Source: Hypanus sabinus (Eukaryota). From it: a stretch of 64,000 bases of DNA. The stretch spans positions 20,274,001 to 20,338,000 of the forward strand of contig NC_082722.1 in the NCBI RefSeq assembly GCF_030144855.1, in the 5' to 3' direction. Positions 1 to 64,000 of this stretch are shown here, piece after piece. Position 1 is the first letter of the stretch, and each line of letters starts with the position of its first letter. The position numbers and the translations under genes are program-made. The notes under the pieces were generated by a model. The model was not told the origin of the DNA. It was given only the letters and a program-made list of their open reading frames with translations, and searched no databases.

Positions 1-905
1 TGACGAACGCGGGACTATTTAGAATGGAGGAGGGAGATTGAGTGCGTGTTATAATTGGCAGTAGCCCTTTATATCTCGTTCAAAATGGGAATTTCTTCAA
101 CATCTCTTTCCATTCAAAAGTTTAATCTGTATTGACGCAAAATGAGTGGCAGTGATTCCACACAACTATGCCGGCTTCAATGGTACCGATACTGTGGAGC
201 GCCATTCAGATCAAGACGTGTTACTGATTTGTATCGATTCTAGTCATAAGTCGCATAATTGGCATCAGTGAAAGGACTTTGTTTGTCTTTGGGACACAGA
301 TAGATTTAGAAGGAAGGACAACATTCTCTTCTGTGAAATTATTGAAATGTTGCTTACCCATTTCCCAGTTCCCCAAAAATTGTTTGAAGCTTGACAGTGC
401 AAATAATATTTATTCATTGGTTATAAATATTTGTAGTTATATATTTAAACAACTCTAGATAATCGACACACGTGCTGGTCTATAAGAAGGCTGAAGAACA
501 CAGGGATATTGTGTTTAACCTCGATCATGCTTCGCGTTCATTTCGATGACGTGTGACTTGTGCTTCGATGCAATTTTCTGTTGCTTTCTATCTCTTAATA
601 GCTAGCCTTAAGCAAAGTATTTGTCCAAAAGTTGTTTGGTATGACCCTTCCTCTGTTTAAAGCTTTTGACGGCATTGGGACGGGATGATGAAGAGATGTG
701 AACAGGGGTGATCGAGGTGCCGGGGATGAGGTTGGGGTTGTAGGAATAAAGGCATAACAAATATTTGGTTGGAAGTTTCAAAGGTCGAAAAAATTACGCA
801 GCCAGTCTTTAAAATGACATCAAACATGGAAAAAACAATGAAAAAAAATCTTTGTTTTTTACATGTAAAATACATTTTAAATGTATTATTTTACATCAGT
901 GTTAT

Positions 906-3900
906 CTAATGCCCTGGTTAACCACATGTATCATTGCATTCCCACTGTCATGCTGTTAGGTAAATTATTTCAGCAGCTTTTCTGCAAAGCACAGAGTAAT
1001 CTCTGAATTCAGCTTTACAAAGCAATATTTTGGTTTCTGCTAAGACAAGTGGACAATTGTTTGGCGTAGGAATGTTGCGTCAGCCATTCGGGTTTCTCTT
1101 AGTAACATTCTGTCCGGTGGGATGCCACGGAACATTCGAGAGAGCTGTGCGGGATCACATTCATGAGGGGCAGTGGGTTGTTTTTCGGTTTTTCTGGTAG
1201 ATGTTGGAAGTGGATCGAGGTGCGGAGACGAGTACAAGGGAAAACGCTGAAGCATCCCGTCAAAGGGGAGACCCTGTTATAGAAAAAGCAAATATTTGTG
1301 CAAACGAATGGGTCCAAGGAGGATATGCAAATACTCCTGAGTTTTCCAATTCGTTTGTAACAGTCTTCAAGGAAAGTCCGAACTGTGGCTGGGGACGTGG
1401 GCGCTGTGAGTGCCGACTATCCAGAAATGAATTCCAACACACATTTATACTGGTTTTAGTGTAATTGGCACCTTTAATGTTCTATTAACTGTTTTTTTAA
1501 TGTTAAAATATCTGTAAGTATACTGCCACTTTAATTTTATGCCAGTGCAAGATCTGTTATTTCCTGACAAACAATATATTTGTATAGGGTAATATTGATA
1601 GTCTATTCTCCATACATTTAGTTCCCTCAAACGGATGATTCCAACTTTCCATCTGTGTCATTTATATTGGCGGTGAGGAAGAAGAATGGGAAAGTACGAA
1701 TATGTGTTGATTATCGAATACCGAACAGCCGTCCTGTTCCACGGATCGAGTTTGCGCTCTTCTGCCTTAATGGAGCCAAATGGTTCAGTGTATTGGACCC
1801 AATAAGCGGGTATTATCACCGACCCATGAGTGCAGTGGATGAAGAAAAGATGGGATCAGGAGCACCGGCAAATTTTCCAACATGTCACGGGGACATGAAT
1901 TCTGCTTGAGTCACGGGTGAACTTACATGATCTCATCGTGTTTTCAACTACACTGGAGGAGCCTGAGACGTGACGATTTACTGTGTCTGACCGCCTAAAA
2001 GCGGAAGGGGTAAAACTCTCACTGGACAAGTTCCTGTTCTTAAGTCGTCAGTTAACTATGTTATTCACGAAGTCTCCTCGGATAGAGTGGCTACGAGTCC
2101 ATCGAAGGTACAGGCGGTAACCACATGACAATGGCTCAACAGGATGATTGCCGTACGTTCTTTCCTTGGGTAGTGTGAGGACCTGTGAATTATGTTTGTG
2201 AAGGACTAGTCCAGAGCAAGACAATGGTTGAATTAACTTCTGTATGGTTCCCCTCCCTTCAGTGAAGAGAGGGATGTGAAGAAAGGGATAAGAAGACAAG
2301 GTTTATTTTGCTCTTCGGAGTCTTTAGAGGAAAGATGGGATGCAAAGTGTGATGAAGCATTTCATCTGCTGAAGAGTTATTGACAAAACACCCTTGTTTT
2401 CCTTTGCAATCCAGCAGTTGCCGTATTTATTGCGCACACATGCTAGCCGTGCTGGAATAGGCAGTGTTCCATGTCAAGCGGAATGTAAAGGGGATATTGT
2501 TTTCGTTAGATGATGTCTGACACCAACCAAACGAATTTATCCTGCACACAAATTGAAGGTTCTAGCATTGAAATGGGAAATGGTGGTAAATCAATTGACT
2601 AACTGGTGCCAAGTTCGGTTCGAGATGAGGACCAACAACGATCCAGTGATTTATATTGTCACTTCAACGAAATCGGATGCCACAGGACATCGGCGGTTGG
2701 CGGCGTTGTCTGCTTATTATTCCTGCATTGCATATCGGCAACGAATTCAGCAGAGATGCGGGTGTGTTGTCACGAAGTTCTCATGAGGTGCCGCCAACAG
2801 GCTGAGTGTGGGAGGAGACATACAATTCCACATGCATATTGCAACTTAATCGTGCTGAATACCAAGCAGCTGCCCGACTTGAATGCTTCGGAATTGGCAA
2901 AAGTTCATCATGCCGATTCTTGTGAAGGTGCCATCAGGTCATCTGCTGACAAAGCGGATATGGACCCAGTTGAGAAGGCAAGATACCCTGCCATACCCGA
3001 ACCCATGAGGAAATGGAAACAACTGCAGTAGAGGAACCAACCTTCACATCGTGTTCCCTCTTGCCCACATAGCCCTCGGCTTTCCCAGTTGTGTTTCCCT
3101 GAAAGAAGTATCCGAAGATTGTACTGAAGTCACTTCAACTCATTCGGGAATTGACAAGATCTACCAATTGGTGCAAGATCGGTTTTATTGGACACGAGTG
3201 AAGCCTGAAGTTGAAAAGTACTGCACGTCGTGCATCCAATGTATTCGGAGGAAGACGCTGCCTACGGGAGTTGTCTATCAGATACTGCCAATATCCCATT
3301 CACAAAGAACAGAAGCACTCGTCTTAGTGTGTATTGAATTCCTCTCCATAGATCCTGATTCCGGTACTACTGCGATTGTCTTGTTCGTCACGGACTAATA
3401 CACATGATATGCTTAAGCCTTGTCCTCTCAGGATCAAAGAGTATCCACAGTTGCCAAAATGGTATGGAATAAATATATTATCCATTGTGACCACTGAAGT
3501 GACCAGGGAAGGGATTTTGACAGACGGGTCATACATGAGTTACTCTTTATGCTTGGAGTTCAGAGTCAAAGCGTACGTCATGTCACTGTCAAGGTGATCC
3601 TCAGCATTTAAGATTCAACAGGACATTGTTAGACATGCTTGGGGCCCTTGATGCCAACAAAATGGGAAAATGGTGTCAACTTATTGGACATCTGATGCAC
3701 TGCTACGGCTGTAAACAGAATTAAAACACTGGGTACTGGCCATTCTATTTGATATTCGGGCACGAAGCGAGGTCACCTGTAGACGTTTGGCTTGGAACCG
3801 CCAGTGGGGACTTGTCGCAGAACACGTATCTCAAGTTTTTATCTGATGTGAGGAAAGAAATTTAAAAGCCTATGAGCTCATATCTGTTTTTACTACCGAA

Positions 3901-4923
3901 CAAAAGCAGGGAAAGTAGAAGAGATATGGGCAAAGGATTATTTCCTCTCAGTTGATGCCTGGAGAGTCAGTTATAATAATAAATTTGGGATTACAAAGGG
4001 AAGCATACGTTTGCCAACCGCTGGGTTTCTACATCGTATGTAGCAGAGAGCCGGATGTCCAATTTGCCAGGTTGCGAATGGTCTTGTCAAAATTCTCCAT
4101 TAGAAACATCTTTTACCCCAAGGGCAGGAAGAATATGTTAGCCCCGAGTTTGACCTGGAGCCTACATCCGTAGAAATCTCCGGGCAGCAAGAGAACAGAA
4201 AGGCAGCGAACAGACAATAGTGTGACTACAGTTGAAGTTCATTAGAAATCTAATAAATATTTAAAAACTTCCTAAGGCTTATAATGTCATTACGACATGA
4301 CAATTTTTGGTCGGGGAGAATGTAATGACCTGGTTAAGAACATCTTCTACTGTATTCCTACTGCTATGCTGTTACGTATATTAATTTTCAGCACATGTTC
4401 TACAAGGTGCACTGCGTTCTGTTACTGAAGCGTTATAGACTAGTAGTTTGGATTCTGCTTGGATAAGGAGCAGTTTGCACGTCTAAGGAATGTTGTGTCA
4501 GCCAATCGGGGCTTTCTTAGTAACATTCTGTCAACTGGAATGTCAAAGAATATTCGAGAGAACTGGAAGGGATCGGATGTCTCTGAGGCAGTTTCGTATG
4601 CAGGTTTTGAAGTGGAAGGAGGTGGAGAGGCGAACACAACCAAAGACGAAAGCAGCATCCCGTTCGAAGAGGAGATCCTGTTGTAAGAGGTGTTTTGAGC
4701 AGACCAATAGTTCCAAGGAGGAAATGTAAATATTTCTGAGTTAGGCAGTTCGTTAATAACGATCTTCGAGGGAAGTCCGAACAGTAGCTGCGGACATGGG
4801 ATCATCGCCCTGAGTACTTACAGTAAAGCATCCGATTGTCCAGAAATGTGCTTCAACGCAGATATGCAGACTTTGACTGGTTTAACTGAAATGGTCCTTT
4901 TTTCTTTTATTGTTCTATTAACA
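906..4923 (+). mobile_element. Degenerate Ty3/Gypsy LTR retrotransposon (LTR-RT-RNaseH-IN-LTR), gag absent, in intron 2 of paralogue A
   Basis: VRKKNGKVRICVDYR, ALKW, DATGHRRLAAL, HSGIDK..QDRFYW, LVCIEFLS; LTR-like copies at ~906-1490 and 4321-4923 (TGTAATG...TTAACA) with a purine tract before 4321. Confidence 0.85.
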
Positions 4924-4944
4924 GTTTGTTACCCAGTCAACCAT

Positions 4945-5352
4945 TTTCCTATTCTATACCATTACAGTATGGTCCAGGTCAATTTTGACCTGGCCCAAGA
5001 ATACCCTCATAGGAAGTGTCTGTACCAAATTTTGAAACAAAGATATTTATAGAATGTATAAATAGCCAATCTGACATTAATTAATGGGTGATTAATCCTT
5101 AATTAATGTTTCGGAGAACTAAAATCTATTTCAATAGAAACTGGTCAACCTTCACCCGGAACAGCCTCAATGTACAAACAATTGCAGCACCAGTACAAAA
5201 ATATAAATTTTTAACGTATTTTCATTTTTTCGCATTTTGGGTCACTTTGGAAAAGTCATTAAATTTAGGCCAAAAAATGGCATTTAGGTTGTTTTCACTA
5301 CTGTCAAATGTCAAAACGAGTCACATTTGATACGAACAGTATGTAAGGGTAA
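4945..5352. mobile_element. Probable piggyBac-like non-autonomous element (duplicate at ~36700-37110)
   Basis: Palindromic ccaggtcaattttgacctgg near one end and ...catttgatcccaacagtatgtaagggTTAA (copy B) at the other; resembles piggyBac-type termini. Confidence 0.4.
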
Positions 5353-5747
5353 GTTGAAATATCTGTCAATATACTTCCAATATAATTTTAAGCCACTGTA
5401 AGGTCTGTTATTTCCTGATAACGATGACAGTGCATGAGGCAGTAATGATACAACATTCGCCGCATTTTTCGTCCCCTCAATGGAACAATCCATCTTTCCA
5501 TTTTAATTGAACTCAGATTATATCGACTCCAGACGTGTTTTGATTATTGAATGTGGCCTTCTGACTGTTACCCATGCAAAACTGTGTCACGTGGCTGTTA
5601 GCCAGGGGCAGCCAACCAGCCTAGGTTATTACGAGAAAATGTGTGAGCGTAACACCAGTAATGATATTTCACAAAATTTCCGCAATCGGGCGTTAGTCAA
5701 ATTGCAATTAAAGGAAAACATTGTACTTCCAGGAACAAAGAAACCAA

Positions 5748-6044
5748 GTAACAAAATAACTAAGAGCCAATTATATTTCTGAAAAATTGTTGCTGAATTT
5801 TCACTTGACGGCAAAACTCTCCACTGTCTGCGACACTAACATTCAGGAGGGTAAATGTGCCCTTCCTACTCTTAATACTGAACTACTGTTTTCTGCTGAC
5901 TGATTCTAAAAAATGTCCCCCGTCCAAACGAAACTTCAGCATATCCTGCAGAATTCGAAATTTGCAAAACATGGATTCAGTGCCACCGATTAAGAAGTTT
6001 AAAATCAGAGTATTGTTCCACTTTGGCTGAAATTGCTTTTACGG
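5748..6044 (-). pseudogene. Pseudo-VJ exon, paralogue A
   Basis: Aligns with exon 2 (AKVEQ, GGTESMFCKF, GTFTL.NV..AD.G). Acceptor AG>AA, 2-nt and 1-nt deletions, YYC>FCR, CAG>TAG stop, donor lost. Confidence 0.9.
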
Positions 6045-6079
6045 TTAACAATGCATAAATGAGAATGATGAAAACAGTT

Positions 6080-6560
6080 AAATACACAGTGCAGAGATGG
6101 TTTACAAGGATGTTGCTGGGACATGAGAAACTGAGTTACAGAGAAAGGTTGAATAGGTGAGGACTTTATTCTCTGGAGCGTAGAAGAATGAGGGGCGATT
6201 TGATAGAGTTATATAAAATTATGTTGTGTATAGATAGAGTGAATGGAAGCATGCTTTTTTCCGCTGAGGTTAATGGAGAAAAAATACCCGAAGACATGGG
6301 TTAAGAGTGAAGGGTGAAAAACTGAAAGGGATCATTGTCGTGGGAGTGGCAGTGTGGAATGAACTGCCAGGTTAAGTAGTAAATGCGGGCTCATTTTAAC
6401 ATTTATCAAAATTGTACAGGTACATGAACGAGAGGTGTATTAAGGGATATGGTCCAGGTGCAGATCATTGGGACTAGGCAGAAAAATGCTTCGGCACGGC
6501 CAAAGAACTGTCAAAAGGCCTGCTTCTGTGCTGTAGTTTTCTATTGATCTATGTTTCCAT
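6080..6560 (+). mobile_element. CR1 LINE 3' fragment (internally shorter than the copy in B)
   Basis: ERRRMRGDLIE..K RT C-terminal motif and 3' UTR; sits between the V and leader remnants. Confidence 0.9.
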
Positions 6561-6687
6561 GTGGGAAGAAGAATGAAGAAATGACAATATGAGAATTGGA
6601 TATGTGCTACGTCCTAACTTGCACAGTGTAGCTAATGTAAAATATTATAACATCGGCTTAGCTCCAAAAACTTGGCACAATAATTTG

Positions 6688-6735
6688 TGTACATGGTCAT
6701 AAATGTCACTCACCGAACTGTTGCATCTGTAAGTT
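6688..6735 (-). pseudogene. Degenerate leader exon remnant, paralogue A
   Basis: gtacatggtc...caccgaactgttgcatc aligns with gtacctggcc...aaccaaacttttgcatc of exon 1; carries an 11-nt deletion relative to copy B. Confidence 0.55.
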
Positions 6736-6929
6736 TTCGAAAATAAAACGAAGTGAGGCGTTTTATGTTTAATGGAAGGTGTATCATGTTTCACTAAATT
6801 CCAAACCTACACAAGAACGCGCACTGACACTTTTCCGTGATAACGTCGTCACCTCAGCGCAGCTCCTTAATGTGAAACCACAACCCAATTAGGTTACTCT
6901 ACACAGCGCTTCCTACACCCCCAAAACTG

Positions 6930-7410
6930 CAATGAGTCTACAGTCGGAATGAGGTCACACTCAGTTCGGAGGAGAAACAGCTTATATTCCATCAGGTTAG
7001 CCTGCAACCTGATTGCATGAACATCGATTTCTCGAGCTCCTCTTCAACATTCCTGATCACCAGTTCTCTCTGTCAATTTGTCTCCTTACCAGCTTATCAC
7101 TTCCCACCTGTGCTCCTCTGTCTTTTATTTTTCCCATGGACCTCCATTCTCTCCTATCGGTTTCCTGCTTCTCTAGCCCTGTATTTCTTTAAATAATCAA
7201 CTCTCCAGCCCTTTAGCTCAGTCCAGCTCCCGCGTTCTCCTATCACCTTGTGGACTTTCCTCCCCTACTCTCACTTTCTTATTTGACTTTTCATCTTTTT
7301 ATCCCCAGTTCTGATGAAGGACCTCGGCATGAAACGCTGATTGTTTTATTTTCTATTGGTGCTGACTGATTCGCTGATTTCCTCCAGCATTTTCTGAGTT
7401 TTGTGATTCC
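6930..7410 (+). mobile_element. Penelope-like element 3' fragment plus pyrimidine-rich tail (duplicate ~39745-40230)
   Basis: cagcttatattccatcaggttagcctgcaacctgattgcatgaacatcgatttc followed by the ctgatgaagg...gaaacg tail; family call is from recalled consensus. Confidence 0.6.
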
Positions 7411-7589
7411 TCTGTTTTAGACGTTCTCGGTTCACTGCTTTTGAATAACATGTGTTGAAGCACGTTATTAGTCTTTAATCGTTTAGGGGTCTGAAGTACA
7501 GTAAAATAGCTATGATGTCCGTATCAATCGTAATTGAATTGATTTATTTTTGCTTGGATATGGTCTGCATATGGTCTACATATGTTTGA

Positions 7590-8900
7590 GATGTGAGGAA
7601 GAGATTTGCTGAGGGCAGGGCAGTATACGACACCTTCATTGAGATTCACAACGTCCAGTATGGCAGACTAATATAGAAAGCCAGATTGCATAGGAACCAG
7701 GGTTAGCCAGCCGATGAACACGAGGGAGCCGAAATGATTTTGTATAAAATAAGAAGGTGATTTGCTATTCAAGAATGACGGCCTCCAACTACTGATGTAC
7801 TGAAGAGGGCGGTTCAGGTTTCACTACTCTTTGTCATGTACTTCTGAAATGCTTAAGAGGATAATATTGTTAACATCATTAATAACTTCGGGGAGGCAAC
7901 GAAATTGCTGATACAATAGAAAGTGAAAGCTAACCAACACTATGAAGTGGGAAACTGGTCCCTCAAGTGCAGATCTAATATAACCTGGACAATGGCGAAA
8001 TGTTGCTTTTTGGTTGGATGTAATAAAGCTGGATTTACACAGTAAATTGCCCTGGTGGTTGAAGTAGAACACAGCGACTGAGGGCAAGTGGCAACCGACG
8101 GGAAAAGAAAGGTAAAGAAGGTGTTTGTCTCACTTGACACAACAGTTGGGGCAGTGAGTGTAGGGTCTGGGATACCTTGTTATACTGTACACATCGTTAG
8201 GGAAACGCTAAGAGTATCCTCTGCATTATTAACACGTACAAACACGCTGGAGGAACGTTGACCGCTTGTTTCCACGGATGGTGCCCGACCTGCTGAGTTC
8301 CTCTTGCGTGTCTGTAGCTGTTGATTTGACCACAGATTCTGCAGTGTACTTTGTGTATTCTGTGCATTATTGATCTCCCAGCTATAGAAAATGGATGGAA
8401 GTCCTTAACATGCTGCTGAAAGGAGTCACGAGTATGTTTTCTGGAGAGCAAGCTTTTAACTGTAGGGAGAGGCTGCGTTATTCTTCCTTGAGTACAAGAG
8501 GTTGAACGATGACCTTATATAGGAATTTTAAGCGACGAGGGGTGTAGGCAGACCTAGGTTACAGTCTTTTACCCAGGATAGGTTAATCGAAAATGGGAAC
8601 ACATCAATTCAAGGCGTCAGAGATAAGAACTAAAATGGATATAGGGATTTTTTTCAACAAATAGGAGCTTTGTAAATGTAAAATGTACGACAAGGTAGAG
8701 GTGGGTTCCGTAGCAATGTGTGAAATACGGTTGGATTGGTATGTTAAGATGTGTTGAGAGAAAAAAAGAATGCATGGGACAAAAACGGTCCTCTGGGAGA
8801 TCAGAAGGATCACCTATGCGTGGACCCAACAGAGAATGGGGAGATCTTAAATAGATTCTTTGCATTCGTATTTACTTGGGAAAAGGACACAGCTTCTGTA
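7590..8900 (+). mobile_element. Old CR1 fragments with an embedded short SINE-like repeat (~8230-8360); duplicate ~41150-42690
   Basis: Degenerate RT-like and 3' UTR segments; the positional homologue in copy C is at ~61050-62330. Confidence 0.6.
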
Positions 8901-9229
8901 GAATTGACGCAAAGCAGCAGTGAGGCCACGGTCTTGTATTTCTTCATTCAGATCTTTGAAAATTGGTTCGAAGACCAAAGGGAACCCAGCATGATCTATG
9001 ACTGTATGCTCCTTCTTCCCTTCTCTTATCTCCAGCGATTTCAGCAATTCTCTGTCAGATACAATATGTTACATTAAGTGCCTAATATTCTAATTTCCGC
9101 ATGTGTCTAACATTTTGTACAAATGTTCTTAAGATACTAATCACATCAGTAACAGAAGTGATTTTGCTGAATTGCTTGTAATCCACAACAACACACATAA
9201 CATTGTAAAGGAGCTCAGCCGGGGAAGAA

Positions 9230-9900
9230 GCAAATATGAAAGTGAACAAACTGTCGATGTTTCGATTCAAGACCCTTCATCAGCATTGGAAAGGAAAAGG
9301 GAAGATGTCAGAGTACTAAACGGGAAAGTGAAAGGAGGACTAACAAGAAGGTCATGGGTAAAGGCAGGTGAGTGAGGGAGAGGTGATGAAGTAAAAATTG
9401 GGAGGTGATAGACTGAAAAGGAAAAGTACTGTAGAAGAAGGGATCTGATATGATAGAGAAAACCGTGCAAGAAGGGGAAGATGGAATGGCACAAAGGAGG
9501 GGGATATAGGTAGGTGGGGAGAAGAGGTAGGATGCTAGCGTGTGGAAATGAGGAAATAGGAAGGATGAGAGAAAAATTAATGAAAGGATAAATCTATGTT
9601 CATGCCATCAGATTGGATGCTATCTAGACTAAAAAGGAAACGTTGATCCTCCAACCTTAGAGTAGCCTCATGGTGGCAGAAGAAGAAACTGAGGACCAAA
9701 ATGTCGCGACGAGAATGGGGATAGGAAGAACAATGACTGGCCACCGGAATTACCGCTTTTTGTGGATGCAGTGGAGGTGCTTGAAAAAGCGATCCTCTAA
9801 TTTATATTGAGTCCCACCAACGTAGAGCAGGCGGCATTGGAAGTACAGGACAGAGTAAACAACCATAATAGATTCCGAGGTGAAGGTGTTGCCTCACCAG
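9230..9900 (-). mobile_element. Penelope-like fragment, purine-rich on + (duplicate ~43060-43415)
   Basis: Reverse complement of the same tail and GIY-YIG C-terminal region seen at 6930-7410. Confidence 0.6.
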
Positions 9901-11019
9901 GACGAGCTGTTTGGGGCCCTGAGTAGCGGTGACAAATTATATAGCTTAAGTATAATCTTCATGTTGTCTTGGTCAGACATGGACAGTTTCCTTCCATTTA
10001 GATTTACATTCCAGATTCGAAACCAAATGCTCTCTTCACCAAGGGATCTACTCAACTCAGTACAAGTTTGACAACATTTCATAGTCATTTACAGAGGAAA
10101 GTTATTCTGGAATCTACCTCGGTGTTGTAATTCATCACACAAATAAAAAAATACTTCCTTCATAGGAAGGCCACTTCTGTGTTTTTTTTTACATTATGTT
10201 AAGCCATATAGAAAAACATTGACAAAATTCCCACTCGGTTCTATTATTTTCTGAATCAAATGAAAGTATTCTCAATACTTTGCAGTGTATTCTCTCATGA
10301 CAGGCTAGTCAAGGATCTCGGCCGAAAAGTCAACTGTTCATTCCTCTGCAATGACGCCACTTCACACTTGGATGCCTGGATAAACAAAATGTTTCTCTTG
10401 ACATTGATATTGTTATGAGTTTTCTGTACTACTGTGATGTATAACTGGTTCCGCAATTGTATTGGATTTTATTGAATATTGTGATAACGCTTCACATTAT
10501 TCACTTTGTTGAATGTTTAAGCCGTATAATCGAAAAAGGGACTTTGCAGAACAAAATGAGAAACTTTTAGTAGGGAGGAAGAGGGTTCAAAATCACTTAT
10601 TTTAACATTGAGCCATTGTTTTTAACCTGAGCGTTGAAATTAAAAATAAACAAGTCTGCAAATCGATTTTTGAGCTAGAAGCAAACTGTACCCACAAAGT
10701 CATTCGATAATATTACTAGGCACATTAGAGCATTTCTATTTTCTGCTGTTGACCTGGGTGTAAGCTTTGTTGCAGATATTAAGCTAAAAAATAAATTGAA
10801 TTGTGGTGAGGCCCGTCTCGAACATTCGGAACGATATATTTATATAACTGTTATTTTCCGTTCCTCTGTGACTTCCTCTGGCAACATGTTTTATAGATCT
10901 AGCCTACTAGGTGTTAAAACCCTGCCATGCAGAGTTCTCCTTTAAATATTTCTTCTCTCAATTCAGTACGATGACCTCCAGCTTTAGTTCCCCAATCTTG
11001 GGAAATTGCCTCTGAGAAT

Positions 11020-11420
11020 CCACAATATTAATGACTGTTTCAATATTTATCCAAGTTCATGTTATCCTTCATTCTGCTATACTCCAGAGTCAAAAACACC
11101 CTTTTCTATACAATCCCTCCATGCCAATGCCTGTCTCCACTTCAAGGCTATATCCCGGTGTATTTCTACTGCAATCTTTCTAACTCTACCACATGTATTC
11201 TATCTTGTGGTGACCAGAAGAACACGCAACGCTCCAAGTGTGGCCTAGCCAATTGCTATAGCTGAAACATGATGTCCCAACACTCGTTCATACACTGGCA
11301 AGACAGCAAGTTGGCAAAGATCCCTCTTATCTAATAACCGGATATATCGTCTTTTCAGGAGGTGATCCCCGTGTCCCCTAAGGATCCTTTGTACCTCAAC
11401 GCTTCCTGTCTGTGCCAGTG
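11020..11420 (-). mobile_element. Old CR1 3' fragment (duplicate ~44540-44940)
   Basis: gtggtgaccagaagaacacgcaacgctccaagtgtggcct matches the reverse of the CR1 RPHLEYCVQFWSP region. Confidence 0.7.
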
Positions 11421-14400
11421 GCTAGGTAAATTATAAATACAGGAGTTTCTGAACATGCTGAAATCCAGACTAATAAACAAAAAATCCTGCAGGGACTTAG
11501 CAGGACTCACAGTATTAATGAAAAGGAATGAACTGTTGCCTTTTCGAGCCGAAAACCTTGATTAACGTGTTCCCTTTCTTCGAGATACGAAGCAATGTTC
11601 CCCTCTAATTTTGCAGCAGCGAGGACTGACCATCGCTCTGAGCAGGAAATGTTTACACGGCCTCTCAGAAGATTATGCACGAGCTGGTAGCTTATTAACA
11701 ACGAGCTATCGATTTCCAGTCTGAGCTTGTTGTGAAATTCGTAACAGTGTTGTAACTAGCAACACGGACATTGTAAGAACGTTGAAACTCTGAAGTGTTT
11801 TACATTAAAGTTGTCATGTATTCATTATGCAAAAACATCGTGGTTTATATTCATTAGCACACAATTATATGGTATTTCTCAAATGCATTAACAGAGATTT
11901 CATAATACTATTAGTATAATTTCAAAATTAGATTAACATTATCTAAAATGAACTTTGATCTGCGTGTCAGAAAGGCTATGAGAGCAGTAGCAGTTCCGCT
12001 ACTGCGCGGCTGGATACCCGCACAGTTTAATGGGAACAGTGGGGGAACGTGTATACAGACCATGTCCAGTGGAGGCTGGTTTACTAATGAACTGAACTAC
12101 GTCCTCAAACATCTGTAATTTTATTCTTTATGTCATGCCCCGTCTCCCGCTGTCAAATTTTTGAGTATTACCATTGACCTGAATCTTACAAGGAGATTTC
12201 AATCAAGGGTAAATATTGTTGCACAAACACTTCCCATTGTGATCATTACAGACGCGAATTCACCTTCTCCGAAAAAAAGCACCATTTTCATATCGACATG
12301 TAGATAACGTTTTCGTCCAGTGGAAGATGTAACATTTTCGGTTGATTAAAAAATGGGGTCATTCAGAAAAAAGTAGCCAATGAATGAACAAAGCAACCCT
12401 CTTTGAATTCCTGTCACAAAGTTTGGCGATGTCCATAAATCGTGAATTTTTTAACAACATTTCAACGAAGGCCATTAGGGACCAATTGCCCTACCTCCTA
12501 CATGATACTATACATTGATATTTGTAAATATATCACTGTTCCTGAGTTACCGGAAGTCTTAGCCAACAGGATAGGCAAATGCTTTCTTCTCAGCCAAGCG
12601 CGATGGAAGAATTAAATTTTGCCTCACGAGGTACTAACCTTACTTGCTGTTATTTTACATAAGTTACACATTGCAATACCTTGGAACCTTACCACTGAAT
12701 TCAATCCTGCCGTATATCGGTTTCCCTGTGTGTTGGAGCACAATTCAGTGAATGTTTACCAGATGCCAAAATCATTATTTGTTGTTTTATTTTATAGGTT
12801 ATTCCAGCCATCGAATTATTTGGTCTGAAATACAACGATGCTGCTGGACGAATTAATTGGGCTATACAATGCGGGTGAAGGCAAGAGAATGGTTAAAGTT
12901 TTGCGATCGAGACTCGGGGTAGAGTGTAGAGGGAAGATACTCAATAAATAAATTTGAGAAGGAATTGTGTGACCGAAACAGTCAGGTGATAGCTAGAACC
13001 AAACTGTGGGCTGGAGTGGCGGATTGGTTGCTGAGCTAAATTCGCTTCTTTATAACTGGCGGCTTCTACCCGCATAATAAAAAAAAAAAGATTGTCTCGT
13101 CAATGCCGGCGAATCTCTGGATTTTTTTACATGGTCTGATGAATATTGAGGTAAATCATTGGGGCATATTTAACGGAAACTAGTTTTTTTTTTACTTTAA
13201 ATCACTGAGAAATGTGCAATGGACCAGAAGAGCAGGTTATGACTTAGCAGATCAGACATTATCACGTTAAATGGCCTGGCAGTAGAGAGAGGCGGAATGG
13301 CGGATCCCGATTCATAAGTTTCTTACTTTTTCAATTACAATGAATGATTAGGAGAAATGTCGAAGACGAAAATGACCTCTTCTCTGCCCAACTCATATAT
13401 ATGATATCGATTCTCGTGTTTTTTGTCTGGATGTAGGGAATAAAACGAAGCAATGCCTCGGGTGGGTCTGCACTCATTGGTGGTCTACAGCTCGGAACTA
13501 CAACTGGATTCTCAGCTAGACTGCTTCCTGGGAGTGTTTACTATACATCTGCGCTCAATGTATGTTTGCGTTGCAATTTGGATGCTGATGTGTTCATGGA
13601 ATTTTAAGGTTGCAGAGCTGCACAAGTCAGTTTGTCAGCTCCATTTTTAGATTGTGGAAGTAGTATCAAACTCGAGCATCCAGTGACTAATTGAATCAAA
13701 CGATCGCAAAATGTATTAGTGATGTACTTATCAAATTGAACTTTAGATTTCTACCGCGTTACTCAAAGTTTATGTCAGCGTTCTTCAACATTTCCCTGTT
13801 TGAATCATATAGAGTTTGAAAGGGAAGAGCCTATCTTATCCCACAGAAGAATAACCGTTTCGTTCCTTATTTAAAATGAAGTCACTCAATATCTAATTAG
13901 GAGAGTAGAGAATTCATTGAAGTAATAGTCATATTACTAAATATTTGGCTAATACACAATACAAACACATTTTTCAGTTATTTCTACTGATTTTCGCAAC
14001 CTGATACAACTACTGAGCACACGAGAGGTTGTTTCACTGTAATTGAAGTTTAACTTGAACTTGAGCTTCCCGCGAGAGGACCTTAAGATATCGTGATGAT
14101 ATATCGTCGGCGATATTGTTGTTCTGCAAGCTGACGTATATGAACTAGAGCAGATTTTTGAATCCCTTTAAACTGATATCTCTGACGTACTTTTGAAATT
14201 GAAAAAGATGTCTATTGATTAGGGCAAAATGATATTTTGCTCGTCAGTCGCAATGTCCGCTATTCTTATTCTTAACTTTCAGTATTATTTCAGCCGTCGC
14301 TCTTTAGTTTCCCTGCAGTAGATAAGGAGAAAAAACCCGGGGAAAGTGCATTCGTTCACAGTACACAGAACCGAAGCCTTTTTAGGTTTTCAGCTTCTCG

Positions 14401-14759
14401 CTCCTTATAGACGCATCACATCTGCGTAAAATGAATCCTCGTTGCCGTCCTTAAATGCTGGTATTTTATTGTTTGGAAACTGTAGAGCGGCATATGTCAG
14501 CTTTTCATCTCCACCACGTCGAGTCTGTGGAAGTAATTCAATATCGAGTCTTTGTCAATTTTCCAGCAAAAAAAGCGAAGCGATAGATTTTAAGATACAA
14601 TTGCAATGTATGTAATAATTCTCATTTTCAGACAACAGCCATTTAAAACCGTTTGTACTGAAATAGGCAAAAGAGAAACCGCTGTTTCTTTTTTCCTCAC
14701 TGAAGTTTCGTTGCCACGTTTTACATTATTTTATAAGGTTTTATTTTACTCGGAAACTA

Positions 14760-15060
14760 AACTGCTTTCGGACTCGGGCTGCTTACGGAAGTCCGGGAGG
14801 TGGTCTGATCCCTGCACATGCAGCACCCAGGCCCACCGGTGTATGCAGAGGCCCTGGTGCTCATCAGCCAGATCTTCAGCTATGGGTAAATATCCCCATT
14901 GCCGTGGGGCAGCCTCGGGAGAGAAGAAAGCCATGGGTTTACTCCAGGCAGCAAATCCGGGGTCGAGCACCCAATGCGGCTGGAAGTTATTGAACATCAT
15001 TCCGGCAGCTCCTGCAGCCAAGCCGTTGACCAACGTATTGCTTTATCAGTTATCCTTTGG
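14760..15060 (+). mobile_element. GC-rich repeat fragment, possibly an RTE-type LINE 5' region (duplicate ~48315-48625, in the 3' UTR of copy C)
   Basis: gggcagcctcgggagag...aaatccgggg resembles recalled elasmobranch RTE 5' sequence; not verified. Confidence 0.3.
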
Positions 15061-15285
15061 AGTACACTGGTGAGGCCGAGAGGGGGATTTTCACAAATGG
15101 AAGTCTTAGGATTTCCATATCTTTCTCATTGGCTTGTGATAATGATGATCATCAGCGATTGTCTTTCGAGAGAGAAAAAACACCAGCAACCACCAAAATT
15201 TGACCCTTATGTTTTTTTATAGTTTAAGACATATATTGTAATTATTTCTTCCACACACAATGCAGATTATGCATCTCACCCGCGC

Positions 15286-15414
15286 CCAATCCCTTGATTT
15301 TACCTTTGCATAGACAACGTGTTCGTCCTGGTGTCTGACCTTGTGAATTATTTTGTTTTCTTTCACGTTTAGTGTAGCATAGGCAAGGGCATGTTCAACT
15401 GGCGCGAGTCCAGT
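15286..15414 (-). pseudogene. Orphan duplicate of the two-ITIM terminal exon
   Basis: Encodes TGLAPVEHALAYATLNVKENKIIHKVRHQDEHVVYAKVKSRD(W); acceptor AG>TG and stop TAG>TGG; no TM or exon-5 homologue seen between 15.4 and 31.8 kb. Confidence 0.88.
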
Positions 15415-15899
15415 CAGTTACAAAGAAGTAGTTAACACTATGACCAGTCTAATGCAATTCGAATGCCATAAAGAGAAAGTGAGTATGAAAACGTATCCGT
15501 AAATGAGTAAACATGCGGCAAAATAACATTCTAATACCAGTGAATGTTATTGCAATGTATATTATTTCAGAAACGGTACGAAATGTGTTTTCCCCAGTGC
15601 TGAAAGTCCCTATGATCTTTTAAGATTGAAATTGATCCTCGAGCACTAGTTAAAAGCTATTCTATGAGCAGGGTGAGTTTCTCATCTCTCGTCATATTTT
15701 TCCTTCCGCGGTTATCTCCTTTTATCCTTCTTTCCCCAACAGTTTACGAAGGGACAACTGACTCCTTTGTCGTCCTCCGACCCCACAGACTATTGAAGGA
15801 ACGTTTTACCGACCAGTTTGTCACCGGCTCTCATGCACAAGCAGACATATCGATGCTTAGGTCGTAATTGATTATAATATTCCTCTACCAATAAGTTTG

Positions 15900-17080
15900 T
15901 GCAGAGCAAGATGATAAGATATTAGGGAATATGAGAAAACAAGTGTAACAGGGGGAAATGTGTATGGAACCACAGGAGTTAGCAGAGGTACTTAATGAGT
16001 ACTTTGCTTCAGTATTCACTACGGAAAAGGATTTTGGAGATTGTCGAAATGACTTATAGGGGACTGAAAAGCTTCAGCATGCAGATATTAATAAAGAGGA
16101 TGTGCTGGAGCTTTGAGAAAGCATCAAGATGGATATGTCACCGAGGCCGGACGAGATGCACCTTAGGGTACAGAGGGAGGTAAGAGGATACTGCTACACC
16201 TCTGGTGATAATCTTTGCATCAGCAATGGGGGTGGAAGAGGTTCTGTAGGATTGCATGTTTGCTGATCTTGTTCCCGTATTCAAGAAATGCAGGAGAGAT
16301 AGCCCAGGAAATTATAGCCCAGTGAGTCTTACGTCAGTGGTTGATAATTTGATGGAGATGTTCCTGGGAGGCAGAATTAATGAACATTTGGAGAGGAGTA
16401 ATATTATTAGCAATAGTCAGCATGGCTTTGTCAAAGACAAGTCATGCCTTACGTGCCTGATTGAATTCTTTTGAGGATGTGATTAAACACATCGATGAAG
16501 GTAGAACAGTAGATGTAATGTATATGGATCTCAGGAAAGCAATTGACAACGTACCCCATGCAAAGCATACTGAGCAATTAAGGATGCATGTGATCCAAGC
16601 AGATATTGTTTTGTGGATCCAGAACTGGCTGGCCCACAGAAGGCAAAGAGTAGTTGAGGACGGGTCACATTCTGCATATTCGTTGGTGACCAGCGGCTCG
16701 ACTCAGGGATCTGTTCTGGACCCCTACTCTTCCTGATTTTTATAAATGACAGTGATGAAGAAGCGGAGGGATGGGTTAGTAAATTTGCTGATGACACAAA
16801 TGTTGGAAGTGTTTTGGATAGTGTGGAAGGCAGTCACTTGTTATAGCGGGACAATGATAGGATGCAACAATGTGCTGAGAAGTGGCAGATGGAGTTCAAC
16901 TCAGGTAAGTGTAAGATGCATCACTTTAGTAGGTATGTGAGGACAGAATAGAATATTAATAGTAAGACTCTTGTCAGTATGGAGAAACAGAGTGATATTG
17001 GGGTCCTTGTCCATAGGACACTCAAAGCTGCTGCGAAGGTTAACGCTGTGCTTAAGAAAGCATAGGATGTTAGCCTTACA
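15900..17080 (+). mobile_element. CR1 LINE RT fragment, truncated at the duplication breakpoint
   Basis: PGNYSPVSLTSVV, QHGFVKDKSCLT, QGSVL motifs; continues further in copy B. Confidence 0.9.
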
Positions 17081-17089
17081 CACACTAAC

Positions 17090-18110
17090 GAAAGTGGCCA
17101 ATAGGGAAGAAGTCATCTCTCTGACACAGTGGTGTCAAAAAAAAAAATCCCTCAATGTCACAAATTAAAGGAATTGTTGTGGATTACAGAATGAATGGAA
17201 ATCGGTGATCTCCTGTCATCAATGGATATGGGATTCAGAGAGTTAACAGCTTCATGTTTCGCCGCATTCACATCACCGCGTCCGCACGTGGTCTGTATAC
17301 ACCAGCTGTGTGTTCAAAATAGCACATGTTATCATGTTCTACCTTTTATGGTCTTGCACAGTTTTTCAGAATTTGTTCCCTCAGGCTGCATCAGGTTAGA
17401 TCCCCATAATCCAGGCCATGTCATCTTCCCACAGCTATGAATAGGCGGGAGATACAGAGGCCTGACCTCCCACACCACCATGTTCAAAGACACCTACTTC
17501 ACTTCACCATTTGATTCTTGAATTGACCTGCACAACCTTAATTACTGCCACTGTATACCAACCCTATCAACACTTTGATCACTTTGCACTAAAATAAACA
17601 CTCTTGTGAGGACAGAATAGAATATTAATAGTAAGACTCTTGTCAGTATGGAGAAACAGAGTGATATTGGGGTCCTTGTCCATAGGACACTCAAAGCTGC
17701 TGCGAAGGTTAACGCTGTGCTTAAGAAAGCATAGGATGTTAGCCTTACACACACTTTCACTTCAGGCGGTTGAGGAAGTTTAGTATGGACCCCTACGAAC
17801 TTTCTACAGAGGAGCAGTTGAGAGCATCCTGACTACCTGCATCACTTCCTGGATGGGAAATGTATTTACTTGCCTCAATCGCAGGATTCTGCAGAAAGTG
17901 GTGCGCACAGCCCAGCTCATCTGTACCTATGAACTTGACATGATTAAGAACATTTAGAAGCCGGGTGTGAAAAAGGGCCAGAAGGTTCATTGCGGTCTCT
18001 TGTCTCCCCAAATACAATATATTCCAGCTACTAAAATCCGGAAAACAGCGCCGCAGCATAAAAGTCAGGACCAACAGGCCATCAGACGGATTAATTCACC
18101 CGGGCACAAT
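17090..18110 (+). mobile_element. Two Rex1/Babar-like LINE 3' fragments (~17090-17600 and ~17757-18110) separated by a 151-bp CR1 duplicate
   Basis: Degenerate KELxVD / ESILT / LQKVV regions and 3' tails. Confidence 0.6.
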
Positions 18111-18180
18111 TTTATATTAAGCTATATTGACTGTTCTGTTGGATATCTTATTGTACATACTGAAGGCAGGGCGAAGTTAA

Positions 18181-18870
18181 TATGGCGCTAAACGGCGAGT
18201 CATTTGCTTGGATATTCGTAAACAGTTTTATTTTAATCTTTGAAATCTCCTTTCCCCTCTTCAGTGTGGGGATGGTTCTTTTAAAAAACTTGACCTGTAG
18301 TTACACTTTGACTTTGAATCTTTGCGGGAATGGGACCCTCTTTCTAGGCCTCACGACCGGCCGCATTTTGATATCCCAAAGAAATAGCCGAGAAGTCTAG
18401 CGTTCCAACAGGGTTGCAGGATTTTTGTGGCTGCCTGAACATGCTGATTTTAGTTCAGTGTCCTGACAGAAGGTCACAGGAGGACATGGAAGGTCGAAAG
18501 GAGTGGTTTGCTGTCGGGGGTTGTGTGCCCGGAGGGCTGCGCGTTTATGGTGCTGAATCTCCGGGAGCAGAGCTCGGAAAAAAGCGACGCGAAGGAATTT
18601 TAACATCGTCAATCAGCAAGTTGTATATTATGCCTCCCCTCTCGCTCTGAAACAGGGAGGACTCTCTTTCACCTATTAGGGAGAGAGATGCAGTCTGTGG
18701 TGTGTAGAATTATCGAGTGAATGAGTAGTTTATCTGTACTGCACATTCGTATCTTTACTGATGCATCTTTTCTGGTGGGGGTTGAGTGGGGATGGTCATT
18801 GCCTTGCAGCTGCTTGCGTACGGGAAGTGTATTTGGGAGGAGGGTTGGGGATTTAATGTTTTTACTGATA
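18181..18870 (+). repeat. Interspersed repeat, unclassified (possibly a LINE 5' UTR)
   Basis: atggcgctaaacggcgag...gagctcggaaaaaagcgacgc...cccctctcgctctgaaac resembles a common ray repeat from memory; no coding signal. Confidence 0.4.
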
Positions 18871-18879
18871 TTCGTCCAG

Positions 18880-19410
18880 GGGCGCTCCTCAGTTTTCGTG
18901 AATGACTTCAATGAAAAGGAATTTCAGAAGGTATATTGTACCCTTCTCTTGTGCCAAGATAAGTCCATCCTCAGTGTAGTGGACTAACAAGTTATATTGT
19001 GTCAGCGTAGCCTCAAACATGATTGCATAAACATTGATTTTTCCTTCGGGTAAAGAGAATCCCTCCCCACTACCCTCTACATCTCTTCGCCAGTCTGCCA
19101 TTTTATCTCTTCTCACCCGCCTATCACTCACCCCCGCACCACACTCCGTGTCCCCTTCTCCCATATCTCCAATTGCTCATCCTCCTCTCCTCTCCTCACA
19201 ATCTTTCATCTTCAGCCCTTTACCTTTCTGAAGCATCTCACTTCAATTTGCACCTTGTGCGAGCCTCTATGCCCTCGTCCACCTTCCTACTGTGGCGTCT
19301 ATCACCTTCCTGTTCAGTCCTGAAGAAGGGTCCTATCCGGAAACATCCACTGTTCATTCTTTTCCATATTTGCTGCCAGATTTGCTAAGTTCCTTCAGCA
19401 TTTTCTGTCT
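18880..19410 (+). mobile_element. Penelope-like 3' fragment and tail
   Basis: Same motif family as 6930-7410, ending cagtcctgaagaagggtc...tgctgccagatttgctaagttcc. Confidence 0.6.
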
Positions 19411-19725
19411 GTAAATTCAGAGACTGTTGTGCATGAAAATCCCCAGAACATCAGCACAAGCCGCGCTATGTGACACCAACAATCATTCCATGGTCAAAGA
19501 CAGCAGAACCTCTTGACCACATGTATATGTTTCAATGCAGAGATGATGTCATGATTAGCTGATTCGATGTTTGCATTAACAAGCAGTTACATCTGTCACG
19601 TATCCCGTGACCGGGTTAAAGAGCCAGCAGAAATAGAAAACACTTTGGAGTCTGTTATCACTATGAACTAATAATGTTTATTTGTAAACTACGCAATACA
19701 GTAACATAAATGCAAATATATTGAA

Positions 19726-19891
19726 NNNNNNNNNNNNNNNNNNNNNNNNNNNNNNNNNNNNNNNNNNNNNNNNNNNNNNNNNNNNNNNNNNNNNNNNNNN
19801 NNNNNNNNNNNNNNNNNNNNNNNNNNNNNNNNNNNNNNNNNNNNNNNNNNNNNNNNNNNNNNNNNNNNNNNNNNNNNNNNNNNNNNNNNNN
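19726..19891. other. Assembly gap (166 N)
   Basis: Run of N inside an LTR-like sequence. Confidence 1.
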
Positions 19892-20974
19892 CTTTCAAAC
19901 CTCATGGTAAATCGATACAGTCTTGCGATATGATGAAGAAAGTTCAGTTCAGTTCCAGGTAGTTGGTTGATTAACGTTGGAGAGAAAGAGAGAGAGAGGT
20001 GTTGAGAGGTGATACCGTCGACCTTCCCGTTGTCTTCCGAAGTCCTGTTGTCGTCACCGACGATGGCCACGATACGTACGACCGTTCTTCAGTGCTGGAA
20101 TTATTACCCCGGCAAGGGTGGACACACAAATCATCTATATAAGGCCCTGTGGTTTTCAAACTTCTAATTACCGAGCCAATCATCCTTTGGAATGTCCCTG
20201 GCGCATTTTTCATTCTGATAGGGAGAACATAATATTCATATAACCCTTACGGTGTGAAAAATGCTGTAATTTCCCTAGCCCTGTCAGTTAAAGGAACACA
20301 CCAGTATCCTTTGAGCAAGGCAATTTTCGTGATGTACCTAGCCTTTCCCACCCTATCAATGCAATCACCTACTCTCAGCATAGGATATGAATCGGTCTTT
20401 GTGATGGTATTTACTTTCCTGTGATCGGTACAGAATCTTACACTACCGTCCGGTTTCACGCACGGTGACACCCAGTCTGAGGTAGATCGGCTAATGATAC
20501 CGGCAGCTAGTATGTGTTCAATTTATTATTTCACCAATTTGCTTTTCTCTAAATTCTTTCTATAGGGATGTAGCTTAATGGGCTACACTAAATTTACAAC
20601 AATACAATGGACTGCGATCGTGCACTGCCTCCGGACATCTGGACATAAATCCTTATGCCGGTTAATTAACTTTGTCAGCTGCTTTCTCCGTGTAGGCTCC
20701 AAGTGATAGACCTTATTAGCAAAGTCAGTCAAAATAACGGAATTCTCCTGTCTTGTGAACACTAGATTGAACTTATTAAAATGCTCTTGCCCCTCATTAT
20801 CAGATTCCACAACTTCATTTGTTTTCAGGACAACACTAATTGGTGCTATCTCAGAGTCATAATAGGGTTTGAGCATATTTATGTGAACTAATTGACTAGC
20901 TTTTCGTCTCTCAGGAGTTTTGATAACATAGTTCAAAGAGTCAATCTTCTTAATCACCACTTTCAGCTTCTCAC

Positions 20975-23900
20975 CCTGCTCTGCTGTGTAAGAAGCTGAC
21001 AGTGATGCAGTTGGATGCTTCCCTGGTGTCATGGATTATTGATTACCTAACTGACGGAACACAGTATGTGCACTTGCAACACTGTGTGTCAGACAGAGTG
21101 GTCAAGAGCACTGTGACTCTACAGGGTCTGTCCTGTCTCCCTTTCACTGCACCATTTACACCTCGGAATTCATCTACTGCACAGAGTCTTGCCATCTTCA
21201 GAAGTTTTCTGATGACTCTGCCATAGTTGGATGCATCAGCAAGGGAGATGAGGATGAGTACATTGCTGCAGTGGGAAATTTTGTCACATGGTGTGAGCAG
21301 AATCATCTGCAGCTTAATGTGAAGAAGTCCAAGGAGCTGGTGGTGGACCTGAGGAGGGCCAAGGCACCGATAACCCTGTTTCCATGCAAAAGGTCAGTGT
21401 TGAAATGGTGGAGTATTACAAGTACCTGGGGGGACTTCCGGTAGGATGACGATTGTTTAGTCGCTCCAAACTTTTGCTCCGTCTTACTTTCTATCTGAGC
21501 ACTATATGTCGCCCTTTTTAAACCTTAGTTAGTTGTTTTATTAGTTCTCTTTTACCTGCCTGCGAACACATCTATTTCATAATGGCTACCAAAGGTACTA
21601 AAATTGAGTAAAAAGAAATTTCCATGGCTCAGTCGGCTGAGATTCTCACTATTTTGGAACAACATCGACAAGATACTTTAATGGATATTAAAACTGAATT
21701 TAGAACTTCTTTCAACCAGCTGGATTCCATTTGGATCAGATTAATGCCAGAGTGGATGACCATGCTGAACATTTATCTCGCATCGACCTAACTTCTGAAG
21801 ATTTAAAACGCCGTGTTCAACATCTCGAAACTTTCTGTTCCGACCTAGAGGAGAAGAACAATAAACTTACTTCCAAAATGGTGGATCTTGAAAATCGGAG
21901 CAGACGTTGCAATCTACGAATTCTTGGTTGGCTGGAGGCCACCGAAAACGGCTCTTCCGTTGATTTTTTCTCTTCTTTTCTCGGTGAGATTTTCGGGAAA
22001 GAATTTCTTCCAACCCCACCTGAGCTTGAAAGTGCTCACAGGATTTATGTTCCTCGCGCAATTTTGCGTCCCCGTCCACGGCCAGTTATTTTATGCTTTC
22101 GTTGTTACCAGGTGAAAAAGCGTTTGATTATGGAGGTACGCCGCAAAGGTACTTTTGCTTTTCAAAATACGGTCATTCGTTTTGTGGAAGATTATACCTC
22201 CCAGGTTCTGAAGATGCATGCTGAGTTTAAAGCTGTAATGAAAGTGCTTTTTGATCGTGGATTCAGACCTTATCTTCGAAATCCAGCCGAACTTCGAATT
22301 ACGCTTACTACCGGAGATATAAATGATTGAAATCTGTGAAGGAGGCTGATTTGTTTGTTGGAAGTCCTCCAGCCATCTTGTCTTCTTCGGAACCGGTCTG
22401 ACCTTCTAAAATGGTTGATAAGTACTTTTCGAAGTAAAGTTCTTTTTTACGAACTCAAACTTTACTTGAATAACTCAGACGTTAACTATTGAGATTCTAA
22501 GGGCTCTAGTTAATTTTTTACTGGACTCGGTGCGTTTTTCCTTAATAGATGATTTAAGTTTAATGTTTCCCTGCGGACTTTTAGATTTTACTCGTGTAAT
22601 TTATTTTACTTCTGTAAAACTTTATCTATAGAGAACTACAGTTGATCTTAATTAGTTTTGGAGGCTTGGAGTTTTTTGTTTATTGAAGGTCTCCCTGTTG
22701 GTTTATTTATAGTACAAGATTTGTTTTTTTGTCTGTAAACGGCTGATAAGTATTCTCTTTTAATTTATGATTTCGCCCTCCCCCCCCTTTTTATTTTTAT
22801 GTTTCTTTCAATGTTTCATAATTTCTAGCGCGTAGGTTAGTTTTAGTTTTCTTTTCTGATTTTTTTTTTGTATGAAGTTTTATACCTTTTCTGTTGAAGT
22901 TGTTCCTATTTGTAATTCTGCTCGCTAGTGCATAACTTAGCTATTATTTGCTATATTTTATATACGGAAATTTTGTTAACGATACGGAACTGGAAGTCAT
23001 TTTTGGGTTAAATTTTTTTGTAGAGCTTGCTGCTTTTCTGGGTAGCTGTCTAGATTTGGGTTGCGAGGGTGGGGTAAGTTCTCCAGTTCCAACATTACTC
23101 ACTGTTTTTTTTTGTCTTCCCTTGTTATTCAGGACATGTCTCTGTTCTGACTCTACTGATCTATGTTTACATTTTTGCTCCCAGACTGTTATTCTACAGT
23201 TTGATTTTTTTATATGCCTGCTACCTTCTGTGCACTAACAATTGATAATGGTTAATACACATAAATTTGTGAGCTGGAATGTAAAGGGATTGAATCATCC
23301 TGTTAAAAGGATGATTCTCTCATGTTAACCAACCCAAAGCTGACATTGTTTTCCTTCAAGAAACTCATATTCGTAGTTTTGATAATTCTCGGCTTTTGTC
23401 AAAGTGGGTAGGTCAGCATCTTCATTCATCCTTTGCCGCCAAAGCTAGGGGGGTTTCCATCCTTATTAATTCAAATATTCTTCTGAACTCCATAATAAGA
23501 TATGTGATACAAATGGCCGTTTTATTATTGTTTCTGGTAAATTATATAATACTTAAGTTGTACTAGCAAACCTGTATGCTCCCAATTTTGATGATGTAAA
23601 TTTGTTGAAAGTTTATTCTCCTCACTACCAGAGTTAAACTCATATTCTCTTATACTGGGTGGCGATTTTAATTGTTGGTTACATCCTAATTTGGATCGAT
23701 CGTCCTCTGTTTCCTGATTACCTACTAAATCTGCTTTAGCTATTCACTCTTTTCTTTCGAATTATAGTAACTCAGATATATGGCATTTCCTTAATCCTAC
23801 CGAGAGAGATTACTCCTTTTTTTCACATGTTCACCAACCCTTTACTAGAATTGACTATTTTTATTCGATAATCAACTTATTCCATTTGTCCATTCTTGTG

Positions 23901-26900
23901 ACTATCAGAGTATACTGATTTCTTATCATGCCCCAATTACTTTGTCTTTAAATTTTCCTGGTCTCCCGCAGAGGAATAAACACTCGCGTTTTAACTCGAC
24001 TTTATTATCGGATGATGATTTTCTAAAATTTATTTCGGATCAGATAACTTTTTATTTTAACACCAATACATCATCTGAAATGTCATCCCAGATTGTCTGG
24101 GATGCCAAGAAAGCATATTTGAAGGGTCAAAAAATCTCAGATACAACAAATCTTAATAGAAAGTCCCAAATAGATCGATTAGACCTAATCAATCAGATTA
24201 AAGAATTAGATTAATTATATGCACAAACTAAGAATCCTGAAATATACAAGAAGCGTGTAGAACTTCAACCTGAATTTAATCTTCTGTCTACTCAACCTGT
24301 TGAACGCCAAATTCTTGAAAGTAAGAGTCGCTTTTATATTCATGGTGAAAAATCTGGAAAATTTCTAGTTCATCAGCTGAGGCGTTCTAAAGCTAACCAA
24401 CATATTACAAAGATCCGGGAGGAAAATGGGGATTTTACATCGGATCACTTAGAAATCAATGACGTATTTATTTTTTTTTTACTCTCGGCTTTATTCCTCT
24501 GAACCTCTGAATGAGAATGTTTCTTTTGATCTTTTCTTAAATAATCTGAATATTCCTTCACTTTCATCTGATTTAAAGCCAAAATAATGAGCCTATTTCA
24601 TCAGAAGAAATATCTTTTGCAATTTCTGCATTGTCTTCAGGAAAATCTCCTGGACCTGATGGGTTCCCCGTAGAATTTTATAAATTATTTTCTTCACTAC
24701 TTTCTCCTCAGTTACTCTCAGTACTATATGACTCATTTAATTATGGTAAATTGCCACCCACTTTTCATGAGGAATCTATTATTCTTTTATTAAAAATGGT
24801 AAAGACCCAACAGAATGTTCCTCGTACAGGCCAATTTCTTTGCTTAATGTTGATGTTAAGATTTTGGTCGATGATTTGGCTCATAGATTAGAAACTGTTA
24901 TTCCCTCTATTCTTTCTGATGATCAAAGTGGTTTTATTAAAAACCGTCTTCCTTTTTTAATATTCAGCGTTTATTTAACATTTTATATTCACCTTCAACT
25001 GGGATTCCAGAATGTGTTATTTCCCTCGATGCAGAGAAAACTTTTGATCGTATAGAATGGAACTACCTCTTTGCAGTTTTAGAAAAAATTGCCTTTAGTC
25101 AAAGTTTTATCTCTTGGATCAAATTGCTGTACCTGTGTCCCACTGCCTCTGTTTTGACTAATTTTCAATAATCCCAGTTATTTAACCTCAAACGTGGCAC
25201 CCGTCAAGGATGCCCTTTAAGTTCCTTTCTCTTTGATTTGGCTATAGAACCTCTGGCGATAGCATTCCGAAGCTGTCCTGAACTGACCGAGATCCGGAGG
25301 GGGTGGGGGGTGGTTAAGCATAAAGTTTTTCTTTATGTTGACGACTTATTACTTTTTCTTTCAAATCCATCCACATCCTTACCTCCAATGCTTTCACTTC
25401 TTGATCAGTTTAGCCAGTTTTCTGGCTATAAACTTAATTTACATAAGAGTGAACTTTTCCCAATAAAGAAGCACAAGAATTAGCATTTCGTGACCTCCCG
25501 TTTAAAGTAGTCCATAAACAAATTAATTACCTTGAGATTACAGTTACAAGGAAGTTTAAAGATCTTCATCGTGAAAATTTTGCCAATCTTTTATATACTG
25601 CAAAGCAGACTCTGTCACAATGATCACCTCTATCTGTGTCATTGGTAGGTCGTATTAATGTTGTTAAAATGTATGTTCTCCCTATTTTTTTATATTTATT
25701 TCAATCAATCAATCCCAATTTTTATTCCTAAAACCATTTTTGATTCTATGGACTCTATTATTTTGTCATATCTGTGGAAGAATAAGTGATCTAGAATTGA
25801 TAAAGTTTATCTTTAAAAATCTAAAAAAGAGGGTGGCATGGCCTTACCTAACTTTCGTTTATATTATTGGGCAGCTAACATACGTTGAACTGCCTTTTGG
25901 TCTTTTTTTCATAGCCAACCTGACTGCCCTAATTGGGTGTCAATGGAGTTGAGTTCCACTAAAGATTTATCTATTTCTGCATTTCTTGGCTCTGTACTCC
26001 CTAGTAGTTTGTATAGACTAATTGTTAATCCTCTTGTTAGACACACTTTGCGAATATGGGCTCAGTTTAGGACATCTTATGGTTTTTATGATTTTTCCCT
26101 TTCAAGTCCTATCTTACATAATCACCTTTTTTACCTACTATGTATGATTCAACGTTCTATTATTGGTATAGGAAGGGCATTAGACATTTTGAAGATCTTT
26201 TTATCGATAATCGCTTCGCATCTTTTCAACAGCTGTTTGCTAAGGTCAATCTGCCTAATCCCCATTTTTTTGATATCTCCAAATTAGATACTTTATTAAT
26301 CCTTTAATACCTAACTTCCCTGAACAGCCCGTGAAAAATGTTATGGATTTATTTTTTTCTATTAATCCATTGGGTAAAGGTTTAATATCATTTATTCGTG
26401 ACAAATTAGCATTCTTACGGCGTGCCCCTGTAGATAAAATTAGAATGGTTTGAGAGCATGATTTAAATATCTCTTTATCTGATGAGATTTGGGACTCGAT
26501 TCTCAAATCGATTAATTCAACCTCTCTTTGTGCTCGCCATTGTCTTTTACAGTTTAAGATTGTTCATAGAGCCCATATGTCTAAATCTAAATTATCTCGA
26601 TTTTAACCTATTATTAGTCCTCTTTGTGATAAATAAAAAAGGAGCGAGGCTTCTCTTATTCATATATATTGGCCCTGTCCTGGTTTAGAGAAATTTTGGA
26701 AAGAAGTTTTTATAACTGTATCCAGTATTCTGAATCACCACTTCGAACCTAACCCTTTAACTGCTCTGTTTTTTTTTTGAGTGAGACAGATACACATTTG
26801 AGTTCGACTAAGTGTCGAATATTAACTTTTGCTTCTCTCCTGGCTGGACGTTCAATCCTCCTCAGATGGAGAGATGTTGCCCCACCCACGCATGCTCAAT

Positions 26901-28030
26901 GGCTTAATGATATTATGTCCTGCTTAGACCTTGAAAACAAACATTATTCAATTATTAATTCGGATATACATTTTCATAAGGTCTGGGGAACATTTATTGA
27001 GTACTTTCATATCATTCTTCTTAATTAAGGTTTTTTTTTCAGTCCCTTACTTTCAGCTCTATTTTTTTTGGTAACAGCCATTATTATCTTCTGTTTTCAA
27101 ATGTATTTACAGTTTTGGGGATTTGATTGTCCTCATTTATATTCGCTTTATTGTATTGTGGCTGATCTGGAGGTTTTTTTTTGCTGTGGGGCTTGGGGAG
27201 GATGCAAACTTTACATGACTTCAATTTGGGTGCTTTCTCAATTATCTTTTTGTATTATATTATTATTGTATGTTTATTTTTGCACTGTATTTTTTATTTC
27301 GGTTTGGGTTTTTTTTCTTATCAGTAGTGTTGTAGAAAATACAAAAAAACAATAAAAAAAGTACTTGGGGATACGAATTGACAAGAAACTGGACTGGTCA
27401 AAGAACATCGAGGCTGTCTACAAGAATGTTCAAAGCCGTCCCTATTTCCTGAGGAGACTGAGGTCCTTTCACATCTGACGGACGATGCTGCGGATGTTCT
27501 ACGAGTCTGTATTTGCCAGTGCTATCATGTTTGCTGTTGTGTGCTGGGGAAGCAGGCTGGGGGTATCACCCACCACCAGAATTAACAAACTCATTTGCAA
27601 GGCCAGTGATGTTGTGGGGTGGAACTGGACTCTCTGACGGTGGTGTCTGAAAAGAGGATGTTGTCTAAGTTGCATGCCATCTTGGACAATGTCTCCCATC
27701 TGCTCCATAATGTACTGGTTAGGCACAGGAGTGCATTTAGCCAGTGACACATTCCACCGAGATGCAACACTGAGCGTCCTAGGAAGTCATTCCTGTCGGT
27801 GGCCATCAAACTTTACAACTCCTCCCTCGGAGTGTCAGACACTCTGAGCCAATAGGCTGGTCCTGGACTTATGTCCACTTGGCATAACTTACTTATTATT
27901 ATTTAATTATTTCTGGTTATATTTTGCTATGTTTCTACTCTGTTCTTGAATGGTGCAACTATAACGAAACCCAATTTCGCTCGGGATCTATGAAGTATGT
28001 CTGTCTGTCTATCTGTCTGTCAGTCTGTAT
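20975..28030 (+). mobile_element. 5'-truncated Rex1/Babar LINE (20975-21431 + 27359-28030) with microsatellite tail
   Basis: LVSWIIDYLT, LQKFSDD-like, YKYLG|IRIDKKLDW continuous across the L1 insertion; ends in a (ctgt/ctat)n tail at ~27995-28030. Confidence 0.85.
21432..27358 (+). mobile_element. Full-length but inactivated L1 LINE (ORF1 ~21581-22330, ORF2 ~23248-27028)
   Basis: ORF1 DLENRSRRCNLRILG; ORF2 FVSWNVKGLN endonuclease, SGKSPGPDGFPVEFYK, YVDD; A-rich tail; TSD aagtacctgggg (21420-21431) / aagtacttgggg (27359-27370); many frameshifts and stops. Confidence 0.95.
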
Positions 28031-28352
28031 GGACCCTGGATTCTCGCTTGGAGGGCGTTGGTCACTAAGGGAAACAAAACCAGGTCCTGATCAGCAACTT
28101 CGGCATCTGTTCTGATGCTCTTATATCATTCCAATAGTTCATTTTGACTTGGGAGTCTTGTAAATTTTTCCTTGACACGTCGTATACCTTACTAAGCCTC
28201 TCGCGGAATTTCAGAACATAGTCTATCACACTGACACGCATCGTCAGTTTAGACCACTGCTCTCTGAGTAAGCTCAGAGTTCCCTCGGGCCTATCTCCGC
28301 AAATGAGCCCAAATGGGTTAAACCCCAGTGATTCCTGAATACTGTCCCTCAC

Positions 28353-28600
28353 AGACCAAAAGGCAGTTCAACGTATGTTAGCTGCCCAATAATATAAACG
28401 AAAGTTAGGTAAGGCCATGCCACCCTCTTTTTTAGATTTTTAAAGATAAACTTTATCAATTCTAGAACGCTTATTCTTCCACAGATATGACAAAATAATA
28501 GAGTCCATAGAATCAAAAATGGTTTTAGGAATAAAAATTGGGATTGATTGATTGATTGAAATAAATATAAAAAAAATAGGGAGAACATACATTTTAACAA
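28353..28600 (-). repeat. Inverted near-identical copy of L1 ORF2 segment 25661-25903
   Basis: 248 vs 243 bp; differences seen are 2 substitutions, one extra CAAT unit and one extra T. Confidence 0.95.
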
Positions 28601-29384
28601 TAGAGGGAATCCCTCATCACAGTCCCTGTCATACTTCTGACAGCAGGTTTTAATCATGTCTTTCCAATTCGATTGAAACCGCTCCAAAGCCCCATGAGAC
28701 TCCGGGTGGTATGCGGAGGACAGAATTTGTTAAGTTTATTCAAATCCCTGACAAAGGACCCAATTGTACGTGTAATTCACCGTACCTGCGCATGTGAAAA
28801 TAAACTTGAAATGACTCAGTTATTAGCGACATTCTTACAAATTCAGGTTAGTTAACAAATTGCACTGTATTATAAATTTTCTGGTGAACCTGCTAACCAG
28901 CGACCGTAGGGAATCGAACCATGCACAGTTTGAGCAGAATGTAGGATACAGGACAAAAGTGAATTGAACAGAAACACAGAAACTAGACACTTATCCACAA
29001 AGGGCAAACGTTACCCAGTAAGCCCGATGTCAAATCACCAGGAATCTTCACTCGTCAGGTTATTGGATTTTTAACGTAATTAAGCTCGGATCACAGTCCC
29101 TGTCATACTTCTGACAGCAGGTTTCAATCATGTCTTTCCAATTCAGATAATTTGATGTTTAGTAGCTCATGCTAATCCAAATTCATTATGTGTGGTAACG
29201 GGTGCATTACACACTGTTTATAATTCTCCTCACTCTTTGTAACTTGATTCAGTGGTATATCTAGCTCAGTTAAATCAGATAGCGCAATCTAGAAATTGCT
29301 TTCAAACATGGCACATTTTTATAGTACAAGAATGATCTTCCAGTATATCAAACAGTCCAAAGTCTGCAGAAGGAAAGACATGCA

Positions 29385-29814
29385 AATGTCAGAAATATAC
29401 CTGTGTGTGCAAAATCCTGAAACAGACTAAAGTTGGTTACATTTGTGGGCCTGATAGTCATCTGCAATGTATATTTTTGTTTCTTGGGCGGAACTCATTC
29501 TAAGAGTTCTTGTAATTAAAAACTGATTCTGTCTCCTGAAACAGATTTCAATTTTGAATGTAATAGTGCACGTTCTTTTTTTCTCACTAAGAAATAATGT
29601 CAAAACTTTAGAATCAACTGTGATTACAATTTTTATTACAAATCTGTCCACACGAATAGACAGGAGACACAATCAAGTTTTAATTACAAGAACTGTTACA
29701 GTGAGTTATGCCCAAGAAAAAAATATCTACACAACAGATGGCTATCAGGCCCAAAAACCTAACCAATTTTCGTCTGTTTCACGATTTTGAACACAGATGA
29801 ATATGTCTGATATT
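29385..29814. repeat. Fold-back element: imperfect inverted arms 29385-29548 / 29640-29814 with a ~90-bp spacer
   Basis: Arms are reverse complements at roughly 80% identity; the ORF track shows matching peptides on opposite strands (NQ.LITRT...AQE..IY..D.YQA.K.NQ). Confidence 0.85.
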
Positions 29815-30238
29815 CCGAAGTATTCAAAACACTATAACGATTTATTGAGGGAATGAAAATTATTCAAAAACGTTTCAAAGTATAAAAGAAAATGAATTAA
29901 AACATTATGAACGCTTGAAATACTTGTAGTGCATTTAAGTGAACTCAGCAGTGTCCTCTTACAGCCTTTCATTCCATTTACATGAACCGACTCATTGATA
30001 GCGATTTATTCCATGGTATCTACTTGATCATTGCATCCACCAATGTCTGTTTCGCAAATTCGGGGAAAAATGTACCTTCAAGTCTGTAACGTTCATGACA
30101 AAAACACATATACTGAGAAATAGTGAATAAGAATCCCGTTTAATTTCAGCTACGTATGTTGGGAAAATTTTTATCTTAGCAACAACAGTATAAAGCAACA
30201 CAAGACAAATATACAAAAATAAATACATAATTCATACC

Positions 30239-30242
<4 letters not shown>

Positions 30243-30280
<38 letters not shown>
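30243..30280. repeat. (TG)n microsatellite
   Basis: Direct reading of sequence. Confidence 0.98.
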
Positions 30281-30284
<4 letters not shown>

Positions 30285-30299
30285 AATTAAAAATAGTGC

Positions 30300-30690
30300 A
30301 AAAACAGAAATAATAAAACGTGAGGTACTGTTCATGTGTTCGATCGCCATTTAGCAATCGGGTGGCAGAGGGAAAGAAGCTGTTCCTGAATCAATGAATG
30401 GGTAACATTAGGCTTCTGTACCATCTTCCCAGTGGCAATAATGAGACGAATGCATGTCTTAGATGATGGCGACCCTTAATATTTCATGGTGCATATCTAG
30501 GACATCGTTCCTTGAAGATGCCTTGGATACTATGAAGGCTAGTACCCATCATGGAGGTGACTAATCTCACAATTTTCTGTTGATTTATTTGATCCTGTGC
30601 AGCAGACCAACTCCTCTACCAGACAGTGAAGCAGCCTGTTAGAATGCTCTCCACGGTACAATAATAGCAATTGAGTATCAACTCTTTTCC
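30300..30690 (-). mobile_element. Rex1/Babar-like LINE 3' fragment
   Basis: gaagctgttcctgaatc...gcagcctgttagaatgctctccacggtaca is the reverse of the TVESILTGC region. Confidence 0.7.
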
Positions 30691-31289
30691 GTTCCCCCTC
30701 AGGATTTGAACCATAAGATCCAATGAACACGCGGAAGTTGACTTGTGAGTTCTATTATTATGCGATGTCGCTGGTTAGTTTTAATACAGATATTTACTGA
30801 CTGTTTCCTATCGCCATTCTGGATCCTTACAACTACATATTTTAATCTTAGCTCAGAATAGAAACGTGAACCTTGTTTCTTAAATTGGAGATAATGCTAT
30901 TGGATTTGGTTTACCGAAGATAAAATTCAATCAAAATATTTCTAACAAGAATTTTTATTGCAGGTGTTTCTGACCAAACACACAGTTCTAAAAATAGTAC
31001 ACAACAAAATATCAATAAATCAAAGGAAGCTTTATAACCTGTTCACTTAATCCATATACTACAAAGAGTAAATGGCTTCTCAGCTTAGTATATATCATCG
31101 CTGGACATAATGCATGGAATCCTGCAACCGGCTAAATTGTAGCTCTCTAATGCAATTTCTGGTTAGCTATCAACATGATACGCCGGGAAATTTAGAGATT
31201 TTAGTGGAAGTAATTTCCTTTTATAATTTTCTGCATGTTTTTGGGCATTAGTATGTCGCTATTAAGCAGAAATGATTGAGGATCTATGT

Positions 31290-31770
31290 CAGACTAGACT
31301 TGCCCACATTTCCGTCTGAAATCTATTTCCCACCGGCTTCAGATGAGATATGACCCAGGCTACTGTGGAAAGTAAGGGAGGAGATAGTTGAGCCTCTGGT
31401 GATGATCCTTGCATCAGCAATAGGGGCAAAAGAAGTCCTGTAGGTTTGGAGGGTTGGAATTGTGTTTCCCTTGTTGAAGAAAGGGAGAAACGATAACCCA
31501 AGAAACAATAGACAAGTGAGACTTACTTCAGTAGTGGACAAATTGTTGGAGAAGTTCCTGAAAGGCAAGATCTAAGAGAATCCGAAGAGACATAATCGGA
31601 TTAGGGATAGTCAGTATGGCCTTGTCAAAGGAAATTCGTGCTTTACGAGCCTGATTGAATCCTTTGAGGATGTAACAGAACAAATTGATGAAGTAGAGCA
31701 GTGGATGTAATCTGCACTGATTTTACTAAGGCATTTGATAAGGTTCTCCATGTGATGCCTATTCAGCGAA
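31290..31770 (+). mobile_element. CR1 RT fragment abutting the left breakpoint of copy B
   Basis: MDVICTDFTKAFDKVLH motif. Confidence 0.85.
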
Positions 31771-32654
31771 GTATTCTGACAGTGTGTGTTATAATTGACA
31801 GTACCCCTTTATATCTCGTTCAAAATGGGCATTTCTTCAACACCTCTTTCCTTTCAGAAGTGTATACTGTATTGACGCAAAATGAGTGGTAGTGATTCCA
31901 CACAACAATGCTGTCTTCAATGGTATCGATACTGCGGAGCACCATACAGAACAAGCCGTGTTTCCGATTTGTATCGATTCTACTTATAATTTGGGATAAT
32001 TGACATCAGTGAAGGGGCTTTGTTTGTCTTTGGACAGATAGTTTTAGATCGAAGGACAACATTCTCTTCTGTGAAATTATTGAAATGTTGCGTAGCCATT
32101 TCCCCATTCCCCAAAAGTTGTTCGAAGCTTGACAGGGCAAGTAATATTTATTCATCGGTCATAAATATTTGTAGTTATATATTTAAACAACTCTAGATAA
32201 TCGACATCGGTGAAATACGCGCTGGTCTATAAGAAGGCTGAAGAACATAAGAATATTGTGTTTAACCTCGATCATGCTTCGCGTTCAATTCGATGACGTG
32301 TGATTTGTGATTCGATACAATTTTCTGTTGCTCCCGATCTCTTAATAGCTTGCCGTAAGCAAATTATTCGTCTAAAAGTTGAGTGGTTTGACCCTCCCGC
32401 TGTTTAAAGCTTTTGACGGCATCGGGACGGGATGATGAATAGATGTGAACAGGTGTGGTCGGGATGCTGGGGGTAAGGTTGGGGCTTTAGCAATAAAGTC
32501 ATAACAAATATTTGGTTGGAAGTTTCAAAGGATGAAAACATTACTCAGCCAGTCTTTAAAATATCATCGAACATGGAAGAAACAATAAATAAGAAGTGTC
32601 CATTTTTTTATTAAAGAAACCTAAATTTGAAATTTATGATTTTAAATCAATGTA

Positions 32655-35600
32655 GTCAAATGTCCTGGTTAAGCACATGTTTCATTTCATTCCCACTGTC
32701 ATGCTGTTGGGTAATTTATTTCTGGAGGTTTTCTGCAATACACAGAGTAATCTCAGAATTCAGCTTCACAAAGCAATATTTTGGTTTCTGCTATGACAAG
32801 TGGCCGTTTGTTTGCCATTGGAATGTTGCGTCAGCCATTCGGGTTCTCTTAGTAACAGTCTATCCAGTGGGATGCCACGGAACATTCGAGAGAACTGTGC
32901 GGGATCACATTCATAAGGGACAATGGTTTGCTTTTCAGTTTTGCTGGTAGATGTTGGAAGTGGATCGAGGTGTGTAGAGAAGTACATATGAAAACGCTTA
33001 AGCAGCCCGTCAAAGGGAAGACCCTGTTATAGAAAAAGCAAATATTTGTGCAAACAAATGAGTCCAAGAAGGATATGCAAATACTCCAGAGTTATCCAGT
33101 TCATTTGTAACATTCTTCAAGGGAAGTCCGAACTGTGGCTGGGGACCGGGGCGCTGTGAGTACTGACTATCCAGAAATGAGTTCCAACACACATTTAGAC
33201 TGGTTTCAGTGTAATTGACACCTTTATTGTTCTAGTAAGTGTTATTTTTTTAATGTTAACATATCTGTAAGTATACTGCCACTTTATTTTTATGTCAGTG
33301 CAAGGTCAGTTATTTCCCGGCGAACAATATATTTGTATAGGGTAATATTGATAGTGTATTCTCCATACACTTAGTTCCCTCAAAAGGAAGATTCCAACTT
33401 TCCATATGTCGCATTTATATTGGCGGTGAGGAAGAAGTATGGGAAAGTACGAATATGTGTTGAACCGTATACCGAACAGACGTCCTGTTCCACGGATCGA
33501 GTTTGCGCTCTTCTGCCTTAATGGAGCCAAATGGTTCAGTGTATTGGATCCAATTAGCGGGCATTATCACCGACCCATGAGTGCAGTAGATGAAGTAAAG
33601 ATGGTACCAGGAGCACCGGCTTACTTTCCAACATGTCACGGGGACATGAATGCTGCTTGATTCACAGGTGTACTTACATGATCTCATGGTGTTTTCAACA
33701 ACACTGGAGGAGCCTGAGACGTGACGATTTACTGTGTCTGACCGCCTAAAAGCGGAAGGGTTAAAACTCTCACTGGACAAGTTTCTGTTCTTAAGACGTC
33801 AGTTAAATATGTCATTCACGTAGTCTCCTCGGATGGAGTGGCTACGAGTCCATCGTTGTTACAGGCGGTAACCACATGACAAAGGCCCAACACGATGATT
33901 GCCGTACGTTCTTTCCTTGGATAGTGTGGGCACTTGTGAATTAAGTTTGTGAAGGACTAATCCAGAACAAGCCATTAGTTGAATTAACTTCTGTACGGTT
34001 CCCCTCCCTTCACTGAAGAGAGGGATGAGAAGAAAGGGATAAGAAGACAATGTTTATTTTGCTTTTTGGAGTCTTTAGAGGAAAGATGAAGAAACACCCT
34101 TGAAGAAAGATGCAAAGTGTGATGAAGCATTTCAGCTGCTGAAGAGTTATTGACAAAACATCGTTGTTTTCTTTTGCAAACCAGCAGTTGCCGTATTTAT
34201 TGCGCACACATGCCAGCCGTGAAGGATTAGGCAGTGCTCAATGTCAAGCTGAAAGTAAAGGGGATTTTGTTTTCGTTAGATGGTGTCTGACACCAACGAA
34301 ACGAAATTATCCTACACACTAATTGGAGGTTCTAGCATTGAAATGGGAAGTGGTGGTAAATAAATTGACTAACTGGTGACAAGTTCGAGGTGCGGACCAA
34401 CAACGATCGAATGATTTATATTCTGAATTCGACGAAATTGGATGCCACAGGTCAATGCCGGTTGGCGGCGTCGTCTGCTTATTATTCCTGCCTTGCATAT
34501 CGGCCTGGAATTCAGCAATGATGCGTGGGCGTAGTCACGCAGTTCTTATGAGGTGCCGCCTACAGGCTGAGTGTGGGAGGAGCCATACAATTCCACAAGC
34601 ATATTGCAACTTAATCGCGCTGAATACGAAGCAGCTGCCCGACTTGAGTGCTTCGAAATTGGCAAAAGATCAACAAGCCGATACTTGTGAAGGTGTCATC
34701 AGGTCATCTGCTGTCAAGGCAGATATGGACCCAGTTGAGCAGGCAAGATAGCCTGCCATACCCCTACTCATGAGGTATTGGACGAACTGCAGTTGAAGAA
34801 AAAAGTTTCACATAGTTTTCCCTCATGCCCACATCGCCCTCGGTGCTCCCAGATGTGTTTCCCTGAAAGAAGTATCCTAAAATTCTACCGAAGTCACTTC
34901 AAATCATTTGGGATTTGACAAGATCTACCGATTGGTCTAAGATCAGTTTTATTGGACACGAGTGAAGCCTGAAGTTGAAAAGTACAGCACATCGTGCATC
35001 GAATGTATTCGGAGGAAAACGCTGCCTACGGGAGTTTATCAGACACTGCCACTCTCCCATTCACAAAGAACAGAACCACCTGACTTAGTGTGTATTGAAT
35101 TCCTCTCCATAGATCCTGATTCCAGTCTTGTTCGTCACGGGCTAATACACATGATATGCTCAAGCCTTGTCCACTCAGGATCAGAAAGTAGCGACGGTTG
35201 CCAAAATGGTATGGGATAAATATATTATCCATTGTGACCACTGAAGCGACTATGGAAGGAATTTTGACAGCCGGGTCATACATGAGTTACTCTTTATGAT
35301 TGGAGTTCAGAGTCAAAGCGTACGTCATGTCACTGTCAAGGTGATCCTCAGCATGGAAGATTCAACAGGACTTTGCTAGACATGCCTGGGGCCCTTGATG
35401 CCAACACAATGGGAAAATGGTGTCAACATAGTGGACATCTGATGCACTGCTACAGCTGCAACAGAATTAAAACAGTGGGTACTGGCCATTCTATTTGATA
35501 TTCGGGCACGAATCGAGGTCATCTGTAGACGTTTGGTTTGCAACCGCCAGTGGGGACTTGTCGCAGAACACTTATCTCAAGTTTGTGTCTGACGTGAGAA

Positions 35601-36679
35601 AAGAAATGTAAAAGCCTATGAGCTGGTAGCAGTTTCTGCTACCGAGCAAAAGCAGGGAAAGTAGAAGAGACATGGGCAAAGGATCATGTCCTCTCAGTTG
35701 ATGCCTGGAGAGTCAATTCTAATAATAAATTTGGGACTACAAGGGAAGCAAATGTTTGCCAACCGCTGGGTATCTACATCTTATGTAGTAGAGAGTCAGA
35801 TGTTCAATTTGCCTGGTTGCGAATGGTCTTGTCAATATTCTGCATGAGAAATATATTTTACCCCAAGGGCAGGAAGAATATGTTAGCCCAGTGTTTGACC
35901 TGGTGCCTACATCCGTAGAAATCTCTGCGCAGCAAGAGAACAGAAAGGCAACAAACTAACAATAGTGTGATTACAGCTGAAATTCATTAGAAAGTTGTGA
36001 ATCTAATAATGAATTGACAACTTCCTAAGAATTATAATGTCATCACGACATGACTACTTTTGGTTGTGGTGAATGTAATGCCATGGTTAAGAACATGTTC
36101 TACTGTATTCCTACTGCTATGCTGTTACGTATATTAATTTTCAGCACATTTTCTGCAAGACGCAGTGCGTTCTGTTCATGAAGCGTTATAGACTGGATCT
36201 TTGTTTTCTGCTTGGATAAGCAGCCGTTTGCACATCTTAGGAATGTTGTGCCGGCCAATCGGGGCTGTCTTAGTAACTTTCTGTCCACTGGGATGCCAAA
36301 GAACATTCGAGAGATTTGGATGGGATCGGATGTCTCTGAGGCAGTTTCGTTTGCAGGTTTTTGAAGAGGAAGGAGGTGTAGAGGCGAACACAACCGAAGA
36401 CGCTAGCAGCATCCCGTCCGAAGAGGAGATCCTGTTGTAAGAGGTGCTTTGAGCCGACCAATAGGTCCAAGGAGGAAATGTAAATATTTCTGAGTTAGGC
36501 AGTTCATAAATAACGATCTTCTAGGGAAGTCCGAACAGTAGCTGAGGACATCGGATCATCGCCCTGAGTACTTCGAGGAAAGCTTCCAACTATCCAGAAA
36601 TAAGTTTCAACGAAAATATGCTGACTTTGACTGGATTAACACTAATGGTCATTTTTATTCTTTTATTGTTCTATTAACA
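32655..36679 (+). mobile_element. Duplicate of the Gypsy element in copy B
   Basis: Same RT/RH/IN fragments; LTR-like copies at ~32655-33235 and 36074-36679. Confidence 0.85.
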
Positions 36680-37506
36680 GTTTGTTAACTCAGTCAACCT
36701 ATTCATTTTCTATACCATCACGGTATGGTCCAGGTCAATTTTGACCCGGACCAAGAATCCCCTCACAGGAAGTGTCTGTACCAAATTTTGAACAAAAGAT
36801 ATATCTAGAATGTATAAATCGCCTATCTGACATTAATAAATGGGTGATTAATCCTTATTTAATGTTTCGGAGATCTAAAATCTATTTCAATAGAAACTGG
36901 TCAACCTTCACCCGGAACAGCCTCAATAAGCAAAAATTTGCAGCACCTGTACAAAAATATAAATTTTTAACATATTTTCATTTTTTTTGCATTTTGGGCC
37001 ACTTTGGGAAAGTCATTGAGTTTAGGCCAAAAAAAGGCATTTAGGTTGTTTTCACTACTGTCAAATGTCATAACGGGTCACATTTGATCCCAACAGTATG
37101 TAAGGGTTAAAGTTGAAATATCTGTCAATATCCCTACTATATAATTTTAAGCCGCTGTAAGGTCTGTTTTGTCCTGATAACGATGACTGTGAATGAGGCA
37201 GTAATGATACAACATTCGCAGCATTTTTCTTCCCCTCAATGGAACAATCCAACTTTCCATTTTAGTTGAACTCAGATTATATCGACTCCAGACGTGTTTT
37301 AATTATTGAATGTGGTCTTCTCACTGTTACCCATGCAAAATTGTGTCACGTGGCTGTTAGCCAGGGGTAGCCAAACAGCCTAGGTTATTACGAGAAAATG
37401 TGAGAGGCTAACACCAGTAATAATATTTCACAAAATTTCCGCAATCGGGCGTTAGTCAAATTGCAATTAAAGGAAAACGTTGTACTTCCAGGAACAAAGA
37501 CACCAA

Positions 37507-37802
37507 GTAACACAATAACTAAGAGCCACTACTATTTCTGAAAAATTGTCGCTGAATTTTCACTTGACGGCAAAACACTCCACTGTCTGCGACACTAACA
37601 TTCAGGAGGGTAAATGTGCCCTTGTTACTCTTTACACTAAACTACTGTTTTCTGCTGACTGATTCTAAAAATGTCCCCCATTCGAACGAAACTTCAGCAT
37701 ATCCTGCAGAATTAGAAATTTGCAGAACATGGATTCAGTGCCACCGATTAAGAAGTTTAAGATCAGAGTATTGTTCCACTTTGGCTGAAATTGCTTTTAC
37801 GG
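37507..37802 (-). pseudogene. Pseudo-VJ exon, paralogue B
   Basis: Same lesions as copy A (AG>AA acceptor, two deletions, Cys>Arg, TAG, lost donor). Confidence 0.9.
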
Positions 37803-37899
37803 TTGACAAAGCATAAATGTGAATGATGAAAACAGTTGAATACACAGGACAAAAAAAATCGTCAGACTAAGTTGAAATTGCAGGGGCCCTGGCAGATAT

Positions 37900-39360
37900 A
37901 CTTACATTGTCCGTATCTGCGTGTGAGGTGCCGGAGAATTGTAGAACAGCTCATGTTGCTCTGTTTGTTTTTAAAAAAAAGAAGACTATAAACGTAATCG
38001 GGGAAATTATAGGCCGGTAAGTTTGACGTCCGGAGTAAGTAAATTATTGGAAGGAGTACTAAGAGATAGGATCTACACGTATTTAGATAGACAGGGACTT
38101 ATTAGGGAGAGTTAACATGGCTTTGTGCGTGGTAGGTATGTTTAACAAATCTATTAGAGATTTTAGAGGAGATTACAAGGAAAGTTGGTGAAGGGTAGGC
38201 GGCGGATGTTGCCTACATGGACTTCAGTAAGCCTTTGACAAAATCTCGCATGGTAGGTTAGTTAGTTTGATTCAGTGGCTAGGTATACATGGTGAGGTAG
38301 TAAATTGTATTAGACATTGGCTCAGTCGGAGAAGTCAGAGAGTGGTAGTGGAGGATTGTTTCTCTGAATGGAGTGCTGTGACCAGAGATGTGCCAAAGAG
38401 ATCAGTACTGGGTGCATTGTAAGTTTACAACTATATCAAAGATCTGAATGATAATGTGGTAAATTGGAACAGTAAATTTGCTGATGATACAAAGATTGGA
38501 GATGTAGTTGACAGCGAGGAAGCTTTTAAAGTTTGCAGAGGGATCTGGACCAGCTGGAAAAATGGGATGAAAACGGCAAATGTTGTTTAATACAGATAAA
38601 TGTGAGGTATTGCACGTTGGAAGGAAAAAAAACAAGGTAAATTATAGGGCACTGATGATTTCTGTAGAACAGAGGGATCTGGGAATACAGCTAAACAAAT
38701 TCGCTAAATGTGGCGTCATAGGTAGATAGGGTAGTAAAGAGAGCGTTTGGCACATTGGCATTTATAAATCAAAGTACTGAGTATAAGTGTTTGAATGTTA
38801 TAGCGAGGTTGTATAAGGCATTGGAAAGCCGAATTTGGAGTATTATGTGCAGTTTTGGTCTCCGTATTACAGGAAGGATAATGATAAGTTTGAAAGAGTG
38901 CAGAGAAGGTTTAGAAGGATGTTACCGGGACTTGAGAAACTGAGTTACAGAGAAAGGTTGAATAGGTGAGGACTTTATTCCATGGAGCGTAGAAGAATGA
39001 GGGGCGATTTGATAGAGGTATATAAAATTATGTTGTGTATAGATACAGTGAATGGAAGCATGCTTTTTCCGTTGAGGTTAATGGAGAAAAATACCCGAGG
39101 ACATGGGTTAAGTGTGAAGGGTGAAAAACTGAAAGGGATCATTGTCCGGGGGTGGGAGTGTGGAATGAGCTGCCAGGTTAAGTAGTAAATGCGGGCTTAC
39201 TTTTAACATGTAAGAAAACTTTGGCAGGTACATGGACGAGACCTGTATTAAAGGATAGGTCCAGCAGCAGATCATTGGGACTAGGCAGAAAAAATGGTTC
39301 GGCACGGCCAAGAAGTGCCAAAAGGCCTGTTTCTGTGCTGTAATTTTCTATTGTTCTATG
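37900..39360 (+). mobile_element. CR1 LINE RT fragment in intron 1 of paralogue B
   Basis: NYRPVSLT, FADDTKIG-like and ERRRMRGDLIEVYKIM motifs with frameshifts. Confidence 0.9.
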
Positions 39361-39496
39361 TTTCCAAGTGGGAAGAAGAATGAAGAAATGACAATATGAG
39401 AATTGGATATGTGCTACGTCCAAAGTTGCACAGTGCAGCTAATGTGTAATATTATAACATCGGCTTAGCTCCAAAAACTTGGCACATTAATTCTGT

Positions 39497-39555
39497 GTAC
39501 ATGGTCAAATGATAGCGATAAATGTCACTCACCGAACTGTTGCATCTGTAAGTTT
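39497..39555 (-). pseudogene. Degenerate leader exon remnant, paralogue B
   Basis: Aligns with exon 1 and flanking intron (aatgtgtaatattataacat vs aattgtataatgttataacat); in-frame stops. Confidence 0.55.
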
Positions 39556-42500
39556 TCGAAAATAAAACTAAGTGAGGCGTTATATTTTTAAAGGAAGATG
39601 TAACATTTTTCACTAAATTCCAAACCTACACAAGGAAGCGCACTGACACTTTTCCGTGATAACGTCGTCACTTCAGCGCAGCTCCTTAATGTGAAACGAC
39701 AACTCAATTGCGTTACCCTACACAGCGCCTCCCACACCGCCAAAGCTGCAATGAGTCTGCAGTCGGAATGAGGTCACACTCAGTTTGGAGGAGAAACATC
39801 TTTTATTCCGTCAGGGTAGCCTGCAACCTGATGGCATGAAGATCGATTTACCGAGCTTCCCGTAATGTCCTCCTCCTTCAACATTCCCGATCACCAGTAC
39901 CCTCTGTCAACTTGACTCCTAATTTGCCTATCACCTCCCACCTGTGCTCCTCCGTCTTTTATTTTTCCCATGGCCCTCCATCCTCTCCTACCAGATTCCC
40001 GCTTCTCTAGCCCTGTATTTCTTTCAATAGTCAACTCTCCGGCCCTTTAGCTCAACCCAGCTCCCGCGTTCTCCTATCACCTTGTGGCTTTTCATCCCCT
40101 CCTGTCACTTTGTTATTTGACTCATCATCTTTTTTTCCCCAGTTCTGATGAAGGATCTCGGCATGAAACGCTGATTGTTCTATTTTCTATTGGTGCTGAC
40201 TTATTCGCTGATTTCTTCCAGCATTTTCCGTATGTTGTGATTCCTCTGTTTTAGCCGTTCTCGGTTCACTGCTTTTGAATAACGTGTTGAAGCACGTTAT
40301 TAGTATTTAATTGCTTAGGGGCTGAAGTACAGTAAGATACCCATGATGTCCGTATCAATCGTAATTGAATTGATTTATTCATGCTTGGATATGGTCTACA
40401 TCGTTCCATTTTGTGCCTGTTCATGTTCGAATAATCGAATGCCTTTAACGGGTGTGATAATATCAGTATTCTCTGGTAGCGAGTTCAAGCCGCCGAACAT
40501 TCTGTGTTTAAAATACTTGCCCAGTAAAGGTAATTTAATTTTCCCTCTTTTATCTCAAGGCTACGCCCTCCAATTACTGGCACTAATAGACACGAGCAAT
40601 ACTGACATGGAGAATGGCAAACCTAACATTATTATGAAATCCCTGTTGACGTGCGTATTAAGACACTGGTCAGGAGACAGAATCTTGTATCATCTGCAGG
40701 GAACAAGTTCGAGTGAGCCTCTTCAGAACTATAGAAATATTGTGGTACACTCGCGAGAAATCATGACCGCACAAATATGGCATAAAATATCTTGCAATGT
40801 TATATTAAGCGGAAAACGAGAAATAGCGACTCTGAAGAAACAACGTGATCATCTATACGTGGAGACACTGCCGATGTCTGAGCTGAAGGTTTTTATTTCT
40901 CCTCTGTATAACTGTGGTGAAAATCATGGCAACGATGAAATTAAGGGACTTAGTTAAGGGAATTCCATAGATTTCAAACATCCACATGTGAACAGGGGAG
41001 GAGTTGTGATGGGACGGAAGATGGGCGGGATGGGAGGTTGGTTCCAGCGTTTTAACAACACAGGGTGTTTGATGAGACCTGATCAAGGTCGACATCATAG
41101 GAAGTTCGGAGAGGAAATATAACGGCAATTGCAGTGATATGAATACCGCCTTTTACTACGATTGTGGCAACGGAACACAGCAGTGTGAGTAATGTGCATT
41201 TAATTAAAAGGACTGCAAGGATATACCGAGAGTTACAGGTGGCAAACCTGACATCGGTGCTGGGAAGACAATGGAGTGGATTCTGAGGTAGACCTTCTCT
41301 CAGAGCTTAAAGGCGATGACAGAATATGTAACAGTCAGTGTGGATTTGTCATGGGGAATATGTTCTCACATATTTCATTGATTTGTTTAAGATGTGAGGA
41401 ATAGATTTGCTGAGGGCAGGGCTGTAAGCTACACATTCATTGAGATTCACAACGTCCAGTATGGCAGACTAATATAGAAAGCCAGATTGCTTAGGAACCA
41501 GGGTTAGCCAGCCGATGAACTCGAGGGACCCGAAATGGTTTTGTATAACATAAAACGGTGATTTGCTATTCAAGAATGAAGGCCTCCAACTACTGGTGTA
41601 CTGAAGAGGGCGGTTCAGGATTTACTACTCTTTATCATGTACTTCTGAAACGCTTAAGAGGATAATATTTTTAACATCATTAATAACTTCGGGGAGGCAA
41701 CGAAATTGCTGTACATTAGAAAGTGAAAGCTCACCAACACTATGAAGTGGGAAAGTGGTCCCTCAAGGGCAGATATAATATAAGCTGGACAATGGCGAAA
41801 TGTTGCTTTTTGGTTGGATATAATAGAACTGGATTTACACAGTAAATTTTCCTGGTGTTTGAAGTAGAACACAGCGACTGACGGCAAGTGGCAATCGACG
41901 TGGACAGAATGGTAAAGAAGGTGTTTGTCTCACTTGACACAACAGTTGGGGCAGTGAGGGTAGAGTCTGGGATGCCCTGCTATACTGTACAAGTCGTTAG
42001 TGATACGCTCAGAGTATTCTGTGCATTACTAGCACGTACAAACACGCTGGAGGAAGGTTGACTGCTTGTTTCCACGAATGGTGCCCGACCTGCTGAGTTC
42101 CTCCCTCGTGTTTGTACGTGTTGATTTGACCACAGCATCTGCAGTGTACTTTGTGTTTTCTGAGCATTATTGATCTCCCAGCTATAGAAAATGGATGGAA
42201 GTCCTTAACGTACTGCAGAAAGTAGTCACGGGTATGTTCTCTGGAGAGCAAGCTTTTAACTGTAGGGCGAGGCTGCGTTATTCTTCCTTGATTTCACGAG
42301 GTTGAGCGATGACCTTATTTCGGGATTTTAAGCGACGAGGGGTTTAGGCAGACCGAGGTTACAGTATTTTACCCAGGATATTTTAATCGAAAATGAGTAC
42401 ACATCAATTCAAGGCGTCAGAGATAAGATCTAAAATGGGTATAGGGATTTTTTTCAAAAAATAGGAGCTTGGTAAATGTAAAATGTACGACAAGGTAGAG

Positions 42501-45500
42501 GTGGGTTCCGTAGCAAAGTGTGAAATACAGTTGGATTGGTATGTTAAGATGAGTTGAGAGAAATAAAGGATTGCAAGGGAGAAAAACGGTCCTCTGGGAG
42601 ATCAGAATGGAACCTATGCATGGATCCAACAGAGAAAGGGGAGATCTTAAATAGATTATTTGCATCCATATTTACTCGGTAGAAGGACACAGGTTCTGTA
42701 GAATTGACGCAAAGCAGCAGTGAAGCCATGGTCTTGTATCTCTTCATTCAAATCTTTGAAAATTGGTTCGAAGTCCAAAGGGAACCCAGCATGATCTATG
42801 ACTGTATGCTCCTTCTTCCCTTCTCTTATCTCCAGCGATCTCAGCATTTCTCCGTCAGATACAATACGTTACATTTAGTGCCTAATATTCTAACTTTCTG
42901 CATGTGTCTAACATTTTGTACAAATGTTCTTAAAATACTAATCACATCAGTAACAGAAGAGATTTTGCAGAATCGCTTGTAATCCATAATAACACACTTA
43001 ACATTGTAAAGGAGCTCAGCCGGGAAAGAAGCATATATGAAAGTGAACAAACTGTCGAAGTTTGTGGTCAAGACCCTCCATCAGCATTGGAAAGGAAAAG
43101 GGAAGATGTCAGAATACTAAAGCGGGAGAGTGAAAGGAGGACTTACAAGAAGGTCATGGGTAAAGGCAGGTGAGAGGGGGAGAGGTGATGGACTAAAAAC
43201 TGGGAAGTTATAGATGGAAAAGGAAAAGTACTGTAGAAGGAGGAATCTGATAAGATAGATTAGACCGTGCGAGAAAGGGAAGAAGGAATGGCACAAAAGA
43301 GGGGATATAGGTAGATGAGGAGAAGAGGTAGGAGGCTAGCGTGTGGAAATGAGGAAAAAGGAAGTGTGAGAAAAAATTAATGAAAAGAGAAATCTATGTT
43401 CATGCCATCAGATTGGGCTGTTTGGGGCCCTGAGTAGCAGTGACAAATTATATCACTTAAGAATAATTTTCATGTTGTCTTGTTCAGACAGGGACATTTT
43501 CCTTCCATTTATATTTACATTACAGATTCGAAACCAGATGCACTCTTCACCCAGGGATCTACTCAACTCAGTACAAGTTTGACAACATTTCAGAGTCATT
43601 TATAGAGGAAAGTTATTCTGGAATCTACCTCGGTATTGTAATTCATCAGACAAATAAAAAAAGACATTCTTCATAGGAAGGCCACTTCTGTGTTTTTTTT
43701 TAACTGCATGTTAAGCCATATTGAAAAACATTGACAAAATTCCCCCTCGATTCCATTATCTTCTGAATCAAATGAAAGTCATTCTCAATACTTCGCCATG
43801 TACTCCCTCATGACAGGGTAGTCAAGGTTTGCGGCTCGAAAAGTCAACTCTTCATTCCTCTACATTGACTCCACTTCACTCTTGGTCCTCTGGATAAACA
43901 AAATGTTTCTCTTGACATTGATATGCTTGTGAATTTGCTGTACTACTGTAATGTATAACTGGTTCTGCAGTTGTGTTGGATTTTACTTGATGTTGTGATA
44001 ACTCTTCACATTATTCACTTTGCAGAATGTTTAAACCGTAGAATCGAAACATGAACATTGCAGAACAAAATGAGAAACTTTTAGTTGGGAGGAAGCGGTT
44101 TCTAAATTATTCATTTTAACTTTGAGCCATTGTTTTTAACCTGAGCGTTGAAATTAAAAATAAACAAGCCTTCAAATCGATTTTTGAGCTAGAAGCAAAC
44201 TGTACCCACAAAAACTTTCGATAATATTATTAGGCTCATTAGTGCATTTCTATTTTCTTCTATTTGTAACTTACTGTTGACCTGTGTGAATACTTTGTTG
44301 CAGATCTTAAGCTAAAAAAAATATATTGAATTGTGGTGTACAGCACGTAAGAGACCCGTCTCGAACATACGGAATGACATATTTATACAACTGTTATTTT
44401 CCTTTCCTCTACCACTTCCTCTGGCAACATGTTTTATACATCTAACCTACTATGTATTAAAACCCTGCCATGCAGAGTTCTCCTTTCAATATTTCTTCTC
44501 TCAATTCAGAACGATGTCCTCTAGCTTTAGTTCCCCTGGCTTGGGAAATTGACTCTGAGAATCCACAATATTATAACTGTAGCAAAGTTTATCCAGGTTA
44601 CATGTTATCCTCCAGTCCGCTATACTCCAGAGTCAAATAAAAACCCTTTCTATACAATCCCACCATGCCAATACAGTCACCCCTTCAAGGCCATATCCCG
44701 GTGTATTTCTGCTGCAATCTTTCTAACTCTACCACATGCATTCTATCTTGCGGTGACCAGAAGAACACACAACGCTCCAAGGGTGGCCTAGCCAATGGCT
44801 ATAGCTGAAGCATGATGTCCCAACACATGGTCATACACTGGTAAGACAGCAAGTTGGCCAAAAGCCCTCTTATCTTATAACCGGATATATCGTCATTTCA
44901 AGAGACTCTCCGCGTGTCCCCGAAGTTTCCTCTGTACCTCAACGCTTAAATACTGTATATTTCCTGTCTGTGCCAGTGGCTAGGTAAATTATAAATACAG
45001 GAGTTTCTGAAGATGCTGAAATCCAGAGTAATAAACACAAAATCCTGCAGGAACTTAGCAGGACTCACAGTATTAATGAGAAGGAATGAACTGTTGCCTT
45101 TTCGAGCCGAAAACCTTGATTAACTTTCTTCGAGATACGAAGCAATGTCCCCTCTAATTTTGCAGCAGCGTGGACTGACAATCGCTCTGAGCAGGAAATT
45201 CTTACACGGCCTCTCCGAAGATTATGCACGGGCTGGTAACTTATTAACAACGTGCGATCGATTTCCAGATTGAGCTTGTTGTGAAATTTGTACCACTGTT
45301 GTAACTAGCAACACTGACAATGTAAGAACGTTGAAGCTCTAAAGTGCTTTACATTAAAGTTGTCGTTTATTCATTATGCAAAAACATAGTGGTTTATATT
45401 CATTAGCCCACAATTATATGGTATTTCTCAAATGCATTAACAGAGATTGCATAATCATATTAGTATAATTTCAAAATTAGATTAACATTATCTAAAATGA

Positions 45501-48298
45501 ACTTTGATCTGCGGGTCAGCAAAGGCTATGAACGCAGGAGCAGTTCAACTACTACGCGGCTGCATACCCGCACAGATTAATTGGAACAGTGGGGGCACGT
45601 TTATACAGACCATGTACAGAGGAGGCTGGTTTACTAATGAACTGAACTGCGTCTTCAAGCATCTGTAATTTTGTTCTTGATGCCATGCCCCGTCTCCCGC
45701 TGTCAAATTTTTGAGTACTACCATTGACTTCAATCTTACAAAGAGCTTTGATTCACGTCAAGGGTAAATATTGATGTACAAGCACTTCCCATTGTGATCA
45801 TTACAGACGCGAATTCAGCTCCTACGGAATAAAGCACCATTTTCATATCGACATGTAGATAAAGTACTCGTCCAGTGAAAGATGTAACATTTTCGGTGGA
45901 TTAAAAAAAGGTTCATTCTGAAAAAAGTAGCCAATGAATAAACAAAGCAACCCTCTTTGAATTCCGGTCAAAAAGTTTAACGATGTCCATAAAACCTGAA
46001 TTTTTTAACAACATTTCAATGAAGGCCAGTAGGGAACCATTGTCCGACCTCCTGCATGACACTATGCATTGATATTTGTAAATATATCACTGTTCCTGAG
46101 TTACCGGAAGTCTTAGCCAAAAGGATAGGCAAATGCTTTCTTCTCAGCCGAACGCGACGGAAGAATTAAATTTTGCCTCACGAGGGAGTAAACTTACTTG
46201 CTGTTATTTTACATAGTTTACACATTGCATTACCTCGAAACCTTACCACTGAATTCAATACTGCCATATATCGGTTTTCCTGTGGGTTGGAGCACAATTT
46301 AGTGGATGTTTACGAGATGCCAAAATCACTTTTTGTTGTTTACTTCTTATAAGGTATTCCAGCTACCGAAATATTTGGTCTGAAATACAACGAAGCTGCT
46401 CGACGAATTCATTGGGCTATACAATGTGGGTGAAGGCAAGAGAATGGTTAAAGTTTTGCGATCGAGACTCGGGAGCAGAGTGTGGAAGGAAGATACTCAA
46501 TAAATAAATATGAGAAGGAGGTGTGTGACGGAAGCTGTCAGGTGATAAGTGGAAGCAAACTGTGGGCTGGAGTGGCGGAGTGGTTGCAAGCTGAGCGAAT
46601 TTCGCTTCTTTCTAACTGACGGCTTCTTCAATTTGCATTAAAAAACAAAGTTTGTCTCGCCAATCGCGGCGAATCTCTCGATTTTCTTTTTTACATCGTC
46701 AGATGAATATCGAGTTAAATCATTGGGGCATATTTAATAGAAAGTAGTTTTTTTAACTTTAAATCATTGAGAATTGTGCAATGGACCAGTTGAGGAGGTT
46801 ATGACTGAGCATATCAGACATTATCACATTGAACGGCCTGGCAGTAGAGAGAGACGGAATGGCGGATCCCGATTCATAACTTTCTTACTTTTTTTTATGT
46901 TCAATGAATGAATCGGAGAAATGTCGAAGACGAAAATGACCTCTTCTCTTCCCAACTCATATGTATGATATCGATTGTCATTTTTTTGTCTGGATGTAGG
47001 GAATGAAACGAAGCAATGCCTCGGGTCTGTACTCATTGGTGGTCTACAGCTCGGAACTATAACTGGATTCTCAGCTACACAACTTCCTTGGTGTGTTTAC
47101 TATATATCTGCGCTCAATGTATGTTTGCGTTGAAATTTGGATGCTGATGTGTTCATGGAATTGTAAGGCTGCAGAGCTGCGCAAGTCAGTTTGTCAGCTC
47201 CATTTTTAGATTGTGGAAGTAATATCAAACTGGAGAATCCAGTGACTAATCGAATCAAACGATCGCAAAATATATTAGTGATGTACTTATCAAATTGAAC
47301 TTTAGATTTCTACCGGGTTAAAAGTTGATGTCAGCATTCTTCAAAATTTCCCTTTTTGAATCATATAGAGTTTGAACGGCAAGAGCCTATCTAATCCCAC
47401 AGAAGAATAACTGTTTCGTTCCTTATTTAAAATGAATGTACTCAAAATCTAATTAGGAGAGTAGAGAATTCATTGAAGTAAAAGTCATATTACTTATTAT
47501 TTGTCTAACTCACAATACCAGCACATTTTTCGTTATTTCTGCTGATTTTCGCAACCTGATACAACTACTAAGCACACAAGAGGTTGTTTCACTGCAATTG
47601 AAGTTTAACTTGAAATTGAGCTTCTCGCGAGAGGACCTGACGATATCGTGATGATACATCATCAGTGATATTGATGTTATGCAAGCTGACGTATATGAAC
47701 TAGAGCAGATTTTTGAATCCCTTTAAACTGATATCTCTGACGTTCTTTTGAAATTGAAAACAATGTGTATTGATAAGGGCAGAATGAAATTTCGCTCGTC
47801 TGTCGCAATGTCCGCTATGCTTATTCTTATCTTTCAGTATTATTTCAGCCTTCGCTCTTTAGTTTCCATGCACTAGATAAGGAAAACCAACCCGGGGGAC
47901 GCGCATTCGTTCACAGTCCACAGAACCGAAGCCTTTTTCGATTTTCAGCTTCTCGCTTCTTGCTGATGCTTCACATCAGCGTACACTGAATCCTTGTTGC
48001 CGTGCTTAAATACCGGTATTTTATTGTTTGGAAGCTGTAGAGCGGCATATGTCAGCTTTTCATCTCCAACACGTCGAGTCTGTGGAAATAATTCAATATC
48101 GAGTCTTTGTCAATTGTCCAGCAAAAAAGCGAAACGATAAATTTTAAGATACAGTTGTAAAGTATGTAATAATTTTCATTTTCAGATTACAGCCATTTAA
48201 AACCGTTTGTACTCAAAGAGGCAAAAGAGAAACCGCTGTTTCTTTTTGCCTCACTGAAGTTTCGTTGCCACGTTTGACATTATTTTATAATGTATTAT

Positions 48299-48304
48299 TT
48301 TATT
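48299..48304 (-). terminator. Candidate polyadenylation signal (AATAAA) for the receptor gene
   Basis: First clear minus-strand AATAAA seen, ~555 nt past the stop codon; another at 48020-48025. Confidence 0.3.
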
Positions 48305-48857
48305 CGGAAACTAATCTGCTCCCGGACTCGGGCTTCTTACGAAGTTCCGGGAAGTGGTCTGACCACTGCACATGTAGCACCCAGGCCTTTCGGTGTATGC
48401 AGAGGCGCTGGTGCTCATCAGCCAGATCCCCAGCTATGGTAAATATCCCCATTTCCGTGGGGCAGCCTCGGGAGAGATAAAACCCACGGGTTCACTCCAG
48501 GCAGCAAATCCGGGGTGGAGCAACCAATGCGGCTGGAAGTTATTGAACATCATTCCGGCAGCTCCTGCAGCCAAGCCGGAGACACACGCATTGCTTTATC
48601 ACGTGTCCTTTGGAGTACGCTGCTGAGGCCGTGGGGGGGGGGGGGGAATTTCACGAATGGACGTCTTAGGATTTCCATATCCTCCGCATTGGCTTGTGAT
48701 ACTTGTGATAATGATGATCATCAGCGACTGCCCTTGGAGAGAGAAAAAACAGGGCCAACCACAAAAATTGGACCCATACTTTTTTTTTTCATAGTTGAAG
48801 ACATAAATGGTAATTAATTCTTCGACACACCATGCAGATTATGCATCTCCCTCGCCC

Positions 48858-48986
48858 CTAATCTCTTGACTTTACCTTTGCATAGACAACATTTTCGTCC
48901 TGGTGTCTGACCTTGTGAATTATTTTGTTTTCTTTCACGTTTAGTGTAGCGTAGGGAAGCGCATTCTCAACTGGCGCGAGTCCAGC
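48858..48986 (-). CDS. Exon 6, terminal cytoplasmic exon with two ITIMs (LPYATL, VVYAKV)
   Basis: Acceptor ctacctgtttgtaacag|, phase 0, 42 codons plus TAG; both motifs fit (I/V/L/S)xYxx(L/V). Confidence 0.88.
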   Translation of the reverse strand, partial: AGLAPVENALPYATLNVKENKIIHKVRHQDENVVYAKVKSRD

Positions 48987-51900
48987 CTGTTACAAACAGG
49001 TAGTTAACATTATAAACAAGTCTAATGAAATTCCAATTCCATAAAGAGAAAATAATTATGAAAACGTATCCGTAAATGAGTAAACATGCGGCATAATAAC
49101 ATTCTAATACCAGTGAATGATATTGCAATGTATATTATTTCAGAAACGGTGCGAAATGTGTTTTCCCCAGTGCTGAAAGTCCCTTTGTTCTTTTAAGATT
49201 GAAATTGATCTTCAAGAAATACTTAAAAGCTATTCTACGAGAAGGATGAGTTTCTCATCTCCCGTCATATTTTTCCTTCCGCGGTCATTTCCGTTTTTCC
49301 TCCTTTCTCCAACAGTTTACGAAGGGACAACTGTCTCCTTTGTAGTCCTCCGACCCCACAGACTATTGAAGGAACGTTTTACCGACCAGTTTGTCACCGG
49401 CTTTCATGCACAAGCAGACATATCCATACTTAGGTCGTAATTCATAATAATATTCCTCTACCAATAAGTTTGTGCAGAGCAAGAGGATAAGATATTAGGG
49501 AAAAGGACCAAACAAGTGTGACAAGGGGAAGGATGTATGGAACCGCAAGAGTTCGCAGAGGCACTTCATGAGCACTTTTCTTCAGTATTCACTACGGAAA
49601 AGGATCTTGGAGATTGTCGGACTGACTTATAGGGGACTAAAAAGCTTGAACATGTAGATATTAATAAACAGGATGTGCTGGAGCTTTGAGAAAGCATCAA
49701 GTTGGATAAGTCACCGAGGGCGGACGAGATGCTTCTTAGGGTACAGTGGGAGGCAAGAGGATATTGCTAAGCCTCTGGCGATAATCTTTGCATCAGCAAT
49801 GGGGGTGGAATAGGTTCTGTAGGTTTGCAGGGTTGCGGATCTTGTTCCCTTATACAAGAAAGGCAGTAGAGATAGCCCAGGAAACTATAGCCCAGTGAGT
49901 CTTACGTCAGTGGTTGTTACTGTGATGGAGAAGTTCCTGGGAGGCAGAATTTATGAACATTTGGAGAGGCATAATATGATTAGGAATAGTCAGCATGGCT
50001 TTGTCAAAGACAGGTGATGCCTTACGAGCCTGATAGAATTCTTTTGAGGATGCGATTAAACACATTGATGAAGGTAGAGCAGTAGAGGTAATGAATATGG
50101 ATACCAGGAAAGCATTTGTCAACCTACCCCATGCAAAGCTTATAGAGCAATTAAGGGTGCATGGGATCCAAGCAGATACTGCTTTGTGGATCCTAAACTG
50201 GCTAGCCCACAGAAGACAAACAGTAGTTGAGGACGGGTCATATTGTGCATAGACGTCGGTGACCAGTGGTTTGCCTCAGGGATCTGTTCTGGGACCCGTA
50301 CTCTTCCTGATTTTTATAAATGACCTGGATGAAGATGTGGAGGCATGGGTTAGTAAATTTGCTGATGACACAAACGTTGGAGGTGTTGTGGATAGTGTGG
50401 ACGGCTGTCACATGTTATTGCGGGATAATGATAGGATGCAGCACTGTGCATATTTGCAACAAGTGGCAATAAGTGAGACGCAACAAGTGGCAGATGGAGT
50501 TCCACTCAGATAAGTGTAAGGTGCATCATTTTAGTTGGTCAAATGTGAGGACAGAATAGAATATTAAAAGTAAGACTCTTGCCAGTATGGAGAATCACAG
50601 AGATTCATGTCCATAGGATACTCAAAGCTGCTGCGAATGCTGACGCTGTGCTTAAGAAAGCATACGAGGCTTTGGCCTTCATCAATCGTATGATGGCGTT
50701 TAGCAGCCAGGGGGTAATGTTGCAGCTCTATAGGACCTTTGATAGTCCCCACTTGGAGTACTCTGCTCAGTTCTCGTCACCTCAGTATGGGAAAGATGTG
50801 GAAAACACAGAAAGGGTGCAGTGCAGATTTACAAGTATTTTGTTTGGATGGCAGAGCATACCTTATGAGAATAGGCTGAGTGAGCACGGCCTTTTTTCTT
50901 TGGAGGATCGGGGGATGAGAGGTGACCTGATAGAGGTGTATAAGATGAAGAGAGGCATTGATCATGTGGATAGTCAGAGGATTTTTCCCAGGGCTGAAAT
51001 GGCTAGCACGAGAAGTCACAGTTTTATTCTGCTTGGAAGTAGTTACGGGGAGATGTCGTGCGTTGTTTTTTTTATGTAGAGTGTTGAGTGCGTGGAATGG
51101 GCTTCCAGCGACGGTGGTGGAGGCGGATACTAATGGGTGTTTTAAGAGACTCCTGGATATATACATGGATCTCAGAAAAGTAGAGTGTTGTGGATAAACA
51201 TAGGTAATTTCTAAGGTAAGAATATGTTCGGCACAGCTGTGTGGGCCAAAGGACCTGTATTGTGCTATAGTTTTTCTACATTTATAATATACCCCTCTCA
51301 GAAGCAAAAAAGAAGTTGATTCACTCACCGGTTCTCCACTCTGACATGCTTCCTCAGCGTTTGTTTTATTACCTAAGGGAATTAAAATATACGACACCTT
51401 AAATAATAGTGCTAATGTTAGAAAATGTGAAGTTGCGCATTGGATTGTAATCAAATTTGTTGCCGAAAGTTGAAACTAATATTCAAAGCAGTAGTGGTGT
51501 ACATTGTGGCCATGAAATGTGTTGTGCATGACATTTCATGAATGTGATGGATCTAGATTTTGATTGAAAGAGCAGAGTGGCGGTAGCATAACATCAGTCA
51601 TTTTATATCTCAAAGGAACTAAACTCTAACAGTAAGATCATCATTACTTGTGTAAATTCGCCGCAGGAAGTCACAGTCTGAAAACCCTTGGTGACTGAAA
51701 ATCGTTGGTACAAGGGATGATTGTATAAATTGAACGGGAATGTAAAATTATCGTGTTATTTATAATATGTATTTTGGAATGTGAATTGGATAATGCATTG
51801 GAAATCTTGATTCTCTCATTATCATTTCTGTTTTCAATCTGCAGAGGTAATAAATCTAAATTCTTGTCAAATAATTTATGTTCTTACCACGTTTTGGCTT

Positions 51901-54900
51901 AACTCCGATTCTTATCAATATTATAATTAGAATTGCAATTGCCAGTCCGCCCAAAGCACATCCAAGAATCAGGGATTTATTGCTGACTTCTAGATCATGT
52001 AAAAAAAAAGAAACATATATACATATATAGAGACCATGAGAAAAAGTAGTACATTTTAATACCAGAGGAAATCATCAGGGCAGGCAGCATCTGTGGGGAA
52101 AAGCAGTTGACGTTTCAGGTGAGACTCTTGGCAGGACTGGTGTTGCCTGGCCTGCTGAGATCGTCCAGCATGTTGTATCTGCTGCTCGGAGTTCCAGCAT
52201 CTACAGATAATCTCTTGCTTGTGATTTGGTACTTTACAGTGAGTATTTCTTTTTTCATTTGGATTATAGGCATTTTTCTTTTTTTGATGCCTTTCCTGAT
52301 AGTTGGATCGCAATTGCGAAAGGACATCGTTTGTTTCTGAAATGTCACTGGAAAACTTTCTCAGTAGATCCCATTGGCAATAAACAGAAACTGACTTTTT
52401 TACTTTCTCAAGACATCACAAGATGCATTGGTAGATATTAAAAAGCGTAGTCCGAACCATATATGAGAAGTGACAAGATATTTGGTGAAAACCGGGGAAA
52501 CGAATGAACAGGTTTAGATGAAGTAATGGCAAAAAGGCAGTTGCAGCCAAAATTCCAGCTTTAAGTGCAGAGGCAGCCAAAGGCATAGAATTGCGCAAAA
52601 AGTTAAAAAAAAAAGATCAGTATATGGAACGATGGATGTACTGAAATACTATATATGAACATTTGTAACATTAAGATGATTTCACTCCTTCTGAACGTGA
52701 CTAACTTCCAAAATACACAATTTTGGAATTTGATCTTCTCCTGAATGTTTCGGATGTTTTGATTCTCAACTGGGATGAAGTATAACGATTGCATTCTCGG
52801 GCATTTCCAAATAATACACGTGCACAATATTAGGAGGCAGAAATTACAATGATTGATCAACTTATCAGTGAAGAAACCTTTTAGTACCGATTCTTATCAC
52901 TACAAGGAATCTATCTCTGGCTGAAGGAAACTGCCACTTGATATTCTCAGCCAGAATCCTATCTACGCATTGTAGTTAGATTGTACTCTCAACTGAGCGA
53001 GCTTTTTGAACAAATTTATATAAAATTATCTTTTCGTCACGCTGATATAAACATGCAAAAGGTAATATTCACATCATTACTGATCTTCTAAATACATAAT
53101 CTATTTCTTGCTTGAGAGTTCGGTTGGTGCAAATATACTATATGTCCTTTATACTGAATTTACCAAAGTAAAATATGTCTTAAAATTACTTTTACCCACA
53201 GTTATTAAATACGCATTCCTTCACGTTCTTCCGTTTGTAAATCTTGTTATTTCTTCTTTTTAACGAATGGCTAAAGATTAATGGCAAAGTGCACAAAGGA
53301 TAATGATTGACTTTCCACAAACGATTGTCGTGCTCAACTGGATAGAGAAAGTCATGGAACAGAATTGCATTTAATATCATATCACATCCATGTCATGTGC
53401 ATTCTTTAGTACTAATATAAAGTAAAATTAAAACTGATGGCCATAATAAAGAGACATTCTGGTCACACCATTTATTGGTGAAATTCCCGGCATTATCAAA
53501 AACAAATTTTCAATATGCAGGACAATAGAGCTGCGTTGGACTAATAGGGAAAGAAATAGGATTGCATTGTACTCCAGAATACGTATCCATGCCATTACCA
53601 AAGGTCATATTTCATAATGCTGCTGGAGTATATATTTTATATTACCCGGACTTCGTTTGAAACCATTACTACAAAGCGATGAATTCCGTCATCAAAATCC
53701 TTGATATATAAAGGGAAAAGAAGTAGTTCCAATCCCAACTCCTGTGGAACACCACTGTACCACCAGAAAATCATATTCCCGGTGATAAGTAGAACACGCA
53801 AGACCCAAACATTCTTCACATTTCCTCCTAGAAAATAAGTAAAGATACACGCTACTTCATCGACCATGTACCTGACAGCTGTCGAAATACCTCTTCTGGC
53901 ATCTCAGTTTTTTTTTAATATATCGGAATGTTTGCTATGTAATAGGCTATGCATAAATTTAAGAACTTCGTAAGAACATAAGAAATAGGAACAGCAGTAA
54001 GCCATCTGGCCCATCGAGCCTATAAGATCATGACTGATCTGATGAGGGACACATCTCCATCTACCTTCCTTTCCCCATACTGCTGAATTCCTCAGCTATG
54101 CAAACAACATATCCAACTTTGTTTTAAGTATTTTTACAGAGGTAGACTCTACTGCTTCATTGGACAGAGATTTTACTACTCTTTGCGAAAAGCAGTTCCT
54201 CTTTATATCCATCGTAAGGTTACCCCTCCGAATCTTGAGGCAATTTCCCTACTACAAGTCTCACCTATCAGTGGAAACAACTTTCCTGACTCTTTCTTAT
54301 CTAATCCTTTTGTAATTTTATATGTTTCTATAAGGTTTCCGCTCATCTTTCTGAATTCCAGCGAGTACAGTCACGAGCGACCGAATCTCTCCTCATACTT
54401 TAACCCTCTCATCTCTGGAATCAACCTGTTGAACGTCGTCTGTACTGTGACCAGTATATCCTTCCTCAAGTAAGAACACCAGAACTGCACGCAGTACTTT
54501 AGATTCGGCCTCACTACTACCCTATACTTCTGTAGCGTAAGTTCCTTGCTCTTAAGTTCAATCCCTCTAGCAATGAAGACCAACAATCCTCCTGCCTTCT
54601 TGATAGCCTGCTGCAACACCGAACCAACATTTTACGATTCATGCACAAGTATTCCCAGAACAGAAGTCTGCTGCAACCATATAAATAATGGTCTGATTTT
54701 GATTTTCCCTTCCAAAACAGATGACCTCGCATTTACCAACATTGTACTCTATCTGTCAGACTCTTACCCATTCACTAAACATATCATTTCTCGCTGCTGT
54801 CTATCTATATCCTCTGCATAATTTGTTTGTCCGCTCAGTTTAGTGTCGTCAGCAAACGTAGATAAACTACTGATTGCCAAACAGAGGAAGACTGATGTAT

Positions 54901-57900
54901 CCCAACTCTCAGCTTTTTATTTGCTAGCCATTTATCTATTCATGCTAATACATCACCCCCAACTCTATGCATTCATATCTTATGGACAGGTCTTTTATGT
55001 GGCGCCTTATTGAACGAATTCTGTAAATCCAATTATATAACGTCCATCTGACGCCGTCTATACACTGCTCTTGTTATATTATCAAAGTAATTTGTCAGAC
55101 AGGACCGGCGTTTGCTTCACACTTGTCTGTGCGGCTGACGGATCAATTTCTTTTCAGCAGTAATTCGTTACTTGTTGCTTAATGATAACTTCAAGTATTT
55201 TCCCAACTACAGGAGTTAACTAACTGGCATTTTACTTGCCTTTTGTCTACCTCTTTTATTGAACAGTGGCGAATGGCATTATCCCTCTTCCAATCCGCCG
55301 GGACCTGCCGTGAGTCCGGAGAATTTTGGCAAGTTATCACCAAAGCCCAACTATAACCTCTGCCAATTCTTTCAGTTCCCTGAGATCTGTCTTTCTTTTG
55401 ACCAGCAAGATTACTCAGCACTACCTGTTAAATTATAGCTATTGTATCGAGGTTCTCACCTCCAATTGCATTCATGTTATCTTAATTCGCCACGTTAGAC
55501 GTGCCCTCCACCGTGAAACTCGACACAAAATAGCTATTCAAAGCCTATTCAAAGCTCATTATCCAATACCAATTCCCTTTCTCGTCGCCCAAGGCACATA
55601 CGTTCACCTTGGCCACCGCTTTATATAATTATAAAAACTTTTACTATACGTTTCAATATGTTATAATGGTTTATTTTCATAATCCATCTTCCCATTCTTT
55701 ATTGTTTGGTTAGTGGTTTTTCGTTGCTTTTTAACGTTTTCCCAGTCTTCCAGTTTCCTGCTTCTCGGGGTGACTTGATACGCACGAGCTTTGAGCTTGT
55801 TTTCTTCTTTTATATCCTTAGTTATCCAAGGCTGGCGCACCCCGCCCTTACTATCCTTGCTTTCAACTGGAATATACCGTTATTGAACATCGTGAAAACA
55901 TAACCATATAACAATCACAGCACGGAAACAGGCCATCTCGGCCCTCCTAGTCCTTGCCGAACTCTGAGTCTCACCTAGTCCCACCTACCCGCACTCAGCC
56001 CATAACCCTCCACTCCTTTCCTGTCCATATACCTATCCAATTTTACCTTAAATGACACAACTGAACTGGCCTCTACTACTTCTACAGGAAGCTCATTCCA
56101 CACAGCTATCACTCTCTGAGTAAAGAAATACCCCCTCGTGTTTCCCTTAAACTTCTGCCCGCTAACTCTCAAATCATGTCCTCTCGTTTGAATCTCCCCT
56201 ACTCTCAATGGAAACAGCCTATTCACGTCAACTCTATCTATCCCTCTCAAAATTTTAAATACCTCGATCAAATCCGCCCTCAACCTTCTACGCTCCAATG
56301 AATAGAGACCTAACTTGTTCAACCTTTCTCTGTAACTTAAGTGCTGAAACCCAGGTAACATCCTAGTAAATCGTCTCTGCACTCTCTCTAAATTATTGAT
56401 ATCTTTCCTATAATTCGGTGACCAGAACTGCACACAATATTCTAAATTTGGCCTTACCAATGCCTCGTACAATTTTAACATTACATCCCAACTTCTGTAC
56501 TCAATGCTTTGATTTATAAAGGCCAGCATTCCAAAAGCCTTCTTCACCACCCCATCTACATGAGACGCTACCTTCAGGGAACTATGCACTGTTATTCCTA
56601 GATCTCTCTGTTCCTCTGCATTCCTTGAAAGTATCTTTGAAAGTATTCCAGTATTATAGCCTCAACGTCCCACGATGTAGCCTATGTTCCCAGTCTACCC
56701 TACTGAGCTCTTCCCTCATCATTTTGAACTCTCCCTTGATTAGTTATAATATACTGGTTTTAGATTTTAAAAAAAGCCCCTCCATTTATATAAGAAAGTC
56801 GGTCATGCTGCGATCACTCTTTCCAAGAGGATCCTTAACAACATCATTGGTAATTTTATTTGTCTCATTGCGCAGCGCTAGATCCAAGATAACGTGTTCC
56901 CTTATAGGTTCATCAACATGCTGTTGAAGAAAGCCAGCATGTATGGATTCTAGGAAGCCCTCTTTAATACTGCCTCGACCAACTTGACTCAAATAATCCA
57001 TGTGTATGTTAAAGTCCACTATACCTGCTGTTCCATTCTTACATGACTCAGATATTTCTCGGTTTATAGCCTCTGTCACTGTACTGTTATTATTCGGTAG
57101 CCTACAGAAAATTTCCACCAATGATTTTTCCCTTTACTATTCCTAATCCGATGGATTCAACATTCTGCTCCTGAGATCTTATATCGTCTCTCACTATGCA
57201 CTGATTGCATCTTTAATTTAGATCGCTTTCCCACCTGCCTTATCTTCCTGCCTATTCTCCCGTATCACCTGATATCCTTGTTAATTTAATTCTTTATTCT
57301 CTTCATTCTGCAAACACGTTTTTGTATAGGCCACTAAATCATAGGCCCTTATACTGATTTGTGCAACAACTTCATTGACCTTGATACGGACACTACAGAC
57401 ATTTAGATAAAGTGCCCTTACAACGCATTGTGCCTTTAAAATCTAGTGATCTTTGTCTCGTAGGTGGTGGACTCTATGGATTCCACCCTTACCTTTCTCT
57501 TTTTCTAATTTTTGCTTTTAATTTATCTTTATCCACACACTTTACTCTTTTCCTTTATTAATACTTCTCCAATCTACTGAACCAAGCTCCATGCTACTTG
57601 TTTGAAATAACCAACCCATTCCACAACCCAAGTTAAGCGATTCGTCAGGATCCAGATCCCATCACGTTTCAGGTGGAGCGCGTCCGAATGGAACAGCCCC
57701 CTCCTAAATCCTGGTGCCAGTTTCCCATGAATTCACCCCCACTTCTCCCACACCAATTCTTCAGCTACGTGTTTAACTGTCTAATATTTTGCACGTGGTT
57801 CAAGTTGTAATACAAAGTTAACTACTTTTGTTTTTGGTTCTGCTTCTAAGTTAGTCCCTTGCTGCTCAAAATCCCTCAGCAGGATCACTTTCCTCGGTCT

Positions 57901-60036
57901 ACTTTTGTCGTTGATCCCTACATTTCCTTGCAGGCAGGAAATAAAGTAAAATAAAAAGTACACACGTTATTTTTTCCTCGTTGGATAAAGAAATGAGATT
58001 TCATAGTACAGCTCTCCAGGCATTTTTGTTTCATTCATCTGAGCTTGCTTTAAATGCTTCTGTTCTTACCTTGTTCAATAATATAGCTGAAACTGGCAGG
58101 AATTTTTAGCGTTTCGTGAGATACCAGGCAGGTGTAAACCACTTTTCCCTGAGTTGGCTGTGCATCTTCCAAAGTACTCGAAGCCTCATAAAATCCTACT
58201 GACGTCTCTTTTATTGATATTTCTGGTTTGTTTAGAATTTCCATATTATTTCTTCGCCAAAAGATGTCTAATTTCTTAGGATAAAATGCTGCAGTTTTAC
58301 ACATCAGTTTCCGGGATTTAGATGTTGTTTCTTCAACACGAATGATTTTCAGCGGAGTTGGCGGAGCTACAAAAGAATAAAACGGACGTAGAATATTTAG
58401 CTATTATTTGTTTGCACGTACTCTCCGCCGCACGCTACCACTCTCAATTGTTATCAATACGGCCGTTTAAATTCGCCAGAGTTTCTCAATTTTTTGATCG
58501 TTTCAGGGGGCCTGTAAACATGAGAAAACAGATGTGCTGGTGACAGCTGGAGAACGCATGCCTGTATGGAATAAACGCAGCAGACTTAGAGCTTTCTAGG
58601 ATTGACTAGGATTCCTCAAACTGGCCATTTTGTCCCTAACTCTGCCGTTGTAGGTAAATTTTGTATGTGTGCAAAATGTGAGGTTTTAATGGGATCGGCA
58701 TTGTGAAGGTGCACACGTAACAAGTTGTGTTTCTCACTGTATAGGTATTAATCCTACGTCCCGTAATTGACATTAATGAAGTGGGTTTGTTTGCCTTTGG
58801 GATTTAGATTGAAGGTGAATATATTCCTCTGTGAATTTACTGAATTGTTGATTACGGTATTTCGATGTTCCCCGTCTCCCAAAACTTCATCGTCAGTTTG
58901 GCAGAGTGAAAGATGTTTCTTAATTACTTACAAATATTTGTAGCTATGCGTTTAACAACTGCAGAATAGAAATCAATGAAATACGTCGTGATGTGGTAGT
59001 ATAAAAAACCGGCTGAAGAACGGGCGGATGTAGTTTAAACTCGGCAAATCCTCGCTTTGAATTAGATTGCTTGTGATTTGCCCTTCAACAGAATTTGTCT
59101 ACAGCTCCCTAGTTCAGCCGAATCAAAATCGTCGTCCAAAAATTAGGTGGTTCAGTTCATCCGCAATTTAAATCATTAGATTGATACATTTTTGGGGCTG
59201 TTGGTGGACTAGGTCATGGCGGGGACAGGGTGGGACGTTGTGCAGGAATATAGGAATATTGTTGGAAATATCAATGGTCCAAAAATTAATTGGACCAAAA
59301 CCTAATCTCCAGAATCACATCGAAATAATAAACAGAAAAATCCGAAAAGTTCTAAAATGATATTTTCATTTCTTTTAAAGATTTAAAGCAAATTAGTGGC
59401 ACAAATTCTAAACCAGCTATACTATTTCACAACCACAGTTCCGCAATCGCGGATTTTCCTAAAATGCAAAGGGATTCGAATTCTCCATTTCCAGGAATAA
59501 AGACACTTACTTAACACAATAAGCTGAGAGCCACTACCATTTCCCAATATTTGTTGTTGACTTTTCACTTGACAGTAGTACACGCCGTTGTCTGTGTATC
59601 TCACATTCCGGAGGGTAAATGTGCCACGACCTTTCTTTACATTGAACTGATATCTGCTGTCTGGTTCGATAAATGTATTCTGACCATCCTTCCACCACGA
59701 AACTTCAGCAGTATCTTGTAATATTGGAAATTTGCAAAACATGGATTCAGTTCCGCCGATTGAGACTTTTATTGTTGGAGGGAATTGTTCCACTTTGGCC
59801 GAAGTTCCTTTTGAGGCTGACAAAGCATAAGTCAGAATGATGCATTCACTGTACAGAGAATCAACAGACAAAATAGGCAGAACAGTGGACATTTGCAATA
59901 GGAAAATTTGCTGCCGGTTACAATTGTATAATGTTATAACATACTTCTTTCGTAGATACGGCACAAAAAAATTAAGCGTACCTGGCCAAAATGCGGCGAG
60001 AAGAGCCAAGAACCAAACTTTTGCATCCACCGACAT
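48858..60036 (-). CDS. Spliced gene (copy C): leader-VJ-C1-TM-2xITIM immunoglobulin-superfamily inhibitory receptor, 310 aa; join complement(59982-60036,59511-59816,58070-58366,51888-51989,51329-51372,48858-48986)
   Basis: Six exons with GT-AG boundaries and compatible phases (1,1,1,1,0); 55+306+297+102+44+129=933 nt with no internal stop. Protein: MSVDAKVWFLALLAAFWPA SKGTSAKVEQFPPTIKVSIGGTESMFCKFPILQDTAEVSWWKDGQNTFIEPDSRYQFNVKKGRGTFTLRNVRYTDNGVYYCQVKSQQQILGNGSGSQLIVLT PPTPLKIIRVEETTSKSRKLMCKTAAFYPKKLDIFWRRNNMEILNKPEISIKETSVGFYEASSTLEDAQPTQGKVVYTCLVSHETLKIPASFSYIIEQE VSNKSLILGCALGGLAIAILIIILIRIGVKPKRG NKTNAEEACQSGEP AGLAPVENALPYATLNVKENKIIHKVRHQDENVVYAKVKSRD*. Confidence 0.88.
49470..51270 (+). 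mobile_element. CR1 LINE RT and 3' end in intron 5 of the receptor gene (antisense)
   Basis: LPQGSVLGPVLFLIFINDLD...KFADDT, PHLEY, RGDLIEVYK; frameshifted. Confidence 0.92.
51329..51372 (-). CDS. Exon 5, short cytoplasmic exon (GNKTNAEEACQSGEP)
   Basis: Acceptor ttttaattcccttag|, consensus donor CCG|gtgagt; 44 nt, phase 1-0. Confidence 0.82.
51888..51989 (-). CDS. Exon 4, transmembrane segment
   Basis: Acceptor ttttttttacatgatctag|, donor CGTG|gtaaga; encodes EVSNKS-LILGCALGGLAIAILIIILI-RIGVKPKR (20 uncharged residues then basic stop-transfer); 102 nt, phase 1-1. Confidence 0.9.
52035..52225. repeat. Short SINE/MITE-like repeat with complementary ends in intron 3
   Basis: gcaggcagcatctgtgg...gacgtttcagg...tgcctggcctgctgag...ccagcatctacag; same family as the Penelope-like tails. 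Confidence 0.6.
53640..57920 (-). mobile_element. Old CR1 remnants (ORF1/endonuclease/RT/3' end) filling intron 3, same orientation as the gene
   Basis: VVRPNLKYCVQFW (54371-54619), endonuclease-like ORF 56786-57121, (taagaaca)n-type tail at ~53970. Confidence 0.85.
55900..56625 (-). mobile_element. Younger 5'-truncated CR1 nested in the older CR1
   Basis: Uninterrupted 204-aa RT C-terminus (VRPNLEYCVQFWSP...RRRLRADLIEVFKI) plus intact 3' UTR and short tandem tail. Confidence 0.9.
58070..58366 (-). CDS. Exon 3, Ig C1-set domain
   Basis: Acceptor ttattcttttgtag|, donor CAAG|gtaaga; motifs LMCKTAAFYP, IFW, YTCLVSH; 297 nt, phase 1-1. Confidence 0.93.
59511..59816 (-). CDS. Exon 2, germline-joined VJ-type Ig V domain
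   Basis: Acceptor ctgacttatgctttgtcag|, donor TTAA|gtaagt; canonical C (FCKF), W (VSWW), DNGVYYC and J-like GNGSGSQLIV in one 306-nt exon; lies inside ORF 59422-60099. Confidence 0.93.
59982..60036 (-). CDS. Exon 1, signal peptide (MSVDAKVWFLALLAAFWP)
   Basis: ATG at 60036, hydrophobic core, phase-1 donor CCAG|gtacgc; 165-nt intron to the V exon. Confidence 0.85.
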
Positions 60037-60093
60037 TGCCAATGAAAGTGGTCTTTCTGAAAGATAGAAATTCATTCGATGCAATAATGAAGA

Positions 60094-60172
60094 CCTCATT
60101 ATTTATGAAGTCACATGGTCAAGGCTACGTCGATGCCTTGAGTACAGGAAATGCTGCAGATACAGGAAATCC
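60094..60172 (-). promoter_or_regulatory. Candidate proximal promoter: TATA-like CATAAAT, E-box CATGTG, two ETS-type sites
   Basis: Forward atttatg at 60101-60107, cacatg at 60112-60117, and tacaggaaat twice (60143-60152, 60161-60170), 65-135 nt upstream of the ATG. Confidence 0.4.
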
Positions 60173-61049
60173 CGAATAATACAGAGAAATGCTAGCAGAG
60201 CTCACCATCAATGATGAAAAACAAAAAGTTGATGACTCGGGGTAAGATCCTTCTTCAGTACTGCAAACCAATTGGGAGAAGCCACAATAAGGAGATAAGG
60301 GAGAGAAACGCGTATATCCAAGCAGCTGATATGTGGCTGGAGGCGGACATAAGGAGATGACACTTGATAGATGGATTTATATCGGTAGCCTCCAATCTGC
60401 TGATATGAACACTGATTTCTCTAACTTTCATTAAATTCGCTCATACATTTCCCATTCTGGGTCTCTTTTTATCCTTTCTCTTCTTCTCAGCTCGCTTTGC
60501 AGCTCTTCCTCCTTCGCTTTCTCTAATCGTCCAATCTCCTCTCCTATCACATTGCGTCGCATTTGGCAAGACCAACAGGACTAGTAAATCCCGGTTCAGG
60601 AGGATAATGAGATATTGTTTCGGAGAAAGGAGACCTGCGTCATTTGTAGGAAACGGGTTCAAGCAATTTCCGACAGAAATATGAGCTGTATTATAATACA
60701 CCTGCCGGAAATCATGAGAGTAGAAAGATAGCACTGTACAACTACTGAATATAAAGTAAGAAGAAATGAGGAAATAGCGACTGAGAAATCGCGATGACCA
60801 AGCTGTAAATTATTATTTCACTGTGGTTAAAATCCTGGGAGCTAAGGGATTTAGGGGAAAAACACATTATTCTTTCAACAGATGCACATGAGAAAAATTG
60901 AGGCGTGGGGTTAACGGGGTGCTCACGGTGTAAGTACACAGTCCGCTTGATGAACAGACGGCACCTAACCAAGTGTATCATTTGACATTGTGAGAAGCTA
61001 GAGGAGAAATTGTAAGGCCTGTTGCAAAAATATCGGCATCGGCTTTAAT

Positions 61050-62330
61050 CAGGATTGTGTTACCGCAGCATTGGAGAGTATCAAATGTGCATTTATTTAA
61101 GATGATCTTCAAGTGCAAAAGGAGAGTTGAATGTGGCGAGCACGACATTGGTGCGTGGAGAAGTACTGGAGTGAATCGGATAGAGAGAATCTATCACAAT
61201 TTGGAAAGGCAAAAGTTGAAATAGTGACTGTAGCATGGATTTGTCATTTGAAATATCATCTAAAAATTTGAACGCGTTGTTTTGAAGAGGTGATGAAGAA
61301 AATTGCAGCAAATGGACTTGTCCTTCATTGAATTTTGCAAGGTTCCGTATGACAGGCTTGCATAAAAAGGTAGATGCCATGGGAGTCAGTGTGAGCCAGC
61401 CACCTGAGCACAAGAACGCAAAATAGGTTTAGGAAAGGGAGTCAGACAGTGACAGTAGAAATTTGATATCAAGAATGACCGTCTGCAGCTAGTGGTGTAC
61501 TGAACAGGTAAGTTCCAGTTCTAGTATTGTTTACCATCTCCGAAATAGTCAGAGGAACATATTTTTAATTTCAATAATATCGTTCGGAATGCATCGACAT
61601 TGGTGAAAGATAGCTGCGACGATAAACTGCAAAGGTAGGGCATGCCAATGCAGATAAGATATTAGTCGGACATTTGGGAAGTGTTGTACTTTGGTTCGTT
61701 AAGCCAGAAGCAGGAATTACACAGTCGATTTCCCAGGGAGTTGAAGTAATACAAACTGACTGAGGGGTACATGAAGATTGATCTTTGAAAGCGACACAGA
61801 GGTGGACAGACTGGTGAAGAATGTGCTTGTCACATTTATTTAACAGTTGTATCAATGAGTATAGCATTTGGATCGTCATGTTCACTGTATAAGTCATTGG
61901 TGAACAGACTCAGAGGGTTCTGAGCACTTCTGACCAGCCAGCTGAAGTAACGGCCCGACGAAGCTTGAGATACTGCAGGAGAAATTCGTAAATACATTTG
62001 CGGGACAGCATGTTTTTCGCTGTAAGGAGAGACTGGGGTTACTCGTCCCTAGAGCACAGGAGGTTCAGTGGTGACATTATATATTGAGGAACGTAAGCAG
62101 GGTTATAGTTATAGTCTTTGTTCCCAGAATAGCTGAATCAAAAATGAAAATGCATGCATTGAAGATGAGAGAGAAAACATTTAAATGGATCTGGAGCAAG
62201 CTTTACAAAGCAATGGACTGGGAACTGAAATAAAGTATAGGAGGAATCGGTAGAGGTGGGTACCATTGCAATGCTGTCGAAACATTCGGATTGGTACATA
62301 GATAGAAAAGGTTTATTGTTATTGTTAAAA
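61050..62330 (+). mobile_element. Very old CR1 remnants upstream of copy C
   Basis: Degenerate GFV..KS.L..L..F / D....F.K and 3' regions; shared in position with copies A and B. Confidence 0.6.
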
Positions 62331-63599
62331 CTTTATCACAATTAAAGTTCCTGGTGTAGTGCCGTCTGACGCCACGGATCCATTTAGGTTGTGGGGAGGC
62401 CGTTCTTTGGACTTTTGGGAATTGTAGGGCTTTGTCAGTATAATGTAGCGTTAATGCGTGATTTATATAATTGATGCAAGATAGGAGGCATTGAAGAGTT
62501 GGCACAAATGTGTTCTGTACACGTATAACTTAATCCAGTATAACATCAGATTATTCCCCAATTGTGGGCTCATGTTAAGTTCAACTAAAGAAACAAGCGC
62601 AGGAAACAATTGTCCCACTCATATGAAAATAATTTTTTCCGAAAAAAATACCCACCTGACATTTGGAGGGGAGAGCAATATTCACCTATTAGTTAATAGA
62701 ATAGAATGATGAGAATCACACTGGAGGATAAAACAAAGCACAAATGTGTTATCAGCTTAAAATACACCTTAGCGATATTGGCCAGATTATATTTAAATCC
62801 GCAAATATTTGTTAATTGAAAGTTATTCACTGCTGAAAACTTTGTTTGATCTGTTTTAAAGTGTTGATAACTAAGAAAAACTTTTCTTTGGCGTTTGCAA
62901 ATTTTTAACTTTATTTTTTGTTTTCATTTTGGAAGATATAGGAATTTTTGAACGTTGCGAAAAAAAAACAGCTGTTTAAACGTTTTGGATTTGACAGTTC
63001 CAGTTAACACTGAAGGCTATTGGATTAATTTCCTCAAGAGGCGTATCAGAATATTCGGCAAACCACACCATTTGTGGAAAACTTGACTAATACGATGTGC
63101 ACGAGTTTGTAACATGAAATCTTTCCCCAACAATCCGGAACGTTGTCATATTTAAAAAACTACTCACAGGCAGGGAGAACCAAACAGTTGGAAACAAAAT
63201 CAATCCCTTAATTTTCAGCCATTCTTTGGGCGATCAATCAGAAATTTTACAGCTGTGTCTTTTTCCCTGACGCTGTATGATCAACTAACTGTTAATCTCC
63301 ATGTTGCCTCTATTTTTTTTCCGACATAGTTTTTTTGTGAAAATTTTGCTGCTACTATCCAGAAATTACTGTGCATATAAACTTATATCCATCCCCATGT
63401 TCTTGGGTTACTTCATTCAAGTCTTTGAAAACATAGTGAGCTGTTGAATCCAAGAGCAAAAAGATTTCAGCATGCTCTGTGCCACTTCTTCGCTCCTCTC
63501 AGCGGCAGTTATTGTAGCAATTCTCCGTCAGAGACAGCACATTATCATTACTTCCCAGTGTTACCATTTTCAGCTAATATCGAATATTTTCTCAGAGAA

Positions 63600-64000
63600 C
63601 TGATAAAAGAGCATTGATATCAGTAGCACAACAGATTATGCAAATTCTGGAAATCCAGAGCAACACCCATAAGGTGAACTCAGCAGACCACGCACGAGCC
63701 ATGGAAATTAAAGAAAGGTCAACATTTCGGTCCGAGTCTCTGCATTAAGATTGGAAAGGAGGAGGGAAGATTGCAGAATATAAACGCGGTGAAAAGAAAG
63801 ACTGATTAGAAGGTGAACGGTGAAGCCAGGTTGAGTGGACTTTGGGAGGTTGGGGCAGAGGAGCGTGTGCGGTTGGATGACTTAAGAAGCTGGGAGATAA
63901 GAGGTTGAAAATGCAAAGAGCTGTTAGGAAAGGAGTGTAGACTACGGGGGGAAAGGAAGGAAGTGGGTCAGAAGGGAAACTTATCGGCAGCAGAGCAAAG
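63600..64000 (-). mobile_element. Penelope-like tail fragment (positional homologue of 9230-9600)
   Basis: gaactcagcagacc...caacatttcggtccgag followed by a purine-rich run. Confidence 0.6.

Follow-up and report, generated by a model that had tools for sequence, protein, structure and literature searches.

A predicted V(J)-C1 receptor gene with a four-tyrosine tail from a SIRP-like family of cartilaginous fish

The PRARP of Fu et al. 2019 is said to be a V-C1 membrane protein with a non-rearranging VJ exon and a potential ITIM, present in fish, amphibians and reptiles. SHP-1/SHP-2 mediate the signaling of SIRP-alpha (PMC12975943). In elasmobranchs, UrIg and UrIg2 combine a split leader and a non-rearranging single-exon VJ with C1-type domains, UrIg having three C1 domains and being secreted and UrIg2 having nine to eleven C domains and a transmembrane (TM) segment; the terms "ITIM" and "SIRP" are absent from the text of that report (PMC12227049). 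Our search of the literature on shark and chimaera SIRP-like ITIM receptors found no description of a chondrichthyan V-C1 family, and the PRARP paper (Fu et al. 2019, J Immunol 202:1992) is cited in PMC10751288.

We analyzed a 64-kb stretch of DNA (hereafter, the window) in which a sequence-only reading had proposed an intact VJ-C1 receptor with two ITIMs and a bearing on the pre-RAG ancestor of antigen receptors. We consider it likely that the locus is an intact minus-strand gene of seven coding exons (60036 to 47945) that specifies a 349-aa type I membrane protein with a V(J)-like, I-set-like domain, a C1 domain and a four-tyrosine tail, belongs to a chondrichthyan SIRP-like family and may serve as an inhibitory receptor. 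It is a new, so far uncharacterized V(J)-C1 ITIM receptor of a non-rearranging type already known from SIRP-alpha and PRARP. Its gene structure, domains, motifs, conservation and family membership were observed directly in this analysis, and RefSeq already lists predicted orthologues with automatically assigned names.

Gene structure and the 3' end

The six exons of the sequence-only reading, including the leader, were reproduced exactly on the minus strand with canonical AG/GT splice sites and a 310-aa product (933 nt). The uncharged TM segment (LILGCALGGLAIAILIIILI) and the motifs LPYATL (Y280) and VVYAKV (Y303), with tyrosines 23 residues apart, were likewise present. In this form, exon 6 reads through its donor until the frame closes at TAG 48860-48858. 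The exons and splices of the earlier model stood, but its 3' end probably does not: the 310-aa model is probably truncated there and lacks a seventh exon (48079-47945), lying beyond a conserved donor and extending the product to 349 aa. The coding exons are as follows.

59982..60036, minus strand: exon 1, start codon plus the bulk of the signal peptide (MSVDAKVWFLALLAAFWP), with phase-1 donor GTACGC
59511..59816, minus strand: exon 2, V(J)-like/I-set-like Ig domain in a single exon, with J-like G strand NGSGSQLIV and no RSS
58070..58366, minus strand: exon 3, C1-set Ig domain (FYP...IFW...YTCLVSH)
51888..51989, minus strand: exon 4, uncharged TM helix with stop-transfer KPKR and a short stalk bearing an NKS sequon
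51329..51372, minus strand: exon 5, 44-nt cytoplasmic exon (GNKTNAEEACQSGEP)
48876..48986, minus strand: exon 6, LPYATL (Y280) and VVYAK (Y303), ending at the conserved donor AAG/GTAAAG
47945..48079, minus strand: exon 7 (added in this analysis), in-frame terminal coding exon with LTYAAL (Y316), SVYADV (Y338) and a TGA stop

Exon 1 shares 87-93% nucleotide identity with the orthologous leader exons in three other loci (L001-L003). Exon 5 is the sole splice-flanked open candidate within a block conserved with Mobula and Hypanus, and a homologous 14-aa exon is present in the RefSeq model P0006. This Mobula paralogue (mapped on L004) matches the gene exon for exon, in the order leader, V, C1, TM, 14-aa exon and two tyrosine-motif exons; its exon 6/7 boundary is homologous (donor IIYSQ/gtagag), and its last exon is positioned as exon 7. 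The C terminus of exon 7 also aligns with the Narcine protein P0005. The spliced form consists of a signal peptide, V, C1, a stalk of 6-7 residues, the TM segment and a 107-aa tail carrying Y280 (LPYATL), Y303 (VVYAKT, not a canonical ITIM in this form), Y316 (LTYAAL) and Y338 (SVYADV). The NCBI models of the orthologues end after the TM exon, and these automatic annotations miss the inhibitory tail. Searching the window by tblastn with 13 family proteins, we found no second C1 exon or further family exon in intron 3 (58070-51989) or elsewhere in the window, the only matches beyond the gene being pseudo-V exons and orphan tail copies. No other conserved genes were found within the 64 kb.

Conservation, decayed copies and expression

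Every exon was found in Hypanus, where exon 6 is open and contains both ITIMs. Relative to the Hypanus and Mobula orthologues, dN/dS was 0.33-0.58, with 0.33-0.45 for the ectodomain (exon 3, 0.24-0.43) and 0.48-0.58 for the TM segment plus tail. The ratio was 0.6-1.0 for exon 6 and, in some comparisons, exceeded 1 for the very short exon 5; constraint on the tail is weak. M. hypostoma has an open, gap-free exon 7, and in Hypanus the exon has a 15-nt (5-codon) gap. The M. hypostoma orthologue carries a 1-nt indel within the A-run of exon 6, and no exon 6 or 7 was found within 16 kb of the M. birostris copy. The window itself also contains decayed duplicates.

47103..47225, minus strand: decayed exon 7 duplicate downstream of the stop, with the acceptor lost and both tyrosines replaced (LTCAAL, TLSADI)
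37477..37806, minus strand: a paralogue's pseudo-V exon, with acceptor CAG changed to CAA, a frameshift, an in-frame stop in the J-like motif and the donor lost
13544..15405, minus strand: orphan exon 6 and exon 7 copies together with a copy of the pseudo-exon, all decayed and derived from the tandem duplication; exon 6 acceptor lost, exon 7 with a premature stop
5724..6038, minus strand: second pseudo-V exon, a near copy of that at 37.8 kb

Two other readings of the locus have to be set against the seven-exon gene. One takes the six-exon, 310-aa product as the main form, with the donor after VVYAK unused, the stop at TAG 48858 and two ITIMs, LPYATL and VVYAKV. We regard this as unlikely, although the frame is open, with the stop only five codons beyond the donor, VVYAKV is a canonical ITIM while the spliced VVYAKT is not, and the product could exist as a minor isoform. 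The TAG is not a conserved stop, because Hypanus, Mobula and the paralogous copy inside the window all read TGG at this position; the GTAAA(G/A) donor, meanwhile, is kept in 4/4 homologous sequences compared, and P0006 splices at the homologous site. Exon 7 is open, has a dN/dS of 0.21-0.37 against Hypanus and Mobula and retains both tyrosine motifs. The other reading holds that the gene, one of a birth-and-death family, is silent or has died recently, its frame still open but unexpressed. This would fit the pseudo-V exons and orphan decayed tail exons nearby, the decay of the tail in the Mobula copies and the absence of the gene among the annotated proteins of the searched protein collection, but each of the seven exons has an open frame and canonical splice sites, and the dN/dS ratios of V, C1 and exon 7 are well under 1. 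We consider a dead gene quite improbable. The lack of RNA support also counts in favor of silence: none of the listed RNA runs contained the V-C1 stretch, and in four small runs compared over 47800-52100 coverage was limited to intronic LINE repeats, depth was zero in exons 6 and 7, and the signal in the bins of exons 4 and 5 adjoins a LINE boundary or a T-run, with none attributable to either exon. The available RNA data are tiny (22-99 million letters), of unspecified tissue and uninformative on expression.

Domains, family and proposed function

The N-terminal domain had been called a VJ domain. Its single exon and J-like strand were borne out. Pfam I-set scored 41.7 bits against 36.2 bits for V-set, the latter matching the C-terminal half only, and the domain is short, its two cysteines enclosing 53 residues, and lacks C''. 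An AF2 model of the orthologue (pLDDT 94) predicts no strand between C and D and shows a G-strand bulge. The J-like motif N-G-S-G-S-Q-L-I-V is part of the V exon, has a GTAAGT donor after it and carries Asn at the F/W position of F/W-G-x-G. Scanning 57900-60300 around the V exon, we found no RSS-like heptamer-spacer-nonamer, in agreement with the earlier reading of a germline-joined, non-rearranging exon free of a split J. Exon 3, the single C1 domain, scored 34.7 bits for Pfam C1-set (cutoff 21). The TM cysteine C230 was considered as a dimerization site and rejected because the M. hypostoma and Hypanus orthologues have Gly at this position. Overall, the germline-joined V(J)-C1-TM layout with ITIMs is supported.

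In an exhaustive search, 51 cluster representatives passed E<1e-30. Those members whose names were looked up come from Callorhinchus, sharks, skates and rays, which upholds the earlier claim of a multigene family in cartilaginous fish. Automatic NCBI names of the members are SIRP-alpha-like ([quoted passage not shown], PTPNS1-like) or NCR3LG1-like. Amino acid identity to the Mobula proteins is 78-84% for V and 81-86% for C1, and the family HMM scores 113 and 120 bits on the V and C1 domains of the gene. In the phylogeny, the family is monophyletic with support 82/86, and the gene falls in a batoid subclade (100/98). By sequence comparison, the gene is placed in a multigene family that spans chimaeras to rays, is confined to cartilaginous fish, forms its own clade and has a SIRP-alpha-like architecture and four-tyrosine tail. 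At least one canonical ITIM was found in 31/64 V+C1+TM members examined.

In the mechanism we propose, the N-terminal domain would bind a ligand, and Src-family kinases would phosphorylate the tail tyrosines. Pairs of phosphotyrosines would then recruit the tandem-SH2 phosphatases SHP-1/SHP-2, which would dampen activating signals in receptor-bearing leukocytes, the presumed site of expression.

Relationship to SIRPs, antigen receptors and other V-C1 proteins

In SIRP-alpha as in the gene, a C1-set domain comes after a non-rearranging N-terminal Ig domain whose G strand is J-like, the TM segment is uncharged and the tail has four tyrosines in alternating xxYAxL(N/D) and xxYAxxQ/K motifs. The tyrosines are spaced 23/13/22 in the gene and 24/17/26 in the bird SIRP-alpha P0177, and the tail of the family member P0027 is colinear with bird SIRP-alpha across all four (E=4e-7). 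The best two-domain superposition of the orthologue's AF2 model is on SIRP-alpha/beta d1-d2, with a TM-score of 0.76-0.79. Ig lambda light chains and TCR chains share with the gene the leader-V(J)-C1 order, and Ig lambda chains gave the best E-values in the PDB sequence and Foldseek searches. In the gene, however, V and J are germline-fused and lack RSS, Asn replaces the Phe/Trp of the J motif, and the TM segment is uncharged and leads to an ITIM tail; it has neither the canonical V-set (C', C'') nor the F/W-G-x-G motif of Ig/TCR. The two-domain arrangement of the orthologue model is extended, while that of IgL is elbow-bent (TM-score 0.42-0.46).

These likenesses invite two closer affiliations. 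The gene could be a true SIRP-alpha co-orthologue, its third domain lost or never gained, that binds a CD47 orthologue; the colinear tail, the SIRP d1-d2 structural match and the automatic NCBI names all point that way, and a clearly separate V-C1-C1 SIRP was not seen among the chondrichthyan matches, P0010 owing its two C1 domains to a recent internal duplication. We nevertheless think this improbable. Set against the SIRP definition (PMC12975943), the gene has one C1 exon only where SIRP-alpha has two C1 domains, and its short, I-set-like V domain without C'' is unlike that of SIRP-alpha. The family forms a clade apart from SIRPs in both the V+C1 and C1 trees; the SIRP clade (98/96) and the family are separate branches of an unresolved polytomy that also holds reptile and coelacanth V-C1-TM proteins, and the deep nodes of the C1-only tree (SIRP d2, SIRP d3 and Ig lambda) are without resolution. 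Nor does the family HMM rate SIRP domains (V 16-39 bits, C1 40-54 bits) above Ig lambda C (45 bits). The alternative of a relic from the pre-RAG antigen-receptor ancestor, privileged in being nearer to Ig/TCR than SIRP, PRARP or UrIg, appears very unlikely for the gene. Its layout is that of one IgL/TCR chain, its G strand is J-like and Ig lambda heads the E-value lists, but by sequence Ig lambda and SIRP-alpha lie at much the same distance from the ectodomain and score in the same range, and by structure the TM-scores of SIRP far exceed those of IgL. The V exon alone best matches I-set domains and CD79b (E=5e-5) in the PDB sequence search, with NKp30 absent from the top 60 matches; the Asn of the J motif forms an N-glycosylation sequon in most family members, and the TM segment is uncharged and the stalk cysteine-free. 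For the ectodomain, which the earlier reading had described as that of an antigen receptor, no special closeness to Ig/TCR could be demonstrated. With no such closeness demonstrated, a SIRP-like structure and tail, and a VJ-C1 ITIM concept that already exists, the pre-RAG relevance once claimed for the gene is no greater than that of SIRPs, and by itself the family adds no more on the RAG invasion event than SIRPs already do.

Under our preferred reading of a separate SIRP-like family, rays carry intact genes that join a minimal one-V, one-C1 layout to a SIRP-alpha-type four-tyrosine inhibitory tail. The large family, reaching from chimaeras to rays, offers a gene set for dating the origin of the SIRP-type inhibitory module and bears on whether the third SIRP domain is a later addition and on the kinship with PRARP and UrIg. 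A more speculative and, in our view, unlikely idea unites the chondrichthyan V-C1 family with the reptile V-C1-TM proteins and a V-C1-TM-ITIM protein of the coelacanth (P0166): all three would be what survives of a single ancient lineage of V(J)-C1 inhibitory receptors in jawed vertebrates, made of one chain each, and this lineage would be sister or ancestral to SIRPs. If so, the four-tyrosine tail of SIRP-alpha and the VJ-C1 core would be older than the split of cartilaginous and bony fish, and the lineage would be the nearest living signaling relative of the antigen-receptor precursor.

Among the other comparison systems, B7-H6 (NCR3LG1, the automatic name of the nearest Mobula proteins) likewise has a V-type plus C1-like ectodomain and gave the top Foldseek E-value among Swiss-Prot models, but the gene is without a B7-type tail. 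A grouping with B7-H6 was rejected, as a Polypterus NR3L1-like protein falls outside the group (branch 97/96) and the TM-score is lower than for SIRP (0.66 vs 0.77). CD79b and NKp30 resemble the gene in that their N-terminal domain is short, of I type and has a G strand that is J-like but, unlike it, they have one Ig domain and no C1, CD79b carrying an ITAM and NKp30 a charged TM segment. The reptile V-C1-TM proteins P0112 and P0121, which may or may not be PRARPs, form their own clade, and the models seen are without ITIMs; none of the matches to a turtle V-C1-TM protein bears the name PRARP. PRARP itself, compared by layout, is reported to have the same one-V, one-C1 inhibitory design, in bony vertebrates, whereas the gene belongs to cartilaginous fish. 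UrIg and UrIg2, compared by layout, share with the gene the split leader, the single-exon VJ and the C1-type domain, and it departs from their domain definition in having one C1 domain and a four-tyrosine tail.

Gene model and a probable seventh coding exon

We recovered the six-exon model of the sequence-only reading exactly, both by direct reading and by scripted assembly. On the minus strand, the exons of the gene splice in frame to a 310-aa product, with AG at every acceptor and GT at all five internal donors. Exons 1-4 end in phase 1, as is typical for Ig-superfamily genes, and exon 5 ends in phase 0. The ITIMs LPYATL and VVYAKV, with their tyrosines 23 residues apart, and the uncharged TM were found in this product as had been claimed. 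The least certain exon of the six is exon 5. No other open candidate with flanking splice sites lies inside the block conserved with Mobula and Hypanus, and the exon's product is similar to the equivalent 14-aa exon of paralogues.

Predicted coding exons of the gene
60036-59982, minus strand: exon 1, leader
59816-59511, minus strand: exon 2, V(J)-like domain
58366-58070, minus strand: exon 3, C1 domain
51989-51888, minus strand: exon 4, stalk and TM
51372-51329, minus strand: exon 5, 44 nt
from 48986, minus strand: exon 6, tail (stop of the six-exon model, TAG 48860-48858)
48079-47945, minus strand: exon 7, in frame, acceptor ttccacag, ending in TGA

The 3' end of this model is probably wrong, and a seventh exon is needed. 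Searching the window with family proteins (tblastn), we found tail-like coding sequence also downstream of the TAG. A good donor (AAG/GTAAAG) directly follows VVYAK, and exon 7, 0.8 kb downstream of it, encodes 44 residues including LTYAAL and SVYADV. The exon 6 donor is conserved in Hypanus sabinus, Mobula hypostoma and a paralogous copy inside the window, and all three have TGG in place of the TAG. In M. hypostoma, exon 7 is open and ungapped and retains both tyrosine motifs; in Hypanus it has a 15-nt (5-codon) gap and its second motif reads SVYAYG, so that the +3 residue is altered. The dN/dS of the exon is 0.21-0.37. We mapped P0006, the RefSeq model of a Mobula paralogue, to its locus and found the same seven coding exons, the sixth ending at the homologous ..IIYSQ/gtagag and the seventh starting with TKRNGADKLTY. 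Given the conserved donor, the TGG elsewhere, the conservation of exon 7 and the layout of P0006, the most likely predicted product has 349 aa, and its tyrosines lie at positions 280, 303, 316 and 338; the shorter, 310-aa product may be an isoform made by read-through.

Conservation and genomic surroundings

Our comparison covered three orthologous or near-orthologous genes. Hypanus and M. hypostoma have all seven exons, with nucleotide identities of 76-93% that are lowest in the gapped exon 7 of Hypanus, and the introns are 80-83% identical to those of Mobula. With a dN/dS of 0.33-0.45 across V+C1 and of 0.48-0.58 in the TM and tail, the gene is under purifying selection of the moderate strength usual in fast-evolving immune receptors. 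For the Mobula and Hypanus orthologues, the NCBI models (P0003 and P0004) carry spurious N-terminal extensions and end after the TM exon or run into introns, and therefore miss the tail, whose conserved tyrosine-motif exons are there in the same genomes. Exon 6 of M. hypostoma contains a 1-nt indel in an A-run (about 21730-21745 of its locus, L001) that would truncate the tail after the first ITIM, and exons 6 and 7 were not found within 16 kb downstream in M. birostris (L003). These defects could be either assembly errors or decay or loss of the tail in some copies.

The window contains a tandem segmental duplication of about 32-33.5 kb, in which 41-16875 matches 31781-50449 at 89-91% identity. 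Its right-hand boundary falls in a LINE fragment inside intron 5 of the gene, and the last two exons were therefore copied without the ectodomain exons. The locus shows birth-and-death evolution of a receptor cluster, with the following remnants:

15405-13544, minus strand: orphan decayed copies of exons 6 and 7, from the tandem duplication
37806-37477, minus strand: pseudo-V exon
6038-5724, minus strand: second pseudo-V exon, nearly a copy of the former; splice-site loss, stops and a frameshift between the two
47225-47103, minus strand: decayed exon 7 duplicate just downstream of the stop; acceptor AG lost, tyrosines replaced (LTCAAL, TLSADI), most similar to the last exon of P0006

An assembly gap (19726-19891, 166 N) lies in the unique 15-kb stretch between the duplication units. 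LINE reverse-transcriptase fragments fill intron 5 (49500-51250, plus strand) and intron 3 (55975-57121, minus strand); the former is very abundant in contig sets labelled as RNA, where its word depth reaches about 40,000. In four small RNA runs with the same species label, heavy coverage was confined to the intronic LINE fragments, with zero depth at exons 6 and 7 and no attributable coverage at exons 4 and 5; the V-C1 stretch had no match among the RNA runs listed.

Ig domains and the J-like strand

The single C1 domain was confirmed in exon 3 (Pfam C1-set 34.7 bits; cutoff 21). The earlier VJ label held for the J-like G strand and not for a canonical V-set: exon 2 scored higher as I-set (41.7 bits) than as V-set (36.2 bits, over the C-terminal half only), and only 53 residues separate its two cysteines. 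The best PDB sequence matches of the V exon alone were I-set domains (MyBP-C, Robo, titin), followed by single-domain hits to amphioxus IgVJ-C2, CD79b and light-chain V. We modelled the ectodomain of the Mobula orthologue with AlphaFold from the 47-sequence family alignment (mean pLDDT 94); the segment from C to D is predicted to lack a strand, and the G strand to be broken at the GxG position. On these grounds, the domain of exon 2 is of a short V/I type, has a J-like G strand and is non-canonical as a V-set.

The J-like motif, NGSGSQLIV (59543-59517), follows the family consensus N-G-T/S-G-S/T-x-L-x-V, with Asn in place of the Phe/Trp that marks J motifs of Ig and TCR. Most of the 47 aligned members have an N-glycosylation sequon here, formed by N-G-T/S; this Asn, if glycosylated, would occupy the site where antigen-receptor V domains pair. 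A GTAAGT donor abuts the motif on its 3' side, and our scan of 57900-60300 found no heptamer-spacer-nonamer signals, in agreement with the earlier claim of no RSS or split J near the V exon.

Receptor family and comparison with known receptors

Used in a word-indexed search, the V region returned only Mobula proteins (78-84% identity, auto-named 'NCR3LG1-like'). When the Mobula orthologue was run through HMMER exhaustively, 871 proteins reached E<=0.001 and 51 cluster representatives reached E<1e-30, bearing out the proposed cartilaginous-fish receptor family. The names looked up were mostly 'tyrosine-protein phosphatase non-receptor type substrate 1-like' (SIRP-alpha-like), and the name-checked members extend from Callorhinchus through Heptranchias, Heterodontus and Scyliorhinus to the skates and rays Amblyraja, Narcine, Hypanus, Hemitrygon and Mobula. 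Of the 64 V+C1+TM sequences examined, 31 carry one or more canonical ITIMs, and 12 have short tails. Four short-tailed proteins of other species without ITIMs (P0008, P0020, P0031, P0032) have an acidic residue and His (DH or EH) where the TM meets the cytoplasm. By analogy with SIRP-alpha/beta, these members may be paired non-inhibitory or activating counterparts.

Among the weaker matches were P0166, a V-C1-TM protein of the coelacanth carrying the two ITIMs LLYTTI and TVYAEI, and reptile V-C1-TM proteins (P0112, P0121, P0183 and P0188; turtles, Rhineura, Anolis). The automatic names in this set (tapasin-related-like and NCR3-like, both borne by reptile proteins, and SIRP-beta-1-like) are misleading. 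These one-V, one-C1 proteins may be the published PRARP family. PRARPs are reportedly bony-vertebrate V-C1 membrane proteins with a potential ITIM, and theirs would be the closest published layout to that of our gene. PMC10751288 refers to PRARP (Fu et al. 2019) and describes it as a family of non-rearranging VJ genes. The layout of our gene differs from those of the published elasmobranch VJ-C1 genes, UrIg (non-rearranging VJ plus three C1, secreted) and UrIg2 (non-rearranging VJ, nine to eleven C domains and TM), and the paper describing them names neither SIRP nor ITIM (PMC12227049). Literature searches on shark or chimaera SIRP-like ITIM receptors returned no description of the family.

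The earlier observation was essentially right; its interpretation was sound on family membership but made too much of the antigen-receptor link. Against PDB, the sequence of the Mobula orthologue matched Ig lambda light chains (best E-value 5e-13) about as well as SIRP-alpha of human (2wng, 1.8e-10), in both cases over J plus C1. With its model, light chains had the best Foldseek E-values but superposed poorly (TM 0.42-0.46); the best superposition was with SIRP-alpha/beta d1-d2 (TM 0.76-0.79, rmsd 3.6-3.9 Å, about 217 residues), and B7-H6 reached 0.66. The V+C1 tree gave a polytomy of four lineages, namely the chondrichthyan family (82/86), SIRPs (98/96), reptile V-C1-TM proteins (100/100) and the coelacanth protein, with B7-H6-like proteins outside; the C1-only tree resolved no placement. 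The tail of a family member (P0027) is colinear with that of one bird SIRP-alpha over all four tyrosine motifs (30% identity, E=4e-7), and the tyrosines of our gene are spaced 23/13/22 residues apart, compared with 24/17/26 in the bird protein. The gene adds a new, uncharacterised member to a known receptor kind and is no major surprise by itself, while the whole family merits a proper description. It is SIRP-like in architecture and probable signalling; we do not file it as a SIRP proper, because it departs from the V-C1-C1 layout of SIRPs and the phylogeny does not join them.
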